A stretch of DNA of 64,000 nucleotides. It comes from Candidatus Rokuibacteriota bacterium (GTDB lineage Bacteria; Methylomirabilota; Methylomirabilia; Rokubacteriales; CSP1-6). The position numbers and the translations under genes were made by a program. The stretch is taken from positions 11,485 through 75,484 of the forward strand of contig JACPDG010000057.1 in assembly GCA_016184125.1 (NCBI GenBank). The letters are read 5' to 3'. Positions 1-64,000 of the stretch are shown one piece after another. The first letter of the stretch is position 1; each line of letters starts with the position of its first letter. The notes under the pieces are model-generated. The model searched no databases. It saw only the letters and a list, made by a program, of their open reading frames with translations, and was not told the DNA's origin.

Positions 1-630
1 GCCCGAGATCCTCGGGACGGTGCCTCAGGAGCAGGTTGAGCGGCGCCAGCACCACGAGCACGACGAGGCCTAGGTTCCAGCAGGCCGCCCGCCACCCGGC
101 GTGTGCGATCACGGTCTGCAGCCAGGGCAGCAGGACGATCGAGCCGGCACCAGCGCCGGCGTAGGCGATGCTCATCGCGAGACCCCGCCGGCGCACGAAC
201 CAGTTGGGCAGGTAGAGCGCCTGCCCGCCGTAGCCGAGGCAGTTGCTACCGACGCCGGCGAGCACGCCGAGCGTCAGGTACAGGTGCCAGGGCTCGCGCA
301 CCAGCGTGGCCAGCATCGAGCCGGCCGCCAGGAGCCCCACGCCGAGCTCGATCACGACGCGGGGCCCGCGGGTGTCCATCAACCGGCCGACGAAGGGGCT
401 CAGCGCCGCCGACACGAGGAAGCCGAAGGAGAACGCCCCCGCCGTCACGCCGCGCTCCCAGCCGAACTCGTCGAGGATCGGCGGGAAGAGCAGCGAGAAG
501 GCGGTGCGCGCGGTGACACCGACAGCCATCGTGACGAACGCGACGGCCACGATGACCCAGCCGTAGAAGAACGGCAGGCGCGTCGGCTCGAGTCCTATCG
601 TGATGACGGGATCAGGTTCAGGGGTGGCTC
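1..630 (-). CDS. MFS transporter (partial, continues beyond window start)
   Basis: Reverse-strand translation of 1-600 is one open frame rich in TM segments (..RLPFFYGWVIVAVAFVTMAVGVTARTAFSLLFPPILDEFGW..GVGLLAAGSMLATLVREPWHLYLTLGVLAGVG..) typical of an MFS N-terminal half. The start codon is not resolved; it overlaps the 3' end of the dehydrogenase gene. Confidence 0.55.
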
Positions 631-1575
631 GCCGCGCGCGGCGCGCTCGATGTTCTCCGCGATCAGCTTCGCCCGCGCGTCCAGCATGCCCTCGGTCCAC
701 CCGGACACGTGCGGCGTCATCAGCACGTTCGGCAGCTCGTGGAACGGATGGCGTGCAGGCAGGGTGGGCCCGGGGCCGCTTGGATAGCGGTACCACACGT
801 CGAGCGCTGCGCCAGCGATCGTCTGCTCCACCAGCGCCCGGTACAGCGCCTCCTCGTCGACGATCTCGGCGCGCGCCACGTTGACGAGGACCGCGGTCGG
901 CTTCATGAGCGCGAGCTCTCGCGCGCCCAGCAAACCGCGCGTCGCGTCCGTCAGCGACAGCGCGATCACGACGACATCGGACCGGCGCAGGACGTCGTCG
1001 AGCGCGTCGAGCCCTCCGAGGAGCGCGAGCTCGTCGCCGGCCGATCGCGCCACGTCGCGACGGATGGCGCAGACGGCCATGTCGAAGGCGCGTGCCCGCC
1101 GGGCCACGCACTGTCCGATCCTGCCGTAGCCGAGGATTCCGAGGGTCTTGCCGGCGAGCTCCGTCCAGGGAGCGGGCGCGGGGACGCCGATCGCCCACTG
1201 GCTCTCCCACACGCCATGGCGGAGGCTCGCGTCGAGACGACCGAAGCCGCGGGTCAGTGCGAGGACCGCGCCGATCACGTACTCCGCGATGCCGACCTCG
1301 TGGCCGTAGGCGTTCGCCAGCCACGCGCCGGCCGGAAGCGCCGCCTGGTCGATCCGGTCGAGGCTCGCGCCGGGAACCTGCACGAGCGCGAGCCGCCCGG
1401 CCGACACCGCCATCTCGCGAGTGAACGCCATCGTGACCAGCACGTCCGCGTCGGCAAGATGGCGGACGATCCCGCGCTCGTCGTCCACGACGATGTCGCA
1501 CGGGGTGACGAGACGCGTCCGGACCGCCGGCTCGAGACGAGCGGCGAACACACCGGCGAAGGCGACCTTCGGCAT
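595..1575 (-). CDS. D-isomer-specific 2-hydroxyacid dehydrogenase (PGDH/GyaR-like), NAD-binding
   Basis: ORF 595..1827(-). The likely start is the internal MPKVAFAG (ATG about 1575). It carries the GxGxxG-like LGILGYGRIGQ motif and a catalytic-domain tail ending PHVSGWTEGM, typical of the D-2-hydroxyacid dehydrogenase family. Confidence 0.8.
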   Translation of the reverse strand: MPKVAFAGVFAARLEPAVRTRLVTPCDIVVDDERGIVRHLADADVLVTMAFTREMAVSAGRLALVQVPGASLDRIDQAALPAGAWLANAYGHEVGIAEYVIGAVLALTRGFGRLDASLRHGVWESQWAIGVPAPAPWTELAGKTLGILGYGRIGQCVARRARAFDMAVCAIRRDVARSAGDELALLGGLDALDDVLRRSDVVVIALSLTDATRGLLGARELALMKPTAVLVNVARAEIVDEEALYRALVEQTIAGAALDVWYRYPSGPGPTLPARHPFHELPNVLMTPHVSGWTEGMLDARAKLIAENIERAARGEPPLNLIPSSR

Positions 1576-1651
1576 GCGGCACAGCATCGCGAGTCCCGAT
1601 GGACGATCGGCGACGAACTTCAGATGATTCCTGCCAGCGCCCTGCTCGCGC

Positions 1652-2695
1652 TTGCGCGATCTCATGACCGAGAGGAAGATTCGAGTCGGTATGCGGAGGC
1701 GCGTCGTCCTGCTCGTCGTCCCGCCAGTCGAAGAGCTGGACCTCGTGGGTCCGGTGCAGGTCTTCGGGACGGCGAACCGCCTGCTGGGCGGTGGCCAGTC
1801 GCGGTACGCCGTCGAGGTCGTCACCAACGCACGCGATCTGAGGATCGACGGCGAGTGCGGCCTGGCGGTGCTCGCACACCGTCACTATCGAGACGTGCGC
1901 GGCCAGCCCGACTCCGTGCTCGTGATCTGTGGTGTGGGCGCGCGCACGACGCGAGATCCCGCCCTCTTCGCGTGGCTGCGGCGGGCCGCCACGAGCGCTC
2001 GCCGGCTCGGATCCGTCTGCGTCGGCGCGTTTCTCCTCGCCGAAGCGGGCCTGCTGGCCGGACGGCGCGCGACCGTCCACTGGAAGTACGCGCGTGAACT
2101 CGCGGACCGCTATCGCGAGGTCTCCGTCGAGTCCCGCCCGCTCTGGGTGCAGGACGGCAACATCTACACGTCGGCCGGCGTCTCCGCCGGCATCGACCTC
2201 GCGCTCGCCTGGGTCGAAGAGGACCACGGGACCGCGGCGAGCCTCAAGGTGGCGCGTGAGCTGGTGCTGTTCCTCCGCCGGCCCGGCCAGGACCAGGTCA
2301 GCGTGTCGCTGGCCGCGCAGGCGTCGCACACGAAGGTCATGCACGAGCTGCAGGTCTGGATGGCGGAACACCTCGACCAGCCGCTCCCGGTGGACGTCCT
2401 CGCGGACCGCGCGGCGATGAGCCCGCGGAACTTCGCCCGCGTGTTCGCGCGAGAGCTCGGCGCGACACCCGTCCGCTATCTCGTGCAGCTCCGGGTCGAG
2501 GCGGCCCGGCGGCTACTCGAGCAGACCGACAAGGGCCTCGCGCAGGTGGCCAGCGCATCCGGGTTCGCGAGCGTGGACGTGATGCGGCGCGTGTTCCTCC
2601 GAACGCTCGGCACGACGCCACACCGGTACCGCCGCCACTTCCAGCCGGACGGCGCTCACCATAACTCCGCTCTAAGGGCGGGCCCCACGACGTAG
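1652..2695 (+). CDS. GlxA-family transcriptional regulator (DJ-1/PfpI domain plus AraC-type HTH)
   Basis: The N-terminal half is DJ-1/PfpI-like (VVLLVVPPVEELDLVGPVQVF..ICGVGA). The C-terminal half is an AraC HTH (PRNFARVFARELGATPVRYLVQLRVEAARRLL). An alternative start is at 1691. Confidence 0.8.
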   Translation: MRDLMTERKIRVGMRRRVVLLVVPPVEELDLVGPVQVFGTANRLLGGGQSRYAVEVVTNARDLRIDGECGLAVLAHRHYRDVRGQPDSVLVICGVGARTTRDPALFAWLRRAATSARRLGSVCVGAFLLAEAGLLAGRRATVHWKYARELADRYREVSVESRPLWVQDGNIYTSAGVSAGIDLALAWVEEDHGTAASLKVARELVLFLRRPGQDQVSVSLAAQASHTKVMHELQVWMAEHLDQPLPVDVLADRAAMSPRNFARVFARELGATPVRYLVQLRVEAARRLLEQTDKGLAQVASASGFASVDVMRRVFLRTLGTTPHRYRRHFQPDGAHHNSALRAGPTT

Positions 2696-2931
2696 GGCGG
2701 TTCGCCTGGGCGGCGGGTTTTTCTTGGTCTCGGAATGGCCCGCCCCAAGCGGCTGCGGTTCGAGATCTCTTCAACAACGCGCCGGCGCACCTGGTGATCC
2801 ACCAGAGCCAGCTGAGTGCCGCCGACGACGTCGAGGAGACGCCGACCCACTGCGCGGCCTGGCGCTCGTGTTCCTCCCGACGGCGTCCGAATCGAATCGC
2901 TGACCGGAAACCAGCCAGCGGCGCCTCAGGA

Positions 2932-3828
2932 TTACGGGACGACGATCCGGTACTGGAGAGGCTCCACGGCGAACTCGACCGGCGTCTCGCCGGCGGCCTC
3001 GCCGTCCACCTGGTACGGCGCCGGCGTCTCGGACGTGACGCGGACCGTGCGCGCGCGGTGCAGGCCGTCGCACGCGCGCTCGTCGATGGTTGCGAGAAGT
3101 CCGCGCGCCGCGACCGCGACGAGTCGCAGCGGCGCGGCGTCGCCGAAGACGTAGACCTCGAACCGGCCGTCGGCGATCTCCCGCGCGGGTGACAGGTGGA
3201 GCCACCCGGCGTAGTGCACGACGTTCGCGATCAGCACGAGGCCGAACGTCGACGCCCGCCGCACGCCGTCGATCTCGACGCCGAGCCGCGGCGGATGGTA
3301 CGCGCGGAGCGTCCGCGCGAGCGCCTTGACGTACGACCACTTCGTGATCGGTCCCCGGCGACGGCGGGCGACGTCGCGCACCACGAGGGCGTCGAGCCCG
3401 ATGCCCGCGACCAGCATCGTGAGCGCGCCGTTCGTCCGTCCGACGTCGATCGGACGCGTCCGGCCGGCCGCGACGACACCGACCGCGGCCTCGACGTCGC
3501 GCGGGAGCCCGAGGTCGCGACTCAGCACGTTCGCGGTCCCGACCGGCACGATGCCGACCGGCAACAAGGGATCCGGCAGGCCCTCGAGAACCTCGCGCAG
3601 CGTGCCGTCGCCACCGACGGCCACGACGACATCGACGTCGCGCGCGGCGCGCGCCACGCCGGCCGAGCAGTCACCGCGCCCGGCGCTCACGTGCAGGTCG
3701 GTCACGATGCCGCGACGGTGAAGCGCGGCCGCGACCGCTCCCGCGACCACGAGACCCTTGCCGCGGCCCGCGATCGGATTGGCGACGACGAGCGCCCGGC
3801 TGAACGCCGCCCCTGCCCTGTCACTCAA
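2932..3828 (-). CDS. Diacylglycerol kinase catalytic-domain family lipid kinase (YegS/BmrU-like)
   Basis: ALVVANPIAGRGKG..VVVAVGGDGTLREV..IVPVGTANVLSRDLGLP motifs are typical of the DAGK_cat family. Confidence 0.8.
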   Translation of the reverse strand: MSDRAGAAFSRALVVANPIAGRGKGLVVAGAVAAALHRRGIVTDLHVSAGRGDCSAGVARAARDVDVVVAVGGDGTLREVLEGLPDPLLPVGIVPVGTANVLSRDLGLPRDVEAAVGVVAAGRTRPIDVGRTNGALTMLVAGIGLDALVVRDVARRRRGPITKWSYVKALARTLRAYHPPRLGVEIDGVRRASTFGLVLIANVVHYAGWLHLSPAREIADGRFEVYVFGDAAPLRLVAVAARGLLATIDERACDGLHRARTVRVTSETPAPYQVDGEAAGETPVEFAVEPLQYRIVVP

Positions 3829-3864
3829 GGCTGTTGCTCGAAGGGGGCGAAGCGGCTTCGACGT

Positions 3865-4275
3865 CTACTGCACGACGGTCACGACGCCGAGGTTCCCGAT
3901 CTTCTGGAAGACGAGCGTGACGATGATGACCTCGCCCTTCTGCAACGGCCGGCTGAAGCCGGCGAGCACGACGTGGTGGGCGCCCGGCGCGAACGCGACG
4001 ACGGTCGTGCCCGGCACCTCCACGCGCTCGACCGGGAGCCCCGATGGACCGACGAGGATCGCCTGGCGTGCCAGCGGCGTCTGCACCGCGGTCAGCACGT
4101 CACCGTACTTGCCGGTGCTCTCGAGGTCCACGTAGAAGAACGCCCGGTCGCCCTGGAGGACCGCCCGCCCCCGCTTGGGCCTGATGTGCGTCCCCCCGAC
4201 CTCCGTGACGCTCGGGTAGTGGACGCAGCCGGCGGCGACCAACACCGCGACGGCGAGCGCGAGGGCCCGGGTCAC
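3865..4275 (-). CDS. PCu(A)C-like periplasmic lipoprotein (DUF461-like). Canonical Met residues are absent.
   Basis: GTG start, lipobox LVAAGC, and a C-terminal GAHHVVLAGFSRPLQKGEVIIVTLVFQ that resembles the PCuAC HxM region with Met replaced by Val. This is the terminal part of a longer spurious ORF 3865..5718. Confidence 0.45.
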   Translation of the reverse strand: MTRALALAVAVLVAAGCVHYPSVTEVGGTHIRPKRGRAVLQGDRAFFYVDLESTGKYGDVLTAVQTPLARQAILVGPSGLPVERVEVPGTTVVAFAPGAHHVVLAGFSRPLQKGEVIIVTLVFQKIGNLGVVTVVQ

Positions 4276-5594
4276 GTGCGGTCGAACGCGCCGTCCTCGA
4301 CCATCGCGCGGAAGGCGCGCTCGTAGGCGGCGACGCTCGTCTCGATGTCCTCGTCGGAGTGGACGGCGGAGATCCAGCCGTGGTTCATCGAGCAGTCCAC
4401 GCCCTCGTTCATGAGGGCGCAGCGAAGCAGATGGTAGAGGTTCCCGCGGCGCGGGCGATCGAACCCTGCGAGTCCCGGCTTGCCTTCGAACGACACGTGG
4501 TAGAGCGAGGCCTCGCCGTACACCACGCCGGGCGCGCCCGCGCGCTGGAGCGCCTCGTTCAGGCTCCGGCGCATCGTCTCGCCGGACTTGCCCGCCCGCG
4601 CCTGCAGCGACGCATCGGCGCACAGCTCGAGCGTCGCGATCGCGGCGGCCGCGGACAGCGGGTTGGCGTTGAAGGTGCCGGCGTGCGCGACACGCTCGCT
4701 GCGGTCCCACGCCGGATCGCCGCGGTGCGCGATCATCGCCATGATGTCCCGCCGGCCGCAGAGCGCGCCGCCGGGCAGGCCACCCGCGACGATCTTCGCG
4801 AGCGTCGTCAGATCCGGGGTGACGCCGAAGTACTCCTGTGCGCCGCCGGGCGCGTACCGGAAGCCGGTGATCACCTCGTCGAACACGAGCAGCACATCGT
4901 GCTCGCTCGTCACGCGTCTGAGCTCCTCGAGGTACCCCGGGATCGTCGGCGTCGTGCCCGCCTGACCGCCGGCGGGCTCCAGGATGACGGCCGCCACGTC
5001 GCCGCGCTGGACCGCCGTCTCGACCGCCTTGATGTCGTTCGGCGGACACACGACGACCTGGTCGAGGAGCGCCCCCGGGACGCCGGCGGACATCGGCACC
5101 TCGTAGGGCGGGTTCACGCCGGCGACGACGCCGTCGTGCCAGCCGTGGAAGTGTCCCGACAGCTTCACGATGCGCGGGTGTCCCGTGTACGCGCGCGCCA
5201 CGCGGAGGGCGAGGTGGGTCGCTTCCGTGCCGGACATCGTGAAGCGGGTGAGCTCGGCGCACGGGACGAGCTGGCCGACGAGCTCGGCCCACCGCACCTC
5301 GAGCTCGTGGTTCGCGCCGTAGTGCGTGCCGCGCGCCATCTGGTCCTGGACCGCCGCGACGACCGCGGGATGCGCGTGTCCGAGGAACAGCGCGCCGTGC
5401 CCCATCCAGTAGTCGGTGTACTCGTGGCCGTCGACGTCCCACTTGCGGCTGCCGCTCGCGTGGGTGACGTACAAGGGGAACGGCAGCAGGTAGCGGATGT
5501 CGTGAGTGATCCCGCCCGGGATCGACTTCCTGGCGCGCTCGGCGAGCGCGGCGGACTTCGGATGCCGCTGGCGGAACCGGTCCAGGATCTTCAT
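4272..5594 (-). CDS. Class-III aminotransferase, glutamate-1-semialdehyde 2,1-aminomutase-like
   Basis: The start is at MKILDRF within ORF 4272..5816. SIPGG..DVDGHEYTDYWMGHGALFLGHAHPAVV..MSGTEATHLALRVARAYTG resembles HemL-type PLP enzymes. Confidence 0.8.
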   Translation of the reverse strand: MKILDRFRQRHPKSAALAERARKSIPGGITHDIRYLLPFPLYVTHASGSRKWDVDGHEYTDYWMGHGALFLGHAHPAVVAAVQDQMARGTHYGANHELEVRWAELVGQLVPCAELTRFTMSGTEATHLALRVARAYTGHPRIVKLSGHFHGWHDGVVAGVNPPYEVPMSAGVPGALLDQVVVCPPNDIKAVETAVQRGDVAAVILEPAGGQAGTTPTIPGYLEELRRVTSEHDVLLVFDEVITGFRYAPGGAQEYFGVTPDLTTLAKIVAGGLPGGALCGRRDIMAMIAHRGDPAWDRSERVAHAGTFNANPLSAAAAIATLELCADASLQARAGKSGETMRRSLNEALQRAGAPGVVYGEASLYHVSFEGKPGLAGFDRPRRGNLYHLLRCALMNEGVDCSMNHGWISAVHSDEDIETSVAAYERAFRAMVEDGAFDRT

Positions 5595-5682
5595 CGTGGC
5601 GTCCCTCGTGTCGGGCGAATCGCGGCGCGTGCGCGCAACTTGCCCATGATACCGCGAGGGCCATGACCGAATCGCGAACCCG

Positions 5683-5780
5683 AGGGGCGGCCCGGGTTCC
5701 CCGGGTGCGTCCGCGCACCCCCCGGGCCGCCTCCGAGCGTTGGGGGCTTGGGGGGCCATTTCCGGGCCCCCCATGCTATC
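5683..5780. repeat. GC-hairpin modular repeat copy R1 (reverse orientation)
   Basis: GGGTGCGTCCGCGCACCC hairpin + CCGAGCG-TTGGGGGCTTGGGGGG + G6CC-atttcc-GGC6 hairpin + CATG. Confidence 0.7.
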
Positions 5781-5790
5781 GGCCCGGCGT

Positions 5791-6762
5791 TCATCGCCGG
5801 TGCGGGCGCACGGCAAGCCTCAGGAGCTCGACGACGGCCCCGTGCGTGTCGACGCCAAAGCCATCGACCGTCGCTTCGCGCCGTCTCGTGACGCCGTCGA
5901 ACGCGCCGGCCTCGACGCACGCCTCGATGAGCCGGCGCTCGGTGTCCGGGGTGTGCAGCAGCGCCTCCCCGGTGGCGCGGGCGAGCGCAGCCACGATCCC
6001 GTACGCGCCCCAGTTCGACGTCGCGGCGACGACGAGGTGATCGACCCTCACGACGGACGCCGTGCGCGCGATCAATCCACCGGCCCGCAGGAGCCGCCGC
6101 CGGACGGTGCCCATCCCGATCTCGTTCCCGCCATCCCCGACACCAATGGTGACCGGCCGGTCCGATGCCGACTGCGCACGCCGACAAGCTGACTGCGCGG
6201 TGAATCGGCCGGACGCGGAGCCGGGAGGAGACGCCCGACGGTTGCCGGCGCCCTCGCGGCTCCCCGTCCGGCCACCTCCAGCGACGAGAAAGAGCTCGTC
6301 GATACGCCGATTCCAGGGCGTGATCACCACCCCGCGCAGGTTCATGTACTCGCCGGACGCCGCGCGACCCGGCCGCTCGACGGCGATCAGGTGCGTGGGC
6401 CGTGCGCGCGCCAGCAGCGACGGCGCGGCACCCTCACCCTCGGGATAGACCTCGATGTCGACCGGCTCGGCCAGCGCCTTCAGCGCCGCCTCGACGATCG
6501 GGACGTTATGGGGGTCCGTGACGTACGTGACCTGCGCACCGAGCCGGCGAAGCGCGCGACCGAGCACGGTGGCCCCCGGGGGGCCATCGGTCTCCGGCGT
6601 GTCGGCCGCGACGGTGAAGCCGGTCGCAATCAGAACGCGGCGCGCGGCGCGCAGCCCGGCGGCAGCCGCGAGCGCGCCGTGCGGGACGAAGAAGCCCGCG
6701 ATGCCACGCGCCCCGAGATCGAGCGCCAGGATGTGGTCGATCGGGTCGAAGTCCGCTCGCAC
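5791..6762 (-). CDS. Conserved hypothetical protein (DUF4392-like), with a low-complexity internal insertion
   Basis: A 323-aa ORF with GVGDGGNEIGMG and SNWGAYG motifs recalled as DUF4392-type. The internal stretch GGGRTGSREGAGNRRASPPGSASGR is low complexity. The family assignment is from memory. Confidence 0.45.
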   Translation of the reverse strand: MRADFDPIDHILALDLGARGIAGFFVPHGALAAAAGLRAARRVLIATGFTVAADTPETDGPPGATVLGRALRRLGAQVTYVTDPHNVPIVEAALKALAEPVDIEVYPEGEGAAPSLLARARPTHLIAVERPGRAASGEYMNLRGVVITPWNRRIDELFLVAGGGRTGSREGAGNRRASPPGSASGRFTAQSACRRAQSASDRPVTIGVGDGGNEIGMGTVRRRLLRAGGLIARTASVVRVDHLVVAATSNWGAYGIVAALARATGEALLHTPDTERRLIEACVEAGAFDGVTRRREATVDGFGVDTHGAVVELLRLAVRPHRR

Positions 6763-6775
6763 GGGCGAGACGCTA

Positions 6776-8578
6776 TCATCCCGCCGCTTCGAGGAGCAAC
6801 ACTTGCCAGGGCCCGAGCGGATCGCGCTCGCCGGGGCCCGCGAACCGCGGGTCCGCGCTGTCGATCAACACGCGCCACGCCGGCGCGCTCAGCGAGGCCG
6901 GAAGTCGGCGGCGCTCGCCGGTGAGGTTCGCGACGAGCCTCACCTGCTCGCCGCCCGGGCCGAGCCGCGAGACCGTCAGCACCGCATCGTCCTCGTCCAG
7001 CACCGCCGTCGTCCGCTGCTTGCCACGGCTGCCGAGGGCCGGGTGGGTCCTGCGGAGCGCCAGCCATGCGCGATAGTAGTCACGCAGCTCCCGGTGGCGC
7101 GGAGCGGAGGCGAGCGCGTGGCTCAGGCGCGACCTCACGAACGTCGCCGGATCTCCGGGATCCGGAATCGTTCCCTGCCACGCGAACCGGCTGAACTCGG
7201 CCGCACGGCCGCGGCGCACGGCGTCCATGAGCTCGCGGTCGAGGAACGAGGTGAAGAACTGGAACGGCGCGGTCTCGCCGTACTCCTCTCCCATGAAGAG
7301 CAGCGGAATCGCGGGCACCGAGCACAGCATCGCGACAACCGCCTTGACCGCGTCGAACGGGACGATGCTGCCGAGCCGATCCCCGTGCGCCCGGTTGCCG
7401 ACCTGGTCGTGGTCCTGGAGGAACACGACGAAGTGCTCGCCGTCGAGGTCGGCGCTCGGCGTCCCGCGCAGGCAGCCGAAGTACTCCGAGCGTTGCCCCT
7501 GGAACGCGAACCCCTCGGCGATCGCCTTCGGCAGGAGCGAGGGATCCGTGAAGTCGGCGTAATACCCTACGCGCTCGCCGGTGAGCCTGACGTGCGCCGC
7601 GTGATGGAAGTCGTCGGACCAGACCGCATCGAGCCCGAGGCCGCCGGCCTCCCGGGGCAGGACGAGCTTCCGGTCGTTGTCGTGCGACTCGGCGATGACG
7701 TGGAAGGGGCGTCCGAGCTGCCGCGCCTCGGCGCGGCCCGCCTCCGCGAGCTCGGTCAGCACGTGGACCGGGCTCGCGTCGTAGATGGCGTGGACCGCGT
7801 CGAGCCGAAGGCCGTCGATGTGGAACTCGTGGACCCAGTACCGCGCGTTCTCGACGAAGTGACGGCGCACGCCGGCCGCGTCCGGGCCGTCGAAGTTGAC
7901 CGCGCCGCCCCACGGCGTCTTGTAGCGGTTCGTGAAATAGGGGCCGTACTCGCCGAGGTAATTCCCTTCGGGACCCAGATGGTTGTAGACGACGTCGAGG
8001 ACCACCGACAGGCCCATCGCATGGCACGCGTCCACGAGCCGCCGGAGCCCGTGAGGCCCCCCGTACGTCGACTGCGGGGCGTAGAGGTGCACGCCGTCGT
8101 AGCCCCAGTTCCGCGAGCCCGGGAACTCGGCGACGGGCATCAGCTCGACGGCCGTCACGCCGAGGTCCACGAGCGCGCCGAGGTTCCGGATCACGGCTTC
8201 GAACGTGCCGGCCGGCGTGAAGGTGCCCACGTGCAGCTCGTAGAGCACGAGATCGCCGAGCGCGTGGCCGGCGAACGCCTGGTCCGTCCACGCGAGCTCG
8301 TCGGGGTCCACGACCGCGGACGGCCCGTGCACACCTTCCGGTTGCCACCGCGAGACCGGATCCGGACGATAGCGCTCGCCGTCCAGGCGATACTGGTATC
8401 GCGCGCCGGCCGACACGCCGGGCAGCGTCGTCGCGAACCGATCGGCGTCGACGCGCGTGAGCGGGTGCGGCTTCCGTCCATCGACGACGACGTCGACCGT
8501 GCGACAACGGGGCGCCCACACCGTGAACGTCACGCCGCCGGCATGACGGCTTGCACCGAGTCGATTCATACGGTCCAA
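6776..8578 (-). CDS. treZ: Malto-oligosyltrehalose trehalohydrolase (GH13)
   Basis: N-terminal CBM48-like VTFTVWAPRCRTVDVVVDG and GH13 motifs (VVLDVVYNHLGPEGNYL, GLRLDAVHAI, MGEEYGE), about 590 aa. Clustered with treY. Confidence 0.8.
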   Translation of the reverse strand: MDRMNRLGASRHAGGVTFTVWAPRCRTVDVVVDGRKPHPLTRVDADRFATTLPGVSAGARYQYRLDGERYRPDPVSRWQPEGVHGPSAVVDPDELAWTDQAFAGHALGDLVLYELHVGTFTPAGTFEAVIRNLGALVDLGVTAVELMPVAEFPGSRNWGYDGVHLYAPQSTYGGPHGLRRLVDACHAMGLSVVLDVVYNHLGPEGNYLGEYGPYFTNRYKTPWGGAVNFDGPDAAGVRRHFVENARYWVHEFHIDGLRLDAVHAIYDASPVHVLTELAEAGRAEARQLGRPFHVIAESHDNDRKLVLPREAGGLGLDAVWSDDFHHAAHVRLTGERVGYYADFTDPSLLPKAIAEGFAFQGQRSEYFGCLRGTPSADLDGEHFVVFLQDHDQVGNRAHGDRLGSIVPFDAVKAVVAMLCSVPAIPLLFMGEEYGETAPFQFFTSFLDRELMDAVRRGRAAEFSRFAWQGTIPDPGDPATFVRSRLSHALASAPRHRELRDYYRAWLALRRTHPALGSRGKQRTTAVLDEDDAVLTVSRLGPGGEQVRLVANLTGERRRLPASLSAPAWRVLIDSADPRFAGPGERDPLGPWQVLLLEAAG

Positions 8579-8684
8579 TTGGTCACACCATGTGCGACGG
8601 CGGGGGCTGCATGAGTGCCCGCGGGCGCCGTTGAGACGTCAGAGGAACCGCACTCCCGGCCCGGCTCATGAAAGGTACTCGCTG

Positions 8685-10379
8685 ATGCCCTCTTCGTTCT
8701 CACTGGTCCTTCACACCCATCTTCCGATGGTGGTCAATCACGGACGTTGGCCGCACGGCAGCGACTGGCTCAACGAGGCGGCGTTCGAGTGCTACCTGCC
8801 GCTCCTGGAGGCGATCCACCGGCTCGTCGCCGACGGGATCTCTCCCAAGTGGACGATCAACATCTCGCCGATCCTCGCCGAGCAGCTCGCGTCCCCGGAG
8901 TTCCAGAAGGAGATGTCGTTCTACTACGACAACGTCCGCCGGGCGTGCGTCGACACGCGCGAGCACTTCGCGAATCACGGCCTCGGCGACGTGGCTCGTC
9001 TCACGCACTTCTGGGAAGAGTTCTACGAGCGAATGTGGGAGCTGCATCGGCGCATCGGTGGCGATATTCCGGGCACGTTCGCCGAATTGCAAGCTGCGGG
9101 CCACGTGGAGATCATCACGACCGCCGCCACCCACGGCTACCTGCCCCTCCTCTCGCGCGACGAGTCGATTCACCTCCAGCTCCGGACCGCCATCGAGACG
9201 CACCGGCGGCACTTCGGCCAGGCGCCCCGAGGTATCTGGCTGCCGGAGTGCGCCTACCGCCCGCGCTACGAGTGGACGCCGCCGACGGGCCGCGACCGTG
9301 AGCGCTTCATGCGGCCCGGCCTCGAGGAGCTGCTCGCGGCCCACGGTCTCGAGTACTTCGTCGCCGACGCGCATCTGCTCGCGGCGGGCGCGCCGATGTT
9401 CCCCTACCGCGAGTACATGGCCTTCCGTCGGGATCTCGGCGGTCCGTCATCGGCGGAGCCGTCGGCGACCGTGCCGCGCTCACCGTACGCGACGTACCGG
9501 ATCAGCTCGCGCGGAGGGACTGGAGAGGCCACGGGGTTCTTCCGCGATCCTCGCACCACGCTCCAGGTGTGGAGCCGCGAGCACGGCTACCCGGGCGACT
9601 TCGCGTATCTCGAGTTCCACAAGAAGCACTTCCCGGGCGGGCTCCGGTTCTGGAAGATCACCGACGCGTCGCGTGACCTCGCGACCAAGGGGGTGTACGA
9701 GCCGGACGCGGCGCGCGCGAAGGTCCGCGAGCACGCGCGGCACTTCGTCGCGCTCGTCAGCGACACGCTCGCCGCGGCCGAGAGCGACGGTCCCGCCGTC
9801 GTCTGCTCCCCGTACGATGCCGAGCTGTTCGGGCACTGGTGGTTCGAGGGTCCGGCGTGGCTCGAGCAGGTCGCCCGGGAGATGGCGAAGAACGGCGTGC
9901 GGCCGATGGCGCTCGGTGAAGCGGTCGCCGCGGTCCCCCCGCGCACGACCATCTCGCTCCCCGAGGGCTCCTGGGGAGAGGGCGGCGACCATCGCGTCTG
10001 GCTGAACGCGGACACGGAGTGGACGTGGGACCGCCTGTACAGCGCGGAAGCCGAGTGGGTCGAGCTGGTCTCGCACGCGGCCGACGCCCACCGGGAGCTC
10101 CGGCGCGCGCTGGCCCAGGCCACGCGCGAGCTGCTGCTGCTCCAGGCCTCCGACTGGCCGTTCCTCATCACGACCGGCTCGGCGCGCGACTACGCCGAGC
10201 GGCGCGTCGCGGAGCACTACGCGGACTTCAAGCGGCTCACGGAGATGGCGAGGCGTCTGCGGGACGGCGAACCGCTGTCGGTCGAGGCGGCCGAGCTCCT
10301 GCGGCGCCTCGAGCGCGAGGACTTCTGCTTCCCCGACCTCGATCCCGCGTGGGGCGTGGCCCGCGGCGCGGCCCGGTGA
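8685..10379 (+). CDS. GH57-family 1,4-alpha-glucan branching enzyme (DUF1957 type)
   Basis: The start is at MPSSFSLVLHTHLP (the GH57 hallmark HTHLP) with an AAAGG-like RBS. WLPECAY and PYDAELFGHWWFEG motifs are present. The upstream part of tool ORF 8592..10379 is taken as leader. Confidence 0.75.
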   Translation: MPSSFSLVLHTHLPMVVNHGRWPHGSDWLNEAAFECYLPLLEAIHRLVADGISPKWTINISPILAEQLASPEFQKEMSFYYDNVRRACVDTREHFANHGLGDVARLTHFWEEFYERMWELHRRIGGDIPGTFAELQAAGHVEIITTAATHGYLPLLSRDESIHLQLRTAIETHRRHFGQAPRGIWLPECAYRPRYEWTPPTGRDRERFMRPGLEELLAAHGLEYFVADAHLLAAGAPMFPYREYMAFRRDLGGPSSAEPSATVPRSPYATYRISSRGGTGEATGFFRDPRTTLQVWSREHGYPGDFAYLEFHKKHFPGGLRFWKITDASRDLATKGVYEPDAARAKVREHARHFVALVSDTLAAAESDGPAVVCSPYDAELFGHWWFEGPAWLEQVAREMAKNGVRPMALGEAVAAVPPRTTISLPEGSWGEGGDHRVWLNADTEWTWDRLYSAEAEWVELVSHAADAHRELRRALAQATRELLLLQASDWPFLITTGSARDYAERRVAEHYADFKRLTEMARRLRDGEPLSVEAAELLRRLEREDFCFPDLDPAWGVARGAAR

Positions 10380-10456
10380 TGGCGACGACACGCGAGAGGC
10401 TCGCGGGCTCCACGCCCGGGGCGGAGCGCGATGCGCTCCCCCCCATGGCAACATAG

Positions 10457-11695
10457 ATGCGGCGACCGAGAGTCCTCGCGATGATCATGGCCGGCGGCAA
10501 GGGCGAGCGCCTGCATCCGCTGACCCGCGACCGCTCGAAGCCGGCGGTGCCCTACGGCGGCCGCTGGCGGATCATCGACTTCGTCCTGTCGAACTTCGCG
10601 AACTCCGAGCTGCTGGCGCTCTACGTCCTCGTGCAGTACAAGTCGCAGTCGCTCATCGAGCACCTGCGGCTCGCCTGGCGTACGGGCGGGGTGCTGCAGG
10701 ACTACTTCGTGACCGTCGTGCCGCCACAGATGCGGTTCGGCCCGGCGTGGTACCGCGGCACGGCGGACGCCGTCTTGCAGAACCTCAACCTCGTCGACGA
10801 CTTCAACCCGGACGTCGTCGCGGTCTTCGGCGCCGACCACATCTACCGGATGGACGTGAACCAGATGGTCGCCTTCCACCACGAATCGGGCGCCGAGGTG
10901 ACGATCGCCGCGCGCCGCGTCGATGTGAAGGAGGCGACCGCCTTCGGCGTGCTCGCCGTGGACCGGCACGCGCGGGTCGCCGAGTGGGAGGAGAAGCCGG
11001 CGCAGCCGAAGCCGACGCCCGACGATCCCGCGAGCGCGCTCGTGTCGATGGGCAACTACCTGTTCAACCGCCGGACGCTCGTGGACGCACTGCTGGCCGA
11101 CGCCCGGCGCTCCACCGACCACGACTTCGGCCGCTCCATCATCCCCGAGCTCGTGCCCGCCGGCCGCGTGTTCGTGTACGACTTCCAGCGCAACGAGGTG
11201 CCGGGCACGAAGCCGTACGAGGAGCCCGGCTACTGGCGCGACGTGGGGACGCTCGAGTCGTACTGGGACGCGCACATGGATCTCCTCGGCGAGTCCCCGC
11301 GCCTCGATCTCGACAACCGCCACTGGCCGATCCGCACCGCCTCGCACCCCGGTCCCGCCGCCCGCTTCATCGGCTCGGACGTGGACAACACGCAGGTCGC
11401 CGAGGGCTCGCTGATCAAGCGCGCCACGCTGAGGAACTCGATCCTCGGCCGGAGCGTCTGGGTGAACGAGGGCGCGGTCATCGAGGACTCGATCATCATG
11501 GACCACACGACCGTCGGGAAGGGGGCGAGGCTACGGCGCGCGATCGTCGACCGGTTCAACATCGTCGCCGCGGACACCGAGATCGGGTTCCATCCGGAGA
11601 CGGACCGCCGGCGGTACCACGTCGACCCGTCGGGGCTCGTCGTCGTCCCGCGCGGAGGCCGCAGGGAGTTCCTGCTCGGCCTCGAAGAGCTGTAG
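10457..11695 (+). CDS. glgC: Glucose-1-phosphate adenylyltransferase
   Basis: LAMIMAGGKGERLHPLT..KPAVPYGG..RIIDFVLSN and a full-length match to GlgC architecture. Confidence 0.9.
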   Translation: MRRPRVLAMIMAGGKGERLHPLTRDRSKPAVPYGGRWRIIDFVLSNFANSELLALYVLVQYKSQSLIEHLRLAWRTGGVLQDYFVTVVPPQMRFGPAWYRGTADAVLQNLNLVDDFNPDVVAVFGADHIYRMDVNQMVAFHHESGAEVTIAARRVDVKEATAFGVLAVDRHARVAEWEEKPAQPKPTPDDPASALVSMGNYLFNRRTLVDALLADARRSTDHDFGRSIIPELVPAGRVFVYDFQRNEVPGTKPYEEPGYWRDVGTLESYWDAHMDLLGESPRLDLDNRHWPIRTASHPGPAARFIGSDVDNTQVAEGSLIKRATLRNSILGRSVWVNEGAVIEDSIIMDHTTVGKGARLRRAIVDRFNIVAADTEIGFHPETDRRRYHVDPSGLVVVPRGGRREFLLGLEEL

Positions 11696-11705
11696 GCCCC
11701 GCGTC

Positions 11706-14096
11706 GTGAGTCACCCGCGCTCGATCATCGTCCACGGGCACTTCTACCAGCCGCCGCGCGAGAACCCATGGCTGGAAGAGGTCGAGGTCCAGGACTCCGC
11801 GGCGCCGGCGCACGACTGGAACGAGCGCGTCACCGCCGAGTGCTACGCGCCGAACACCGCCGCGCGACGCGTGAACGCGCACAACCGCATCCACGACATC
11901 GTGAACAACTTCGAGAAGATCTCGTTCAACGTCGGCCCGACGCTCATGAGCTGGCTCGAGCGGCACGCGGAGGACGTGTACCGCACGATCGTCGAGGCCG
12001 ACCGTGTGAGCGCCCGGGAGCGCGGGCACGGCAACGCGCTCGCGCAGGTCTACAACCACATGATCATGCCGCTCGCCACGCGGCGCGACCAGGTCACCCA
12101 GGTGCGCTGGGGGCTGGCGGACTTCCGCAGCCGCTTCTCACGCGAGGCGGAGGGCATGTGGCTGCCGGAGACCGCCGCCGACAGCGAGACGCTCGAGGTG
12201 CTCGCCGAGCACGGCGTGAAGTTCACGATCCTCGCGCCCAACCAGGCGTGGAGGATCCGGCCCCTCGACCGCGACGCGTGGGTCGAGGTCGGCGATCGGA
12301 TCGACCCGAGCCGGCCGTACCTCTGGCGCAGCCGCCGCGGACACGAGCTGACGCTCTTCTTCTACGACGGCCCCATCTCGCGCGCGATCGCGTTCGAGCA
12401 CCTGCTCGAGCGCGGCGAGACGCTCGTCGCACGGCTCAGGGACGGCTTCTCGGACGCCCGCGACTGGCCGGAGCTCGTGCACGGCGCCACCGACGGCGAA
12501 TCCTACGGTCATCACTCCAAGTTCGGCGACATGGCGCTCGCCGCCGCGGTGCAGCAGATCGAGGCGGAAGGGTTCGCGGATCTCACCAACTACGCCGCGT
12601 TCCTCGCCAAGCACCGGCCCACCTGGGCCGTCGAGATCCGCGAGCGGACGTCGTGGAGCTGCGCGCACGGGGTCGAGCGCTGGCGCGCGGACTGCGGTTG
12701 CCGGGTGAACCCGTCGACGCACCAGCGGTGGCGGGCGCCGCTGCGCGAGGCCCTCGACTGGCTGCGCGACCGGGTCGACGGGTGGTACGAGGCGCGTGCG
12801 GGAGCGCTGTTCCAGGACCCCTGGGCGGCACGCGACGAGTACATCGAGGTCATCCTCGACCGGTCTCCGGCGCGCCTGGCGGAGTTCCTCGGGCGCCATC
12901 AGCGCTCCCCGCTCGACGCGGCGGCCACGCTCGAGGCCCGCCGGCTGCTCGAGATGCAGCGCAACCGCTTGCTCATGTACACCTCCTGCGGCTGGTTCTT
13001 CGACGAGCTCAGCGCGCTCGAGCCGGTCCAGATCTTGAAGTACGCGGCCATCGCGATGCAGGACCTGCGGGACCTCGGCGGCGGTCCCCTCGAGCCGGAG
13101 CTCCTCCGGCGGCTCGAAGTCGCGCCGACGAACGTCCGCGAGTTCCGCGACGGCGCCGACGTCTGGCGCCGCCTCGTCCGCCCCGTCGCCGTCGACCTCC
13201 GCCGGGTCGTCGCGCACTATGCCATCAGCGGTCTCCTCGAGGACTACCCGGACGACATGCGGATCTACGCGTTCCGGGTGCGCCGGCTGGACGAAGTCGG
13301 CGAGTCGTACGCCGGCACGGCGCTCCGGATCGCGCACGTCCGCGTCAGCTCGGAGATCACCGGCGACACGAAGGAGCAGATGTACGCCGTGCTGCACTTC
13401 GGCGGGCACGACTTCTCGTGCGGCGTGAGGGCGTGGGAGGACCGGGTCACGTACGACGAGATGAAGGCGCAGCTCACGAGCCGGTACGCGCGCTTCTCGA
13501 TGGCCGACATGGTCCGGGCGATGGACGACTGGTTCCCGGGCCAGTCGTTCTCGCTCCCGCACCTCTTCCTCGAGGAACGGCGCCGCGTCCTCGCGAACGT
13601 CACGCGGGCGGTGCTCGACAAGCACGAGGAGGCGTACCGGCGGATCTGGGACGAGAGCCGCAAGCTCGTGCACTACCTCCGGCAGGCCGATGCGCCGATC
13701 CCCGAGGCGCTCAGGATCGTCGCGCGGCACGTCCTCGAGGAGGAGGCGCGCGCATTGCTCGCGACGGTGCCCCAGGCGCGCGCGATCCCGCACACCCTGT
13801 TCGAGCTCGTCGACGAGGCCCAGGCGCTCGGGCTCACCCTCGACCTCACCCCCGCGCGACCGGCGATGCACGAGGCCGTCCGCACCGCGCTCGCCGCCGT
13901 GGCCGAGGTGCCGCGGCCCGAACGCGCGGCCGACGCCCTCGCGCTCGTGTCCGGCGCTCAGCAGCTCGGTGTGCGGTTCGGCCTCTGGGCGGTCCAGAAC
14001 CAGTTCTTCGACATCTGGCGCGCGCGGCCCGGCGACCGACTGGTGCTGCAACCGCTCGCGCTCGCCCTCGGCTTCGAGCTGCCGCTGACGCCGTGA
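11706..14096 (+). CDS. GH57-family glycoside hydrolase with DUF3536 C-terminal domain
   Basis: N-terminal IIVHGHFYQPPREN..NVGPTLMSWLE (GH57). A long C-terminal extension, 796 aa in total. It ends with TGA overlapping the treY GTG (GTGA). Confidence 0.75.
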   Translation: MSHPRSIIVHGHFYQPPRENPWLEEVEVQDSAAPAHDWNERVTAECYAPNTAARRVNAHNRIHDIVNNFEKISFNVGPTLMSWLERHAEDVYRTIVEADRVSARERGHGNALAQVYNHMIMPLATRRDQVTQVRWGLADFRSRFSREAEGMWLPETAADSETLEVLAEHGVKFTILAPNQAWRIRPLDRDAWVEVGDRIDPSRPYLWRSRRGHELTLFFYDGPISRAIAFEHLLERGETLVARLRDGFSDARDWPELVHGATDGESYGHHSKFGDMALAAAVQQIEAEGFADLTNYAAFLAKHRPTWAVEIRERTSWSCAHGVERWRADCGCRVNPSTHQRWRAPLREALDWLRDRVDGWYEARAGALFQDPWAARDEYIEVILDRSPARLAEFLGRHQRSPLDAAATLEARRLLEMQRNRLLMYTSCGWFFDELSALEPVQILKYAAIAMQDLRDLGGGPLEPELLRRLEVAPTNVREFRDGADVWRRLVRPVAVDLRRVVAHYAISGLLEDYPDDMRIYAFRVRRLDEVGESYAGTALRIAHVRVSSEITGDTKEQMYAVLHFGGHDFSCGVRAWEDRVTYDEMKAQLTSRYARFSMADMVRAMDDWFPGQSFSLPHLFLEERRRVLANVTRAVLDKHEEAYRRIWDESRKLVHYLRQADAPIPEALRIVARHVLEEEARALLATVPQARAIPHTLFELVDEAQALGLTLDLTPARPAMHEAVRTALAAVAEVPRPERAADALALVSGAQQLGVRFGLWAVQNQFFDIWRARPGDRLVLQPLALALGFELPLTP

Positions 14097-16972
14097 GCAG
14101 CCTGAACCGTCTTCGCAGCGAGCCCGACGCGCTGCGCCGGGTCCCGGTGGCGACCTACCGCTTGCAGCTCTCGCCCGATCTCGACTTCGACGCGGCCGCA
14201 TCCCTCGTCGACTACCTCGATGCCCTCGGCGTGACCGACGTCTACACGTCGCCGTTCTTCGAGACCGCGTCGGACGCCTCGCACGGCTACGACGTCAGCG
14301 ACCACGGGCGACTGCGGGACGAGCTCGGCGGCGAGGCGGCCTTCGCACGGGTTGCCGACGCGCTCAAGCGCCGCGGCCTCGGTCTGCTCGTGGACCTGGT
14401 GCCGAACCACATGGGCATCGCACGCGCGAGGAACGCGTGGTGGCGCGACGTGCTGGAGAACGGGCCGTCGTCGGCCTATGCCTCGGTGTTCGACATCGAC
14501 TGGGACCCGGTGAAGCCGGAGCTGCACGGCAAGGTGCTGCTGCCGATCCTCGGCGACCAGTACGGCGCCGTCCTCGACTCCGGCCGGCTGAGCCTCGAGC
14601 TCGATGACGGGCTGTTCTGGGTGCGCTACTACGAGACGCGGCTGCCGGTGGCGCCACCGACGTACGGCCGCGTGCTGAGCCACGGGATCGAGGAGCTCCA
14701 GAGCAGGCTCGGCGCCGAGCACCCCGCCATCGTCGAGCTCAAGAGCGTCATCACCTGGTTCGCCACGATTCCGCCGCCCCACGCCGGCGATCCGGGACGG
14801 CTGGCCGCGAGCGCCGACCACAAGGAATCGGGCCGGCAGCGCCTCGTCCGCCTGCTCGCCAAGTGGCCGGACGTCCGCGCGTTCCTCGAGGACACCGTCC
14901 GGCGCTTCAACGGCACGCCGGGCGATCCGCGGAGCTTCGACCTGCTCGACGCGCTCCTCGGCGATCAGGCGTACCGGCTGGCGTACTGGCGAGTGGCCGG
15001 CGAAGAGATCAACTACCGGCGCTTCTTCGACATCAACGACCTCGCGGCGATCCGGGTGGAGGAGCCGCGCGTGTTCGCGGAGACGCACCGCCTCGTCCTT
15101 CGCCTCGTCGGTGACGGCACGGTGACCGGCCTGCGCGTCGACCATCCCGACGGGCTCTACGCTCCGGCCGAGTACTTCCGCCGGCTGCAGGAGGGGTGCC
15201 TCGAGGCGACCGGCGGCAGCGGGGAGGCGCCACGCCCGTTCTACATCGTCGCGGAGAAGATCCTGTCGCCCGGCGAGCGGTTGCCGGACACGTGGGCGGT
15301 CGCCGGCACGACCGGCTACGACTTCCTGAACCTGGTCAACGGCATCTTCGTCGATCGCCGCCAGGCGCGGGCCCTCGAGCAGCTCTACACGCGCCTGACC
15401 CACGAGCGGGTCTCGTTCGCGGAGATCGTCTACACCGCGAAGCGCGTCATCATGGAGACGTCGATGGCGTCCGAGCTCAACATGCTCGGTCACCGGCTCA
15501 ACCGCATCTCGGAGAAACACCGGTCGTCGCGTGACTTCACGCTGCGCAGCCTCATCCGGGCGCTCCGGCAGATCATCGCGTGCTTCCCGGTCTACCGGAC
15601 GTACTTCGGCGACGAGGGCGACGAGACCCACGATCGCGCGACCCTCGAGCGGGCGGTCGAGCTCGCGAAGCGGCGCCACCCGGGCGTCGATGCCTCCGTC
15701 TACGACTGGATCCACCGGCTGCTCGCGCTGGAGCTCCCGCCGTGGGCCGGCGAGCAGGACCGTCGCGAGCGGCTCGACTTCGTGATGCGATTCCAGCAGA
15801 TCACGGGTCCCGTGACGGCGAAGGGCTACGAGGACACCGCGCTCTACCGCTATCACCGCCTCGTCTCGCTGAACGAGGTCGGCGGCGATCCGAGCCGCTT
15901 CGGCACGTCGATCGCCGAGTTCCACGCCGCGATGCGCGAGCGGCAGGCGGATGCCCCGGCCGGGCTTTCGACGACGGCGACCCACGACACCAAGCGCGGC
16001 GAGGACGTGCGGGCGCGGATCAACGTCCTCTCCGAGATCCCGGCGGAGTGGCGCCGCCGCGTCGCCCGGTGGCAGCGCCTGAACCGCCGGCACCGCACGG
16101 TGGTCGACGGGCGGCCGGTCCCCGGGCCGACCGAGGAATACCTCATCTACCAGACGCTCGCCGGCGCCTGGCCGATCACCGCGGAGCGCGTGCGGGCGTA
16201 CGTCGTGAAGGCGATGCGCGAGGCGAAGAGCTCGACGAGCTGGATCACCCAGAACGAGCGGTACGAAGAGGCGATGCTCCGGTTCACGGACACCGTGCTC
16301 GACCGGCGCCGGTCGCGCGAGTTCCTCCGCGACCTGGGCGAGTTCCAGGAGCGCGTGGCGCACTTCGGACGGCTCAACGGCCTCGCGCAGGTGCTCGTGA
16401 AGATCGCCGCGCCGGGTGTTCCCGACTTCTACCAGGGCACGGAGCTGTGGGACCTGGCGCTCGTGGACCCCGACAACCGGCGTCCCGTCGACTTCGCCCT
16501 GCGCCGGCGGCTGCTCGACGAGCTGGCGATGGAGATCGAGACGACGAGCGACCTGTCGGCGCTGGCCCGGCGGCTCGCCGAGACGGCGGCGGACGGTCGC
16601 GTGAAGCTCTACCTGATCCGCCAGGCCCTCGCGTTCCGCCGCCGCCATCGCGGGCTGTTCCTCGCGGGCGCCTACGAGGCGATCGACGCCGCCGGACCGT
16701 GGGCGGACAGCGTGTGCGCCTTCGCGCGCGTGCATGGGCTCGAGGCCGCGCTCGTCGTGGTGCCGCGCCTGCTCGCGTCACGGAGTGCCGACGGCCTGCC
16801 GCTCGGCGAGGCGTTCTGGGAGTCGACGCGCCTCGAGGTGCCGGCGACAGCGCGCGGCGTCTATCGCGATGTCTTCACGGGCCACCGCGTCGAGGTGAGC
16901 TCCGACGGCCTGGTGCCGGTCGCCCACCTCCTCGCCGGCTTTCCCGTGGCCCTGCTCGGACGCGAGCCGTGA
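14093..16972 (+). CDS. treY: Malto-oligosyltrehalose synthase
   Basis: GTG start overlapping the previous stop. ATYRLQLSPDLDFDAAASLVDYLDALGVTDVYTSPFFE..VDLVPNHMG..GLRVDHPDGL are typical TreY motifs. It forms part of a spurious 1734-aa ORF in the same frame upstream. Confidence 0.85.
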   Translation: MSSLNRLRSEPDALRRVPVATYRLQLSPDLDFDAAASLVDYLDALGVTDVYTSPFFETASDASHGYDVSDHGRLRDELGGEAAFARVADALKRRGLGLLVDLVPNHMGIARARNAWWRDVLENGPSSAYASVFDIDWDPVKPELHGKVLLPILGDQYGAVLDSGRLSLELDDGLFWVRYYETRLPVAPPTYGRVLSHGIEELQSRLGAEHPAIVELKSVITWFATIPPPHAGDPGRLAASADHKESGRQRLVRLLAKWPDVRAFLEDTVRRFNGTPGDPRSFDLLDALLGDQAYRLAYWRVAGEEINYRRFFDINDLAAIRVEEPRVFAETHRLVLRLVGDGTVTGLRVDHPDGLYAPAEYFRRLQEGCLEATGGSGEAPRPFYIVAEKILSPGERLPDTWAVAGTTGYDFLNLVNGIFVDRRQARALEQLYTRLTHERVSFAEIVYTAKRVIMETSMASELNMLGHRLNRISEKHRSSRDFTLRSLIRALRQIIACFPVYRTYFGDEGDETHDRATLERAVELAKRRHPGVDASVYDWIHRLLALELPPWAGEQDRRERLDFVMRFQQITGPVTAKGYEDTALYRYHRLVSLNEVGGDPSRFGTSIAEFHAAMRERQADAPAGLSTTATHDTKRGEDVRARINVLSEIPAEWRRRVARWQRLNRRHRTVVDGRPVPGPTEEYLIYQTLAGAWPITAERVRAYVVKAMREAKSSTSWITQNERYEEAMLRFTDTVLDRRRSREFLRDLGEFQERVAHFGRLNGLAQVLVKIAAPGVPDFYQGTELWDLALVDPDNRRPVDFALRRRLLDELAMEIETTSDLSALARRLAETAADGRVKLYLIRQALAFRRRHRGLFLAGAYEAIDAAGPWADSVCAFARVHGLEAALVVVPRLLASRSADGLPLGEAFWESTRLEVPATARGVYRDVFTGHRVEVSSDGLVPVAHLLAGFPVALLGREP

Positions 16973-17628
16973 GCGTGCACACCTTCCAGTTCGTCGGGTG
17001 CGTGGAGGTGCGCCAGGCGCTCGACCGTCGCGCGCTCGACGAGCGCGAGCTCATGGACCGTCTCGAGGAGGTGCCGGCCGGGTCGATCGCCTACCACACG
17101 CATGGCTACTTCCTGCGCCACCGGCCGTTCACGACGCCGTACGGCAACGACTTCGCGGCGTGGGTCGCGGTGCACGTGCGCGACCAGGCGCTGGCCGAGC
17201 GCCTGGCCGTGATCAACCCGTTCGAGTTCACGGACGTCGAGGACCTCCGCGAGGAGCTCACCTCGACGATCCACGACCACCTCCTCCGGCTCTCGTCCGT
17301 CCCGCAGGTCGAGTTCGGCGAGCCGTTCTACTTCCAGCAGTCCCACCTGGTGGAGGTGCCGCTCGGACCGGCGTGCACCACGCTCGCAGAGTTCCGCGCG
17401 CAGCTCGGCGAGGTCGAATCGAGCGCGATCTACGTGCACATGGTCGAGGCGCGGACCCGGCTCGGGCGCCGATCCGACGACTTCGCCGAGTGGCTCCGCA
17501 CCTCGCTCGGACTCGCCGATCTCGCCGAGCGCATCGAGCGCATCGACACCTACATGACGAGCCTCGAGCGGGTGCGGGCGCGCATCCTGTCCCTCGTCGA
17601 CGCCGCGCTCGCGGAGCCGCGATCGTGA
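16969..17628 (+). CDS. Conserved hypothetical protein, translationally coupled between treY and treT
   Basis: GTG start overlapping the treY stop (GTGA), 219 aa, protein-like composition (VSVHTFQFVGCVEVRQALDRRALDEREL..). Its TGA stop overlaps the treT GTG. Confidence 0.5.
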   Translation: MSVHTFQFVGCVEVRQALDRRALDERELMDRLEEVPAGSIAYHTHGYFLRHRPFTTPYGNDFAAWVAVHVRDQALAERLAVINPFEFTDVEDLREELTSTIHDHLLRLSSVPQVEFGEPFYFQQSHLVEVPLGPACTTLAEFRAQLGEVESSAIYVHMVEARTRLGRRSDDFAEWLRTSLGLADLAERIERIDTYMTSLERVRARILSLVDAALAEPRS

Positions 17629-18815
17629 GGCTCGACGACTACCGGGCTGTCGCGCCACGCGGCGCGCTCGACATCATCCACCGGCTCGCCGAGCGCCTCG
17701 CCGGCAGGCGCGTGCTGCACGTGAGCGCGGGGCGGTTCGGGACCGGCTCGGCCGAGATGCTGACCACCGTGGTGCCGCTGATCGCCGACGTGGGGATCGA
17801 GGCGAGCTGGGAGATCACCGGCGGGGATCCGCCGTTCTACGCGACCGCCCGTGCGCTCGGCGCGGCGCTCGAGGGCCGTGAGCGCGTGCTCGACGACGAG
17901 GCGCTCGACCACTACGTCGAGATGAACCGGGTCAACGCGAAGAAGCTGCGCCTCGACGCTGACGTCGTCATCGTGCATGACGTGCAGCCGGCGACGCTCG
18001 TCACGGACCGTCCGGCGGAGGGCCGCTGGCTCTGGCGCTGCCACTTCGACTGCTCGCGGCCGACCCGGCGCGCGTGGTCGTTCATGCGCCGGTTTCTCGG
18101 GCAGTACGACGCCGCCGTGTTCTCGCTGCCGAAGTTCACGCGGCGACTGACGGTCCCCCACTACGTGATCCACCCCGCGATCGACCCGCTGTCGGACAAG
18201 AACCGCGACCTCGGCCCGCTCCAGATCACGCGGCAGCTCGACGCGCTCCGCGTCCCTCGCGACCGGCCGCTCCTGGTGCAGGTCGGTCCCTTCACGCGCG
18301 CCGCCGACCCGCTCGGCGTGGTCAACGCGTACCGGCTCGTGCGGCGCTACCACCACGTGCGGCTGGTCCTCGCCGGGACCGCCGGCGAGGACCAGGAGAG
18401 CGTCGAGGTCCTGGGCGAACTGCGGGAGGTGGCGCAGCACGACCCGGACGTGATCGTGCTCGAGCTGCCGCCGGAGGCGCACCTGCAGATCAACGCGCTC
18501 CAGCGGGCCGCGACGATCGTCCTCCAGAAGTCGCTGCGCGAGGGGTTCGGTCTCGGGGCGGCCGAGGCGATGTGGAAGGGCAAACCCGTCATCGGCGGCT
18601 CTGCAGGCGGGTTGACGCAGCAGATCATCTACGACGTCACCGGGTACACCGTCCACTCGGTGGACGGTGCCGCCTTCCGCATCCGCCACCTGCTCAACCA
18701 CCCGGAGCTGATCGCCCGCATGGGCGCGGCGGGCCGCGAGCACGTGCGGCGCTCGTTCCTCGCGACGCGCCACCTGACCGACTCCCTGGCGTTGCTGATC
18801 CACGTGATGCGATGA
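17625..18815 (+). CDS. treT: Trehalose glycosyltransferring synthase (GT4)
   Basis: WLWRCHFD, IDPLSDKN and REGFGLGAAEAMWKGKPVIGGSAGG closely match archaeal and bacterial TreT. About 396 aa from the GTG start. Confidence 0.8.
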   Translation: MRLDDYRAVAPRGALDIIHRLAERLAGRRVLHVSAGRFGTGSAEMLTTVVPLIADVGIEASWEITGGDPPFYATARALGAALEGRERVLDDEALDHYVEMNRVNAKKLRLDADVVIVHDVQPATLVTDRPAEGRWLWRCHFDCSRPTRRAWSFMRRFLGQYDAAVFSLPKFTRRLTVPHYVIHPAIDPLSDKNRDLGPLQITRQLDALRVPRDRPLLVQVGPFTRAADPLGVVNAYRLVRRYHHVRLVLAGTAGEDQESVEVLGELREVAQHDPDVIVLELPPEAHLQINALQRAATIVLQKSLREGFGLGAAEAMWKGKPVIGGSAGGLTQQIIYDVTGYTVHSVDGAAFRIRHLLNHPELIARMGAAGREHVRRSFLATRHLTDSLALLIHVMR

Positions 18816-20191
18816 GCGAGCCGAGCGGTGACCGGGCCGAGGGGCCGGCCGCGCCCGAGGGGCGCGCGGCCGCGCCCGAGGGGCGCGCGGCCGCGCCCGA
18901 GGGGCGCGCGGCCGCGCCCGAGGGGCGCGCGGCCGCGCCCGAGGGCGTCGACGACCTCGGGCCGGGAGTCGGGGAGGCGCTGGAGCGCCTGCGGCCACGG
19001 GACCTCGCCGTGGGCATGCTCACGTACAACAACGCGGAGACGGCCGCGGCCGTCGCGCAGAGCGCGGTCCGGGGCATCGAGCAGTATCTTCCCGGCACGT
19101 CGGCGGTGATCCTCAGCGTCGACACCGGGTCCGTGGACGGGACGCCGGACACCCTCGTCGGGCCGTCGGCGGTGCCCGTCGTGTCGATGGTCCACCAGGC
19201 GCGGCTGGCCGAGCGTCTGACCGTCCCGTTCCACGGGGTACCGGGACGCAGCGAAGCGCTGCGCCGAACGCTCGCCGCGTCGCACCGGCTCGGCGCGCGG
19301 GCCCTGGTCCTGCTGGAGGCGGATCTCGCGTCGCCGCCACCCGAGTGGGTGGCGCGCCTGGCGCTGCCGGTGCTCGAAGACAAGGCCGGCTTCGTCGCGC
19401 CGGTCTACGCGCGGCACCGCTACGAGGGGACGATCACGAATCTCCTGCTGGCGCCGCTGATCCGCGCGCTCTACGGGCGCCGTGTCCGGCAGCCGTTCGG
19501 CGGCGAGCAGGCGCTGTCCGGGCGGCTCGTGGACCACCTGCTGATCCACCCGCAGTGGGACTGGCGGAGCGACGATCTGAGCGATGTCTGGGTGCTCGGC
19601 ACGGCCATCGCCGACGGCTTCAGCGTGTGGGAGACCTGGCTCGGCCGCCGGACGATCCGCTCGCGCGCCCGCACCACGGACCTGCCCTCGATGCTCGCGC
19701 AGACGCTCGGCGCCGTCTTCGCCGTCATGCACCGCCACCAGGACCTGTGGCTCGACGTCCGCGGCAGCGAGCCGCTGCCAGAAGTCGGCGAGCGCGTGCT
19801 GCCCGCGGTCGACCCCATCGAGGTCGACGTGCCCCGCATGATCGAGGGCTTTCGCCTGGGTCTCAGGGACCTCGTGCCGATCTGGGAGCACATCCTGGCG
19901 CCGGAGACGCTGGGCGACGTGCTGTCGCTCGAGACGGTCGACCCGGCGGAGTTCCGGTTCCCCGACGACGTGTGGGCGCGCGTCGCCTACGACTTCGCCC
20001 TCGGCTATCACTACGACGTCGTGTACCGCGACCACCTGCTCCGCTCGCTGGCGCCGCTCTACCTGGGCCGCACGGCAGCGTTCGTCCGGCAGACGCAGGG
20101 TCGCAGCGCAGAGGCCACGGAGGCGATGCTGGACGCCGTGGGCGCCGCGTTCGAGCGCCAGAAACCGTACCTGACGGACCGGTGGAGATGA
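18812..20191 (+). CDS. Glycosyltransferase (GT2/GT-A-like) with N-terminal (PEGRAAA)n repeat
   Basis: ATG overlaps the treT stop (ATGA). VGMLTYNNAETAAAV..SVDTGSVDGTPD resembles the GT2 PTYNE...DDGSTD region. The N-terminus is encoded by a perfect 21-bp tandem repeat. The precise family is unknown. Confidence 0.55.
   Translation: MSEPSGDRAEGPAAPEGRAAAPEGRAAAPEGRAAAPEGRAAAPEGVDDLGPGVGEALERLRPRDLAVGMLTYNNAETAAAVAQSAVRGIEQYLPGTSAVILSVDTGSVDGTPDTLVGPSAVPVVSMVHQARLAERLTVPFHGVPGRSEALRRTLAASHRLGARALVLLEADLASPPPEWVARLALPVLEDKAGFVAPVYARHRYEGTITNLLLAPLIRALYGRRVRQPFGGEQALSGRLVDHLLIHPQWDWRSDDLSDVWVLGTAIADGFSVWETWLGRRTIRSRARTTDLPSMLAQTLGAVFAVMHRHQDLWLDVRGSEPLPEVGERVLPAVDPIEVDVPRMIEGFRLGLRDLVPIWEHILAPETLGDVLSLETVDPAEFRFPDDVWARVAYDFALGYHYDVVYRDHLLRSLAPLYLGRTAAFVRQTQGRSAEATEAMLDAVGAAFERQKPYLTDRWR
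18845..18953 (+). repeat. Perfect 21-bp tandem repeat x5 (GCCCGAGGGGCGCGCGGCCGC) encoding (PEGRAAA)n at the N-terminus of the GT2-like gene
   Basis: Four identical 21-bp units plus one variant unit, read directly from the sequence. Confidence 0.9.
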
Positions 20192-22143
20192 AGGACCTCA
20201 AGAAGACCGTGATCATCGAGCACGTGGAACCCACGGTGGACGGCGGCCGCTACCCCGCGAAGCGCGAGGTCGGATGCGTCGTCGAGGTCACCGCGGACAT
20301 CTTCAAGGAGGGCCACGACAAGCTCCTCGCGTGGCTCAAGTACCGCCGCGCCGACGCGAGCGCCTGGGACGAGACCCCCATGCGTTTCGTCGACAACGAC
20401 CGCTGGGCCGGCCGGTTCAAGCTGACGCAGAACACGCGGTACGTGTTCACGATCGAGGCGGTCATCGACGTGTTCGGCTCCTGGCTCGCCGACCTCGAGA
20501 AGCGGCTCGCCGCCCGCCAGCCGGACCTCTCGAGCGAGCTGATCGAAGGCGCGGCCCTCGTCCGCGATGCGCTCCTCCGGGCGCGTGACGAGGACCGCGC
20601 GCGCCTCGAAGCGTACGCGGGCCGCATCGCCGCCACGGCGGACCAGCCGGCCGCCGCGGAGGCGGCGCTCGACCCCGCGCTCACCGTGCTGATGGAGGCG
20701 GCCGTGGACCGGACGGACGCCACGTGGTGCGACCGCGAGTTCGAGATCGTCGCGGACCGCGCGCGCGCGCGCTTCGCCGCCTGGTACGAGTTCTTCCCGC
20801 GCTCGGGGCAGGTTCCCGGGAAGCATGGCACGTTCCGGGACGCCGAGTTCCAGCTTCGCCGCGCCGCCTCCATGGGCTTCGACGTCGTGTACCTGCCACC
20901 GATCCACCCCGTCGGGCGGCGATTCCGCAAGGGCCGCAACAACGCGCTCGAGGCGCAGCCGGACGATCCCGGGAGCGTCTGGGCGATCGGGAGCGAGGAA
21001 GGCGGTCACGCCGCCGTCCATCCGGAGCTCGGGACCATCGAGGACTTCGATGCCTTCGTCGCCACGGCGCGCAGCCTGGGGCTCGAGGTCGCGCTCGACT
21101 TCACCATCCAGGCCTCGCCGGATCACCCGTGGGTCCGAGAGCACCCCGAGTGGTTCTTCCACCGCCCGGACGGCACGATCAAGTACGCCGAGAACCCGCC
21201 GAAGAAATACCAGGACGTGTACCCGCTCAACTTCAGCGGCCGCGACCCGGAGCCGCTCTGGCGGGAGATGCGGCGAGTCCTCGAGTTCTGGATCTCGCAC
21301 GGGGTCAAGAGCTTCCGCGTCGACAACCCGCACACCAAGCCCGTCCGGTTCTGGGAGTGGCTGATCCGGGACATCCAGACCGAGCACCCGGACGTGATCT
21401 TCCTGTCGGAAGCGTTCACGCGGCCGAAGATGATGAAGGTCCTCGCCAAGGCCGGGTTCACGCAGTCGTACACGTACTTCACGTGGCGCAACGAGAAGCA
21501 GGAGCTCATCGACTACTTCACCGAGATCACGTCCCCGCCGGTGAGCGATTACTTCCGCGGCAGCCTCTGGCCGAACACGCCGGACATCCTGCACGAGACC
21601 CTCCAGCGCGGCGGCCGTCCCGCGTTCAAGATGCGGCTCGTGCTCGCCGCCACCCTGTCCTCGCTCTACGGCATCTACTCCGGGTACGAGCTCTGCGAGA
21701 ACGTCCCGCGCGAGCCCGGCTCCGAGGAATACCTGAACTCCGAGAAGTACGAGCTCAAGACCCGGAACTGGCGGGAGCCGGGCAACCTGGTGCAGTTCAT
21801 CACCCGCGTCAACGCGATTCGCCGCGAGCACCCGGCGCTGCAGTGTTACAGCAACCTTCGCTTCTATCCGTCGCTGAGCCCGTCGGTGCTGTGGTACGGC
21901 AAGATGACGCCGGACCGGGACGACGTCGTGCTCGTGGCGGCGAGCCTCGACGTCAGCCAGACGCAGGAGACGCTGGTCGAGGTGCCGCTCGACGAGCTCG
22001 CGATGAGCGAGCACGAGCCGTACCTGATGCATGAGCTGCTGAGCGACAGCACGTGGGAGTGGCGCGGACGCCGCGGCTACGTGAAGCTCGACCCGCACGT
22101 GGACTCCACGCAGATCTTCGCCCTGCGCCGCCTGCGGGGATGA
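20188..22143 (+). CDS. glgE: Alpha-1,4-glucan:maltose-1-phosphate maltosyltransferase
   Basis: ATG overlaps the upstream stop (ATGA). [36 protein letters not shown] are typical of GlgE (GH13_3), about 651 aa. Confidence 0.9.
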
Positions 22144-22207
22144 CGGGGCGACTCCGCACCTCGGCTCCTCCACGCACCCCCGGTGCGGGCGCGCGACACC
22201 CGGGACC

Positions 22208-23874
<1,667 letters not shown>

Positions 23875-23878
<4 letters not shown>

Positions 23879-24230
23879 CATCACGGGGGGACTATCGATG
23901 CCCCCCAAACCCCCCACGCTCGGAGCGCCCCGGCAAAGCCGTGGCGCTCCTCGACCACCGGATTCCTCCACGGACTCTGACATCATGGGGGGCCCCGACT
24001 TGGCCCCCCAACCCCCCCCACGCTCGGCGGCGGCCCGGGGAACCCGGCCCGCCCCTCGGGAATACGATCCGGCCACGGGCTCTGACATCATGGGGGGACT
24101 ACCGATGCCCCCCAAGCCCCCCGCACTCGGAGCCGTCCCGGGGGGTGCGCGGATGCACCCGTGGGGTGCGCGGACGCACCCGGGGAACCCGGGACGGCCC
24201 TCGACCACCGATGCCGTTCACGGGCTCTGA
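23875..24230. repeat. Tandem array of three GC-hairpin repeat units (R2) between treS and mak
   Basis: Three units, each CTGACATCA(C/T)GGGGGG-loop-CCCCCC-AA(A/G)CCCCCC-(A)CGCTCGG-..-CACGG(G/A)CTCTGAC. The third carries two GGGTGCGCGGA(T/C)GCACCC hairpins. Confidence 0.75.
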
Positions 24231-25623
24231 CGCGCTCGCCGCCTGGATCGCCGCACAGCGGTGGTTCGCCGGCAAGACGCGCCGCATCAGCGGGCTCGTC
24301 GTCGAGGACCGGGTGCCGGTCGCGGACGCGAGCGTCCTCGTGGTCGCGGTCGCGCTCGACGACGCGACCACGCAGCGGTACGCCGTGCCGCTCCGCGACG
24401 GACAGGCCATCGCCGACGCGCTCGACGAGGCGAGTTACGGTCGCGCGCTGCTCGACCTGATCGGGCGGGCCGATCGTGCGGCCGGTGAGTCAGGGGAGAT
24501 CGCCGGGCAGCCGACGCGAGCCTTCCCGCGGGATCTGCCTCCCGCCCCATCGGTGCGGCGGCTCGCCGGCGAGCAGAGCAACACCTCGATCGTGCTCGGC
24601 GAGCGTCTCATGCTGAAGCATTTCCGCCGCCTCGTGCCCGGACGCAATCCCGACGAGGAGATCGGCCGCTTCCTGACGGAGCGGACGTCGTTCACGCACG
24701 TCCCGCGGCTCGCCGGGCACCTCGAGTACCGCCGTGGCGCGGAGCGCTCCACGCTGGCCGTGCTGCACGAGCTCGCGACCGGCGCGGAGGACGGGTGGCG
24801 CTGGGTGCTCGACGAGCTGCGCGCCATGTACTCTGGGGTGGCGCCGGCGGCCGGCGAGCCGGACGACGTCGAGCGGCAGGCCGGTCCGACGCTCGACGCG
24901 CTTCGCCAGCTCGGCGCGGTCACCGCCGAGATGCACCTCGCCCTCGCGGGAGGCGTCGCGGATCCCGCGTTCTCACCGGAGCCGATCACGCCGACCGACG
25001 TGGCCGGCTGGTCGCGCGCCGTCGAGCGCCAGCTCGACGAGGCGTCGGGGGTCCTGGAGTCGAGCGGCGCGGCGGATGAGGCGTCCCGGGGAACGCTCGC
25101 GGTCCTGCGCGGCGAGCGTGCCCTGCTCTCCGCGGGGCTGATGGAGCTCGTGGGGCGCACGAAGATCCGCCACCACGGCGACTATCATCTGGGGCAGACG
25201 CTGTACCGGCCGCGCGAGCGGGAGTGGCTCGTGATCGACTTCGAGGGCGAGCCGCTGCGCCCGCTGGCCGAGCGCCGCGCGAAGCACGCGGCGCTCCGCG
25301 ACGTCGCCGGCATGCTGCGCTCGCTCGACTACGCCGCGGTGACCGCGATGCCGGCCGGCCTGGACGTCTGGGCGCGTGCGTGGGAGCGCGCCGCGTCAGC
25401 CGCGTTCGCCGCCGGGTACCGCGAGCGTGCCGCCGGCGCCCCGTTCCTGCCGGTGTCGCCGACGGCGTTCACGTCGGCGGTGGCCGTGTTCCTCGTGGAG
25501 AAGGCCGCGTACGAGGTCGTGTACGAGGCGGCTCACCGGCCCGCGTGGTTGCCGATCCCGCTCGGCGGGCTCACGCGGGCGCTCGCCGCGCTCACTGGCC
25601 GCCCTCGGGCTGGGGCGGCGTGA
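24211..25623 (+). CDS. mak: Maltokinase (maltose 1-phosphate synthase, Pep2/Mak)
   Basis: The N-terminus (AAWIAAQRWFAGKTRRI) and C-terminus (HGDYHLGQTL..IDFEGEP..RDVAGMLRSLDYAA) align with Mak/Pep2. The ATG start lies inside the terminal part of the upstream repeat unit. Confidence 0.8.
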   Translation: MPFTGSDALAAWIAAQRWFAGKTRRISGLVVEDRVPVADASVLVVAVALDDATTQRYAVPLRDGQAIADALDEASYGRALLDLIGRADRAAGESGEIAGQPTRAFPRDLPPAPSVRRLAGEQSNTSIVLGERLMLKHFRRLVPGRNPDEEIGRFLTERTSFTHVPRLAGHLEYRRGAERSTLAVLHELATGAEDGWRWVLDELRAMYSGVAPAAGEPDDVERQAGPTLDALRQLGAVTAEMHLALAGGVADPAFSPEPITPTDVAGWSRAVERQLDEASGVLESSGAADEASRGTLAVLRGERALLSAGLMELVGRTKIRHHGDYHLGQTLYRPREREWLVIDFEGEPLRPLAERRAKHAALRDVAGMLRSLDYAAVTAMPAGLDVWARAWERAASAAFAAGYRERAAGAPFLPVSPTAFTSAVAVFLVEKAAYEVVYEAAHRPAWLPIPLGGLTRALAALTGRPRAGAA

Positions 25624-26104
25624 ACGTCATCCGGAGGGCGAGCCAGCCCTCCTTGTCGAACTCGACGAGCAGCCCCGACCGGTAGAAGAAGACCGGCGTC
25701 TCGTGGTCCTTGCCCGCACGCGTCGGCACGCCCCATCCGATCACGATGGTGTTGCGCGTGAAGATGCCGGGGTTCGGCTCGAGCCGCATGATTCGCACGA
25801 CGTCCGGCTGATAGCCGGCCGCCGCGAGGAGGCCGAACTCGAACGTGAGCCGGCGGATGCCTGGCGGCGCGCGGTCGCCTTCGTAGACCCACTGCGTCGC
25901 GTCGTAGCTCTCGATCTTCAGGGCCTCGGAACGGGTCGGCTCGCCCCACCGCGCGCGGACCACCTCGATCGTGCTCTCGCCCGGAACGATCGCCCCCCAC
26001 TCCGCCGCGTGGGCAGGTCGAGGCGCAACGACCGCGACCAGGACGACGACGGACACGAGCAGCGCGGCGGACAGGACAACACGGTGACGCACGGTCCTCA
26101 TCAT
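25592..26104 (-). CDS. Secreted hypothetical protein (signal peptide)
   Basis: MMRTVRHRVVLSAALLVSVVVLVAVVAPRPAHA is an N-terminal signal, followed by a 170-aa ORF with no recognisable domain. Confidence 0.5.
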   Translation of the reverse strand: MMRTVRHRVVLSAALLVSVVVLVAVVAPRPAHAAEWGAIVPGESTIEVVRARWGEPTRSEALKIESYDATQWVYEGDRAPPGIRRLTFEFGLLAAAGYQPDVVRIMRLEPNPGIFTRNTIVIGWGVPTRAGKDHETPVFFYRSGLLVEFDKEGWLALRMTFTPPQPEGGQ

Positions 26105-26180
26105 GCCACGCTCCGGCCCAGAACATTTCAATGAACCCGGCGCGGGACGATCTGAACCGGATGCGCGCTAGAATCCCCTC

Positions 26181-26666
26181 ATGGCGACGGTCCGCGCCCG
26201 CTACCGCTTCACGGTCGACCACTTCCACCGCATGGCGGCCGCCGGCGTCTTCACCGAGGACGACCGCGTGGAACTGCTGGAGGGAGAGATCACCGTGATG
26301 AGCCCGATCGGCGACCGCCATGTCGCCTGCGTCGACTTCCTCAACGATCGTTTCGGCGAGGCCCTCCGCGTCCGCGCGCTCGTCCGCGTGCAGAGCCCGG
26401 TGCGGCTCGGTCCCCACAGCGCGCCCCAGCCCGACATCGCACTGCTGCGCCGGTCAGCCGACTACTACCGCGCCGTCCCTGCCACGCCACGAGACGTCTT
26501 CCTCGTCATCGAGGTCGCGGACGCTGACGTGGACTATCCCGACATGGCTGGGCCGGAAACTGATCCGCTTCCTCGGCTCCCTGGCCGTCGAAGCCGGGGG
26601 CCGTCGGCCGTCCAGAGCCCGATCGACACGATGCTCGGCGGCTCAGGCTTCGCGGGTCCTGCGTGA
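26181..26666 (+). CDS. Uma2-family (DUF820) putative endonuclease, with divergent or degenerate C-terminus
   Basis: FTVDHFHRMAAAGVF.EDDRVELLEGEI..MSPIGDRH..DIALL..VIEVADADVDYP matches the Uma2 pattern. The C-terminal 40 aa do not look canonical. Confidence 0.6.
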   Translation: MATVRARYRFTVDHFHRMAAAGVFTEDDRVELLEGEITVMSPIGDRHVACVDFLNDRFGEALRVRALVRVQSPVRLGPHSAPQPDIALLRRSADYYRAVPATPRDVFLVIEVADADVDYPDMAGPETDPLPRLPGRRSRGPSAVQSPIDTMLGGSGFAGPA

Positions 26667-26757
26667 CGCACCGAGATAAGCCGACGGGATAGGCTGACGG
26701 GATAGGCGGCGACGAGCTGCTTGCGAACACCCCGCCCTCAGCAGAATGAAAGCCTGA

Positions 26758-27243
26758 GTGATGGCGAGTCCCTACAGCGCACCGCGCCTCTGGGCGTACT
26801 TCCAGAAGCTCGAAGGCCGGCCGATGTTTCTCATGCTTCGAAGTCAATGGGAGACGGTCAAGATCCGGCTTGGCGAGCGTGTGCCTATCGAGATCTCGAC
26901 CACACCAATGGCGCGGCTTCTGACAGCGGCCGATATTGCGGCGGCGGTCGCGGAGCGGAAATCAGAGTACGAGGCGACGATCGCCATCTACCGTCGGGAC
27001 CCGAAGGATGCTGCCCACGCCGCGCCGATTAACGTGGACCGCTACCTCGTGTGGGAACGCATGCCCGATCATCGGGATTTGTTCGCCATGGTGAACGCCG
27101 CATCAACATCCGACAATGCCAATCTGCAGGGCTTCCTGGCGGACCACGTGTTTCTCGTGAAGGAAGGGTCTGGCGATGATCACTGGCTCCCGGCGGTCCC
27201 GATCGAGATCCGAGCTGTCATCGCGAAACGGAACCTGCGATGA
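26758..27243 (+). CDS. Hypothetical protein in lower-GC islet
   Basis: 161-aa ORF, protein-like composition, no recognised motif. Confidence 0.4.
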   Translation: MMASPYSAPRLWAYFQKLEGRPMFLMLRSQWETVKIRLGERVPIEISTTPMARLLTAADIAAAVAERKSEYEATIAIYRRDPKDAAHAAPINVDRYLVWERMPDHRDLFAMVNAASTSDNANLQGFLADHVFLVKEGSGDDHWLPAVPIEIRAVIAKRNLR

Positions 27244-27386
27244 GGGCCGCAGAACTTCGCGGTACAGCGGACCGGCGGGCTCGCGTTGCTCGCCCCCCGG
27301 CCGCTGACCGCGGCGTTGGGCAGCTTCTGCAAAGGCGAGGCGTCGGTGTCAACGTCGTATACTCGTGATACGGAGGCGATGCGCGC

Positions 27387-27596
27387 TTGATCACGTTCAA
27401 GGTCGAGATTGAACGAGAGGACGACGGCCGCTGGCTGGCGGAGGTCGTCGAACTGCCCGGTGTCCTCGTGTACGGCGAAACGCAGGAGGTGGCTCTGTCA
27501 AGGGTTCAGGCGCTTGCTCTCCGAGTCATTGCCGAGCGTCTGGAGCACGGCGAGGCTGAACCTGAACTGCTGAGCATCTCCTTCAACGCGGCGTGA
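27387..27596 (+). CDS. hicB: Type II toxin-antitoxin system HicB-family antitoxin
   Basis: The 69-aa ORF MITFKVEIEREDDGRWLAEVVELPGVLVYGETQEVALSRVQALALRVI matches the HicB/UPF0150 N-terminal fold. GGAGG lies 9 nt upstream of the TTG start. Confidence 0.7.
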   Translation: MITFKVEIEREDDGRWLAEVVELPGVLVYGETQEVALSRVQALALRVIAERLEHGEAEPELLSISFNAA

Positions 27597-27805
27597 GCGC
27601 CTGGCCGAGCAGCCGCGCTCGCCGGGTGCTGGCGGCGCTCCTGAGGATTGGCTGGGTGGTCAAGCGGCAATCCGGTTCCCACCGAACGTTATCCCGCACG
27701 GGATGGGCAGACGTCGTGTTCGCCTTCCACGACGACGAGGAGATCGGGCCCCGCATGCTGGCCCGGATCGCGAAGCGCACTGGTTTGCGACCCGAGGACC
27801 TGTGA
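27593..27805 (+). CDS. hicA: Type II toxin-antitoxin system HicA-family toxin (mRNA interferase)
   Basis: 70 aa. LLRIGWVVKRQSGSHRTLSRTGWADVVFAFHDDEEIGPRMLARIAKRTGL matches the HicA/YcfA pattern (G-W...GSH...P.H....K). The GTG start overlaps the hicB TGA. Confidence 0.75.
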   Translation: MSAWPSSRARRVLAALLRIGWVVKRQSGSHRTLSRTGWADVVFAFHDDEEIGPRMLARIAKRTGLRPEDL

Positions 27806-28004
27806 GCGCCCAACACTGCCGAACTACAGGATTCACCCCGCGGCCTTCGGGCGCGGGTGATCCTGGACGTTAGATGGCGGGGACAATGCTCGTGCCTTTG
27901 AGATCTGTCTTCTCGACGAGGCAGGCATCCTTCGTAACCGTCGGTTCGCTAGACGGCGCTGTCCGCCGCCTGGCCGCGGTCGTCAAACGAAGTGTCTGGC
28001 AGGA

Positions 28005-28301
28005 GTGGGCTTCGCCGCGTTGGCCATCTTTGTCGTCTTCTTCGCCGCATCGACAGTCTTTGGCGGCGTCCTCGTGACTTCAACGCGGCCGTTCGCTCAG
28101 AAGGTTGGCGCGGGCATGTTCATCGGCGCATTGATGAACGCAAGCGCTCTGGCCCTGTGGCGGTCCACGCAGCCCTTGACTGAGGAGGACATCTCGTTGG
28201 TGTCGGCGGGGATTCAGAAGGCGCTCGACACCCCGTCTAACAAGCCGTTCCACCTGCCGCCGGCCCTCGCTCCCTGCGGTCGCTCGGTCCGCCGCAGGTG
28301 A
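28005..28301 (+). CDS. Small putative membrane protein
   Basis: 98 aa with two hydrophobic helices (FAALAIFVVFFAASTVFGGVLV; GAGMFIGALMNASALALW). The reading frame is uncertain because overlapping ORFs exist. Confidence 0.3.
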   Translation: MGFAALAIFVVFFAASTVFGGVLVTSTRPFAQKVGAGMFIGALMNASALALWRSTQPLTEEDISLVSAGIQKALDTPSNKPFHLPPALAPCGRSVRRR

Positions 28302-28328
28302 ACGGCAGCGTTCGGCGCACCAAGCGGC

Positions 28329-28763
28329 GTGTCGACCGCTGACTTCCGGCTTCGGCCGACCGCGGCTCTGTGCAACCGCCGCGGGTGCTCACCGCGAGCG
28401 TTGAGCGTCGGGTCGAGCAAGGGCAATGAGGGTAATGATCGAATGGCGAACACGTGGATCACCGACATGAGGCACTATCTCGATGGCTCCGGAGCCTTGG
28501 TCGAGATGCCCGGGCCCGCTCTGAGCTTGGCGCTGTTCCTCGGAGCGATCGTGGCCTGGGTGACAAGCGGCCGGGCCGCTGGGGACGGACGGACCAACGT
28601 GCCCTGTCGTCGGAGCCCGGGTCGCAGCAGGTGCCCCGGCGAGATCGAAGCTTCGCTGGCATCGGACGGCGCGACGATCTCATGGCGCTGTCCGGTCTGC
28701 GGAGATAACGGCCTGACGCGAGGATGGGAGGGGACGCGTTGGGATCGGCGAGGAACCGGCTGA
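28329..28763 (+). CDS. Hypothetical protein with CxxxxxxxC...CxxC zinc-ribbon-like motif
   Basis: 144-aa ORF. The likely start is at the internal MANTWITDMRHYL (about 28443). It contains CRRSPGRSRC...CPVCG. Confidence 0.35.
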   Translation: MSTADFRLRPTAALCNRRGCSPRALSVGSSKGNEGNDRMANTWITDMRHYLDGSGALVEMPGPALSLALFLGAIVAWVTSGRAAGDGRTNVPCRRSPGRSRCPGEIEASLASDGATISWRCPVCGDNGLTRGWEGTRWDRRGTG

Positions 28764-28794
28764 CGTTCGGCGGGAGAACCCGATTCGATCGGGG

Positions 28795-30393
28795 CTAATA
28801 CCCGAGCGCCGCCCCGTCGCCGCGGGGATCGGCGCCACCCATGAGCGTCCCGTCACGCACGACGACTCCATGCGCGTGGCCGGCCCGGTGGAAGAAGTCC
28901 GGCCCGGGCTTGACGCGGTGACCGCGGCGCTCGAGCGACGCCAGCACCCGGCGTCCAACGCGCCGCTCGACGTGCACGGTGTCCGCCGGCTCGCCGGCGG
29001 AGAGCGAGCCGACGACGAACCGCGGGCGCTCGATGGCCTCCTGGATGTCGACGCCGTAGTCGAGGACGTTCGGCAGGACCTGCAGGTGGAACATCGCCTG
29101 GCCGTGGCCGCCCATCGTCGCGAACGCCATCACCGGGCGCGCGTCGCGGGTGACGATCGAGGCCGTCAGCGTGTGGAACGGCCGCTTGCGGGGTGCGAGG
29201 GCGGTCGGGTGCGACGCGTCCAGCGAGAAGTGGCGGCCACGGTTGTGCAGCAGCACGCCCGTGCCGGGAGGCACGACGCCGGAGCCCCACGCGTTGTAGA
29301 GGCTCTGGATGACGGCGACCACGTCGCCGCGACCGTCGGCGACGACGAAGCCGGTCGTGTCGCCCTCGGGATCGCCCCAGGTGTACGGCTGCGCCTTCGC
29401 GGGATCGTAGAGGGCCCGGCGCCGCCCTGCGTAGTCCTTCGAGAGCAGCGCGTCGACGGGGACGCGCACGTGCGCCGGGTCGCCGATCCAGCGGTCGCGG
29501 TCGGCGTAGGCGAGCTTCGCCATCTCGATCAGGACGTGCAGGTGCTCCGTGGAGCCGAGCCGCCGGCGGGCGACGGGAACGCCCTCGAGCAGGTTGAGCG
29601 CCAGCAGCGCCGCGAGCCCTTGCGTCGGCGGCGGCGTCTGGTAGACCGTGGCCCCTCGATACGTCGTGTGGATCGGCTCGCTCCACTCGCCCGTGTGCGC
29701 GGCCAGGTCGTCGGCCGTGAGGAAGCCGTCCGCCTCCATGCGCCGCGCGATCGCCTCCGCGATCCGCCCGCGATAGAAGAGGTCGGGTCCCTCCACGCCG
29801 AGGCCTTCGAGCGTCCGCGCGAGATCGGCCTGCACCAGGAGCTCGCCTGGCGCCGCAGGACGCCCTCCGGGCGAGAAGATCCGCCGCCATTCGGGATCGG
29901 TGATCGCCGGCGTCCACTCGGCGGCCGCCTGGCTGACGAGCGAGGTGGACGGGAAGCCGTGCTCCGCGTAGTGGATGGCGGGACGCAGCAGGTTTGAGAG
30001 CGGGCGCGAGCCGAAGCGCTCGAGGAGCATCGCCCATCCACGGACGCAGCCGGGAACGCTGACGGTCGCAGGCCCGAGGGTCGGCAGCTGGGTGTAGCCG
30101 CGACGCGCGGCCTCGCCGAACGTCGCGCGCGTCCCCGAGCGTCCGCTTCCGTTCAGGCAGTGAACCCGGCGCGTGGCCGCCTCGTAGTAGAGGCAGAACA
30201 GGTCGCCGCCCGCACCGCAGCAGTAGGGCTGCGTGACGGCGAGCACGGCGTTCGTCGCGACGGCGGCATCCGCGGCCGTACCGCCGGCCTTGAGCGTCCC
30301 GACGCCCGCCAGGGTGGCGAGAGGGTGCGCCGATGCGACGAGGCCTTCGCGTCCCATCGCGACCGGCCGGTGCGAGTATCCGATGTTCGGCAC
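28795..30393 (-). CDS. ggt: Gamma-glutamyltransferase family protein
   Basis: 532 aa. The TTGF-type autoprocessing region (GDTTGFVVADGRGDVVAVIQSL) and the overall GGT pattern are present. Confidence 0.85.
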   Translation of the reverse strand: MPNIGYSHRPVAMGREGLVASAHPLATLAGVGTLKAGGTAADAAVATNAVLAVTQPYCCGAGGDLFCLYYEAATRRVHCLNGSGRSGTRATFGEAARRGYTQLPTLGPATVSVPGCVRGWAMLLERFGSRPLSNLLRPAIHYAEHGFPSTSLVSQAAAEWTPAITDPEWRRIFSPGGRPAAPGELLVQADLARTLEGLGVEGPDLFYRGRIAEAIARRMEADGFLTADDLAAHTGEWSEPIHTTYRGATVYQTPPPTQGLAALLALNLLEGVPVARRRLGSTEHLHVLIEMAKLAYADRDRWIGDPAHVRVPVDALLSKDYAGRRRALYDPAKAQPYTWGDPEGDTTGFVVADGRGDVVAVIQSLYNAWGSGVVPPGTGVLLHNRGRHFSLDASHPTALAPRKRPFHTLTASIVTRDARPVMAFATMGGHGQAMFHLQVLPNVLDYGVDIQEAIERPRFVVGSLSAGEPADTVHVERRVGRRVLASLERRGHRVKPGPDFFHRAGHAHGVVVRDGTLMGGADPRGDGAALGY

Positions 30394-30406
30394 GTGCCCC
30401 TCCGCG

Positions 30407-31429
30407 TCAGCTGGCGTTCGAGAAGAGCTTCGCGACCTCGTCCTGAGGGAAGACCGGCATCGGCGCCGGGCCGTGGCCGTCGACGAGCGTCACGCCCTGG
30501 CCTCGCGGCACCACCTCGCCGATCGCGTGGCAGGCGATGCCGTCTCGCGCGAGCGCATCGATCACGACCGGAGCATCGACCCGCGCGACCGTCATGAGCA
30601 GCGCGCCCGAGGCGATCGTGCCGAGCGGGTCGAGCCCGAGCGCGCGGCACAGCTCGGCGCCCTCCGGCAGCACCGCGATGCAGGCCCGCTCGATCCTGAG
30701 CCCGACGTCCGCCGCGTCGGCGAGCTCCACCAGCGCGGTCGCGAGACCGCCCTCGGTCGGGTCGTGCATCGCGTGCACGCGCGCGACGTCGCACGCGAGC
30801 GCGGCCTCCGGCAGCACGCTGAGCCCCGGCGTCCGCAGCAGGCCCTTCGCGCGCGCCACCACGGACGGCGCGACGCCACGCGCGAGAAGCTCGGGCTCCT
30901 TCTCCCGGGCGATCAGGGCCGCGCCCTCGATCGGGATCCCCTTGGTGAGGAGCACGACATCCCCGACCTCGGCACCGCCCGTCGTGACGAGCCGGTCGCG
31001 CGCGACCTCGCCGAGCATCGTCCCGACGACCACCGGCCGATCGAGCCCGTACGTGATCTCGGTGTGCCCACCGACCAGGGCGACGTCGAGATCGTCGCAC
31101 GCGGCCGTGAGCTCCTCGAACAGCGCGGCGACGGACTCACCGGTCGTGCGGCCTTCCGGGAGCAGGAGCGTGGCGAGAAACCATCGAGGGCGTGCTCCAC
31201 GGACGCCGATGTCGTTGGCGTTCACCTGCAGGGCGTACCAGCCGAGCTCGTCGGTCGCGAACGTGATCGGGTCGGACGTCGCGACGAGGCACCGGTCGCC
31301 GAGGTCGATGACCGCCGCATCCTCGCCGACCCTGGGACCGACGATGACACGAGGGTCCCTGACGGGATGTCGGTCGAAGATCGCCTGGAGGGCGTCGGCG
31401 CGAAGCTTCCCGACGGGGAGGAACGGCAT
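30407..31429 (-). CDS. AIR synthase-related protein (PurM/HypE/ThiL superfamily)
   Basis: LPVGKL..GEDAAVIDLGDRCLVATSDP..ANDIGVRGARPRWF..ALVGGHTE is the PurM-like fold. The start is ambiguous (GTG 31453 or ATG 31429). Confidence 0.7.
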   Translation of the reverse strand: MPFLPVGKLRADALQAIFDRHPVRDPRVIVGPRVGEDAAVIDLGDRCLVATSDPITFATDELGWYALQVNANDIGVRGARPRWFLATLLLPEGRTTGESVAALFEELTAACDDLDVALVGGHTEITYGLDRPVVVGTMLGEVARDRLVTTGGAEVGDVVLLTKGIPIEGAALIAREKEPELLARGVAPSVVARAKGLLRTPGLSVLPEAALACDVARVHAMHDPTEGGLATALVELADAADVGLRIERACIAVLPEGAELCRALGLDPLGTIASGALLMTVARVDAPVVIDALARDGIACHAIGEVVPRGQGVTLVDGHGPAPMPVFPQDEVAKLFSNAS

Positions 31430-31561
31430 GCCGGCCGAGTATACAACCGCCACCCGTTCAGGCGGATCGCCGCGTGCGACCGTCGGGGCGTCGCGACAAC
31501 GCCCTCGCGTGCCGCTTCGCCCTCGCGCGCTGCTTGGCGCGTGGCGCTTGGCGTCGCGACG

Positions 31562-32383
31562 TCAGGGCGTCGACGGAGACACCACGGGAGCGATCGACAG
31601 CGTGGGGAGCGAGCCGAGCCCCGACGCCGGCGTGTCGATGGACACGCCGTTCGACGTCACGAACGTGGTCGTCGTGGACACGGTCACCGCGCCCGAGCCC
31701 GTCAGCGGTGTGGTCGTGGAGCCCGTCACCGGCGTCGTCGAGGACCCTGTGAGGGGCGCGGTCGCCGCCGTCGCGGGCAGCGGGACTGGCAAAGGCGCCG
31801 GCACGTCGATGCGCGGCGCGCCGGGCGTGACGTCGTTCCCGACGACGAGCGATTGCGGCGCCGACGCCGGCACGGTGAAGCCGTTCCTCACCGTGTTGCG
31901 ATCCGTGAGCGTGAGTCCGGGTACCGTCGTGAGTCCGTTCGTCGCGGTCGGCGAAGTCAGCTGAACACCCGTGGCCGGGATCCCGCCCGGCAGGACGCCA
32001 CCGGGCAACGTCACCACCCCCAGCGCGCCCGGAACCGTCGCGGTCGGAGGCACGCCGAGGCCGTTGACCGTCACGGTGGTCTGGGTCACGATGCCGGGTG
32101 CGGTGTTGGCGGGCACGCTGATGCCAGGTGCCGTCGTCCCTCCGGGTACCGTCACAGCGGGCGCTGTCCCGGATGCCAGGCCAACGGCGCCAGTGATCGC
32201 CGCCCCCGCCGGCGTGCCGCCGGAAACCGGCGGTCCGATCAGCCCCACCGCCGGAGCGGAGGGTGCACCGGTGCCGACCGCCCCGGGAGCGACCTGCGCA
32301 GCGACGTGGGGCACGACCGCGCCGACGAGCACGACGGCCCCTGCGAGCGCCACGGTACGCTTCACGATTCGCGTTCTTACCAT
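31562..32383 (-). CDS. Secreted low-complexity Pro/Thr/Gly/Val-rich protein
   Basis: The ATG is preceded by GGAGG. Signal peptide MVRTRIVKRTVALAGAVVLVGAVVPHVAA, then 240 aa of PGAVGTGAPSAPAVG.. repeats. Confidence 0.5.
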   Translation of the reverse strand: MVRTRIVKRTVALAGAVVLVGAVVPHVAAQVAPGAVGTGAPSAPAVGLIGPPVSGGTPAGAAITGAVGLASGTAPAVTVPGGTTAPGISVPANTAPGIVTQTTVTVNGLGVPPTATVPGALGVVTLPGGVLPGGIPATGVQLTSPTATNGLTTVPGLTLTDRNTVRNGFTVPASAPQSLVVGNDVTPGAPRIDVPAPLPVPLPATAATAPLTGSSTTPVTGSTTTPLTGSGAVTVSTTTTFVTSNGVSIDTPASGLGSLPTLSIAPVVSPSTP

Positions 32384-32540
32384 GGGTTCCTCCAACTGGC
32401 CTTGTCGCTGGGGTTGACTGGAAGCAACCGCAGTGCCACGCACGCGCAGGGTGGCGAACGCTCGGCGCACGCCGGGGGCACGGGCGCGCCACGCGACCGT
32501 CGCGCTGAGCGTCGGCGTGTCGCCCGCGCGGCGCCCGCGC

Positions 32541-33443
32541 TCAGCGCGCCGCAGGCTCGTACGTGAGGAGTCGCAGGAGATCCGCGGTGAGGTCGTAGAG
32601 CTGCGCGCAGCCGCCGGCGCCGCCGATGAGCGTCTGGATGCGCTTCGGGAGCTCGGCATCCACCACCTCGCCGATGAGCGTGGCGAGCTTGCGCTGTGGC
32701 TCGGTGCAGATGCCCATGTAGGGAAGCCGCGGGGTCATGCCGTCCGCTCGCACGACCCGGCCCGTGGTGCTGTCGACCTCGTAGGTGAGCTCGAACCCGT
32801 GGACGTTGTCGTACATCGAGTGGAAGAGCCGCAGCCGCCCACCGACACGCTCGATCCGCGCGACCTTCTTGCGCACGAACACACGCGCCTGGCCCGGCTT
32901 CGGGCTGTAGAGATCCGCGGTCATCGCCGTCGCGACCCGGCGCGTCCCGAGGAGCGCGCGGCCGGCCTCCGTGTACGCGAAGCAGGAGTCCGGAAGATCG
33001 CTCCACCCGGTCGTGTCGAGCTGCCAGCACCCCCACGGATCTCCGGTCGCGGCGAGGGCGCGGTCGCGCGGCATCTTGGCCACCTGGCGCGCGAGCCGTG
33101 CGATCTCGATCACGGCGTCGCGCGCCGGTCCTGCGCCCGCTCCGCGGCCGGTCGCTTCCGCGATGCGGCGGCCGAGACCGGCGACCATCGCCGTCCCCGC
33201 GAGCTTGCCGATGCCGGTCAGCACGCCGGGATCGACGACGCCGGCGAGCACGCGCGCGCGGGCTTCGCGGATCGCATACGTCGGCGAGGGCAGGACGACC
33301 GCCGCCACCTCGATGGCCACCCCCGGCTCGCTTACCCTGGCGGTGTGCGTGAACGCGTCATCGTGCGTGTTGTCCGTCCAGGCGTCGACGACGCGCTGCC
33401 AGCGCTCCGCGCTGCGCAGGACCGGGGGATCCATCATCACCAT
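32541..33443 (-). CDS. Hypothetical protein (DUF2889-like, uncertain)
   Basis: 300-aa ORF with protein-like composition. The family is recalled only weakly. Confidence 0.45.
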   Translation of the reverse strand: MVMMDPPVLRSAERWQRVVDAWTDNTHDDAFTHTARVSEPGVAIEVAAVVLPSPTYAIREARARVLAGVVDPGVLTGIGKLAGTAMVAGLGRRIAEATGRGAGAGPARDAVIEIARLARQVAKMPRDRALAATGDPWGCWQLDTTGWSDLPDSCFAYTEAGRALLGTRRVATAMTADLYSPKPGQARVFVRKKVARIERVGGRLRLFHSMYDNVHGFELTYEVDSTTGRVVRADGMTPRLPYMGICTEPQRKLATLIGEVVDAELPKRIQTLIGGAGGCAQLYDLTADLLRLLTYEPAAR

Positions 33444-33475
33444 CGACGGCGGCCCTCACAGCCCCTGAACCACTC

Positions 33476-33560
33476 CCGAGCCGCGCCCCGGGTCCCCCGG
33501 GGCGCGTGCGAGCGACCGGGGGGCTTGGGGGGCATCGATAGTCCCCCCATGATGTCAGTG
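33476..33560. repeat. GC-hairpin repeat copy R3 (reverse orientation), overlapping the YHS gene stop
   Basis: ..CCGGGGGGCTTGGGGGGCATCGATAGTCCCCCCATGATGTCAG. Confidence 0.7.
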
Positions 33561-33740
33561 CTGCTCGACGGCGCCGCCCTCGAGGTACGTGTCGGGATCA
33601 CGGTCGAACTTCTGCTTGCAGCCCACCGCGCAGAAGTAATAGGTCTCGCCCTGGTACTTCGACTGCGCCGCCGCCTTCGCGGGCTCGACGTCCATGTGGC
33701 ACACGGGGTCCTTCGCCATCGCATCGTCCTCCTTCATCCG
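33555..33740 (-). CDS. YHS-domain metal-binding protein
   Basis: [25 protein letters not shown] is the YHS/TRASH-type motif. It lies immediately downstream of copA, and its stop codon lies within the end of a GC-hairpin repeat copy. Confidence 0.7.
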
Positions 33741-36037
33741 CGTGTGCGCGCGGATCCGGTTGCGTGGGCGGTGGCCGGCGCCCGCGACACGCGGTCGCTC
33801 GGTGCCCAGCGCTTGAGCCTCAGGCTGTTGGTCACGACCGAGACCGACGAGAACGCCATGGCGGCGCCGGCCAGGATCGGCGACAGCAGCACGCCCCAGA
33901 TCGGGTAGAGAACGCCGGCCGCGACGGGGATGAGCACCACGTTGTAGCCGAACGCCCACACGAGGTTCTCCTTGATGATGCGGATCGTCCGGCGGGACAG
34001 CCCGACGGCCGCCACGACCGCGCGCAGGTCGCCGCGCATGAGGGTCACGTCCGCGGCCTCGATCGCCACGTCGGTCCCGCCGCCCATCGCGATGCCCACG
34101 TCGGCCTGCGCGAGCGCCGGCGCGTCGTTGATCCCGTCGCCGACCATGGCCACGAGGCGCTCCTCCGCCTGGAGACGTTTCACCTCGCGCGCCTTGTCCT
34201 CGGGGAGCACCTCCGCCAGCACCCGGTCGATTCCCGCCTCGCGCGCGATCGCCCGCGCGGTGACTCGGTTGTCGCCCGTCAGCATGACGACGCCGATGCC
34301 CAGCCGTCTCAGCTCCGCGACCGCGTCGCGGGCTTCGGGCTTGAGCACGTCCGCGGCGGCGATGAGGCCGAGCAGCCGGCCGGCGAACGCCACGAACATC
34401 ACGGTCTTGCCCTCCGCGGCGAGCCGATCTGCGCCGGCCTCCGCGTCACCGACCTCGATGCCGCGCATGTCCATCATCGTGCGATTCCCGAGGAGCACGC
34501 GGCCGTCGGGGGCGAGCGCGTCGATACCCTGTCCGGGGACCGTCGTGAATTCCGTCACCGCGGGGAGCGCGAGACCGCGTTCCTTGGCCCGCGCGACGAT
34601 CGCCTCCCCGAGCGGGTGTTCGGATCCCTGCTCGGCGGCGGCGGCGATCGCCACGATCTCGTCGTCTCCGGCGCCCCGCATGGCGATCACGTCGGTCACG
34701 ACCGGCCGGCCCACCGTCAGCGTGCCGGTCTTGTCGAAGACGATGGTGCCGACGCGGTGGAGCAGCTCAAGCGCCGCCGCGCTCTTGATGAGGATGCCGT
34801 GCTCGGCGCCGCGGCCGGTGCCCACCATGATCGCGGTCGGCGTCGCGAGGCCCATCGCGCACGGACACGCGATGACGAGCACCGCGACGGCGTTCGTCAG
34901 CGCCATCATCAACGCGAGCTCGGGACCGAGCGCCCACCAGGCGGCGAACGTGAGCGCCGCGAGGAGGAGCACGATCGGGACGAACACCGCGGCCACCCGG
35001 TCCGCCAGCCGCTGGATCGGCGCCCTCGATCCCTGGGCCTCCTCGACGAGCTTGATGATGCGCGCGAGCGTCGTCTCGCTGCCGACGCGCGTCGCGCGGA
35101 ACACGAAGCTGCCGGTGCGGTTCACCGTCCCGCCGACGACGAGCGCGCTCGGGCCCACGGCCACCGGCACGCTCTCCCCGGTGAGCATCGACTGATCGAT
35201 GGTCGAGGTACCCTCCACGACGAGACCGTCGACCGGGATCCGCTCGCCGGGACGGATGCGGACGAGATCACCGACCTGGACCTCGGCCGTCGGGACGTCG
35301 ACCTCCTGCCCGTCGCGCAGCACGCGCGCGGTCCGCGGCGCGAGGTGCATGAGCCGACGGATCGCGTCCGACGTCCGGCCGCGCGCCCGCGCCTCGAGCC
35401 ACCGCCCGAGCACCACCAGCGTGATTACCACCGCGGCGGTCTCGTAGTACGTCATCGCGCCGTGGCCCATGAACCGGTGCGGCCACAGCGTGACCGCGAC
35501 ACTGAAGAAGAACGCCGCGTTCGTCCCGATCGAGACGAGCGTCGACATCGACGCGGAGCGGTAGCGCAGGTCCCGGAGGAAGCCGGCATGGAACTGCGAG
35601 CCGACCCAGAACTGGACGGGGGTGGCGAGCACCAGCTGGAGCCATGGGCTCCGCAGCCACGCGGGCGCGAAGGGGAACAGCTCCGGCATGCCGCCCACCA
35701 GGACCGGGAGCGAGAGGACCGCGCCAGCCAAGAACTTCGCGCGCATCAGCCGCTGCTCGCGCTCCCGCGCCTCTCGCTCGCGATCGACGTGCTCCGGTGC
35801 GGATGGCGCCTCGGCGAGCTCGTACCCGGCATGCGCGACGGCGTCGCGCAACCCGGCGAGGTCCGTCCGTCCCGCATCGAACGCGATGCTCGCCTGCTCG
35901 GTCGCGAGGTTCACGGAGGCCTCGGCCACCCCCGGCACGTCCTTCAGCGCGCGCTCCACCTTCCCGACACACGCGGCGCAGTGCATGCCGCGGACGGGGA
36001 GCGTCAGCCGCTCGCGATCACGGGTCACCGTCTCCAT
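33734..36037 (-). CDS. copA: Copper-translocating P1B-type ATPase
   Basis: N-terminal HMA domain ([12 protein letters not shown]), CPC motif ([12 protein letters not shown]), [15 protein letters not shown]. Length 767 aa. Confidence 0.9.
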
Positions 36038-36046
36038 CGATCCAGC

Positions 36047-36328
36047 CTACCGCCCGCCGAAGCGGGAGAACACGTCCAGGAGCTCGTCGATCTTCCGCTG
36101 CCGCTCGGTCTTCGTGCCCGACCGCATCGCGTCCGCGACGCACGACTCGATGTGGCGGCCGAGCAGGAGCTTCTGGACCTGCTCGAGCGCCCCCTGCACC
36201 GCCGAGACCTGCAGGAGAATGTCGACGCAGTACGCGTCGGCCTCGATCATCCGCTGGAGGCCCTGCACTTGACCCTCGATCCGCCGCAGGCGGCCGAGCG
36301 CCTTCGTCCTCGTGTCGTCGTCGATCAT
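36047..36328 (-). CDS. csoR: CsoR-family copper-sensing transcriptional repressor
   Basis: KALGRLRRIEGQVQGLQRMIEADAYCVDILLQVSAVQGALEQV..LGRHIESC carries the C-H-C metal-site residues of the CsoR/RcnR family. The start is at the internal MIDDDT. Confidence 0.8.
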   Translation of the reverse strand: MIDDDTRTKALGRLRRIEGQVQGLQRMIEADAYCVDILLQVSAVQGALEQVQKLLLGRHIESCVADAMRSGTKTERQRKIDELLDVFSRFGGR

Positions 36329-36368
36329 CGCGTTCGCCTCGATCCTCGCCGAGCCTGTCGGGGCACGA

Positions 36369-36383
36369 TACCCCCAGGGGGTA
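36369..36383. promoter_or_regulatory. Putative CsoR operator (TACCCCC-A-GGGGGTA perfect palindrome), about 40 nt upstream of csoR
   Basis: A perfect 7-1-7 GC-tract inverted repeat of the type bound by CsoR (compare the B. subtilis copZA operator TACCCTACGGGGGTA). Confidence 0.6.
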
Positions 36384-36464
36384 GTGTGCAGGACGCCGGC
36401 GGCGGCTGTCAACACCGCGAAGGTGAGACGGCGGTCCGGCTCACCGGAGGCTCAGCGCCCGTGA

Positions 36465-36835
36465 ACGAATCGCGTGGTCGAGGAGCGCCCCGGCGCTATG
36501 CCTGCCCTCCAGTCCGCCGAGGGGTGTCGAGAGGACCGCCCCGGGGGTTCCCGGGGCGGTTCCGAGCGCGGGGGGGTGTGGGGCATACGCGTTAACGTAA
36601 TATCGGCTTACGATGTGAATCCGCGGGAAACCCACGATTTCCGGGGTCCAGGTCCGCCAAGAGACCCCGAAAAGACGGGCATGGGGGTGTGGGGCGGGGT
36701 GTGGGGGGCCATGTCGGGGCCCCCAGGGACGCAGCGGGAGATCGAGGACCGCCCCGGGTTTCCCGGGGCGGTTCCGAGCGCGGGGGGGTATGGGGGGCCA
36801 TGTCGGGGCCCCCCATGATCAAAAGAGCGATGGCT
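36465..36835. repeat. Cluster of three or more degenerate GC-hairpin repeat units (R4) with an atypical AT-richer core
   Basis: A repeated CCGCCCCGGG(G)TTTCCCGGGGCGGTTCCGAGCGCGGGGGGGT(A/G)TGGGG(GG)CCATGTCGGGGCCCC motif occurs twice. The core between is GCATACGCGTTAACGTAATATCGGCTTACGATGTGAATCC. Confidence 0.65.
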
Positions 36836-37209
36836 GCTCGGCGCCCGCCGTGGTCGATCGCCGGCGGCGGGCCGACGGCTTCGCCGCCTTCCCGCTGTCG
36901 CTCGCACCCTTCACGCCGTCGGCCGGCGCCGGCCGCGGCAGCTTCCAGCCCTTGAGGCGCGCGATACGCTCGCCCTGCTTGATGGCGAGCAGGTCGACCA
37001 GGCGCGCGAGAGGGTTGCGCAGCAGACCGAGGTACTTCTCCCAGTACCGCGGTGTGAGGGCCAACGTTCGCATCTGCGCGAGCGCCAGCTCGAGCGCGAC
37101 GCGATCGCCCTTCCGCGCGGCCAGGCGCAGATCGCCGAGGAGCTTGTCTCGGCTGATCCGCGAGGGCGGCGTCCTCGGGACCCGCGCGGCCGGCCGACGG
37201 CGGCGGCTC
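36819..37209 (-). CDS. Small basic hypothetical protein, translationally coupled to the MetE-like gene
   Basis: The GTG start overlaps the upstream TGA (GTGA). About 130 aa (..ALELALAQMRTLALTPRYWEKYLGLLRNPLARLVDLLAIKQGERIARLKGWK..). Confidence 0.4.
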
Positions 37210-38263
37210 ACGGCTTGCCGGAGAGCTCCCGCCGGAGCAGCCGTGCTGCACCGACGAGCGAGCGCAGCTTGGAGACCGCGACCCAGCGCGGCGTCTCCCA
37301 CAACCCGCAATCCGGCGCGAGCCAGACGCGCTCGGCCGGCACGTGCTCGAGGGCCAGGCGGACGCGCGCGGCAACCTCCTCCGGCGGCTCGACGCGATAC
37401 GCCTTCACGTCGACGACGCCGACCGCGATCTCCTTGCCGGTGGGGTACTTGGCCCAGAGCTCGATCTCCGCCATCTCCCGGCTGGCGTACTCGAACACGA
37501 ACTGCTCGACGGGCGCATCGGCGAGGAGCGGGTGGAGCGCCGCGTACCGGCGCGGCGTCGCGAACGAGCCCCGGTGCGCGTTGCCGAAGCACACATGGAG
37601 CGCGAGCTTCGCCCTCACACCGGCGACGGTCGCACGCAGGGCCTCCAGCAGCACCGCCGGCCCCTCACGCAGCAGCCGGTGCTTGCCGGCACTCATGACG
37701 TAGTTCGGCTCGTCGATCTGGATCAGCTCGCATCCGGCCTCGACGAGGAGGCGAAGCTCCCGATTGACGATGTCGATGAGATCGGCGAGCAGCGTATCCT
37801 CGGACGTGTACGGCCCGCCGCGCCGGAGCGGCATCAGGAGCGTGATCGGGCCCGGCACGGCGACGCGAATCGGCCGGTCGGCGTGGGCCCGCGCGAACCG
37901 GAACTCGTCCACGATGCCGAGTCCCTCGGGCGCTTCGATGCGGCCGACCACGTCGAACGGACAGTGCGAGTCGTAGCTCGGCGGACCGAGCCGGCGCGGG
38001 ACCGCGAGCGGGCGCAGCCCCGCGAGGTGGTCGTAGAACCCGCGAATGAACATCGTGCGCCGCATCTCACCGTCGGAGATGACGTCGACGCCCGTCTCGA
38101 TCTGATCGCGGATCGCGATGCGCACGGCGTCGTCGTACGCCTCGCGCAGATCGGTCGGCCCCAGCCGGTCGGCGGCCGTGGCCTCACGCACGAGGTGCAA
38201 CCACGACGGCCAGGCGTGCGACCCGACGACGGTGGTGGGAAGCAGTGGCAGCTGAGCTGGCAT
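37208..38263 (-). CDS. Cobalamin-independent methionine synthase-like protein (short MetE C-terminal-domain/UROD-like type)
   Basis: 351 aa. HVCFGN..FVFEYASREMAEI..WLAPDCGL are the MetE C-terminal catalytic-domain motifs. Confidence 0.75.
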   Translation of the reverse strand: MPAQLPLLPTTVVGSHAWPSWLHLVREATAADRLGPTDLREAYDDAVRIAIRDQIETGVDVISDGEMRRTMFIRGFYDHLAGLRPLAVPRRLGPPSYDSHCPFDVVGRIEAPEGLGIVDEFRFARAHADRPIRVAVPGPITLLMPLRRGGPYTSEDTLLADLIDIVNRELRLLVEAGCELIQIDEPNYVMSAGKHRLLREGPAVLLEALRATVAGVRAKLALHVCFGNAHRGSFATPRRYAALHPLLADAPVEQFVFEYASREMAEIELWAKYPTGKEIAVGVVDVKAYRVEPPEEVAARVRLALEHVPAERVWLAPDCGLWETPRWVAVSKLRSLVGAARLLRRELSGKP

Positions 38264-38365
38264 CGGCCGGATGCTACCACCGTTCCGGAATGGCCATCGG
38301 TCCCCGCCGGCGGCGGCCGGTCGCTCATGCCACCCGAACGATCCAAGTGCGTGGGGAGTCAGCGA

Positions 38366-38549
38366 GCGGCGGCGGCGGGCGGGGTGGAAGGGCGGGTGGA
38401 GGGGGGCGAGCCGAGCCCTTCCGGCGAACTCGGCGAACTGCTATCGCGAAACAGCGGCAGCGAGTGGGAACGCCCCGGCGGTGATCGGTCTCCGACGGCG
38501 GTGGTCGGTCGCCCCCCTCCACCCGCCCCTCCGCCCCGCCCGCCGCCGC
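38366..38549. repeat. MITE-like element: 41-bp imperfect terminal inverted repeats flanking a 100-bp core, between the rng end and the metE-like start
   Basis: Left arm GCGGCGGCGGGCGGGGTGGAAGGGCGGGTGGAGGGGGGCGA. Right arm TCGCCCCCCTCCACCCGCCCCTCCGCCCCGCCCGCCGCCGC, with 2 mismatches to the reverse complement of the left arm. Confidence 0.6.
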
Positions 38550-38567
38550 GTCCACGCCGAGGGCTAA

Positions 38568-40094
38568 CTAACGCACCTGGATTTCGTAATCCTCGCGCTG
38601 CGGATGCCCGCCCTGCGTCTGGACGGTGATCTTCACGTCGAGCGACGTGCCGAGCTGGCGGAGCACGTCCTTGCCGTCGTTCTCGAGGTAGTGGACGAGC
38701 TCCGGGTGGGCGCGCACGACGATCTCGCGCCCCGGCTGGGTGGCCAGCCTCGCCTGGATCGCCCGGAGGATCTCCGCGGTGAGTGTCGCGTCGGAGCGGA
38801 TCACGCCGCTGCCCTTGCAGGTCGGGCACGCGGTCGACAGCAGCGACCGGAGATCCTGCCGGACGCGCTTGCGCGTCATCTCCACGAGACCGAGCTCCGA
38901 GATGTCGAGCACGTTCGTCCGCGCCTTGTCGTCCGCGAGCGCCTTCTTGAGCGCCTTCTCGACCTCCGCGCGGTGCTCCGGCCGTTCCATGTCGATGAAG
39001 TCGATGATGATGATGCCGCCGAGATCGCGCAGCCGGATCTGGCGGACGACCTCGTTCACCGCCTCGAGATTGATCTTGAGCACCGTCTGCTCGAAATCCC
39101 GCTTGCCGACGTACTTGCCCGTGTTGACGTCGATCGAGACGAGCGCCTCGGTGTGGTCGATCACGATGTAGCCGCCGGACTTGAGCCACACGCGCCGGCG
39201 AAGCGCCTTCTCGATCTCGCGCTCGATGCCGTACGTCTCGAAGATCGGCACCCGCCCCTCGTACCGCTTCACGCGGTCGGCGAGCCCGGGCACGAGCGCC
39301 TGCACGTCGCTCACGCTCTTCGCGTAGACGTCCGGGTCGTCGACGACGAACTCCTCGACGTCGGTCGACATCAGATCGCGCAGGACGCGGAACGTGAGGT
39401 CCATCTCCTGGTGCAGCACGGCCGGCGCCCGCGACTGCTCGTGGCGGCCGTTGATCTGGGCCCAGAGACGGCCGAGGAACGCCAGGTCGGCCGCGAACTC
39501 CTCCGCGCCCTTGCCCTCCGCGTTCGTGCGCAGGATGAAGCCGCCGGGCGGCGGGTTCAGCTCGCGCAGCACGCTGCGCAGCCGGTCACGCTCGCGCTCG
39601 TCGCGAATGCGGCGCGACACGCCGATGTGGCTCGTCTGGGGCATGTAGACGAGGTACCGGCCGGGCAGCGAGATGAACGAGGTGACGCGCGCGCCCTTGG
39701 TTCCGAGCGACTCCTTCGACACCTGCACGAGCACGTCCTGGCCCTTGCGCAGCAGCTCCTCGATCGGCGTCGTCGGCTCGCGCCGCGGCGGCTCCTCGTC
39801 GACGTCGACGTCGGCGTCCGGCTCCCCCTCGCTCGCGAGCATCTCGCGGACGTACTCGCCGAGGTTGGCCGTGTAGTCGCCGGCGTAGAGGAACGCGTCC
39901 TTCGCGAGGCCGATGTCGACGAACGCGGCCTGCATCCCCGGCAGGACGTTCGTCACCGTGCCCTTGTAGACGCTGCCCACGATCGAGCGCTGCCGGTGGC
40001 GCTCGAGGTACAGCTCGACGAGGACGTTACTCTCGAGGACGGCGACCCGGGTCTCGGTGAGCCCCGCGTTGACGACGACGATCCGTTTGCCCAC
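38568..40094 (-). CDS. rng: Ribonuclease G/E family endoribonuclease
   Basis: S1 domain plus catalytic domain (GGIIIIDFIDM..CPTCKGSGV). Length 508 aa. Confidence 0.85.
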   Translation of the reverse strand: MGKRIVVVNAGLTETRVAVLESNVLVELYLERHRQRSIVGSVYKGTVTNVLPGMQAAFVDIGLAKDAFLYAGDYTANLGEYVREMLASEGEPDADVDVDEEPPRREPTTPIEELLRKGQDVLVQVSKESLGTKGARVTSFISLPGRYLVYMPQTSHIGVSRRIRDERERDRLRSVLRELNPPPGGFILRTNAEGKGAEEFAADLAFLGRLWAQINGRHEQSRAPAVLHQEMDLTFRVLRDLMSTDVEEFVVDDPDVYAKSVSDVQALVPGLADRVKRYEGRVPIFETYGIEREIEKALRRRVWLKSGGYIVIDHTEALVSIDVNTGKYVGKRDFEQTVLKINLEAVNEVVRQIRLRDLGGIIIIDFIDMERPEHRAEVEKALKKALADDKARTNVLDISELGLVEMTRKRVRQDLRSLLSTACPTCKGSGVIRSDATLTAEILRAIQARLATQPGREIVVRAHPELVHYLENDGKDVLRQLGTSLDVKITVQTQGGHPQREDYEIQVR

Positions 40095-40148
40095 GGCAGC
40101 ACCTCGCTGACGCGAGCGGCGACCGGCAGGGCCGGCCCGACTCGCGTC

Positions 40149-41243
40149 TCATTGGAACTGCCGCATCCGGACCGAGACGAGGAGTCCGAGGGCCACGAGG
40201 GAGACGAGCATCGACGAGCCCCCGTAACTCATCAGAGGCAACGGGATGCCGACGACCGGCAGGAGACCCGTGACCATCCCCACGTTGACGAGGATCTGGG
40301 TGGCGAAGAGCCCCGTCACGCCCAGGGCCACGAGCCGCCCCACCGGATCGCGGGAGGAGGCGGCGATGTCGAAGCCCCGGAGGAGGAGGATCGCGTAGCC
40401 GGCCAGCAGCACCAGACAGCCGACGAATCCCCACATCTCGGCGAACACGGCGAAGATGAAATCTGTATGGCGCTCCGGGAGGAAGGCGAGCCGGCTCTGC
40501 GTCGCGCCGCTCACGCCCTTGCCCAGGAGCTGCCCCGAACCGATGGCGATCTTGGCCTGGATCACGTTGTACGCGCTCCCGAGGGGATCGCGCAGCGGAT
40601 CCAGGTACACGAGGACACGTTCCCGCTGGTAATCCTTGATCAGCAGCCAGCCGACCGGCATCGCGGCCGCGCCCATGCCCGCGATCCAGGCGAGGAGCCG
40701 GACGCTGATGCCGGCGCCGAACAACAGCAGGATCAGCACGGGAAAGAGCAGCACCGCCGTGCCCAGGTCGGGCTGCTTCACGATGAGCCCGGCCGGGACC
40801 AGCACGACGGGGAGGATCCAGAGGAGCGTCGAGACGGTGATGGGCTGCGCCCACCGCGAGCAGAGCAGCCACACGAGCATCAGCACGAACGCGATCTTGA
40901 AGATCTCCGACGGCTGGACGCTGAAGGCGCCCACGCCGATCCACCGGCGCGCGCCCGAGACGGTCTTGCCCACGACGAAGATGGCGACGAGGCCCGCGAG
41001 GCCGAGCACGTAGAAGAGCGGTGCGACCTGCACGAACCGCCGGTAGTCGATGCTGATGACGACGACGAGGGCAAGGAGGCCGATGCCGAACCACGCGAGC
41101 TGCCGCAACGCCACCGCCGACCCCGCCCGTCCGGGGTGCAGGGTCATGAGCGTCGTGGCCGAGACCGCGACCAGCACGGTCGCGGTCACGAGCAGCCCCC
41201 AGTCGACGTTCTGGAGCAGCCGGCGGTCGATCTTGAGCGTCAT
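40149..41243 (-). CDS. rodA: Rod shape-determining protein RodA (SEDS family)
   Basis: 364 aa, multi-TM, FtsW/RodA/SpoVE motifs (LPERHTDFIFAV..GLLPVVGIPLPLMSYGGSS). Confidence 0.85.
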   Translation of the reverse strand: MTLKIDRRLLQNVDWGLLVTATVLVAVSATTLMTLHPGRAGSAVALRQLAWFGIGLLALVVVISIDYRRFVQVAPLFYVLGLAGLVAIFVVGKTVSGARRWIGVGAFSVQPSEIFKIAFVLMLVWLLCSRWAQPITVSTLLWILPVVLVPAGLIVKQPDLGTAVLLFPVLILLLFGAGISVRLLAWIAGMGAAAMPVGWLLIKDYQRERVLVYLDPLRDPLGSAYNVIQAKIAIGSGQLLGKGVSGATQSRLAFLPERHTDFIFAVFAEMWGFVGCLVLLAGYAILLLRGFDIAASSRDPVGRLVALGVTGLFATQILVNVGMVTGLLPVVGIPLPLMSYGGSSMLVSLVALGLLVSVRMRQFQ

Positions 41244-43063
41244 CCGCGGATGTCGATCGACGCGACCTTCTCGAGGAAGATTGCCTCGTAGATCTTCTTG
41301 GCGATCGGGGCCGCGACCTGACCGCCCTTGCCGCCGCCCTCGACCATCACGACGACGACGACCTGAGGATCGTGCGCCGGCGCGAAGGACGCGAACCAGG
41401 CGTGGTCCTCACCCTTGTCCGCCCGCGAGTTGGTCATCGTCTGCGCCGTCCCGGTCTTGCCCGCGATATCGAGCCCCGGGATGCGTGCCCCGCCGCCCGT
41501 GCCGCCCTCGTTCACGACGCTCCACAGGCTCTTGCGCAGGAATTCCTGGACGATCGGCGACAGCTCGACGTAGCCCATCACCTTGCCGGGATCGTTCCAC
41601 ACGACCCCGCGTTCGGATCGTTCGATGCGCTGCACCAGCCGCGGCTTCCACAACACACCACCGTTCGCCAGCGCCGACATGAACCGCGCGACCTGAATCG
41701 GCGTAACGAGGACCTGGCCCTGTCCGATCGACATGTTCACCGTCTCGCCTGCATGCCAGATCAGGCGGCCGCGCCGATCGCGCTTCGGGGCCGGGATGAG
41801 CCCCGGCTTTTCCCCGGAGAGGTCGATCCCGGTCGCCTGGCCGAGGCCGAACATGCGCGCGTATTTCGCGATCGCCTCGGCGCCGACCCTGAGTCCCGCC
41901 TGGTAGAAATAGATGTTACAGGACTGGACGATCGCCCGGCGCAGGTCGACGGACCCGTGTCCCTCCTTCTTCCAGTCCTTGAACGTCAGTCCGCCCAGGT
42001 GGAACTCGCCGCTGCAGAAGACGCGGTCCATCGGAGTGAGCTTTCCCTCCTGCAGCCCCGCGGCGGCGACGACGACCTTGAAGACCGACCCGGGCGCGTA
42101 CTGACTCTGGATGACGCGGTTCAACAGCGGATGCTTCGGGTCCTGGACGATCGAGAGCCACGCGGCGCGGTCGATGGTGCCGGTGAACCGGTCGATCTCG
42201 AACGCCGGCGCCGAGACCATCGCAAGCACGTCGCCGGTGCGTGGATCCATGACGACCACGGCCCCGGCACGCCCCTCGAACGCGCGCTCGGCGGCCCCCT
42301 GGATGCGGCGGTCGAGCGTCGTCACCACCTGGGCGCCCGGCTCGGGCTCCTTGTGCTGGATGAGGCGGATCGGCCGGCCCAGCGCGTCGACCTCGATCTG
42401 CTCACCGCCGTCGCGGCCCCGCAGGTACTCGTCGAGGAGGCGCTCGAGTCCGCTCTGGCCCACCATGTCGCCACGCCGGTAGCGTCCCTGGCGCAGCTGC
42501 TCGTCGGTGGCCTCGCGCACGTAGCCGAGCAGGTGCGCGGCGAAGCGGCTCGTCGGGTACGCGCGCTGCGGCTCCACCTCGACGATCACGCCGGGCAGCT
42601 CGATCTTCCACTCCTCGATCTTGGCGACGTCCTCGAGCCCGAGCCCGCGACGGATGCGCACCGGCTGGAACGAGTCCGGCGACGCCCGCTCGGCCGCCTG
42701 CACGAGGTCCTCGTACGGAATGCGGAGGAGCGACGCCACACGGCCGAGCACGGCGCCGCGCCGCGCGGGATCGCGGTCGAGCTCGCGCGGGATCAGCGAC
42801 AAGGTGAACGCCGGTCGGTTGTCGACGAGCGGACGGCCGTAGCGGTCGAACAGGATGCCGCGCGGGGCCGCGACCGGGCGGATGCGGGTTCGGTTCTTGT
42901 CCGAGGCGTCGAGGAAGCGGCCCCCCTCGAGCACCTGCAGATACCAGAGCTGCGCGACGATCACGAGCAGCGCGGCCATGACCGAGACCGTGATCGCGAC
43001 GATGCGGCGCTCGTCTCCGCTCCCGGCTGGTCCGAGCCTGGCGTGACGGGGTTGCACGCTCAC
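41240..43063 (-). CDS. mrdA: Penicillin-binding protein 2 (transpeptidase)
   Basis: N-terminal TM, dimerisation domain, SxxK (APGSVFK), SxN and KTG (GKTGTAQ) motifs. Confidence 0.9.
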   Translation of the reverse strand: MSVQPRHARLGPAGSGDERRIVAITVSVMAALLVIVAQLWYLQVLEGGRFLDASDKNRTRIRPVAAPRGILFDRYGRPLVDNRPAFTLSLIPRELDRDPARRGAVLGRVASLLRIPYEDLVQAAERASPDSFQPVRIRRGLGLEDVAKIEEWKIELPGVIVEVEPQRAYPTSRFAAHLLGYVREATDEQLRQGRYRRGDMVGQSGLERLLDEYLRGRDGGEQIEVDALGRPIRLIQHKEPEPGAQVVTTLDRRIQGAAERAFEGRAGAVVVMDPRTGDVLAMVSAPAFEIDRFTGTIDRAAWLSIVQDPKHPLLNRVIQSQYAPGSVFKVVVAAAGLQEGKLTPMDRVFCSGEFHLGGLTFKDWKKEGHGSVDLRRAIVQSCNIYFYQAGLRVGAEAIAKYARMFGLGQATGIDLSGEKPGLIPAPKRDRRGRLIWHAGETVNMSIGQGQVLVTPIQVARFMSALANGGVLWKPRLVQRIERSERGVVWNDPGKVMGYVELSPIVQEFLRKSLWSVVNEGGTGGGARIPGLDIAGKTGTAQTMTNSRADKGEDHAWFASFAPAHDPQVVVVVMVEGGGKGGQVAAPIAKKIYEAIFLEKVASIDIRG

Positions 43064-43070
43064 GCCCGGA

Positions 43071-43559
43071 TCACGCGGCCCGGTCGCGCACGGCGTCCGT
43101 CCACGCGAGGAGCAGGACGACCGCGGCGCCGAGGAATCCGTTGTACAGGGCCTGCGGCAGAACCACGTACGTCATGAGCTCGCCGAAGGAGGCCGGGAAG
43201 TGGAAGAGCTTCAGCAGTCCGAACCGCCCGACGCCCTCGGCGACCGAGAGGAGCACCAGCCCGGGCACCTGGACGAGTGGCTGGGCGACCGCGAGCCGAC
43301 CGGAGAGGCCGCCGACCAGCGCGCCGATCGTGGCCTTCGTCAGCCCCTGCACACCGACAAGTCCGCCGGCGGCCACGTCCTGCAGCAGGCCGGCGGCGAA
43401 CCCGGTCAGGCAGCCGACCTCGGTGCCGCGGCGGAGCGCGACGAGCACGACGATGATCAGCGGGATGTCGGGAGCGATATCGCCGACGCGGATCGCGGGT
43501 GCGATCGTCGCCTGCGCGACGTTGCCGCCGAAGATGGTCAGCAGCAGGAAGGCGCGCAC
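43071..43559 (-). CDS. mreD: Rod shape-determining protein MreD
   Basis: GTG start 11 nt after the mreC stop. 162 aa, highly hydrophobic. Position in the mreBCD order. Confidence 0.7.
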   Translation of the reverse strand: MRAFLLLTIFGGNVAQATIAPAIRVGDIAPDIPLIIVVLVALRRGTEVGCLTGFAAGLLQDVAAGGLVGVQGLTKATIGALVGGLSGRLAVAQPLVQVPGLVLLSVAEGVGRFGLLKLFHFPASFGELMTYVVLPQALYNGFLGAAVVLLLAWTDAVRDRAA

Positions 43560-43569
43560 GGCGACACGC

Positions 43570-44406
43570 TCATCCGTTCGGGGGAAAGTGGCCGGCGAGG
43601 TCCTGCGCGGTGCTCCCCGTGAGGAGCAGCACCTCGTCGACGCGCGCGAAGTCCACGACGGGCTCCAGCGCCGCATAGTGGAAGAGGGCGGCACCGCGGT
43701 CGTCGATGGCACGCACGCGGCCGACCGGGAGGCCGCGCGGGAACACGCCCCCCTGGCCCGCCGTGACGATGAGGTCACCCACCTGGATCTGGTTGCCGTC
43801 GCGCGCCATGAACTTCAACCGCATCGTGCCTCGCGGCTCGCCCTCGACGATCCCCGGAGTGCGTGTGCGGACGGCGTGAGCGCCGACGGTCGACGCGGGG
43901 TCGGTGAGCACCTGCACGATCGACACGCCCAGGCGCACGTCGACGACACGACCGATGAGACCGTCGGGCGTGATGGCGGCCGTGAGCCGGGTGACGTTGT
44001 CTCCGCGACCGCGGTTCACGGTCAGCGAGCGGACCCACCCGCCCCATTCGCGGGCGATGACCTCCCCGGCGAGCGTGTCCAGCGGCAGGCGTGCCCGCAG
44101 GTCGAGCAGCCGGCGAAGTCGGCGGTTCTCGTCCTGCACCTCGGCGACGACGAGGCCGTCGATCCGGAACTTCCGGATCTCCTCGCGCAGGCGGGTGTTT
44201 TCGTTGCGGACGTCCTTCCAATCCAGGTAGGTGGCCCAGAGCCCGAACGTGGCACGGTAGACGCGGGTGAGCACCGTGTGCACCGGCGTCGTGACGACGG
44301 CGACGACGTCGGCGGCGCCGGACGCCTGGCCGCGCGTCTGGAGCGTGAGCAGGACGAGGCACACGAAAATGACCCCGGCCAGCACCAGCACCCCACGACG
44401 TTTCAC
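43570..44406 (-). CDS. mreC: Rod shape-determining protein MreC
   Basis: N-terminal TM, coiled coil, beta-rich C-terminus (RLTAAITPDGLIGRVVDV). Length 278 aa. Confidence 0.85.
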   Translation of the reverse strand: MKRRGVLVLAGVIFVCLVLLTLQTRGQASGAADVVAVVTTPVHTVLTRVYRATFGLWATYLDWKDVRNENTRLREEIRKFRIDGLVVAEVQDENRRLRRLLDLRARLPLDTLAGEVIAREWGGWVRSLTVNRGRGDNVTRLTAAITPDGLIGRVVDVRLGVSIVQVLTDPASTVGAHAVRTRTPGIVEGEPRGTMRLKFMARDGNQIQVGDLIVTAGQGGVFPRGLPVGRVRAIDDRGAALFHYAALEPVVDFARVDEVLLLTGSTAQDLAGHFPPNG

Positions 44407-44434
44407 GCGATCGGACCCCGCAGTGGCGACGCCG

Positions 44435-45484
<1,050 letters not shown>

Positions 45485-45805
45485 TCATATTTACCGGTGT
45501 CCTGGGTCTGTCTAGCCTAGCACAGTCCGTGCCACGGCCGAACAAAAACGCCGTAACGACAGCCACTTAGATTGCGCAACGCTCGCGTGATCCCGTTGCT
45601 GGGCTCTCGTCTGCCGATAAACGGAAATACTTTTCGCGAGGTTTGAGGCCATGTCCGCCCCCGGGGCCACGAGGACCGCGCGTAGCCCGCCTGGCCTTTC
45701 CCCGGTGCCGTAGATCCTGAAGCAGAAGGAGGCGAGAGCGCAGCAGCCGGGACCCAGTCTGACACGAGGTTGACGCAGCCTGTCGCCCGACCGGGTCCCA
45801 CGGTG

Positions 45806-47096
45806 TCATCGCACCCCGAGCACATTCGGAAGCCAGAGCGTGACGGCCGGGACGTACGCGACGACGGCGAGCGCTGCGACCAGGGCCAGGACGAAGGGCA
45901 GCGCCCACCGTGACACCTCCTCCATCGGAACCCCCGCGATCCGGGACGCGACGTAGAGGTTGACCGCCACGGGCGGCGTGACGGTCCCGACCGCGAGGTT
46001 GACCGTCATCATGACGCCGAACCAGATCGGGTCCCACTCGAACCGCGCGAGGAGCGGGATGAAGATCGGCAGGAACACGTAGTAGATCGAGATCGCATCG
46101 AGCAGCATGCCGGCGATGACGAGCAGGACGTTCAGCAACGCGAGGATGACGTACGGGTTGTCCGAGAGCGTGAGCAGCGAGTGCGCCGCGCGGTCCATCA
46201 CGCCGAGCGTCGAGCCGGTCCACGAGAACAGGCCGGCGAAACTGACGACGATCATGACGACGGACGTCGCCACCGCCGCGTCGAGAAAGAGGTGGTACAG
46301 GTCGGCGAGCGCGAGGTTGCGCAGGACGACGAAGCCGACGAACAGCCCGTACATCACCGCGACGACGGCGGCTTCCGTCGGCGTGAACACGCCTCCGTAG
46401 ATCCCGCCGAGGATCACGAGCGGCGCGATCAGACCCCACTTCGCCTCCCACGCCGCGCGCGCGATCTCGCGGGGGGTGCCCCACGGCTCGCCGCCCCATC
46501 CTCGCCGTCGGGAGATGATGACGACCGGCATGACCAGAGCCAGGCCCATCAGCAGTCCGGGGACGACCCCGGCGGCGAACAGCCTCGACACCGACGTCTC
46601 CGTGATCACGCCGTACACGACGAACGCGACGCTCGGCGGAATGAGCACGTCGGTCGTGGCCGCGGCAGCGACGAGCGCGGCGGCGAACCCGACCGCGTAC
46701 CCGCGGTGGACCATCGCCGGGATCATCACGGAGCCGATCGCCGCCGTGTCTGCCGGGCCGGTGCCCGAGATCGCGCCGAAGAACACGCAGCCACCGACGG
46801 CGACGAGTCCGAGGCCGCCGCGCACGGGTCCGATGAGCCGGTTCAGCAGCTGCACGAGGCCGTGCGACAGGCCGACGCGCTCCATGACGAAGCCCGCGAG
46901 GATGAAGAAGGGGATCGCCAGCAGCGGGAACTTCGCAATGTTCGCGTACACGTTCGCCGCCGTCACCTGCACCCCGAGGCCGAACGTCCACAGGAACACG
47001 ACCGCGGTCAGCCCAACCGCGGTGAGGATCGGGACACCGAGCAGGAGCAGCAGCAGGAACGCGCCGAAGAGAACGACGCCCGGATCGATCACGTGT
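45806..47096 (-). CDS. dctM: TRAP transporter large permease
   Basis: GTG start (VIDPGVVLFGAF). 430 aa, typical DctM hydrophobic profile. Confidence 0.85.
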
Positions 47097-47550
47097 CGCC
47101 ACGCCACGCGCGCGTGGCGGCTTGCACGATGCGCAGCATCACGAGGACGCCGAACACCGGAATCCCCGCGGTGTACCACCACTGGGGGATGGCGAGCGCC
47201 TCCGACGTCGTCCCGAGCATCCGCTCGCTCTCGATCTGGCGGACGCCGTAGTAGACGAGGATGCCGAAGAGCGCCACGCTCAGGACCGCGGAGAAGACGA
47301 CCGAGCCACGCCGCACGGCACGGGGCAGCCGCTCGACGAGCCAGGTGAACGCCAGGTGCCCGCCCTCCCGGAACGCGACGGCCGTCCCGAGGAGCGTGAG
47401 CCACACGAACAGGCTCACCACGAGCTCCTCGGTGAAGGCCAGCGAGTAGCGGATGACGTACCGCGTGATGACGTTGACGAACGCCACGAGCGTCATCACG
47501 GCGAAGACGAGCACCGCTGCCGCCTCCTCGAGGCGGTCGAACCGCTGCAC
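47089..47550 (-). CDS. dctQ: TRAP transporter small permease
   Basis: 153 aa, 4 TM. Overlaps the dctM start by 8 nt. Confidence 0.8.
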   Translation of the reverse strand: MQRFDRLEEAAAVLVFAVMTLVAFVNVITRYVIRYSLAFTEELVVSLFVWLTLLGTAVAFREGGHLAFTWLVERLPRAVRRGSVVFSAVLSVALFGILVYYGVRQIESERMLGTTSEALAIPQWWYTAGIPVFGVLVMLRIVQAATRAWRGDT

Positions 47551-47554
47551 GCGG

Positions 47555-48577
47555 CTATTTCGTCTTCGAGACGATCTGCTCGGCCGACTTCACGAGGTCG
47601 GCGCCGACCTCGCCGACCCACTTGTCGTAGACGGGCCGGGTCTTCTCGCGGAACCCCGCGATCGCGGCCGGCGACAGCACGACCACCTCCATGCCGTTCT
47701 TCTTGAGGTTCTCGATGCCCTCGGTCGAGCCCTCGAGTCCCTTGCGCGCGGCCGCCTTCTCCCACGCCGCGACCTCGACGGCCGTCTTCTTCACGATCTC
47801 GCGATCGGCGGGGGAGAGGCTGTTCCAGGTGAGCTTCGACACGCCGATGATCACGGGGTCGATCGCGTACCCCCAGACGGTGAGGTGCTTCTGCGACGTC
47901 CACAGCTTGAACGGCGTGATCACCGTGACGATCGGGTTCTCCTGACCGTCGACGGTGCCGGAAACGAAGGCCTGCTGCGCCTCGCCCCAGTTCATGTTCA
48001 CCGGGTTCGCACCGAGCGCGCGGAACGTGTCGATGAAGATCGGCGAGCCGACGACCCGGATCTTCAGGCCGTTCAGGTCCTCCGGCTTGCGGACGGCCCG
48101 CTTGGAGTTCGTCACCTCCCGGAAGCCGTTCTCCGCCCAGGCGAGCGGGATCACGCCCTTCGCCTCGATGAGCTGCGCGAGCTTCCGTCCCGGCTCGCCC
48201 TCCTGCACCGCGTCGAGCGCCTTGTAGGACGGGAACATGAAGGGCATCGCGAACAGGTTCAGCTCCTTCACCTGCGGCGACCAGTTGATCGTCGAGCCGA
48301 ACGCGAAGTCGGCGACGCCCTGGTTGAGCAGCGTGAACTCGTTCGTCTGCTTCCCGGCGAAGAGTTGCCCGGCGAAGTAGTTCTTGATGTTGATCCGCCC
48401 CTGCGTCCGCTCCTTCAGCCGGTCGGCGAACCTGATCGCCGCCTCGCCCCACGGGCCCGTCGGCCCCACGACCAGGCTGTTCTTGAATTCGGGTTTGTAC
48501 TGCTGGGCCTGGGCCGGCGCGATACCGACGGCCACGCCGAGGGCGACTGCGATCACGGGAGCGACCCACCGACGCAT
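47555..48577 (-). CDS. dctP: TRAP transporter solute-binding protein
   Basis: The ATG (MRRWVAPVIAV..) is preceded by AAGGAG. Signal peptide plus DctP-family fold motifs. Confidence 0.85.
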   Translation of the reverse strand: MRRWVAPVIAVALGVAVGIAPAQAQQYKPEFKNSLVVGPTGPWGEAAIRFADRLKERTQGRINIKNYFAGQLFAGKQTNEFTLLNQGVADFAFGSTINWSPQVKELNLFAMPFMFPSYKALDAVQEGEPGRKLAQLIEAKGVIPLAWAENGFREVTNSKRAVRKPEDLNGLKIRVVGSPIFIDTFRALGANPVNMNWGEAQQAFVSGTVDGQENPIVTVITPFKLWTSQKHLTVWGYAIDPVIIGVSKLTWNSLSPADREIVKKTAVEVAAWEKAAARKGLEGSTEGIENLKKNGMEVVVLSPAAIAGFREKTRPVYDKWVGEVGADLVKSAEQIVSKTK

Positions 48578-48699
48578 GCTGGACTCCTTCATCTGCTGGT
48601 TTGCGCATCGCGCGCTGGCGACGCGGACATCCACGTATAGCACCGGACGGCCTGACATGACAACGAGGGCTTCGGGCGGGCTCGCGGCGCAAAATCCCA

Positions 48700-48728
48700 T
48701 TGACTCTCACAGGCCCCGCGTGTAAATC
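48700..48728 (+). promoter_or_regulatory. Putative sigma70-type promoter of cspA-1 (TTGACT-17-TAAATC)
   Basis: The -35 TTGACT at 48700-48705 and -10 TAAATC at 48723-48728 have a 17-nt spacer. They lie about 170 nt upstream of the csp ATG. Confidence 0.4.
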
Positions 48729-48783
48729 TTTCCCTCGGTTTTGGCTGGGACGGTGTTGAGTACAAATCGGGATTCGAGACAGA

Positions 48784-48820
48784 CGCCGCGCGGGATGCCC
48801 CTCGCGCGGCGTTTTTCTTT
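48784..48820 (+). terminator. Intrinsic-terminator-like hairpin plus T-tract inside the cspA-1 leader (possible attenuator)
   Basis: GCCGCGCG-ggatgcccct-CGCGCGGC followed by GTTTTTCTTT. Confidence 0.4.
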
Positions 48821-48900
48821 GCCTTCCAATTCCGGAAGGTGACCCCGCCATCCCGGCGGGGATCAGCCGGGGCAGGAGTCCCCAAGGAGAGTCGCAGGAC

Positions 48901-49101
48901 ATGGCACAGGGACGTGTGAAGTGGTTCAACGATGCGAAGGGGTACGGGTTCATCACGCAGGACGGCGGCGAGGACGTGTTCGTCCACTACAGCGCCATCC
49001 AGGCTCAGGGCTTCAAGACGCTGTCCGAGGGTGACCTGGTCGAGTTCGAGGTGACGCGCGGTCCGAAGGGTCTCCAGGCGGCGAACGTCCGCAAGCTCTA
49101 A
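48901..49101 (+). CDS. cspA: Cold-shock protein
   Basis: [28 protein letters not shown]. 66 aa, RNP1/RNP2 motifs, AAGGAG RBS. Confidence 0.9.
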
Positions 49102-49173
49102 GCTCCTGCGTCCCGGCATGCGGCTCCGGATCCACGTCATCTATGGGTCCGGAGCGGCCCACCGTCCGACTCA

Positions 49174-49219
49174 GTTCGAGCCAACAATCGACCGCCGGGC
49201 GGTCGATTGTTGCTCGAAC
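49174..49219. repeat. P1 palindromic element, copy 1 (46 bp near-perfect palindrome)
   Basis: GTTCGAGCCAACAATCGACCGCC-GGG-CGGTCGATTGTTGCTCGAAC. Confidence 0.8.
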
Positions 49220-49224
49220 TCTCA

Positions 49225-49271
49225 GTTCGTAGAAACCATCGGCCGCGAACGCGGCCGATGGTTTCACGAAC
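49225..49271. repeat. P2 palindromic element, copy 1
   Basis: GTTCGTAGAAACCATCGGCCGCG-AA-CGCGGCCGATGGTTTCACGAAC. It lies immediately after P1 copy 1, separated by TCTCA. Confidence 0.8.
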
Positions 49272-49375
49272 TCTCATCCGAGCAGATGACCGAGCCGCGG
49301 GGTCGTCTGTGCCGGAACGTGAACGATCATCCAGCGTGACCGCCGCGGCGACACCGCCAAGCGAGGCAAGAGGAC

Positions 49376-49576
49376 ATGGCACAGGGCATCGTCAAGTGGT
49401 TCAACGACGCGAAGGGCTACGGCTTCATCCAGATCGAGGGGGGCGAGGACGTCTTCGTCCACTACAGCGCGATCCAGGCCTCCGGGTTCCGCACGCTCGC
49501 CGAAGGCGATGTCGTGGAGTTCGAGATGGCGCGGGGCCCGAAGGGACTTCAGGCGTCCAACGTGAAGAAGGTCTGA
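49376..49576 (+). CDS. cspA: Cold-shock protein (second tandem paralog)
   Basis: [34 protein letters not shown]. 66 aa. Confidence 0.9.
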
Positions 49577-49603
49577 CGCGCGATCGCGCGCCGGTCGACT
49601 CGG

Positions 49604-49640
49604 GACGGCCCCCGGATTCCCCGGGGGCCGTCGCATTTCC
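49604..49640 (+). terminator. Rho-independent terminator after csp-2
   Basis: GACGGCCCCCGG-attc-CCGGGGGCCGTC is a 12-bp stem, followed by a short gcATTTcc tract. Confidence 0.55.
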
Positions 49641-50057
49641 GGGAGAGCGGGCAAAAAAGAGCCCCGACGGCTGCTGCGACGCTGCGCGATCCCTCATGGC
49701 GCGTCGCCCCGCGTGGTGAGCGCGGGAACCGTCGGGGCCGGTGGTGCCTGGTTCTCCCAGGCGGCCCACCAGGGACTCGTGTGGACCTTGCCCTAGGAGG
49801 CAACCACCTCACAGATCACCGTAGGGCTACACATCGACTGGATCACCTCCTATTCTCGGCAAGGGCGCCACGCGGGCCCAGGTCCCACTTACCCAGAACC
49901 GGATGCCGACTCCCGGCCCGGGGCCCGGTCACGTTCTGCCACCGGCGTCATTACCGGCGGGGACGCTCGAGGAGCGCTGTTGTCCGCTCCGACCGGTATT
50001 TGATTGCATCCTACACGAGCCCGTGGCGCCGCCAAACGAAAAAGTGGTGAGCGTGCG

Positions 50058-50441
50058 CTACTCGACGACGATCCGTCCGCGATTACGTTCCCAGAGTCCC
50101 GCGCCGATGCCCTGCACGCGCCGGATCTCCTGCGGTTTCTTGAAGACGCCGTGCGTCGTCCGGTACTGGACGATCTTCTCGGCGACCTTGCGGCCGATGC
50201 CGGAGAGCGTCATGAGCTGATCGACGCTCGCCGTGTTGATGTTCACGGGTGCCGAGGCGGCGACCTCGGACTTCGTGTCCGTCACGGCCGTCTTCTCGGT
50301 TCGAGCGACAATCGACCGCCGCGGCGGTCGATTGTCGCTCGAACTCTCCGGCGCGGCGGATGCAGCCGGCGTCAGCAGGAATGGCAAGATCGAGGCAACG
50401 ACGAGGGCGATCGCGAGCGACGAGCGAAGTGCGATGCGCAT
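50058..50441 (-). CDS. comEA: ComEA-like helix-hairpin-helix DNA-binding protein (signal peptide, linker, HhH)
   Basis: Signal MRIALRSSLAIALVVASILPFLLTPAASA, and C-terminal NINTASVDQLMTLSGIGRKVAEKIVQYRTTHGVFKKPQEI. The linker ESSSDNRPPRRSIVART is encoded by a P1 palindrome copy. Confidence 0.7.
   Translation of the reverse strand: MRIALRSSLAIALVVASILPFLLTPAASAAPESSSDNRPPRRSIVARTEKTAVTDTKSEVAASAPVNINTASVDQLMTLSGIGRKVAEKIVQYRTTHGVFKKPQEIRRVQGIGAGLWERNRGRIVVE
50299..50345. repeat. P1 palindromic element, copy 2 (inside the comEA-like ORF, in frame)
   Basis: GTTCGAGCGACAATCGACCGCC-GCGG-CGGTCGATTGTCGCTCGAAC. Confidence 0.8.
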
Positions 50442-50470
50442 AGGGGTTCTCCCGGTGCCGTACGGGCACC

Positions 50471-50635
50471 ATGATCCGTTCACGTCCGAGTTCATCGGGG
50501 GACTATCGATGCCCCCCAAGCCTCCCAACTCGGAGCGCCCCGGGGGGGTGCGCGGACGCACCCGTGGTGCGCGGACGCACCCGCCAAAGCCGTGGCGCTC
50601 CTCGACCACCGAATTCCTTCACGGGCTCCGCGGCG
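50471..50635. repeat. GC-hairpin repeat copy R5 (full, two GGGTGCGCGGACGCACCC-type hairpins)
   Basis: TTCATCGGGGGACTATCGATGCCCCCCAAGCCTCCCAACTCGGAGCGCCCCGG GGGGGTGCGCGGACGCACCC GTGGTGCGCGGACGCACCC GCCAAAGCCGTGGCGCTCCTCGACCACCGAATTCCTTCACGGGCTCCG. Confidence 0.75.
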
Positions 50636-50816
50636 CGCGTCACCGCACGACGGGGCCGGTGACGCGCCCGCGCTTTACCGAACGCTCGCGAGCACGACCA
50701 TTCGACGTCGCGGGTCCGGTGCCGTCAACGTCCAAAGTTGTGGTCACACGCATCCGATACGCTGCCGGCGGGACGTCATCGATGCCCGCGCGACGGTGCC
50801 CGCGCAGGTGGGCCGC

Positions 50817-51122
50817 CTACTCCTCCGCGCGCTCCTCGAGCCGCGCCAGGTACTCGGCCCACTCGACCGGTACGAGGCTCTGCTTGCGTGTGTTGCAGTC
50901 CTTGCAGGACGGCACGACGTTGCCGCGCACCGACGTGCCGCCGCGGCCCAGTGGCACGATGTGGTCCATCGTGAGGGAGGTGGGGCCGACCGACCGGCGG
51001 CAGTAGTAGCAGACGCCGCTCGCGATGCGGCGCTTCCACCAGGCGCTCTTTCTGAGCTCGCGCGCCCGCGCCCGCTCGCGCCTGAGCTCGTCGGGATCGA
51101 TGGGCGCGTAGAACTCAGGCAT
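50817..51122 (-). CDS. HNH endonuclease (small stand-alone)
   Basis: CYYCRRSV..LTMDHIVPLGRGGTSVRGNVVPSCKDCNTRK is the HNH motif. 101 aa. The start overlaps the ABC-F 3' end by 8 nt. Confidence 0.7.
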   Translation of the reverse strand: MPEFYAPIDPDELRRERARARELRKSAWWKRRIASGVCYYCRRSVGPTSLTMDHIVPLGRGGTSVRGNVVPSCKDCNTRKQSLVPVEWAEYLARLEERAEE

Positions 51123-53181
51123 CGTCCGCGAGCGCGCCCGCCAGCTCCTCCCACTCCGACATGAGGCCGGCGAGGTCGCTCTCGGCGCTCTTCCGCTCCG
51201 CGAGCACCGCCCGCGCACGGTCGCCGTCCCGGTACAGCTCGGGCTCGGCCAGCATCCCCGAGATCTCGTCGAGGCGCGCCTCGAGCTCGGTGATGCGCCG
51301 CTCGACGGCGTCGAGCCGGACGCGCAAGCGCCGGACCTCGGCCGCGGATCGCCGCCGCTCGCGTGGCGTAGGACTGCCGTGCGCGCGGCGGGCGTCGGCC
51401 GCGGGCTCTGCGGCGCGCCGGCGCCACGCGACTCCGGTGTCGTCCGTCCCCGCCGGATCCTGCGACGCCGTGTCGGGAGCGGCCAGGCGTGCGCGCGCGT
51501 CGCGGTAGTCGTCGTACGTACCGGGGTACGACGTGAGCCGACCGTCCTCGATCTCCACCACGCGGCTCGCGATGCGGTTGATGAAGTAGCGGTCGTGCGA
51601 GATGAAGACGATCGTGCCTCCGAAATCGGCGAGCGCGTCCTCGAGGACCTCGCGGGACGCGAGGTCGAGATGGTTCGTCGGCTCGTCGAGGGCCAGCAGC
51701 GCGGCGGGGCGCACGAGCATGCGCGCCAGGGCGAGCCGGGCCTTCTCGCCACCCGAGAGCACCGCCACGCGCTTGTCGACGCTGTCGCCCGAGAAGAGGA
51801 AGCTCCCCAGGATCGTCCTGAGACGCGTCCGCCCGAGCTCGGGCGCCGCGCGCTCCATCTCCTCGTAGACGGTCCGCGACGGGTCGAGGGCCTCGAGCTG
51901 GTGCTGCGCGTAGTAGTGGATGGTGACGCCGAGCCCGAGCGTCCGCTCTCCCCGCTCGAACGGCAGCGTGCCGGCGAGCACGCGCAGCAGCGTCGACTTC
52001 CCGGCCCCGTTCGGCCCGACGAGCGCGACCGTCTCGCCGCGCTCGACCTCGAAGTCGACGCCGGCGTACACGACCCGGTCGCCGTACGCCTTGTGGAGCC
52101 CACGCAGCGTGAGGACCCGCCGGCCGGTCCGCGGTGCCTCCGGAAACGCGAAGCGGATCCGCCGCTGGGCCTCCGGCACCTCGACACGCTCCATCCGCTC
52201 GAGCATCTTGAGCCGGCTCTGGACCTGTCTCGCCTTCGTCGCCTTGTAGCGGAAGCGCTCCACGAACCGCTCGATCTCGGCGACGCGCTTCGCCTGGTTC
52301 GCCGCCTGCGCCTCGAGGAGCTGCCGGCGCGTCTCGCGCTCGACCAGGAAATCGTCGTAGTCGCCGGCGTAGACCGAGACGCCGCCCGGACCGAGGTCGG
52401 CGATCGACGTGACCATGCGGTTCAGGAAGTAGCGGTCGTGCGAGACCACGACCACGGTGCCGTCATAGCGCTCGAGAAAACTCTCGAGCCACCCGAGCGA
52501 GTCGAGATCCAGGTGGTTCGTCGGCTCGTCGAGCAACAGCAGCGACGGCCGCAGCAGCAGGAGGCGGGCCAGGGCCGCGCGCATCCGCCACCCGCCCGAG
52601 AACTCGGCCAGCGGGCGCGTCACCTCGGCGGGCGCGAAGCCGAGCCCGCCGAGGATCAGCCGCGCCCCGGTCTCGAGGCGATAGCCGCCGAGCGCGTCGA
52701 AACGCTGCTGCAGCTCTCCGTAGCGGGCGGTGAGCGCCTCGTCGGGGGCGCCGGCCAGGGCGGTGGCGACGACCTCGAGCTCGCGCTCGAGCTGCCACAC
52801 CTCGTCGAACCCGGACAGCGCCTCGCCGAGGACCGTGATCATGGGGGGACCATCGAAGCCCCCCAAGCCCCCCGCGCTCGGAGCGCCCCGGCCAAGCCGT
52901 GGCGCTCCTCGATCACCCGCTTGGTTCACGGGCTCGGTGACGGTGTGCGGCACGGCGCCGCCCGCGTCCTGCGGCAGGTACCCGACCGTCGTGGTTCGCG
53001 GCCGGCTGACCGCCCCGCTGTCCGGCGTCTCCTGCCCCGCCAGGATCCGGCAGAGCGTCGTCTTGCCCACGCCGTTCGGTCCGACGAGCCCGATCCGCTC
53101 GCCGTCGCCGATCCGCCACGAGAGGTCGCGGAAGAGCGTCTGCCCGCCGTAGGTCTTGGAGACGCCGTCGAGCTGGATCAT
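51115..53181 (-). CDS. ABC-F family ATPase (two ABC domains, EttA/Uup-like) carrying an in-frame repeat insertion
   Basis: MIQLDGVSKTYGG, two Walker A sites (GLVGPNGVGKTT; ALVGPNGAGKST), two signatures (FSGGWRMRAALARLL; LSGGEKARLALARML) and a coiled C-terminus. Residues NQAGDRGAPRLGRGAPSAGGLGGFDGPPMITV are encoded by a GC-hairpin repeat copy. Confidence 0.85.
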   Translation of the reverse strand: MIQLDGVSKTYGGQTLFRDLSWRIGDGERIGLVGPNGVGKTTLCRILAGQETPDSGAVSRPRTTTVGYLPQDAGGAVPHTVTEPVNQAGDRGAPRLGRGAPSAGGLGGFDGPPMITVLGEALSGFDEVWQLERELEVVATALAGAPDEALTARYGELQQRFDALGGYRLETGARLILGGLGFAPAEVTRPLAEFSGGWRMRAALARLLLLRPSLLLLDEPTNHLDLDSLGWLESFLERYDGTVVVVSHDRYFLNRMVTSIADLGPGGVSVYAGDYDDFLVERETRRQLLEAQAANQAKRVAEIERFVERFRYKATKARQVQSRLKMLERMERVEVPEAQRRIRFAFPEAPRTGRRVLTLRGLHKAYGDRVVYAGVDFEVERGETVALVGPNGAGKSTLLRVLAGTLPFERGERTLGLGVTIHYYAQHQLEALDPSRTVYEEMERAAPELGRTRLRTILGSFLFSGDSVDKRVAVLSGGEKARLALARMLVRPAALLALDEPTNHLDLASREVLEDALADFGGTIVFISHDRYFINRIASRVVEIEDGRLTSYPGTYDDYRDARARLAAPDTASQDPAGTDDTGVAWRRRAAEPAADARRAHGSPTPRERRRSAAEVRRLRVRLDAVERRITELEARLDEISGMLAEPELYRDGDRARAVLAERKSAESDLAGLMSEWEELAGALADDA
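52836..52941. repeat. GC-hairpin repeat copy R6, inserted in frame within the ABC-F coding sequence
   Basis: GTGATCATGGGGGGACCATCGAAGCCCCCCAAGCCCCCCGCGCTCGGAGCGCCCCGGCCAAGCCGTGGCGCTCCTCGATCACCCGCTTGGTTCACGGGCTCGGTGAC. Confidence 0.75.
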
Positions 53182-53585
53182 CCCATCGTCTGCAGACGCT
53201 CGGGGACGATCTTCACCATCACGCGCACCTCGCCCGGACGCTTCCAGGGATACCGGTCCTGACCGATGTACTTCTTCGCGAGCGCGTCGATGTGCTCGTC
53301 GGCGCCGCGCTCGGTCATCTCGGCGACGCGGCCCTGCACCTGCACGTAGCGGTAGGGGTTGTCGGGATCCTGGATCGACAGCGCGATCCGCGGGTTCTTC
53401 TGGAGATTGCGGTCCTTCACACGGCCGCGCGCGGTGTTGATCCGGATGTGGGTGCCGTCCCAGTCGAGCCACACCGGCGTGACCTGCGGCTGGGCGCCGC
53501 CCGCCGTGGTCGCCAGGTGCGCGAACGCCTTCTTGGTGGTGAACAGATCTCGGAACTCCTCCGGAATCGTCGTCGCCATCGTCAC
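53178..53585 (-). CDS. Pyridoxamine 5'-phosphate oxidase family protein (FMN/F420-binding split barrel)
   Basis: FAHLATTAGGAQPQVTPVWL..IRINTARGRVKDRNLQKNPRIALSI is the PPOX-like pattern. 135 aa. The stop overlaps the ABC-F start (ATGA). Confidence 0.75.
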   Translation of the reverse strand: MTMATTIPEEFRDLFTTKKAFAHLATTAGGAQPQVTPVWLDWDGTHIRINTARGRVKDRNLQKNPRIALSIQDPDNPYRYVQVQGRVAEMTERGADEHIDALAKKYIGQDRYPWKRPGEVRVMVKIVPERLQTMG

Positions 53586-53596
53586 TTCCCTCCTGG

Positions 53597-53712
53597 TCTG
53601 AAATCATGGGGGGACTATCGAAGCCCCCCAAGCCCCCCAATCGCTCGCACGCGCCCCGGGGGACCCGGGGCGCGGCTCGGCTATCGGGTTCGTTCACCGG
53701 CCCTCAGCTGCT
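53597..53712. repeat. GC-hairpin repeat copy R7
   Basis: TCTGAAATCATGGGGGGACTATCGAAGCCCCCCAAGCCCCCCAATCGCTCG..CCCCGGGGGACCCGGGG... Confidence 0.65.
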
Positions 53713-54031
53713 CCAGCACGCTGAACGCGTGGCGTACGGACTTCGCGGAGAGCGATCCGGACATCAGCAGCGCGATGTCGAGCGTCTCGGCGATCTCCTG
53801 GTCGGTCGCCCCCTGGTCGAGGACCTCCTCGACGCGATGGTCCACTCAGTCGAAACAGTTCTGCGAGACCGCGATCGCGAGCGCGGTCAGCTCCTTGTGC
53901 TTCTTCGACAGCGCCCCGTCGGCGTACACCTGCTTGCCGAGCTCGCCGAACGCGGCGAACACCTTCATCGGCGACGTGACGACGAGACCGTTGACGCGGC
54001 GCTTCTCCCGGTTGCGTTCGTGGACGTGCAT
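53681..54031 (-). pseudogene. AhpD/carboxymuconolactone-decarboxylase-family gene interrupted by an in-frame TGA at the CxxC site and a 1-nt frameshift (Sec candidate or pseudogene)
   Basis: N-terminal frame: ..HKELTALAIAVSQNCFD-TGA-VDHRVEEV. A -1 shift then gives LDQGATDQEIAETLDIALLMSG..RAGERTR-stop. Reconstructed, this reads C-F-D-[TGA]-V-D-H with the spacing of AhpD CxxCxxH. The RBS GAGAGGAGA precedes ATG 54031. Confidence 0.5.
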
Positions 54032-54050
54032 GGCTTGCTGTCTCCTCTCG

Positions 54051-54097
54051 GTTCGTGGAAACCATCGGCCGCGAAGGCGGTCGATGGTTTCGCGAAC
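54051..54097. repeat. P2-like palindromic element, copy 2 (hybrid P2 left arm / P1-like right arm)
   Basis: GTTCGTGGAAACCATCGGCCGCG-AA-GGCGGTCGATGGTTTCGCGAAC, followed by TCTCAG. It lies between the 54100..54606 gene end and the AhpD-like gene RBS. Confidence 0.7.
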
Positions 54098-54099
54098 TC

Positions 54100-54606
54100 T
54101 CAGCGGCCCTTCTGCGTGCTCAGCTCCGCCGCCCGCGCCTCGGCCATGCCGCGCAGGGCGAAGAGCACGCGCACGAGGCACTGCTGGACGAGGAGCGCGT
54201 CCTGCGTGAACGGATCGGCCAGCCAATCGCGTGCCCAGCCGGGCTTCTCGCTCGCGAAGCCGAGCGTCGGCGAGAGCGATTGCAGGCGCAGCAGCAGGTC
54301 GTCGGGCGGCAGGCCGCTGGCGCGCAGCCGCGCCACCACCGCCGCCCGCACCGCCGCGTTCCAGACGCCCGTGAGCCCCTCGAGGAGCGCCTGGTAACAG
54401 GTCAGATCGGCCTTCGACTGCAGGTGCTGCAGCACCGCGGGGACGAGCGCGTTGACGGTCGCGTTGCCTTCGTCGTCCTGGCCGAAGAGCGGTCCGATGA
54501 CCGGATCCTTCTCCGGCGCGGGCAGGTGCTCGAGCAGCGCGACGGCCGCGGCGGCCGGGGTCGGCGGGAGCCGGGCGAGTCTCTCGAGCAACGGGACGTC
54601 CGCCAT
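54100..54606 (-). CDS. Hypothetical protein
   Basis: The ATG (MADVPLLERLARLPP..) is preceded by GGAGGGAGG. 168 aa, no recognised domain. Confidence 0.45.
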   Translation of the reverse strand: MADVPLLERLARLPPTPAAAAVALLEHLPAPEKDPVIGPLFGQDDEGNATVNALVPAVLQHLQSKADLTCYQALLEGLTGVWNAAVRAAVVARLRASGLPPDDLLLRLQSLSPTLGFASEKPGWARDWLADPFTQDALLVQQCLVRVLFALRGMAEARAAELSTQKGR

Positions 54607-54607
54607 G

Positions 54608-56080
54608 TCAGCGCCTCCCTCCATCGACGCCCGTGGGTCGCGGGACGCCGATCTCGGCCCCGGCGCGGACACCCGCCCCGGGACGCGCCGGCGCGCCGGA
54701 AGCGCCGCCTCGCGCGAGGTCCTGAGCCCGGCCGCCGGGGACGAGGAACGCCGACGCGAGCGCGACGACGGCGACGCCGAGCCCGACGACGAAGACGCCG
54801 TGCAGCGCATCGCTCATGTCGAGCCCACTCGCGAGCCGGCGTCCCATGACCGCGCCCATGAGCGAGATCCCGATCGCGCCGCCGATCGTCCGGAAGAACT
54901 GCGTCATCGACGTCGCGGTGCCGAGCTCGCTGCGCTCGACGGCGCTCTGGACCGCAATCAGCATCGGCACCATGGTGAGCCCCATGCCGACGCCGCCGAC
55001 GAGCGCGTCGCGCATCGCCGCGGGCAGCGTGAGCGACGGCGACCAGCGCGACAGCAGCACGAAGCCGCCGACCAGACACGCCATGCCCGCGACGACGAGC
55101 CCGCGGTATCCGACGCGGAGGACGAGCCGCGCGCTGACGATCGACATGACCACCCAGCCGAGCACGAACGGGATGAGCACGATGCCGGCACCGGTCGCCG
55201 TCATCCCGCCGACCGCCTGTAGGAAGAGCGGCACGAACTGGATCGCGCCGAACATCGCCATGCCGGCGAGAAACCCCGTCGCCGATGCGGCGAGCACCAT
55301 GCGGTTCGTGAACAGCCTGAGCGGAACGATCGGCTCGGCCGCCCGGCGCTCCACACCGACGAAGCCGGCGAGCGCGGCGAACGCGACGGCCCCGGCGCCG
55401 ACGACGGCAGGTCCTCCGGACGGTTGCGTCCTCGTCGCCTCGAGCGCGAGCAGCAGCGCCGAGACCCCCGTGGTGAACAGCGCGATGCCCGCGTAGTCGA
55501 TGGCCGCCCTCCGCCGCGAGGACCGGTCCTCGCGGAGCGCCGAGACGACGAGCGCGATCGCGATCACGCCGAACGGCAGGTTGATGTAGAACACCCACCG
55601 CCAGGAGACGTGGTCGGTCAGCAGGCCGCCGATGAGCGGCCCGAGCAGCGACGCGATGCCCCACACGCCCGACAGGTAGCCTTGCATGCGGGCGCGGCGC
55701 TCGAGGCCGTAGAGCTCGCCGACGATCGTCATCCCGATCGTCATGAGGCTTCCCGCGCCAAGCCCCTGGATCATGCGGAAGCCGATGAGCTGGCCCATGG
55801 TCTGCGCCGCGCCAGAGAGCGCCGAACCGAGCAGGAACACGATGACCCCGATGACGTAGATCGGCCGGCGACCGTAAAGATCCGACAGCCGGCCCCAGAG
55901 CGGCATCATGACGGTCGCCGTCAGCAGGAAGCCGGATCCGACCCAGGAGTAGATCTCGATCCCGCCGAGGCTCCCGACGGCGTTCGGCATCGCCGTCGCG
56001 ACCACGGTCGACTCCATCGCCGCAAGGAAGATCGTCATCATCACGCCCGCGAGGGCGCGGCCCTTCTTCGTTCCCTCCAT
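54608..56080 (-). CDS. MFS transporter, DHA2 (EmrB/QacA-like, 14 TMS) family
   Basis: GRLSDLYGRRP, the LGPLIGGLLTD motif and 14 predicted TM segments. Length 490 aa. Confidence 0.8.
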   Translation of the reverse strand: MEGTKKGRALAGVMMTIFLAAMESTVVATAMPNAVGSLGGIEIYSWVGSGFLLTATVMMPLWGRLSDLYGRRPIYVIGVIVFLLGSALSGAAQTMGQLIGFRMIQGLGAGSLMTIGMTIVGELYGLERRARMQGYLSGVWGIASLLGPLIGGLLTDHVSWRWVFYINLPFGVIAIALVVSALREDRSSRRRAAIDYAGIALFTTGVSALLLALEATRTQPSGGPAVVGAGAVAFAALAGFVGVERRAAEPIVPLRLFTNRMVLAASATGFLAGMAMFGAIQFVPLFLQAVGGMTATGAGIVLIPFVLGWVVMSIVSARLVLRVGYRGLVVAGMACLVGGFVLLSRWSPSLTLPAAMRDALVGGVGMGLTMVPMLIAVQSAVERSELGTATSMTQFFRTIGGAIGISLMGAVMGRRLASGLDMSDALHGVFVVGLGVAVVALASAFLVPGGRAQDLARGGASGAPARPGAGVRAGAEIGVPRPTGVDGGRR

Positions 56081-56082
56081 CA

Positions 56083-56406
56083 GTGGCCGCCGGTGCACGC
56101 CGCACAGCGGCACAGCGCGCGCAGGTCGGGGTACGCGTAGAGGCTCTCGTGCCCGTCGGACCAGCGCACGCGCACGCCGCGGTCGACGCGCGCGACCTCG
56201 GCCGGCCACGCCATGTCGCGCGTCACGTCCTCGAGCGTCGCGCAGCCGCCGCAGCCGCAATCGCGACGCAAGCGCTCGAACGGATAGATGCTGCCGTGCT
56301 GGTCCGCCCAGTCGACGCCGAGCGCGTAGCGGCCGACGAAGTGCACGTCCTTCGGCACGTCCGGGTCGGGCTGACCGAGGAGCGGCAGCCTCACCTTGCG
56401 GTCCAT
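56083..56406 (-). CDS. DUF971 domain protein
   Basis: 108 aa with a conserved Cys cluster (DCGCGGCA..LCRCAACTGGH), as recalled for DUF971. Confidence 0.6.
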
Positions 56407-56515
56407 GTGTTCATGGGGGGACTATCGAAGCCCCCCAAGCCCCCCGCGCTCGGAAGCGCCCCGGCACAGCCGGGGCGCTCCTCGACAGCCGTTGCGTTCA
56501 CGAACGTTCATCCAG
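56407..56515. repeat. GC-hairpin repeat copy R8, between the alkA stop and the DUF971 start
   Basis: GTGTTCATGGGGGGACTATCGAAGCCCCCCAAGCCCCCCGCGCTCGGAAGCGCCCCGGCACAGCCGGGGCGCTCCTCGACAGCCGTTGCGTTCACGAACGTTCATCC. Confidence 0.7.
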
Positions 56516-57425
56516 CGGTCCCGGCCGGCAGGCCGAGGCGCAGCCCGGCGAGCAGGTAATGGACCGCGAGATTGCGGTAGGGGCCCCACGCGCGCGCCCG
56601 GCGTCTCACGGCGTCCTCGCTCAGGGCACGACCGCGGCCGTCGTAGCGCTCGAACGCGCGCCGCACGCCGAGGTCGCCGGCCGGGCAGACGTCGCCGCGG
56701 CCCAGGCACCGTGCCAGGTACCACTCCGCCGTCCACCGGCCCAGCCCGCGGAGCCCGGTGATCCGATCGACGACGACGTCGTTCGTCGCCGCCGTGAACG
56801 CATCGACGTCGAGCGCGCCGTCGACGACCGCGCGCCCGAGGTCGCGGATGTACTCCGCCTTCCGCGTGGAGAACTTCATCGCGCGCAGCTCGCTCACCCG
56901 GCTCGCGGCCAGGGCCGCGGCGTCGGGGAAGGCGTAGACGCTGTCGCCGTCGACGGCCACCGGCGTGCCGTACCGCGTGACGAGGCGGGCGCGGCACGCG
57001 AAGGCGAACGCCAGGTTCACCTGCTGCGCGGTGATGGAGCCGACGATCATCTCGAGACCATTCGGCGCGAGCGTGGGCCGCATGCCGTGGAGCGGCACGA
57101 CCAGCCCGGCGAGCATCCGGTCGCTCTTCGCGAAGCGGTAGAACCCTTCGAGGTCGAAGCCGAGGCCGAAGATCTTCTCGACCTCGGCACGCACCGCGTC
57201 CTCGACGCGGGACGACCGGGCGCCGGGGACCGTGACGTCGAGCCGCACGTCGTCCACCGGTCCGCGCCAGCGTGCTTCCCAGAGCCAGAGCCGGCCGTCC
57301 AGGCGGAGCACTCGACGGAAGATGCCGTCGCCGACCCGGTTCGCGGGGTCGTCGCCCCAGACGTGGTAGCGCGCCAGTGTCGCCCCGACGTCGAGTGGAC
57401 CGTTCACAGGCAGGACGAATCTCAT
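56508..57425 (-). CDS. alkA: DNA-3-methyladenine glycosylase II (HhH-GPD superfamily)
   Basis: AlkA N-terminal domain plus HhH-GPD (VDRITGLRGLGRWTAEWYLARCLGRGDVCPAGDLGVRRA). Confidence 0.8.
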   Translation of the reverse strand: MRFVLPVNGPLDVGATLARYHVWGDDPANRVGDGIFRRVLRLDGRLWLWEARWRGPVDDVRLDVTVPGARSSRVEDAVRAEVEKIFGLGFDLEGFYRFAKSDRMLAGLVVPLHGMRPTLAPNGLEMIVGSITAQQVNLAFAFACRARLVTRYGTPVAVDGDSVYAFPDAAALAASRVSELRAMKFSTRKAEYIRDLGRAVVDGALDVDAFTAATNDVVVDRITGLRGLGRWTAEWYLARCLGRGDVCPAGDLGVRRAFERYDGRGRALSEDAVRRRARAWGPYRNLAVHYLLAGLRLGLPAGTAG

Positions 57426-57496
57426 CGGGGGATCACGCAGCGGTTCAGTGTACCAGACGTTGTCCGATCGCCCCGAGTCGGCTACCCTGGGGCGCC

Positions 57497-58282
57497 ATGA
57501 CGGCCGTCCTCGACGAGACGCTCGACCACGTCGCCATCCTGACGCTGAACCGGCCGGACACGCTGAACGCGCTCACCCCCGACACGGCGCGCGAGCTCGG
57601 CGAGCACCTCGAGCGCGCCGCGGCGGACCCGGTCGTCCGCGCGGTGGTCGTGACGGGCGCCGGCTCGGCGTTCTCCGCGGGCGGTGACATCCGGTTCCTC
57701 GAAGCGCTCCCGAGCCTGCCGGTCACCGAGCTCGCCGAGGTCGTGTACCGCGCCTTCCAGCGTCCCATCCGCGCGATGCGGAGCATGGAGAAGCCCGTCA
57801 TCGCGGCGGTGAACGGTGCGGCCGTCGGCGCCGGGTGCGAGCTCGCGATCGCGGCGGACTTCAGGATCGCGTCGACCGCCGCGCGGTTCGGCGAGGTCTG
57901 GATCAGGCTCGGGTGCATCCCGGCACTCGGCGGCATGTTCCTGCTGCCGCGGCTCGTGGGGCTCGGGCGGGCGACCGAGATGATCATGACCGGCGAGATC
58001 GTCGAGGCCGAGGAGGCTCGCCGCATCGGTCTGGTCGGCCGCGTCGTCGCGCCGGATGCGCTCCGTGACGCCGCGCTGGACCTCGCGCGCCGGCTGGCGG
58101 CCGGCCCGACGCGCGCGCTCGCCGCCGCGAAGGCCGCGCTCAACCGCGGGCTGTCATCGAACCTGTGGGCCGAGCTCGAGTCGACGGTGCCGCTCCAGCT
58201 CTCCTGCTTCGCGACGCGCGACTTCGCCGAGGGCGTTCGCGCGCTCGCGGAGCGCCGTCCGCCGCGCTTCACCGGCGGCTGA
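57497..58282 (+). CDS. Enoyl-CoA hydratase/isomerase family protein
   Basis: ILTLNRPDTLNAL..VVTGAGSAFSAGGDI..AAVNGAAVGAGCELAIAADFRIA are crotonase-fold motifs. Confidence 0.85.
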   Translation: MTAVLDETLDHVAILTLNRPDTLNALTPDTARELGEHLERAAADPVVRAVVVTGAGSAFSAGGDIRFLEALPSLPVTELAEVVYRAFQRPIRAMRSMEKPVIAAVNGAAVGAGCELAIAADFRIASTAARFGEVWIRLGCIPALGGMFLLPRLVGLGRATEMIMTGEIVEAEEARRIGLVGRVVAPDALRDAALDLARRLAAGPTRALAAAKAALNRGLSSNLWAELESTVPLQLSCFATRDFAEGVRALAERRPPRFTGG

Positions 58283-58285
58283 TCC

Positions 58286-58332
58286 GACGTCATGGGGGGA
58301 CTATCGAAGCCCCCCACGACGTCGGTTCGCGC
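58286..58332. repeat. Minimal GC-hairpin repeat copy R9 (first hairpin module only, flanked by the inverted CCGACGTC/GACGTCGG)
   Basis: CCGACGTCATGGGGGGACTATCGAAGCCCCCCACGACGTCGG. Confidence 0.6.
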
Positions 58333-58341
58333 GCTCTGAGA

Positions 58342-58388
58342 GTTCGAGCAACAATCGACCGCCGCGGCGGTCGGTTGTTGCTCGAACT
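58342..58388. repeat. P1 palindromic element, copy 3 (convergent intergenic region)
   Basis: GTTCGAGCAACAATCGACCGCC-GCGG-CGGTCGGTTGTTGCTCGAAC, preceded by CTCTGAGA. Confidence 0.8.
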
Positions 58389-58406
58389 GAGTCGTCCGTC
58401 TCGACC

Positions 58407-60227
58407 TCAGTGCCGGAGGTGGTACGGGACGTCGGTGACGATGACGTTCTTCCTGAAGAGGAGCGAGCCCTTGATCAGGAGCGCCGTCTGGTTGTGCATG
58501 AGGTGCTGCCACCACCGCGCAGGAATGAACTCGGGCAGGACGATCGTGACCACGTGGTGCTCGTCCCGTTGCTGCAGGTGATCGATGTACTCGAACAGCG
58601 GCCCGAGCAGCGACCGATAGGGTGAGGTCAGCACGATCAGCGGTACGCCCATCCCCCACTTCCCCCAGCGCTCCTCGAGCCGTCGTGTCTGCTCCGGGTC
58701 CGTCTCGACGTAGACCGCCTTCGCCGATGGCGAGAGTGTCTGCGCGTACTGCAGCGCGCGGACGACACCGCGGTGGAGGTCACCCACGAGGACCAGCACG
58801 GTGTGGCTGATGGGCGGCGGCGGAGCGAAATCTTCCAGGGACAGCTGCACGGCGACGTCCCTGTAGTGGTGGCGCGTCATGAGGAACGTCACGACGAGGG
58901 TCGGGATCAGGGCGATGACGATCCACGCCCCCTCGATGAACTTCGTCACCACCAGCGTGAGCAGCACCATCCCGGTGACGGTCGCGCCCACGGCGCTGAA
59001 CCAGATCCGCCACCACCACCCCTCCTCGCGCAGGCGCAGCGAGCGCCGGACCATGCCGCTCTGGGAGACGGTGAAGGAGATGAAGACGCCGATCGCGTAG
59101 AGCGGCAGGAGCGCGTGAGTGTCGCCCTGGAAGCCGATCAGCAGCAGGATGGCGAGGCCGGCCAGGATGACGATCCCGTTCGAGAAGACGAGCCGATCGC
59201 CCTGGGCGCGGAACTGTCGCGGCATGAAGCCGTCCCGGGCCATGAAGAACGACAGCCGCGGGAAGTCGGCGAACGACGTGTTGGCCGCGAGGAGAAGGAT
59301 CAGCATGGTGACGGCCTGGATCTCGAAGTAGAAGAAGCCCCCGCCGAAGACGCGCCGCGCGATTTTCGAGACCACCGTCTCGTTGGCGCTCGGAACGATG
59401 CCGAAATCGAAGGCGAGGTACGTGATGCCGAGGAACATGGTGACCGTCATGGCGCCGAGCCAGGCCATCACGGTCCGCGCGTTCTGAGCCTCCGGCGGCC
59501 TGAACGCCGGGACGCCGTCCGAGACCGCCTCGATGCCCGTGAGGGCGGTGCAGCCGGCCGCGAACGCGCGGAGGAGGAGGAACAAGCCGATGCCCTCGAG
59601 ACCCGGCGGGTGCGGCTCGTAGGGCGCCTCGGGCAACCAGCCCAAGGCCGTGCTCACGAGCCCGTACGCCACCATGCCGAGGACGCTGACCACGAACACG
59701 TAGGTCGGCAGGGCGAAGAGCCGGCCGGATTCGCGGACGCCGCGCAGGTTGGCGAGGGCGACGCCGATCACGGCGCCCACGCAGAGGGCCACGCGAAACG
59801 GGAACAGCTCCGGGATCGCCGACGTGACGGCCGCGACGCCGGCCGCCACGCTGACCGCGACCGTGAGCACGTAGTCCGTCAGCAGCGCGGCGCCAGCGAT
59901 CAGTGACGGGAAGACGCCGAGGTTGTCCTTCGCGACGATGTAGGCGCCACCGCCGTGCGGGTAGGCGCGGATCGTCTGCCGGTAGGAGGCGATGACGATC
60001 AGGATCAACGCCGCGATGCCGGCCGCGATGGGCAGCGAGTAGCTGAGGGCAAGGGCGCCAGCCAGGATCAGGACGTGGAGGATTTCCTCGGTCGCGTAGG
60101 CGTTGGACGACAGCGGGTCGGACGCGAAGATCGCGAGGCCGGTCGCCCTGCCGAGACGCTCGTGCCGCGACTGCGCGGTGGGGAGGGGCCGGCCGACGAC
60201 GAACCGCTTGAGCGAGTAGAGTCTCAT
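58407..60227 (-). CDS. APC-superfamily amino-acid permease with C-terminal cytoplasmic domain
   Basis: 12 or more TM segments with an APC N-terminal pattern (TGLAIFASDPLSSNAYATEEI), followed by a soluble domain of about 130 aa. Length 606 aa. Confidence 0.85.
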   Translation of the reverse strand: MRLYSLKRFVVGRPLPTAQSRHERLGRATGLAIFASDPLSSNAYATEEILHVLILAGALALSYSLPIAAGIAALILIVIASYRQTIRAYPHGGGAYIVAKDNLGVFPSLIAGAALLTDYVLTVAVSVAAGVAAVTSAIPELFPFRVALCVGAVIGVALANLRGVRESGRLFALPTYVFVVSVLGMVAYGLVSTALGWLPEAPYEPHPPGLEGIGLFLLLRAFAAGCTALTGIEAVSDGVPAFRPPEAQNARTVMAWLGAMTVTMFLGITYLAFDFGIVPSANETVVSKIARRVFGGGFFYFEIQAVTMLILLLAANTSFADFPRLSFFMARDGFMPRQFRAQGDRLVFSNGIVILAGLAILLLIGFQGDTHALLPLYAIGVFISFTVSQSGMVRRSLRLREEGWWWRIWFSAVGATVTGMVLLTLVVTKFIEGAWIVIALIPTLVVTFLMTRHHYRDVAVQLSLEDFAPPPPISHTVLVLVGDLHRGVVRALQYAQTLSPSAKAVYVETDPEQTRRLEERWGKWGMGVPLIVLTSPYRSLLGPLFEYIDHLQQRDEHHVVTIVLPEFIPARWWQHLMHNQTALLIKGSLLFRKNVIVTDVPYHLRH

Positions 60228-60483
60228 CGTCCGTCAGCGGCGGCGCGCGCGCGCGGGGGCTCGAGGCGCACGCAGCCAATGATACCCGCGCGGCCAGGAG
60301 AACAGAAGAACGGCACGCCCGGTCGGGCTCCCTGCCGGGGCGCGCGGTGGTCGAGTGGCGGCGTCCACCCCGCTCGCGCACGAACTGCACATGCGGGTCC
60401 CGCACTCCGGGTAGCCCCGATGCCGCCGACGCATGCTCCAGCGTCGTCCCGCACTCGCAGTCGTGGTTCATCACGCACCGCCC

Positions 60484-60669
60484 TCAGACGATCTCGAACG
60501 GAGCGCTCGCCTTGATGAGCACCGCCTCGAGCACGTTGCCAGCGCAGTCACGGCAGTATGTCGCCGACTCCAGCGAGATCGCGCAGGCTGGACAGCACGG
60601 CTGACCGCACTCGACGCAGCCGAGATGGTGGAACGAATGCTTGATCTGCCCTCCGCAGTCACAGTTCAT
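60484..60669 (-). CDS. Small Cys-rich putative zinc-binding protein (9 Cys in 61 aa)
   Basis: MNCDCGGQIKHSFHHLGCVECGQPCCPACAISLESATYCRDCAG. ORF only; no RBS was assessed. Confidence 0.3.
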   Translation of the reverse strand: MNCDCGGQIKHSFHHLGCVECGQPCCPACAISLESATYCRDCAGNVLEAVLIKASAPFEIV

Positions 60670-60774
60670 GTCGCCCTCCCGCTCGAAGGCTCACGGCGAC
60701 ACACTTCAAGAGCCGTTCCATTGCGCGCGGGCGCGAGGAACTCGCCAGAAAACCGTGGGCTTACACGATCTCGG

Positions 60775-60896
60775 GGCCCTCAGGCCGAGCGGGAAGTCGA
60801 GGAGCGCCGCGGGTTCCCCGCGGCGCTTCCGAGCGCCGGGGGGGGGTGGGGAGGGGGGTGGGGGGCCATCTCGGGGCCCCCCATGAGGTCGGTTCA
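60775..60896. repeat. GC-hairpin repeat copy R10 (reverse orientation), abutting the dnaB stop
   Basis: ..TTCCGAGCGCCGGGGGGGGGTGGGGAGGGGGGTGGGGGGCCATCTCGGGGCCCCCCATGAGGTCGGTTCAG. Confidence 0.65.
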
Positions 60897-63800
60897 GAAC
60901 GGCTGGGAGGCGCGAGCCGGGTCGGCGATGTTCTCGAAGCGCGCGTACTCCGGCAGGAAGACGAGCTTCACGGTCCCGATCGGGCCGTTGCGCTGCTTGC
61001 CGATGATCACCTCGGCGATCTTCTCTTCCTCGGGCGGCACGTCTTCCTTGTACACGCGCGAGCGATAGAGGAAGAGGATCAGGTCCGCGTCCTGCTCGAG
61101 GGCGCCCGAATTGTGACTGACGATACCGTCCGCGAGCCACGACGCAGGACCGGGAACTGTCAAGTCGAAGACGTCCTCCTCACCGTCGGCCGCCACCCGC
61201 ACGACTCGGTCCCAGAAGAGATCGCTCGTTGCCTGCGCCTCGAGCTCCTCGTCGCAGAGAATGTTTGCGTACTCAGCAACGACCGCGCGCGACGGCGCGC
61301 ACCGGAGCTGCGACGTACCCCCGTACGCCGTGCCGCGCAACCCGGCCATCCGTCGCTGCGAGATGCGGCGCTCGCGCATCAGACGCTTCACGCGCTCGAA
61401 CACCTCGCGCGGCAGCGTATCGACGTTCGTGTTCACGTCGCGATCCGCGAGCGCAGCGGCGAGTGCTCGCGCCTGGGGCTCGCGAGGACCGAACGCGCCG
61501 ACGGCGTCGAGAAAACGCCGCTGGTCGGCGCCGCCGGACACTGACACGAAGAAGCTCGTGCGATAGGTTCCCTTCCGGGCCGACGAGATCCTCGCAACGA
61601 TCCCGAGCCTCATCAGCAGCGCGGCGACGTCCGTCGCCAGTCCCGCACTGTTGGTACTGTAGAAGACCGAGTGACTGCCTCGCCCACGCCGAGGAACGAT
61701 AGTGCCATCCGTCGCCCACAGGTGTCGGAGGAGGAGGGCGATCTGCGCGTTCGAGAGGCGGAAGGCATCCTCGGGAACCCGCTTCTCGTGCGAGCGCTGC
61801 CCGAAGATCCCGAGCTGGCGCAGCCATGCGTTCACGCCCCTCGGGTGCCACCGGTCGCCGTTGCCGCTGATGAGCAGCTGATGCCAACCTCGCCGACCAC
61901 GGTACCGCGTGACGTCACACCCGAACTCCTCGCGCGCCGCCTCTGCAACGATGGCGCTGTTCTCTTCGGAGCCCGTCGTGTACCGGAGTGGCTGATGGCT
62001 GAGGGAGCTGCCGTCACCGATGAGCTGGCCGAGGAGCGCAACGCGAGCGTCGGGCCAGGACTCGGGGGACAGCGGCTCCGGGAGATGCCGCGCAAGCGCG
62101 ACGCGGTCGCCTTTGATCAATTCGGTGACCGTCTGCCATCCGCGACCGGTGAAGACCCGGTGCTCGGCCGTCGCCCGGATGGTACGGCCGCTCGCCAGCC
62201 CCACGCGGAAGACCGGTCGTGTCCCGACCTTCCAGATCCGCTCGCTCTTCGCCGCGACGATCTTCCCGGCCGGTGACATGGCGAGCACCTCGGGGGAGGT
62301 GTCCACGAGCTCCCGGATCGGAGCTCGACGTCCGTCGGAAAGCAGCACGACCGTGTCTGCCGTCACGCATTCGCGAAGGTCGGAGAGCTGCGGACGGAAG
62401 TCGCGCTGCGCGCGGCTCTCGACGGCGCGCGACAGCTGCGAGAGGGCCACGACGGGGATGTTGAGCTCCTTCGCGAGGGCCTTCAGGGATCGCGAGATCT
62501 CGGAGATCTCCTGCTGGCGGTTCTCCATCGACGCGCGGCCGCGCATGAGCTGCAGGTAGTCGATGACGACCAGATCCAGCCCGTGCTCGGCCTTCATCCG
62601 CCGCGCCTTCGCGCGCGCCTCGAGCACGGTGATGCCCGGGCTGTCGTCGATGTAGATCTTCGCCTCGCTGAGCCGTCCCGCCGCGGCCGTGAGCCGATGC
62701 CAGTCGGCCGCCGTGAGATAGCCGGTGCGGACGGATTGCGAGTCGACCTTCGCCTCCGAGCACAGCATGCGCTGGACGAGCTGCTGGGACGACATCTCGA
62801 GCGACAGCACGAGCACGCTGGCGTGCAGGTGCACGCCGACGTGCTGCGCGATGTTGAGGGCGAAGGCCGTATTGTGCGTGACCACGTAGTCGCCGGTGAT
62901 GTACGTCCGCGAGGGATGCGTCACCGCGATGCACTGCGCCTCGGACAGGCGCGTCGGCTCGACGGAGACGAAGACCGGCCAGCGCCGCCGGCGAGGCGCC
63001 GAGAGCGGGCGCGCCCGCTTCGACGAGAGCTGGAACATCGTCTTCGGCTCGGAGTGCTGGATGTTGCAGACGTACGCGGGCCTCCCGGCATGCCGCGTCC
63101 CGGCGTGGCTGTATGTGGTGCGCCGGCGGCGGACCGAGCACCACCCGCCCAGGGAGCGGACGAGATCCGCGACATCGCGCGCCAACCGCGCGCTCGTCGA
63201 GCAGAACCGAGCGCTGCCCCAGCGTTCCACCCACCCGTCGGTGTCCATGAGACCGGACAGGAGCGCGAGACGGGCGTCGCGGGAAGCGTTCAGATAGACG
63301 GCGGGGATGAACTTCTCCTCCGAGCGGATGCCCCACAGGCCGAGGCGTCTCAGTGACTCCATGAGCGTGTTCGGGGCAACCCCGGCCACGCCCTTGCGAT
63401 GCGCACCGGCGGCCTGGACGATACGCCAGTCGTCACCGCCCCCGGCGCGAAGCGCGAACGCCGCCGTGGCATGCTCCAGAACGAGCTCGCGGATCTCGGC
63501 GTCGGCCGTCGAGAACATCAGGCTGCTGCCGGAGAGCTTCCCGTCGCCGAGCCGCGCGCCGAGCAGCCAGGGGTCGATCGGGAGCGGCTCGTCGTGGCCG
63601 AAATCGCCCGACGGCGCGTCGATCCAGAGCCGGTGCCGATAGCGCGCTCGGCGGAGCAGCGCGGCGACGCGCTCGGTGGTCAGCACGCGCGGCTCGCGCC
63701 AGCGGCGGTCATGCACCCGCCAGAGATGCTCGGCGGTGCATTCCGTCGATCGGCCGTCGGAGAACGTCACCCGGTGGATCTGCTGCCGCCCCTGCGGGAA

Positions 63801-64000
63801 GATGCCGCTCACGAACGAGGGCCGGCCGTCGATGGAGGCGAGCGCGTCGCCGAGTCGCAGGTCGCCCATGCGCTTCCATCCCGTCACCGTCTTGACGGGC
63901 GCGTCGAGCGGCTGCGCCTTCCCCATGCTCGGGCGGCCCGCGATGATGATGAAGTCCGACGGCTGGAACCCCGACGTCTCCATGTCGAGCTTCTCGAACC
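60894..64000 (-). CDS. dnaB: Replicative DNA helicase DnaB (partial, N-terminus beyond window) containing two inteins
   Basis: Extein pieces are ..[13 protein letters not shown] / [30 protein letters not shown] / [16 protein letters not shown].. (Walker A, H4 motif). They are interrupted by a 349-aa element and a 420-aa element. Confidence 0.9.
61110..62369 (-). other. Class-1 intein with LAGLIDADG homing endonuclease, at the DnaB site before SGAIEQDAD
   Basis: It starts [22 protein letters not shown] and ends [20 protein letters not shown] followed by Ser+1. [10 protein letters not shown] and [12 protein letters not shown] are LAGLIDADG motifs. The end block resembles the Ssp DnaB intein. 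Confidence 0.85.
62871..63917 (-). other. Class-3 intein (Ala1, WCT-type) in the DnaB P-loop, with a LAGLIDADG homing-endonuclease domain
   Basis: Inserted between GRPSMGK and T. It starts with Ala. Block B is [12 protein letters not shown] (T7, H10, W12). Block F carries Cys (AQCIAV). Block G is VVTHN followed by Thr+1. LAGLIDADG-like [10 protein letters not shown] and [12 protein letters not shown] are present. Confidence 0.7.

Follow-up and report, generated by a model that had tools for sequence, protein, structure and literature searches.

A palindromic repeat within the predicted coding sequence of a comEA-like gene in a Rokubacteria genome

The comEA-like gene and its surroundings

The stretch of DNA analysed here (hereafter the window; 64,000 nt, G+C 70.5%) belongs to a Rokubacteria MAG. 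Its minus strand carries, in order, genes for an MFS transporter, a 168-aa protein, a CMD-like protein, PNPOx, an ABC-F protein and an HNH protein, followed by a gene for a ComEA-like protein (comEA), after which two csp genes lie on the plus strand. The gene order of the comEA region recurs in related Rokubacteria contigs. By exact look-up, the corresponding NCBI proteins are MBI2217984 (cold-shock), MBI2217985 (HhH) and MBI2217987 (ABC-F). Neither a sigma-70-like promoter nor an intrinsic terminator was found in 49-51 kb of the window.

In a first-pass annotation, made from the sequence alone, comEA was read within the open reading frame 50058..50609(-), which was said to continue through a palindrome. 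The frame is indeed free of stop codons across the palindrome, but a start at 50609 lies too far upstream. The first 56 codons of this long frame (50442-50609) come from a copy of another repeat, the composite D1/D2, which in this frame yields the recurring peptide GGLGG(F/I)DSPPM, and the close homologs all begin at a Met equivalent to ATG 50441. Since the upstream codons belong to another repeat, ATG 50441 is the likely start, and judging from sequence the real coding sequence is most likely 50058..50441 (127 aa); the D1/D2 copy upstream of comEA would thus account for a spurious N-terminal extension of the frame. The spacer between the HNH gene and comEA measures 375 nt in the window, versus ~200-224 nt in two related contigs (L047 and the contig of ortholog P0001). 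The features of the gene are as follows.

50058..50441, minus strand: ComEA-like coding sequence as read here, 127 aa plus stop, with signal peptide, linker and HhH domain (from Pfam, PDB, orthologs and GC3)
50346..50441, minus strand: codons 1-32, signal peptide MRIALRSSLAIALVVASILPFLLTPAASA, with predicted cleavage after ASA, then A-P-E32
50070..50252, minus strand: HhH DNA-binding domain, aa 64-124 (Pfam PF12836; AF2 pLDDT above 90)
50283..50285, minus strand: GTG (V53), the NCBI start codon of MBI2217985.1, 10 nt downstream of the insertion
50449..50453, minus strand: Shine-Dalgarno sequence GGGAG, 7 nt upstream of ATG 50441, its position conserved in the relatives L047 and L052
50454..50470, minus strand: small 5′ UTR hairpin GGTGCC-cgtac-GGCACC, conserved in L047 and L052
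50481..50640, no strand assigned: composite G6/C6-hairpin repeat (D1/D2), unrelated to P1, upstream of the comEA 5′ UTR

The assignment to ComEA-type receptors follows from the domain and the layout of the protein. Pfam HHH_3 (PF12836) matches aa 64-124 with E = 9.2e-21 and HHH (PF00633) matches with E = 5e-10, and the PDB sequence matches are of ComEA type (8dfk, 1.4e-9; 8dss; 2duy). The N-terminus, MRIALRSS-LAIALVVASILPFLLTPAASA, is built like a Sec signal peptide, with a charged, a hydrophobic and an A-x-A part: an n-region with R2 and R6 leads into a hydrophobic core (residues 7-25; hydropathy peak over residues 6-25) and then an A-S-A motif. This signal-peptide call is heuristic, made from hydropathy, an AF2 helix and the layout of homologs. 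AF2 places a helix at residues 5-22, gives pLDDT <50 over most of residues 23-59 and exceeds 90 in the HhH domain. Gram-negative periplasmic ComEA/ComE receptors (HHH_3; 8dfk, 8dss, 2duy) likewise combine a signal peptide, a short linker and one HhH domain of ~60 aa; they total ~100-110 aa without an insert, whereas the ComEA described here adds a mature N-terminal extension of 17 aa encoded by a repeat.

The palindromic insert and the P1 repeat family

The palindrome in comEA belongs to a family of repeats, P1, with the subfamilies P1a (n=3, 48 nt, each adding 51 nt) and P1b (n=2, 49 nt, each adding 52 nt). The features of the comEA copy and the other copies in the window, for which no strand is assigned except where given, are listed here.

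50298..50345: P1a element in comEA, 48 nt, with a perfect 46-nt palindrome (50299-50344) as its core
50295..50297: flanking trinucleotide, right-hand copy, CTC on the plus strand, equal to GAG, codon E49
50346..50348: flanking trinucleotide, left-hand copy, CTC on the plus strand, equal to GAG, codon E32
50295..50345, minus strand: net insertion relative to orthologs, 51 nt, 17 codons, S33-E49 (SSSDNRPPRRSIVARTE), from alignments and translation
49173..49220: P1a copy, 48 nt, CTC-flanked, intergenic, between the two csp genes
49224..49272: P1b copy, 49 nt, in tandem with the copy at 49173..49220, with one CTC in common
54050..54098: P1b copy, 49 nt, between the stop codon of the 168-aa gene and the Shine-Dalgarno sequence of the CMD-like gene
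58341..58388: P1a copy, 48 nt, GAG-flanked, between convergent enoyl-CoA hydratase and amino-acid permease genes

The first-pass annotation had placed a palindrome of 47 nt at 50299-50345. The palindrome is real, with revised limits: the perfect core comprises the 46 nt at 50299-50344 (GTTCGAGCGACAATCGACCGCCGCGGCGGTCGATTGTCGCTCGAAC, with 23-bp arms and no loop mismatch), and the element to which it belongs comprises the 48 nt at 50298-50345. Across the element the comEA frame reads E32-SSSDNRPPRRSIVART-E49, in frame and stop-free. It is not a chance palindrome, as the window holds two copies of the P1a core at <=3 mismatches (in comEA and at 58343-58386) versus 0.00 expected, and an nhmmer profile of the family recovers five copies from the window and no others (E 3e-18 to 8e-17). 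In RNA, the element forms a perfect stem of 21 bp, and an 86-nt region around it folds at -51.7 kcal/mol (z = -5.6).

The comparison with orthologs that lack the segment, which had been proposed as a check, bears out an insertion at codon resolution. In a protein alignment the closest ortholog (P0001, JGI, 110 aa) is 86% identical and lacks exactly the 17 residues S33-E49, the extent of the element plus one trinucleotide; apart from that one gap the two proteins align end to end. The neighbours on the P0001 contig match those in the window (ABC-F of 654 aa, HNH of 101 aa, ComEA, two CSD genes). In two more distant syntenic relatives the DNA has a single GAG at this point, namely GCG CCC GAG AAG CCT in L047 and GAT GCC GAG AAG ACG in L052. 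The window has GCG CCG GAG [48 nt] GAG AAG ACG, so that one GAG in the empty sites corresponds to two here. We regard it as nearly certain that the palindrome in comEA is the result of an insertion event. This insertion is known from one genome, every relative examined being without it, and a scan of metagenomes for closer DNA returned just distant ComEA genes with 40-53% identity (L001-L039).

Perfect palindromes that exceed the k-mer size disturb de Bruijn assemblies, and one might accordingly suspect that the comEA palindrome arose in the assembly of the MAG. Logan contigs from this population match the window at 100% but do break at nearby repeats, none of them spanning the comEA copy, and the one that carries the HNH gene stops within the D1 repeat. 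However, both flanks of the palindrome are collinear with orthologs, and its junctions are codon-exact with the GAG duplicated. Moreover, three independent Logan assemblies (SRR12113418, SRR12113421 and SRR12113426) are 100% identical to positions 53835-55732 of the window, including the P1b copy at 54050-54098, so this copy is not an assembly artefact. We consider it extremely improbable that the comEA copy is one.

Common to P1a and P1b are the termini, (A/G)GTTCG...CGAAC(T/C), and an inner ATCG(A/G)CCGC core. The end sequence of the family is (A/G)GTTCGAGC, and P1a ends in AGTTCGAGC.../...GCTCGAACT. Four of the five copies are intergenic, among them one tandem pair, and one is intragenic (in comEA). 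As to compatibility with coding, the comEA copy is the one intragenic copy known, and P1b (52 nt) is not frame-neutral; a general rule by which P1 would be designed to be frame-neutral was rejected, given the 52 nt that P1b copies add.

All five copies are bounded on both sides by CTC/GAG. These flanks look like a target-site duplication, but they could instead be conserved ends of the element or reflect a target preference, which is possible because the trinucleotide is identical at every copy. The copies all lie between 49.17 and 58.39 kb, a span equal to 14.4% of the window, and this clustering (scan-statistic probability ~0.002) suggests local spread.

Being a palindrome, P1a yields identical peptides whichever way round it lies, and five of its six frames are open. 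The expectation that another P1 copy would give a near-identical peptide was confirmed for the copy at 58341-58388, which reads ESSSNNRPPRRSVVARTE in the equivalent frame. One might go further and imagine P1a as a coding-compatible repeat that targets Glu codons and repeatedly builds disordered segments into proteins of this Rokubacteria lineage, much as palindromic elements do in Rickettsia, a reading of our own analysis that we consider quite improbable.

Beyond the window, P1 has a narrow distribution. Neither P1 nor long palindromes were found in the syntenic 9-20 kb loci of five relatives (L047-L050, L054). In L052 a degenerate P1b-like copy lies at the contig end, ~40 nt upstream of where comEA starts. 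A search with the P1a core in 185,579 species genomes (one each) gave seven single matches in unrelated phyla; the outer arms of the element are missing from these matches, which we therefore take to be chance hairpins. Given its absence from these species representatives, P1a appears, on sequence grounds, to be confined to a narrow lineage. A Pfam scan of the window (~55 ORFs) revealed neither a transposase nor a RAYT, and no parent IS whose ends match was found there. No Rfam family matched the window at gathering thresholds, and no terminator-like T-run was found. The three-frame peptide concatenate of P1 had no protein match at E <= 10, which is weak evidence, as is an exhaustive search whose query was the 81-aa ORF running through the tandem pair and which returned two spurious repeat proteins. 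In the literature searched we found no description of repeat families in Rokubacteria.

In-frame repeats in this window are not restricted to P1. The first-pass annotation had counted the comEA palindrome as a second, independent case of a palindromic repeat tolerated in a coding region, and the neighbouring ABC-F gene does carry an independent repeat-derived insert, of 34 aa. The ABC-F protein (51115..53181, 688 aa, identical to MBI2217987.1) has 77% identity with its L047 ortholog and contains a clean in-frame insertion of these 34 aa, EPVNQAGDRGAPRLGRGAPSAGGLGGFDGPPMIT (52834-52935), whose source is the composite D1/D2 repeat. Its orthologs measure 648-659 aa, and NCBI annotates ABC-F as a full-length protein with the 34-aa insert included. 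A profile of the composite-repeat peptide found nothing, which is weak evidence since a known positive (P0121) was also missed.

Probable reading of comEA through the insert

The proposal that the palindrome lies in frame between the signal peptide (..TPAASAAP) and the HhH domain holds, as indicated by the gap in the syntenic ortholog P0001, the layout of homologs and the conserved 5′ signals. ComEA residues 1-32 are identical to that ortholog at 27 of 32 positions. The insert derived from the palindrome begins at +4 of the predicted mature protein, three residues past the predicted signal-peptidase site, in a linker that is predicted to be disordered and whose length and sequence vary among homologs. 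All of the homologs inspected consist of a signal peptide, a short variable linker and an HhH domain, and total ~100-125 aa. Over the first 18 mature residues the net charge is ~0 to +1 in relatives versus +2 here. GC3 in the comEA frame is 0.81-1.0; the value of 0.81 in codons 1-32 supports coding upstream of the insert. The DNA of the insert itself lacks coding bias (codon-position G+C 0.59/0.71/0.65), as expected of foreign DNA.

The public record gives a different gene. The NCBI product of comEA is a protein of 75 aa (MBI2217985.1) that begins past the palindrome, at GTG 50285, and is without a signal peptide. A start downstream of the palindrome had been named at the outset as the finding that would overturn the in-frame reading. 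If this start were the real one, the insertion might have crippled comEA, leaving just the 75-aa product or a young pseudogene. In addition to the NCBI start, several observations agree with such an outcome: the perfect palindrome suggests a recent event, the mRNA hairpin is very stable, there are additional arginines near the cleavage site, and the insertion is found in no second genome. Against it, the length of the insert is divisible by three and it is stop-free. The Shine-Dalgarno sequence of the GTG is poor, with an anti-SD duplex of -3.0 kcal/mol versus -7.4 kcal/mol at ATG 50441, and the ancestral ATG retains its Shine-Dalgarno sequence and the conserved UTR hairpin. In the alignment this hairpin is GGCGCC..GGCGCC in L047, with both sides of the stem altered, and GGTGCC..GGCACC in L052. 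Thus the ancestral 5′ UTR hairpin, Shine-Dalgarno sequence, ATG and signal peptide are all kept in the window. Furthermore, a 75-aa cytoplasmic form would be the shortest among the 120 homologs listed and the only family member without a signal peptide, while a hydrophobic N-terminus is present in all of the ~30 homolog sequences inspected.

The NCBI annotation is weak evidence in this matter. Gene callers commonly steer clear of strong repeats or palindromes. We judge the 75-aa start to be an annotation artefact; it is the insertion of the palindrome that led the public annotation to shorten comEA. A crippled comEA is unlikely in our estimation, and we consider it probable that the product is the 127-aa pre-protein, read through the palindrome from ATG 50441. 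One peptide expected from this product is APESSSDNRPPR. With a perfect palindrome and a single carrier genome, there has been too little time for a signal of purifying selection on the upstream codons.

Two further readings give the hairpin itself a role in expression. In the first, the intragenic hairpin has been co-opted as a regulatory RNA, be it a processing site (for RNase III or another nuclease), a pause after the signal-peptide codons or a protein-binding site. The perfect 21-bp stem and the z-score of -5.6 are in keeping with this, as is the comEA copy being the only one of the five without mismatches, and REP-type hairpins have been proposed as RNA elements (PMC3733652). However, the insertion is missing in every relative examined, no conservation points to selection, identical elements occupy ordinary intergenic positions, and there is neither an Rfam match nor a terminator-like T-run. 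We consider co-option very improbable.

In the second, ribosomes would hop from GAG to GAG over the element and so restore the ancestral ...APEKTA... protein. The arrangement does recall a programmed bypass element, since the matching codons GAG (E32) and GAG (E49) bracket a stable 48-nt hairpin that directly follows the would-be take-off codon. Efficient translational bypassing is, to our knowledge, extremely rare in bacteria. Bypass of short inserted blocks is documented: the bypass inserts of T4 gene 60 and of Magnusiomyces mitochondria are, like P1a, short hairpin inserts between matching codons (PMC5009743). Bypass is compulsory for those inserts, which disrupt the frame or contain a stop codon, whereas the comEA insert, at 51 nt, is readable in frame, with no frame break, stop or undecodable codon, and needs no bypass. 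The codon after the GAG of E32 is AGU, an ordinary Ser codon, neither a stop nor an unused codon, and no nascent-peptide signal is known here. The chance that the element is hopped over appears to us to be vanishingly small.

For the preferred reading, in which the insert is translated, we propose the following course of events. P1a would be a non-autonomous mobile repeat of the MITE/REP kind, 48 bp long and fully palindromic, one copy of which entered comEA at the GAG of Glu32. The gain of 48 + 3 = 51 nt in a stop-free frame would leave comEA open, and the mature N-terminus would gain 17 hydrophilic residues (SSSDNRPPRRSIVARTE) in an already variable, disordered linker. Translation would most likely still start at the ancestral ATG 50441, and export of ComEA and DNA binding via the intact HhH domain probably persist. 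We infer mobility by transposition, translation through the hairpin and the export and function of ComEA.

The insertion in comEA is probably recent, and neutral to mildly harmful; we do not think that it is adaptive. Mild harm would come from the 21-bp mRNA hairpin and from the added positive charge near the cleavage site. The stem could cut translation or draw RNase III-type cleavage, and positive charge in the early mature region can lower Sec export in Escherichia coli.

Relation to known elements and significance

In-frame palindromic repeats within genes are well known from Rickettsia, and there are reports from several species of intragenic REPs and of MITEs fused in frame (PMC10969869, PMC3733652). 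The palindrome in comEA is a further example of this already known type of event. In behaviour P1a resembles the Rickettsia palindromic elements (RPEs; Ogata et al. 2000, 2002; via PMC10969869, PMC3733652), which, like P1a, are repeated selfish palindromes found in frame in genes, where they add a peptide, and whose host proteins are thought to remain functional. RPEs measure ~100-150 bp, often lie within genes and belong to AT-rich alphaproteobacteria with an obligate intracellular life, whereas P1a measures 48 bp, is GC-rich and CTC/GAG-flanked, and occurs in a free-living-type Rokubacteria MAG with one of the five family copies intragenic. The two have no sequence relationship. We therefore rejected P1a as an RPE on size, host and sequence; the likeness is one of behaviour alone.

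REP/BIME elements (Di Nocera et al. 2013, PMC3733652) resemble P1 in being short palindromes that lie mostly between unidirectional or convergent genes, occur as two subtypes together, form stable RNA hairpins and are occasionally intragenic. The placement of P1, with four of five copies intergenic and one tandem pair, is REP-like. P1 differs from REPs in its greater length, in the perfect palindrome of the comEA copy and in its bounds of 3-nt direct repeats; no RAYT gene was seen in the window. REPs are also defined by a GTAG or CGTC tetranucleotide, conserved at one of the palindrome's ends (PMC3733652). P1 as a REP was rejected on this point, as P1 has no terminal GTAG or CGTC, and GTAG occurs internally in one P1b copy only.

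Bacterial MITEs (Correia/NEMIS, ERIC; PMC10969869) share with P1 terminal inverted repeats, duplication-like flanks and multiple copies, and they too differ between lineages and can make in-frame fusions. In P1 we find inverted-repeat ends, a flanking duplication together with empty sites (L047, L052, P0001), and dispersed, lineage-variable copies. P1 departs from MITEs in that the inverted repeats of its 48 nt fill the whole element, a length at the bottom of the usual MITE sizes or under it; a parent IS was looked for in the window and not found. The host gene, for its part, has the HHH_3 domain and, by the heuristic call, the N-terminal signal peptide of a ComEA-type receptor.

Taken by itself, the comEA case is instructive but unsurprising, and its practical value lies mainly in the correction of an annotation: on sequence evidence, a 127-aa secreted protein with a repeat-encoded insert would replace the public record of 75 aa. 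It also documents the recent invasion of a Rokubacteria genome by two unrelated repeat families, with in-frame repeats in both comEA and the neighbouring ABC-F gene. Discussion of in-frame palindromic elements has until now centred on Rickettsia and a small number of other groups. If many in-frame copies exist genome-wide, protein evolution driven by selfish DNA would reach into a large-genome, high-GC soil lineage.

The composite repeat and the ABC-F insertion

Besides the short palindromic P1 repeats, the window contains a second repeat family (D1/D2), which is abundant and composite, made up of G6...C6 hairpins (GGGGGGACTATCGAWGCCCCCC) and GC-rich stems. Its copies lie mostly at gene boundaries, at the following positions:

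5652-5782
23870-24260
33476-33560
36452-36824
50481-50640
52828-52935
53593-53680
56400-56507
58279-58334
60763-60892

One reading frame of the repeat encodes a recurring peptide, GGLGG(F/I)DSPPM, which gives rise to long spurious ORF extensions. The syntenic loci of relatives lack the composite repeat. Within the ABC-F gene (51115..53181), it is the origin of an in-frame insertion:

52834-52935, minus strand: 34-aa insertion, EPVNQAGDRGAPRLGRGAPSAGGLGGFDGPPMIT

The insertion is missing from the ABC-F ortholog (77% identical) in the related locus L047, and the remaining syntenic ABC-F genes encode 648-659 aa and are 34-40 aa shorter than the gene in the window. The NCBI record for the 688-aa form, which carries the insertion, is annotated as ABC-F.

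Other repeats and genes in the window

Further features of the window are the following:

6.7-25.6 kb: large glycogen, trehalose and alpha-glucan metabolism cluster
18844-18950: 21-nt unit CGGCCGCGCCCGAGGGGCGCG, five copies head-to-tail, at the start of a plus-strand ORF (~18851-20188)
38369-38409 / 38509-38549: 41-nt inverted repeat, 95% complementary, arms 99 nt apart
60897-63998, minus strand: DnaB-type replicative helicase split by an intein (Pfam Intein_splicing, LAGLIDADG_3)

The metabolic cluster, which comprises GH13 and GH57 enzymes and GlgC-like, TreT-like, GlgE-like and maltokinase-like genes, contains no mobile-element genes and is ordinary chromosomal context. The 21-nt units, if read in frame, would be a heptapeptide repeat; the ORF that they begin has no Pfam match. 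The inverted repeat is rich in G or C runs and is flanked by a methionine synthase-like gene and an RNase G gene. The intein of the helicase, whose ORF continues past the window end, includes a LAGLIDADG homing-endonuclease domain.

The comEA leader and the clustering of P1 copies

Directly 5′ of the Shine-Dalgarno site of comEA, the ComEA-like gene, there is a small hairpin that is retained in both L047 and L052, a second related locus:

50454-50470, minus strand: small hairpin

Both sides of its stem are altered in L047 (GGTGCC/GGCACC versus GGCGCC/GGCGCC), and it may be a regulatory or stabilising 5′ UTR element. In L052, a degenerate P1b-like palindrome (L052 1298-1344) lies some 40 nt before the start codon of comEA, and the corresponding position in the window is occupied by a composite D1 repeat, from 50481. 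The site just upstream of the conserved hairpin may be an insertion hotspot.

A tandem P1a-P1b pair separates two cold-shock protein genes, paralogs with 77% identity at the DNA level:

48901-49101, plus strand: first cold-shock protein gene
49376-49576, plus strand: second cold-shock protein gene

Several related metagenome contigs encode a protein identical to the first; for the second, the contig look-up returned no record, and its cluster at 90% identity has no other member (NCBI record only). All five P1-family copies fall inside 49170-58391, a stretch of 9.2 kb in a window of 64 kb (p ~0.002 by scan statistic), and this clustering suggests local spread of the P1 family or a permissive region.

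Follow-up and report, generated by a model that had tools for sequence, protein, structure and literature searches.

Has a GC-rich, hairpin-forming repeat entered the coding sequence of an ABC-F ATPase in this Rokubacteria genome without breaking the gene, and if so, what has become of the protein? Rickettsia is the best-known source of in-frame "protein-coding palindromes", and to our knowledge nobody has yet established what they do to protein function. A preliminary description of the 64,000-nucleotide stretch of DNA analysed here (the window) had noted a repeat copy inside an 860-codon open frame at 51115..53697(-) and proposed that it adds a peptide to the protein. The most probable reading, to which we assign a probability of roughly 0.8, is that one repeat unit landed in the ABC-F coding sequence with the reading frame kept, and that it is translated as part of a working protein that carries it as a tolerated passenger.

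The ABC-F Host Gene

The 860-codon frame is indeed open, but the true gene comprises only 688 codons, starting from an ATG at 53181. The first 172 codons of the longer frame overlap the upstream PNPOx gene (53585..53178(-)) in another frame and traverse a second copy of the repeat, and were therefore rejected as coding sequence. The ATG of the ABC-F gene overlaps the stop codon of the PNPOx gene (ATGA), its own stop codon overlaps the start codon of the downstream HNH gene, and relatives keep the gene order PNPOx-ABCF-HNH-ComEA. The 688-aa translation matches the deposited NCBI protein P0001 exactly.

51115..53181, (-) strand: host gene, YheS-like ABC-F ATPase, 688 aa (domains, synteny, structure model and sequence)

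The protein matches PF00005 (twice), PF12848 and PF16326, and has no membrane domain. The two ABC nucleotide-binding domains are joined by an ABC_tran_Xtn linker, the arrangement that defines an ABC-F protein, and the score against NF000355 was 421 bits (cutoff 380). The earlier label of an EttA-type protein did not hold: the NF008775 score was 401 bits against a cutoff of 599 bits, and an ABC_tran_CTD coiled coil is found at the C-terminus. The best solved relative is E. coli YheS, and, as judged from its sequence, the protein is a YheS-like ABC-F ATPase with a C-terminal coiled coil.

A 34-Codon Insertion

Alignment with 101 homologues revealed a 34-aa segment, TEPVNQAGDRGAPRLGRGAPSAGGLGGFDGPPMI (residues 82–115), that is absent from all of them, including one relative with 90% identity over the rest of the protein. 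Between the Q-loop glutamine (Q71) and L118, the linker comprises 46 residues, compared to 10–12 in 101/101 homologues. At the DNA level, alignment with the syntenic orthologs L001 and L002 gave a clean 102-nt gap. The empty site, ..CACACCGTCACGGTCCTC.., was read from these two orthologs, in which the protein is 77% identical by BLASTP. The predicted junction peptides of the insert-bearing protein include ...HTVTEPVNQAGDR and GAPSAGGLGGFDGPPMITVLGEALSGFDEVWQLER.

52837..52938, (-) strand: in-frame insertion, 102 nt or 34 codons, one full double-hairpin repeat unit (homologue and ortholog-DNA alignment, family profile)

The borders originally assigned to the insert (52836..52941, NQAG..MITV) were close, and are here refined to 52837..52938 and 34 aa. 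They are ambiguous by 2–4 nt, with TCAC present at both junctions. The ortholog alignment proposed in the preliminary description bore out its expectation of an insertion coincident with one repeat unit; the peptide was found in no ortholog, and the gene is not split. The insertion event is known from a single metagenome-assembled contig, P0001 being one member on one contig.

The insert has the composition of foreign DNA. Its GC3 is 0.71, compared to 0.945 for the rest of the gene and 0.824 for the lowest of any 34-codon window of the gene, and it holds ten codons that are rare in the ABC-F gene. Frame 0 of the in-gene copy is free of stops, while forward frames 1 and 2 contain two stops and one stop, respectively. 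The possibility that an ancestral segment was lost from the orthologs is ruled out by the membership of the segment in a repeat family, by its foreign codon usage and by the 101/101 homologues that are without it. No terminator-like or promoter site was found at the in-gene repeat. The RNA fold of the repeat region (−64 kcal/mol) was unexceptional compared to shuffled sequences (z = −1.3), and therefore says nothing about structure-dependent effects on translation.

Anatomy of the Repeat Element

The repeat is a composite of 100 nt per unit, and its individual hairpins measure 22–29 nt. In order, it consists of a 5′ module, (TC)AGAGCCCGTGAAC; hairpin A; the sequence CCGAGCG-GGGGGGCTT; hairpin B; and ATGnnCTCAG. 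The positions of the hairpins in the in-gene copy are as follows:

52880..52908, (-) strand: hairpin A, GGAGCGCCACGGC-TTG-GCCGGGGCGCTCC, 12 bp with one A/G mismatch (sequence, fold)
52843..52864, (-) strand: hairpin B, GGGGGGC-TTCGATGG-TCCCCCC, then ATGA (sequence, fold)

Hairpin A covaries across copies. Among 30 copies, 7 of the 11 pairs had changed on both sides, with 97–98% of the cells paired, and the observed values were reached in none of 500 shuffles. The stem of hairpin B is invariant across copies, which is not independent evidence because the loci were selected with the hairpin B motif. In the alignments, hairpin A is flanked by ..TCGAG and CCGAGCG.., and hairpin B by ..GCTT and ATG... 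A GTAG or CGTC tetranucleotide at the foot of a stem was absent from the aligned copies. Nor were there terminal inverted repeats: the ends, TCAGAGCCCGTGAAC... and ...CCCCCCATGnnCTCAG, are not mutually complementary. Rfam gave no family match anywhere in the 64-kb window.

Copies of the Repeat in the Window

A profile search of the window with the repeat family found about 11 full copies and several partial ones, mostly intergenic. The in-gene copy matched the profile with 88.5 bits (E = 1e-26) over 52829–52941. A 35-nt core pattern occurred in five copies at ≤3 mismatches, against none expected in shuffles. The repeat is thus real and not a chance match. Apart from the in-gene copy, the following were located:

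23872..24232, (-) strand: tandem array of three to four head-to-tail units, spacing 102 and 105 nt (profile)
53593..53708, (-) strand: intergenic copy (profile)
56404..56511, (-) strand: intergenic copy between the HhH-GPD and GBBH-like genes (profile)
50480..50632, (-) strand: copy with an extra hairpin module, between the HNH and ComEA genes (profile)
33459..33563, (+) strand: intergenic copy in the opposite orientation (core pattern, profile)
36450..36825, (+) strand: cluster of full and partial units, related subfamily (profile)
5670..5782, (+) strand: intergenic copy, related subfamily, upstream of the aminotransferase start at 5594 (profile)
60767..60898, (+) strand: intergenic copy, related subfamily (profile)

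The copy most similar to the one in the gene sits in the tandem array; the two are 87% identical over 98 nt (copy 23880–23977). The in-gene copy is identical to no other and has private substitutions, such as TGG instead of TAG in the loop of hairpin B. The copy at 53593..53708(-) replaced the final codons and the stop of a 54-aa gene (53681..53845(-)). The HhH-GPD and GBBH-like genes, which are separated by a copy here, overlap (TGATG) in the relative L001.

Flanking Direct Repeats

The insertion in the ABC-F gene is bounded by a short direct repeat:

52937..52940, (-) strand: TCAC direct repeat, left copy (sequence)
52835..52838, (-) strand: TCAC direct repeat, right copy (sequence, empty-site comparison)

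This TCAC may be either a target-site duplication or a cleavage tetranucleotide, the duplication reading being drawn from one empty/filled comparison. Most of the remaining copies are bounded by TCAG on both sides. In the copies at L106 and L012, the flanks at both ends are CTCAAAG and CTCAGAT, respectively. The copy at 56404 has no matching direct repeat.

Structure Model and Condition of the Host Protein

The AlphaFold2 model of the host protein had a mean pLDDT of 86.6, with values below 50 only at residues 80–109 and in the C-terminal linker (578–607), and it could be superposed on ribosome-bound YbiT (TM 0.84) and YheS (TM 0.80). In the model, the arm hairpin is formed by helices 126–144 and 148–163, preceded by a short helix (117–122). 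The insert had been placed in the arm that contacts the ribosome, but the model puts it between the Q-loop and helix 117–122, before the arm hairpin. The loop that it forms there, between the Q-loop of ABC1 and the arm base, is predicted to be disordered. Any effect of this loop on ribosome binding is pure speculation.

The host gene still looks functional, as judged from its sequence and the model. Of the 179 alignment columns without variation among the other 101 homologues, 178 are kept in the protein, and dN/dS was 0.22 relative to L001, although these gene-wide measures mainly record the time before the insertion.

In-Frame Copies in Other Genes

The strict 35-nt pattern gave no match in a scan of metagenomes; a relaxed pattern recovered loci of the family in soil metagenomes. 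One of these loci (L068) carries the repeat, with the frame kept, in the gene of an AcrB-family RND transporter, to which it contributes ≈50–58 aa between TM10 and TM11. At another (L059), it lies in the head domain of a PolyA_pol/CCA-adding enzyme, again in frame, where it separates the GGxVRD and DxD motifs by ≈38 extra aa. Within the window itself, the nearby ComEA gene is lengthened by 17 aa through a second, different palindrome family. (The NCBI annotation of the ComEA gene is cut off at this repeat.) The intragenic share of repeat copies ranged from about 1/10 in the window to about 1/25 in the metagenome sample.

Seven further intragenic candidates (L006, L010, L035, L077, L093, L094 and L123) were discarded as intergenic, unclear or antisense shadow ORFs. 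Such shadow ORFs are typical of high-GC DNA. Among the matches listed for the hairpin B pattern in genome contigs, one in a Planctomycetota contig was dismissed as chance. A profile of the repeat peptide, searched against 1.84 billion cluster representatives, gave 13 weak matches, mostly translations of repeat arrays. This search is uninformative for lineage-specific insertions, because an insert-free member represents the cluster. The public databases contain spurious "proteins" (P0121–P0133) that are translations of repeat arrays.

Relationship to Known Repeats

Ogata et al. (2000, 2002), as cited in PMC10969869 and PMC3733652, described Rickettsia palindromic elements (RPEs) that lie in frame within genes. 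The likeness to RPEs proposed at the outset is well founded: the present elements form a dispersed hairpin family, one copy of which lies within a gene, is absent from orthologs and has kept the frame, and the family occurs in several unrelated proteins. Both are dispersed palindromic repeats of ≈100–150 bp found in frame in conserved, apparently functional genes, and in both, one family contributes its own type of peptide to several unrelated proteins at sites compatible with the fold. The likeness is one of phenomenon; no sequence relationship to RPEs is expected. The hosts differ: the present one belongs to the free-living, high-GC (70%) soil Rokubacteria/Methylomirabilota, whereas Rickettsia is AT-rich and obligately intracellular. 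The intragenic fraction is also lower here, at about 1/10 to 1/25 compared to nearly half in some RPE families.

In-frame insertion had been called rare for GC-rich REP-like repeats. This was an overstatement, since intragenic REPs have been described in Thauera, Opitutus terrae, Stenotrophomonas and others (PMC3733652). Those of the GTAG/CGTC type, present singly or as dimers, encode 20–82 aa (Di Nocera et al. 2013, PMC3733652), and they have been argued to occupy loops or linkers, reflecting tolerance over specific function (PMC3733652). Like REPs, the present repeats are GC-rich stem-loops, mostly extragenic near gene ends, with a minority wholly within ORFs, and the published intragenic REPs include examples from GC-rich genomes (PMC3733652). 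A REP is defined as an imperfect palindrome of 20–40 bp, high in copy number and mainly extragenic. The individual hairpins of the present element (22–29 nt) and the mostly intergenic position of its copies would agree with this, but the unit as a whole is a composite of ≈100 nt with two unlike hairpins and conserved non-palindromic modules. It is also without the GTAG/CGTC tag at the foot of its hairpins.

Miniature elements (MITEs) that form in-frame fusions include ERIC/YPAL, the Coxiella QMITE and the Anabaena MITEs (PMC10969869). The present element is in the same size range, many of its copies are flanked by short direct repeats, and it contains open frames, so that insertion in frame lengthens the host protein. 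Unlike MITEs, it lacks terminal inverted repeats. With single-strand elements of the IS200/IS605 type and REPINs, the present element shares hairpins close to its termini and a conserved tetranucleotide at each end (TCAG in the consensus, TCAC in the ABC-F gene), a resemblance to the way in which cleavage sites are arranged in those elements. It differs from REPINs in that its two hairpins do not form an inverted pair.

Origin and Fate of the Insertion

A dispersed, non-coding, GC-rich repeat of ≈100 nt would have entered the ABC-F coding sequence after the split from the closest sampled relative. It added exactly 102 nt, a multiple of three that would be made up of 98 nt plus a 4-nt TCAC duplication, and it entered in its only stop-free forward frame. 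The site would be a flexible linker at the foot of the arm, joining the ABC1 Q-loop and the helical subdomain, from which 34 residues could loop out. The combination of length, frame and site would explain why the insertion survived. The gene is most likely transcribed together with the rest of its operon, with translation continuing through the repeat, and the product would be a working ABC-F protein with an extra disordered loop rich in Gly, Pro and Arg.

Alternatively, the ABC-F protein could have been inactivated, and the gene would be a young pseudogene, its frame open only through recency and the 70% GC content, in which open frames are easily kept. The insert lies ≈10 residues past the Q-loop glutamine and at the base of the arm, next to the Q-loop and the arm, which are functionally sensitive parts of ABC-F proteins, and its codon usage, not adapted to the gene, suggests recency. 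Bacteria usually carry several ABC-F paralogues, and the loss of one could be tolerated. We nevertheless consider this unlikely, since only one of the three frames is free of stops in this orientation and the length divides exactly by three. Moreover, the gene has no other lesion, the invariant columns are kept and the operon couplings are intact, and the in-frame occurrence of the family in two other conserved genes, and of a second family in ComEA, fits selection for preservation of the frame.

That the insert is an exapted module, selected because the loop alters the contact of the ABC-F protein with the ribosome or the L1 stalk, appears quite improbable. The insert adjoins the arm, and its four Arg residues could conceivably contact rRNA. 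However, it is missing from every other homologue, it is predicted to be disordered and it retains the composition of the non-coding repeat, while the presence of the same type of peptide in unrelated loops of unrelated proteins argues for tolerance. Least probable is an error of assembly or binning in a short-read MAG, in which the assembler spliced a repeat unit into the gene: many near-identical 100-nt repeats are hard for assemblers and one contig is on record, but the sequence on either side of the insert continues one gene in one frame, the difference from the orthologs is a clean 102 nt and a 4-nt direct repeat is present, where a repeat-induced misjoin would have joined unrelated loci, and the private substitutions of the in-gene copy and analogous events in independent assemblies speak against it as well.

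The insert is best read as a tolerated passenger of selfish DNA and not as an adaptation, and the insertion event itself was probably neutral. It is a real RPE-like intragenic repeat insertion, of a type already known from Rickettsia and from the REPs of other bacteria.

Implications

This case extends RPE-like in-frame insertion to an uncultured, high-GC soil phylum, where three unrelated conserved proteins carry copies of one repeat family and a fourth protein carries a copy of another. Such repeats distort annotation and lengthen ORFs, as in the 860-codon frame, and they flag loops in ABC-F proteins, AcrB-type transporters and CCA-adding enzymes that tolerate 34–58 extra residues.

A wider reading, which we hold tentatively and at somewhat less than even odds, is that the double-hairpin repeat is the counterpart of RPEs in the Rokubacteria/Methylomirabilota. 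It would be mobile now or until recently, with a TCAG-like target or cleavage tetranucleotide, would be abundant in soil metagenomes, and would recurrently seed translated, disordered loops in essential conserved proteins (the ABC-F protein, the RND pump and the CCA-adding enzyme). If this is true, a free-living phylum with large genomes would provide a second natural system for the evolution of proteins by insertion of selfish DNA.

The ABC-F host gene

The preliminary description assigned the repeat to an 860-codon open frame encoding an EttA-type ABC-F ATPase. The stop-free frame 51115..53697(-) exists, but only its last 688 codons constitute the gene. This begins with the ATG at 53181, within an ATGA shared with the stop codon of the PNPOx-family gene that precedes it, 53585..53178(-). 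The first 172 codons of the long frame coincide with PNPOx coding sequence in a different reading frame and run through another copy of the double-hairpin repeat, a dispersed GC-rich family in a window of 70.5% GC. The same 688-aa sequence has been deposited, from a contig of 78,894 nt, under the name [quoted passage not shown] (P0001). Relatives keep the order PNPOx, ABC-F, HNH, ComEA, CSD, CSD, and also the overlap of the ABC-F stop with the HNH start. The EttA label did not hold: the protein clears the cutoff of the generic ABC-F model but none of the equivalog cutoffs for EttA, Uup, YbiT and YheS, and by sequence it is closest to E. coli YheS.

One ABC-F homologue (P0007, 711 aa) contains a 52-aa internal tandem duplication that runs from the last part of the linker into the beginning of ABC2 (RGIRFAFPAPPRTGRRVAALREARKAYGDNVVYAGVAFEVER..), which is either real or an assembly artefact.

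The in-frame insertion

The window ABC-F protein was aligned with 16 homologues, and then with 101. In the larger alignment, residues 82–115 (TEPVNQAGDRGAPRLGRGAPSAGGLGGFDGPPMI) were the only long block occupied in the window protein but in fewer than 5% of the remaining sequences. Between the Q-loop glutamine (Q71) and L118 the linker comprises 46 residues, compared to 10–12 in 101/101 homologues. The closest homologue, P0002 (654 aa, 90% identical in the alignment), reads ..PHTV-SVLGEALSGF.. at the insertion point.

Alignment of the DNA with two syntenic metagenome contigs (L001 and L002) left a single clean 102-nt gap, placing the insert at 52837..52938. Because TCAC is present at both junctions (52937-52940 and 52835-52838), one reading of the insertion is a 98-nt element together with the duplication of a single TCAC (4 nt), with ..CACACCGTCACGGTC.. 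as the putative ancestral sequence; the L001 ortholog has CACACGACCACGGTC at this site. The GC3 of the insert is 0.71, against 0.945 in the rest of the gene, where no 34-codon window falls below 0.824, and 10 of its 34 codons are rare in the gene. Of the three frames in the orientation of the insert, two are interrupted by stops (TGA at CCCCCCATGA, and more upstream), leaving the frame used by ABC-F as the only open forward frame; in reverse, none of the three has a stop. The inserted DNA is foreign to the ABC-F gene. An ancestral segment lost in all orthologs is excluded by this composition and by the identity of the segment with the repeat.

The ortholog alignment thus bore out the core of the preliminary description, an intragenic, in-frame repeat copy: the gap relative to syntenic DNA, the lack of the segment in 101 homologues and borders that coincide with one complete unit of the double-hairpin family show that the insertion is real.

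The double-hairpin repeat family

A 35-nt core of the repeat occurs in five copies at ≤3 mismatches, where none is expected, and the ABC-F copy is 87% identical over 98 nt to that at 23880-23977. A nucleotide profile built from 11 window copies matched 11 full-length copies and several partial ones in the 64 kb.

Organization of the double-hairpin repeat
Part 1, 5' module: (TC)AGAGCCCGTGAAC
Part 2: about 12 variable nt, then CGAGG
Part 3, hairpin A: GGAGCGCCACGGC-TTG-GCCGGGGCGCTCC in the ABC-F copy
Part 4: CCGAGCG-GGGGGGCTT
Part 5, hairpin B: GGGGGGC-loop-CCCCCC, then ATGnnCTCAG
23872-24232: head-to-tail array of units, spaced 102 and 105 nt apart

The pairing in hairpin A is preserved by compensatory changes: across 30 copies from the window and metagenomes, 7 of 11 pairs are altered on both sides, pairing holds in 98% of cells, and the observed values were reached in none of 500 shuffles. 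Hairpin B is invariant, although the metagenome loci were chosen by that very motif, so its conservation is not independent evidence. No Rfam family reached its gathering score anywhere in the window (1..64000). The element carries neither the GTAG nor the CGTC tag, unlike the REP super-families of those names, and has no terminal inverted repeats, unlike MITEs; on both grounds it appears to be a separate family of its own.

At 18844..18950, some five units of 21 nt (CGGCCGCGCCCGAGGGGCGCG) stand in tandem, each a small GC hairpin, and related motifs adjoin the double-hairpin repeat at 24150 and 50532.

TCAG directly precedes AGCCCGTGAAC and recurs after ATGnnC in most copies. Single copies have other sequences repeated at both ends (TCAC in ABC-F, CTCAAAG in the metagenome locus L106, CTCAGAT in L012), and such matched changes at the two ends argue for duplication of a short target at a TCAG-like site. 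The copy at 56404 has no matching direct repeat at its ends. Enzymes of the IS200/IS605/RAYT kind use a tetranucleotide cleavage site, with which the terminal tetranucleotides could be compatible.

Effects of other copies in the window

Over the same syntenic 12 kb, in which the window has copies at 50480, 52829, 53593, 56404 and 58280, L001 contains no full copy, just a weak 50-nt partial match. The copy at 53593..53708(-) has taken the place of the final codons and stop of a 54-aa gene, 53681..53845(-) (RAGGN* in L001, RAGERTR* in the window), supplying a new stop and leaving the old coding AGGAGG as the PNPOx ribosome-binding site. The copy at 56404..56511(-) lies exactly between HhH-GPD and GBBH-like genes that overlap (TGATG) in L001; by splitting them, it created a new TGA stop at its junction.

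A 204-nt direct repeat (48896..49099 and 49371..49574, 77% identity) is an ordinary paralogue pair, since in L001 its equivalent is two cold-shock (CSD) genes side by side.

Another family consists of a 47-nt perfect palindrome and has five window copies (49174, 49226, 50295, 54052 and 58342). The copy at 50295..50345(-) adds 17 aa (SSSDNRPPRRSIVARTE) in frame to a ComEA-like gene (50058..50441), in the linker that joins the signal/TM segment to the HhH domain. These residues are missing from the closest ComEA ortholog (P0134, 110 aa, 86% identical). The deposited ComEA of the same contig (P0135, 75 aa) has its start placed after the palindrome and lacks the conserved membrane segment at the N-terminus; the repeat seems to have misled the annotation.

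In-frame copies in metagenomes

A relaxed pattern scan of soil and sediment metagenome contigs returned at least 120 stretches. The profile matched 137 times in the window and fetched loci (650 kb), 80 times at near full length, in a sample biased by the choice of loci for the motif. Copies were screened for a stop-free frame running across them and for coding-like sequence at either flank, which yielded two more genuine cases among the sampled loci:

L068:6559-9879, + strand: AcrB-family RND transporter (PF00873, E = 1e-201), repeat at 9435-9605, soil metagenome
L059:5608-7830, + strand: PolyA_pol/CCA-adding-family enzyme, head domain, repeat at 6576-6665

In L068, about 50–58 aa are added in frame between TM10 and TM11 by a reverse-oriented repeat dimer (..MGGLEGPPKPP..), the alignment breaking at residues 954/956 of AcrB and 942/952 of MdtB. 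In L059, a forward copy, read in the same frame as in ABC-F (..RGAPG..GAWGALSRPPMR), lengthens the stretch between the GGxVRD and DxD catalytic motifs by about 38 aa, with the break at residues 49/54 of the Thermotoga protein 3h37. In-frame insertion of this family is not an isolated event.

The remaining candidates from these loci were intergenic, unclear or antisense shadow frames. Several predicted "proteins" in the public collection (P0121–P0133; L004:897-1008) are translated double-hairpin arrays (..RGAPRLCRGATNAGG.. repeated), and the P0126 ORF runs through a copy at convergent gene ends; these ORFs are probably spurious or over-extended.

Integrity and interpretation

The window protein has the conserved residue in 178 of 179 alignment columns that show no variation among the other 101 homologues, including Walker A, Q-loop, signature, Walker B and H-loop of both sets. 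The dN/dS relative to the L001 ortholog is 0.22, mostly reflecting pre-insertion time. An AlphaFold2 model from the 102-sequence alignment had a mean pLDDT of 86.6, falling below 50 only in segments 80–109 (the insert) and 578–607 (the C-terminal linker), and superimposed on ribosome-bound YbiT (TM 0.84, relative to the target) and YheS (0.80). By sequence and model, the host gene looks intact and seemingly alive, and a young pseudogene is unlikely.

The insert had been placed within the ABC1 arm, which contacts the ribosome. In the model, it follows strand 66–69 and the Q-loop and precedes a short helix (117–122) and the arm hairpin (126–144, 148–163), and is thus predicted to sit at the base of the arm, outside the arm itself; YbiT has about four residues in place of residues 75–114. 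A loop exapted for ribosome contact is still less probable than a pseudogene. No terminator-like or promoter-like site was found at the in-gene repeat, and at -64 kcal/mol the predicted RNA fold of the region is unremarkable given its composition (z = -1.3). An assembly artefact is the least probable of these explanations.

We favour, with a probability of about 0.8, an insertion of selfish DNA filtered by selection. With a length divisible by three, the element lies in the ABC-F gene in its one open forward frame, within a flexible loop; it would now be carried as a disordered 34-residue loop of a still-functional protein.

In-frame palindromic repeats within genes are a hallmark of Rickettsia RPEs (PMC10969869, PMC3733652). 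Di Nocera et al. described REPs wholly inside ORFs in many species, GC-rich ones included, encoding 20–82 aa at what they argue are flexible linker or loop positions (PMC3733652). The ABC-F insertion is of the same mode and shares every testable feature of the phenomenon. The best-ranked literature results contained no link of Rokubacteria or Methylomirabilota with such repeats, and as far as the literature searched shows, the double-hairpin family is undescribed. The phenomenon of in-frame intragenic repeats is already known; the added interest is that, in a soil phylum that is free-living, one family occurs in three unrelated conserved proteins and a fourth carries a second family.

Follow-up and report, generated by a model that had tools for sequence, protein, structure and literature searches.

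The window, i.e. the whole stretch of 64,000 nucleotides that was analyzed, ends within a gene for the replicative DNA helicase DnaB. The minus strand of window positions 60894-63998 is a single open frame of 1034 codons followed by a stop codon (60894-60896), and the gene exits the window at 64000. Since the frame is open past the window end, the N-terminal 200 or so residues of DnaB are absent from the window. The coordinates that the preliminary description gave for dnaB were correct; the strand, which it had left unstated, is the minus strand. The features of the gene, in coding order, are as follows.

60894-64000, minus strand: dnaB (replicative DNA helicase), partial; C-terminal RecA-like domain and two inteins.
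63918-63998, minus strand: N-extein fragment of 27 residues, the last of which is the Walker A lysine; contiguous with TAFALNIA in intein-free relatives.
62871-63917, minus strand: intein 1, 349 residues, assigned to class 3 (Ala1 and Trp-Cys-Thr), with a LAGLIDADG endonuclease domain, in the P-loop at GK/T; based on alignments, an AF2 model and Foldseek.
63720-63755, minus strand: intein 1 block B, with Cys60 (B6), Thr61 (B7), His64 (B10) and Trp66 (B12).
63540-63566, minus strand: intein 1 LAGLIDADG motif 1, LLGARLGDG; Asp125 kept, Arg122 in place of the Leu of 92% of relatives.
63234-63263, minus strand: intein 1 LAGLIDADG motif 2, ten residues; Asp227 kept.
62895-62942, minus strand: intein 1 block F, containing EAQCIAV; Cys329 (F4, 62931-62933), predicted to act as first nucleophile.
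62868-62891, minus strand: intein 1 block G, DYVVTHN, and the Thr at +1; Thr347 (G5), His348 and Asn349.
62370-62870, minus strand: middle extein, 167 residues from TAFALNIA to SDLRE; 85-90% identical to DnaB of Rokubacteria/Methylomirabilota.
61110-62369, minus strand: intein 2, 420 residues, class 1 by sequence, with a LAGLIDADG endonuclease domain, at LRE/SG in the H4 or DNA-binding loop; based on HMMs, a match to the Ssp DnaB intein and a shared insertion site.
62010-62036, minus strand: intein 2 LAGLIDADG motif 1, LLGQLIGDG; Asp conserved in 96 of 97 sequences.
61704-61733, minus strand: intein 2 LAGLIDADG motif 2, ten residues; Asp of WATDG kept.
60897-61109, minus strand: C-extein from SGALEQD to ASQPF, from the translated frame.

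The dnaB frame matched Pfam DnaB_C (4.9e-95). With both inteins removed, the extein matched the DnaB model TIGR00665 in one stretch with 405.7 bits against a cut-off of 385.25, a score reached by the C-terminal 265 residues of the spliced extein alone, the N-terminal domain lying outside the window. In the relatives L018 and L009 the DnaB N-terminal domain is present and carries no inteins. Genes for a permease, an HhH-GPD glycosylase and an MFS protein lie downstream of dnaB, and the first two are also found downstream of dnaB in the Rokubacteria relative L031. The extein showed a dN/dS of about 0.1, indicating strong purifying selection, and the GC3 of intein 1 (0.91) and intein 2 (0.82) was near that of the host gene (0.95). 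These results bear on the alternative of a decaying or accessory dnaB copy, prophage-derived for example, whose inserts no longer need splicing. The window lacks the N-terminus of the gene and the remainder of the genome, phage helicases often carry relatives of intein 1, and a mis-annotated "DnaB intein" pseudogene of Arthrobacter FB24 is a precedent (PMC3196547). On the other hand, the frame is unbroken over 3.1 kb and the catalytic residues are intact throughout both inteins. The score of the extein above the equivalog cut-off, the selection acting on it, the housekeeping neighbourhood, the two downstream genes shared with L031 and the GC3 values likewise argue against a decaying or accessory copy, which we regard as highly improbable. 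The gene is very probably the chromosomal replicative helicase dnaB of a Rokubacteria/Methylomirabilota bacterium, carrying a class-3 and a class-1 intein, each with a two-motif LAGLIDADG endonuclease. DnaB would be made as a precursor containing both inteins and would become a functional helicase only after both had excised themselves.

Uninterrupted dnaB sites, read across 15 and 14 residues, were found in about 30 related genomes. Such precisely empty sites, a check on which the preliminary description had proposed, fix the intein boundaries independently of the ORF reading. Together with the single open frame and the TIGR00665 match of the spliced extein, they confirm the original claim that dnaB is interrupted by two inteins.

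Intein 1 comprises residues 28-376 of the dnaB frame and begins with AQPLDAPV. It is inserted at the Walker A Lys/Thr junction (GRPSMGK/TAFALNIA), and its +1 Thr doubles as the Walker A Thr. Translation reproduced the preliminary reading of this element in its length, insertion point, Ala1, Trp at B12, the Cys of AQCIAV and the final VVTHN. Intein HMMs, to which an alignment had been suggested at that stage, detected intein 2, but the generic models (Pfam Intein_splicing, TIGR01445 and TIGR01443) did not detect the splicing domain of intein 1. A phmmer search against all PDB sequences matched intein 1 to the class-3 intein 6BS8 (E = 2.6e-7), and 6BS8 and 6RIX both match it over blocks A, B, F and G with E of about 2.5e-7. 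In the alignment with 6BS8, which is the Mycobacterium smegmatis (Msm) intein DnaBi1 (residue numbering as in PMC6195587), W67, C118, T137 and N139 correspond to Trp66, Cys329, Thr347 and Asn349 of intein 1.

The intein of mycobacteriophage Bethlehem, taken from phage record AY500153, was used as a second reference. The sequence so derived fits the published numbering (P1, S62, H65, W67, I224, C320, T339 and N341) and the published native flanks VSQDQ and TKNTF. A1, T61, H64, W66, C329, T347 and N349 of intein 1 share columns with the corresponding Bethlehem residues. The Ala at position 1, which is not a Cys, Ser or Thr nucleophile, falls in the column of Ala1 in Msm DnaBi1 and of Pro1 in Bethlehem. 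Ala1, Cys B6, His B10, Trp B12, Cys F4, Thr G5 and the final His and Asn are invariant in all 27 full-length relatives of intein 1, and the +1 residue among relatives is Thr (22) or Ser (4). The further residues required in class 3, Thr+1, His64, His348 and Asn349, are present. The class-3 assignment with its WCT signature, which the preliminary description had made dependent on the residue at position 1 and on a block-F Cys, is supported by every sequence feature of the class on block alignment, with Ala1 and Cys329 in their expected columns.

The AF2 model of intein 1 had a pLDDT of 93.5 and a pTM of 0.91, with a confidently folded endonuclease domain. Foldseek matched the model over its full length to PI-SceI (TM 0.69-0.74) and other intein endonucleases, and locally to class-3 mini-inteins (6BS8, 33% identity, rmsd 2.2 Å); PI-PfuI and I-DmoI were also matched. 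Both inteins were said to keep LAGLIDADG motifs, and indeed each has two, with the acidic residues retained. This agrees with single-chain LAGLIDADG homing endonucleases, whose alpha-beta-beta-alpha-beta-beta-alpha fold has two such helices with a catalytic acidic residue at the end of each. The Pfam LAGLIDADG_3 score of intein 1 was 23.4 bits, with a cut-off of 22.5. In addition to Arg122 in motif 1, Thr338 replaces a Leu that is 96% conserved in relatives, and these two substitutions suggest that the endonuclease of intein 1, or its splicing rate, may be impaired.

Intein 2 runs from CVTADT to a 20-residue C-terminal segment, after which the extein resumes with ten residues beginning SGALEQD. 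Its residues include C1, T67-A-E-H70 in block B, VFDLTV in block F and the junction SHN/S. It was recognized by Pfam Intein_splicing (70.3 bits), LAGLIDADG_3 (70.6), TIGR01445 (49.5), TIGR01443 (23.2) and NF005852 (383), and matched the Ssp DnaB intein 1MI8 with E = 3.6e-20. The insertion site LRE/SG is common to 95 of 96 intein-2 relatives; its equivalence with the M. tuberculosis and Msm DnaBi2 site is resolved to ±2 residues only. Of the 154 columns conserved to at least 90%, intein 2 departs from its relatives at 3, and in block A its Ala4 stands in place of a Gly shared by all 96 relatives. By these sequence features intein 2 is a canonical class-1 intein, in agreement with its original description.

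The Ala at position 1 of intein 1 makes the usual N-terminal thioester impossible. From the homology of intein 1 to the inteins of Bethlehem and M. smegmatis (DnaBi1), and following the mechanism described for class-3 splicing (PMC2807308, PMC5222942, PMC6195587), we infer the thiol-labile block-F branched intermediate of that class. Cys329, assisted by His64 and Trp66, would attack the peptide bond after the Walker A Lys to give a thioester branched intermediate, and the N-extein would then move to the Thr+1 side chain, forming the block G branched intermediate. Cyclization of Asn349 would free the intein, and an O-to-N shift would rebuild the GKT P-loop. Intein 2 would follow the route of a Cys1 acyl shift, Ser+1 attack and Asn420 cyclization.

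Intein 1 could also splice without the block-F thioester, either by direct attack of Thr+1, as in class 2, or with another residue such as Cys60 as first nucleophile. An intein bearing the class-3 signature may, in principle, use either pathway as long as its Cys F4 has not been mutated (PMC5222942), and all 27 relatives compared share the block B position 6 cysteine (Cys60), which the characterized class-3 inteins lack. However, Cys F4 has been needed by every WCT intein tested to date (PMC2807308, PMC5222942, PMC6195587). In the class-2 inteins known (KlbA), the WCT triplet is missing and the residue used at +1 is Cys (PMC2807308); intein 1, by contrast, has Thr at +1 and a complete, invariant triplet. 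Moreover, Cys60 aligns with Ala61 of Msm DnaBi1, a non-catalytic position. Splicing of intein 1 without the block-F thioester is therefore very unlikely, and the block-F route is the preferred reading.

Cys60 may have another role. Msm DnaBi1 is subject to oxidative and zinc control, and its partner cysteine is not conserved; the redox partner, Cys48, has no counterpart in intein 1, which instead has the B6 Cys that is invariant in its subfamily, most members of which also have Cys at block B position 7. As an improbable speculation, Cys60, which lies beside the active site, could pair with the catalytic Cys329 via zinc or a disulfide and so give the intein-1 subfamily a conserved internal switch, which would make DnaB maturation, and hence replication, dependent on redox state or metal. 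The same lineage would still be mobile among unrelated genes for P-loop ATPases (DnaB, PhoH, AAA_24), its target being the Walker A coding sequence. If true, the switch would be a hard-wired version of the control found in M. smegmatis DnaBi1.

The closest known arrangement is that of M. smegmatis DnaB, a published pair of a class-3 P-loop intein and a class-1 H4-motif intein (Kelley et al. 2018, PMC6195587). The host protein and two-intein layout are the same, with a class-3 Ala1/WCT intein (DnaBi1, site b) between the Walker A Lys and Ser/Thr and an endonuclease-containing class-1 intein (DnaBi2, site a) in the H4 DNA-binding loop. The hosts belong to different phyla, Actinobacteria for M. 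smegmatis and Rokubacteria for the window. Msm DnaBi1 is a mini-intein of 139 residues without endonuclease, whereas intein 1 has 349 residues and a full LAGLIDADG domain; block B reads DxxH in the former and TxxH in the latter, and the +1 residues are Ser and Thr, respectively. Mycobacterial DnaB-b inteins generally lack an endonuclease (PMC5050341). Intein 1 is a full-length, endonuclease-bearing DnaB-b intein; the mycobacterial versions studied are mini-inteins.

The class-3 prototype (Tori et al. 2010, PMC2807308) is the Bethlehem "DnaB" intein, whose host is in fact the large terminase subunit (TerL1-c). It is similar in size to intein 1 (341 versus 349 residues) and has the same split HINT domain around a LAGLIDADG endonuclease, both motifs of which align; its endonuclease is active experimentally (PMC5050341). 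Both inteins have a non-nucleophilic residue 1, His B10, Trp B12, Cys F4, Thr-His-Asn and Thr+1. They differ in residue 1 (Pro in Bethlehem, Ala in intein 1), are only about 28% identical, and the Bethlehem intein resides in a phage terminase instead of a cellular helicase, at a site other than GK/T. The P-loop class-3 inteins of PhoH, AAA_24 and phage helicases, which are metagenomic and phage relatives of intein 1, share with it the signature AQPLD…EC[CT]xEHLW…QCI…THN and the insertion point after the Walker A GK and before Thr/Ser, but reside in other host proteins and are 33-41% identical to it. Relatives of intein 1 were found in 823 phage records. For the splicing domain of intein 2, the closest solved structures are the DnaB inteins of Synechocystis sp. 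PCC6803 and Nostoc punctiforme (1MI8, 6FRG, 4O1R), which are of class 1, occupy the same DnaB DNA-binding loop and were solved as engineered minis. The Ssp intein lies at RESG/SIEQD, two residues downstream of the intein 2 site, with -1 Gly according to the 6FRG title and the C-extein SIEQD according to the alignment.

All four occupancy states were observed among genomes whose exteins are 75-90% identical. The Rokubacteria genome L018 has the same intein pair (349 and 421 residues), whereas decayed relatives have a 310-residue intein 1 from which both catalytic Asp are gone, or intein 2 minis of 151-214 residues. The occupancy pattern, precise empty sites and decayed endonucleases form a classic homing cycle. 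The LAGLIDADG enzymes would cut, or would until recently have cut, intein-free dnaB alleles, so that the intein is copied in; such homing would explain the patchy presence of the inteins among close relatives, although part of the distribution could reflect losses and not recent homing.

The endonuclease domain of intein 1 had a dN/dS of about 0.2 and that of intein 2 one of about 0.14 (range 0.14-0.25), similar to the splicing domains; against the decayed 310-residue versions the value climbed to about 0.5. All of these values are rough, since dS was 0.6-1.2, near saturation. The identity of the intein-1 splicing domain tracked that of the extein only weakly (Spearman rho 0.23). The motifs and the purifying selection support the earlier proposal that both inteins may be active homing endonucleases. 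An alternative that we consider somewhat less probable, but a serious one, is that the inteins splice while one or both endonuclease domains are dead, the inteins being vertically inherited, immobile residents whose patchiness reflects old invasions and later losses. Arg122 within motif 1, the LAGLIDADG_3 score of intein 1 just above the cut-off and the presence of every stage of endonuclease decay among relatives are consistent with it. The nearest intein relatives are 72-76% identical, so that no very recent transfer is visible, and comparison of the flanks of related dnaB alleles revealed no clear co-conversion tract. Against immobile residents stand the retention of both catalytic Asp in both inteins, endonuclease dN/dS values as low as those of the splicing domains and well below those against the decayed forms, the confident fold of the intein 1 endonuclease domain and the poor correlation of intein with extein identities. 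Inteins that are, or were until recently, mobile remain the reading that we favour.

The view that such inteins are uncommon, and their pairing in one essential gene notable, was overstated. DnaB is among the commonest intein hosts (PMC7360933), class-3 inteins have from their first description been mostly in helicase P-loops (PMC2807308), and a second pair is present in L018. As the M. smegmatis layout is known and both elements have many database relatives, the finding is correct but ordinary. In the literature searched, no paper linked inteins with the soil phylum Rokubacteria/Methylomirabilota. The finding extends the host range of the class-3 P-loop DnaB intein to this phylum, an addition of limited significance. 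The related genomes provide a natural homing-cycle series in one essential gene, comprising empty, full-length, decayed-endonuclease and mini-intein alleles, which could serve studies of how inteins are gained and lost and supply new class-3 splicing domains for protein engineering. Because the splicing domain of intein 1 escapes standard intein HMMs, genes of this kind tend to carry no label beyond "replicative DNA helicase", "AAA family ATPase" or "LAGLIDADG endonuclease". In a metagenome protein set, 200 proteins matched intein 1, with E down to 3e-161.

The dnaB gene lies on the minus strand at one end of the window, and its frame carries two inserts, intein 1 in the P-loop and intein 2 in the H4 loop:

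60894-64000, minus strand: dnaB, one long open frame running past the window edge
62871-63917, minus strand: intein 1, residues 28-376 of the frame, 349 aa
61110-62369, minus strand: intein 2, residues 544-963 of the frame, 420 aa

Translation of the frame of 60894-63998 gave 1034 codons, closed by a stop at 60894-60896. The DnaB C-terminal domain was detected with Pfam in three separate stretches (E = 4.9e-95), together with LAGLIDADG_3 and an intein splicing domain. The spliced extein, i.e. the 265 DnaB residues left when both inserts are removed, matched the TIGR00665 DnaB equivalog as a single stretch with 405.7 bits (cut-off 385.25). A phage or plasmid helicase was rejected on account of the passing of this cut-off and of the chromosomal housekeeping neighbours of the gene.

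To locate the junctions, related dnaB loci (numbered with the prefix L) were fetched using the 167-aa middle extein as query, with one genome per species. The closest 40 came from metagenome-assembled genomes of Rokubacteria / Methylomirabilota, with exteins 75-90% identical, and about 30 of them have both junctions uninterrupted. These relatives led to the rejection of an actinobacterial origin, which the 70% GC and the mycobacterial precedent had at first suggested. Empty alleles such as L001 and L003 read ...CCGAGCATGGGCAAG/ACGGCCTTCGCG... and ...GACCTTCGCGAA/TCGGGCGCCCTCGAG... (the slash marks the insertion point). Because about 30 relatives read through, the insert ends are fixed at A…N after Lys for intein 1 and at C…N after Glu for intein 2. 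The preliminary description, made from the sequence alone, had drawn the same boundaries and had proposed a search for empty sites, which showed them to be exact. All the protein strings that it quoted were recovered by translation at the positions it had assigned them; its coordinates stood as positions, but it left unmentioned the minus strand and the approximately 200 N-terminal codons that lie beyond the window.

Class-3 inteins were defined by Tori et al. 2010 (PMC2807308) as having no N-terminal nucleophile, a WCT triplet (Trp B12, Cys F4, Thr G5) and Ser or Thr at +1. In a comparison with all PDB sequences, the top matches of intein 1 were the class-3 DnaB mini-inteins from Mycobacterium smegmatis (6BS8) and M. 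chimaera (6RIX and 6RIY), with alignments spanning blocks A-B and F-G. The reference intein of phage Bethlehem (AY500153; 341 aa) was located in gp11, the terminase; gp62, annotated as a DnaB-like helicase, contains no intein, and a search of Bethlehem bases 30000-52250 with intein 1 gave no match. The extracted Bethlehem intein reproduced all the published residues (P1, S62, H65, W67, I224, C320, T339 and N341) as well as the published native flanks VSQDQ / TKNTF (PMC2807308). Residues A1, T61, H64, W66, C329, T347 and N349 of intein 1 occupy the same alignment columns as the Bethlehem residues, and both LAGLIDADG motifs align with those of Bethlehem. Among 27 full-length relatives from the protein search there is no variation at A1, His B10, Trp B12, Cys F4, Thr G5, His or Asn; the +1 residue is Thr in 22 and Ser in four. 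An AlphaFold model of intein 1 built on its family (pLDDT 93.5, pTM 0.91) matched PI-SceI over the full length (TM 0.69-0.74), as it did TliVMA and PI-PfuI, and gave a local match to 6BS8 (33% identity, 2.2 Å).

Alignment to intein HMMs, also proposed in the preliminary description, detected intein 2 but missed the splicing domain of intein 1, which had no match to Pfam Intein_splicing, TIGR01445 or TIGR01443 even at E ≤ 1. Since PDB homology, the family alignment and the fold all agree, this silence was rejected as counter-evidence; it is an annotation gap and no contradiction. By every sequence criterion intein 1 is a class-3 intein. The initial class-3 call was thus borne out by the block alignment to Bethlehem and 6BS8 and by the conservation in 27 of 27 family members: position 1 is Ala, and the block-F Cys329 is present in the aligned column. 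Splicing of intein 1 is predicted to pass through a block-F branched intermediate.

Intein 2 begins with Cys1, has TAEH in block B and VFDLTV as block F and ends in SHN followed by Ser. It matched Pfam Intein_splicing (70 bits), TIGR01445, TIGR01443 and the intein-containing DnaB model NF005852 (383 bits), and among solved structures the Ssp and Npu DnaB inteins lie nearest to it. Over 1600 database proteins matched intein 2; the best 120 of these, drawn from many phyla, are 57-73% identical and in nearly all cases align along its full length, and several are annotated as 'intein-containing replicative DNA helicase'. The site LRE/C…HN/SG is used by 95 of the 96 close relatives extracted. The Ssp DnaB intein (1MI8 / 6FRG) sits two residues downstream, at RESG/SIEQD, with Gly at -1 as stated in the title of 6FRG. 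The two inteins are homologous, and their insertion points in this loop are slightly offset. Splicing HMMs, class-1 residues and the shared site agree with the earlier view of a canonical second element and make intein 2 a class-1 DnaB intein of the ordinary kind.

Both LAGLIDADG motifs and their acidic residues, already noted from the sequence, are kept in both inteins according to the family alignments. At columns with at least 85-90% conservation in the family, intein 1 deviated at three of 59 (T61, R122, T338) and intein 2 at three of 154 (A4, L355, C357). Two of these substitutions may have an effect on endonuclease activity or on the rate of splicing:

63552-63554, minus strand: Arg122 of intein 1, inside LAGLIDADG motif 1, replacing a 92%-conserved Leu
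62358-62360, minus strand: Ala4 of intein 2, in block A, changing CVTGDT to CVTADT where Gly is found in 96 of 96 relatives

All four occupancy states were present among the related dnaB loci:

Both sites empty: most related loci
Both sites filled: L004, L005, L006, L008, L018
P-loop site alone filled: L009, L014, L020, L025, L026, L029
Second site alone filled: L016, L042

Locus L018 (Rokubacteria GWA2_73_35) carries a full-length pair of 349 and 421 aa, whose inteins are 76% and 74% identical to those of the window, with 87% identity in the middle extein. Intein 1 is reduced to 310 aa in L004, L006 and L008 by a 39-aa deletion, and both catalytic Asp residues are replaced. Intein 2 has lost its endonuclease and shrunk to a mini of 151-214 aa in L004, L005, L006, L008, L016 and L042, the L016 copy being an intermediate in which the first LAGLIDADG motif alone is kept. 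By the Nei-Gojobori method, with dS of 0.6-1.2 making the values rough, dN/dS of the intein-1 endonuclease domain was about 0.2 between full-length copies and about 0.5 against decayed copies, and that of the intein-2 endonuclease domain was 0.14 (against L018). The splicing domains gave values close to these. For intein 1, identity of the splicing domain was only weakly correlated with that of the extein (rho 0.23, p = 0.09); between L018 and L029 the intein is 84% identical and the extein 79%. Taken together, the motifs, the decay series, the selection and the identity pattern form the standard homing-cycle picture. We infer that the inteins may still be capable of cleavage at the present day.

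Comparison of the flanking extein DNA of related loci gave no clear co-conversion tract. The sole pattern in the flanks was the use of AGY or TCN codons for Ser at site b, the P-loop insertion site, and it tracks clade as well as occupancy. Across the site-b flanks of L001-L039 and of the window (63918-63947), the Ser of PSMGK is AGC or AGT in all intein-bearing alleles and in the nearest empty ones, and TCN in the deeper, entirely empty clade L021-L039. This split could reflect either lineage or a target preference of the endonuclease.

Intein 1 belongs to a distinct subfamily with the signature AQPLD…EC[CT]xEHLW…, inserted after the GK of DnaB, PhoH and AAA_24 ATPases. Close relatives in unrelated ATPases, 33-41% identical, lie directly after the Walker A GK in PhoH (P0089, P0091, P0098 and P0109 of the protein search), in AAA_24 (P0116 and P0117) and in P0119. 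Relatives of the subfamily were also found in 823 phage records. One relative, in the Kitasatospora peptidoglycan-binding protein P0112, has a non-P-loop host and lies at TVEGN/ALPLH…THN/TNDTG. Database relatives of intein 1 are labelled only 'replicative DNA helicase', 'AAA family ATPase' or 'LAGLIDADG endonuclease'. The family alignment also placed an additional cysteine in block B:

63738-63740, minus strand: Cys60 of intein 1, block B position 6

This Cys is invariant in the 27 subfamily members, and position 7 is Cys in 24 of them and Thr61 in the window, whereas the Msm DnaBi1 and Bethlehem inteins have Cys at neither position. Cys60 might pair with the catalytic block-F Cys, either through redox chemistry or through zinc.

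The hosts of class-3 inteins are helicase-like proteins, with the P-loop as the usual insertion site (Tori et al. 2010, PMC2807308), and the Msm DnaB-1 and Mle DnaB inteins are two for which the mechanism has been proven (Tori et al. 2016, PMC5222942). The Walker A Lys/Thr insertion was called a 'classic' P-loop site (Kelley et al. 2016, PMC5050341). DnaB of M. smegmatis combines a class-3 P-loop mini-intein with a class-1 endonuclease-containing H4-loop intein (Kelley et al. 2018, PMC6195587), the same two-intein layout as in the window. Mycobacterial DnaB-b inteins are without endonucleases (Kelley et al. 2016, PMC5050341), whereas intein 1 of the window keeps a full one. No paper joining inteins with Rokubacteria was found in the literature searched. 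The dnaB pair extends a known layout to a new phylum, with the P-loop intein in full-length form, and is not expected to surprise specialists. Two small leads are the polymorphic series among the related genomes and the additional, invariant cysteine in block B.

Downstream of dnaB follow, in order, genes for an APC-type permease, an HhH-GPD glycosylase, an MFS transporter and an ABC-F protein; then a TRAP transporter and mreB, mreC, PBP2, rodA and RNase G; and then a CsoR-type repressor with a P-type ATPase and a glycogen / GH57 cluster. In the related genome L031, too, dnaB is followed by the permease and glycosylase genes. Three of these groups are placed as follows:

33734-36451 and 38568-45484: CsoR-type metal-sensing repressor adjoining a heavy-metal P-type ATPase; cell-shape cluster of RNase G, RodA, PBP2, MreC and MreB, on the minus strand
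6776-14096 and 22085-23878: glycogen / alpha-glucan cluster

The CsoR/ATPase and cell-shape genes are ordinary chromosomal content. The glycogen cluster encodes an alpha-amylase/CBM48 protein, a GH57 branching enzyme, a GlgC-like nucleotidyl transferase, a GH57+DUF3536 protein and a maltogenic-amylase-like enzyme. The 64-kb window yielded neither a tRNA gene nor, at the gathering threshold, an Rfam family. It is ordinary chromosome of about 70% GC throughout, with a fall to 0.656 at 26-28 kb; within dnaB, GC3 is 0.91 in intein 1, 0.82 in intein 2 and 0.95 in the extein.
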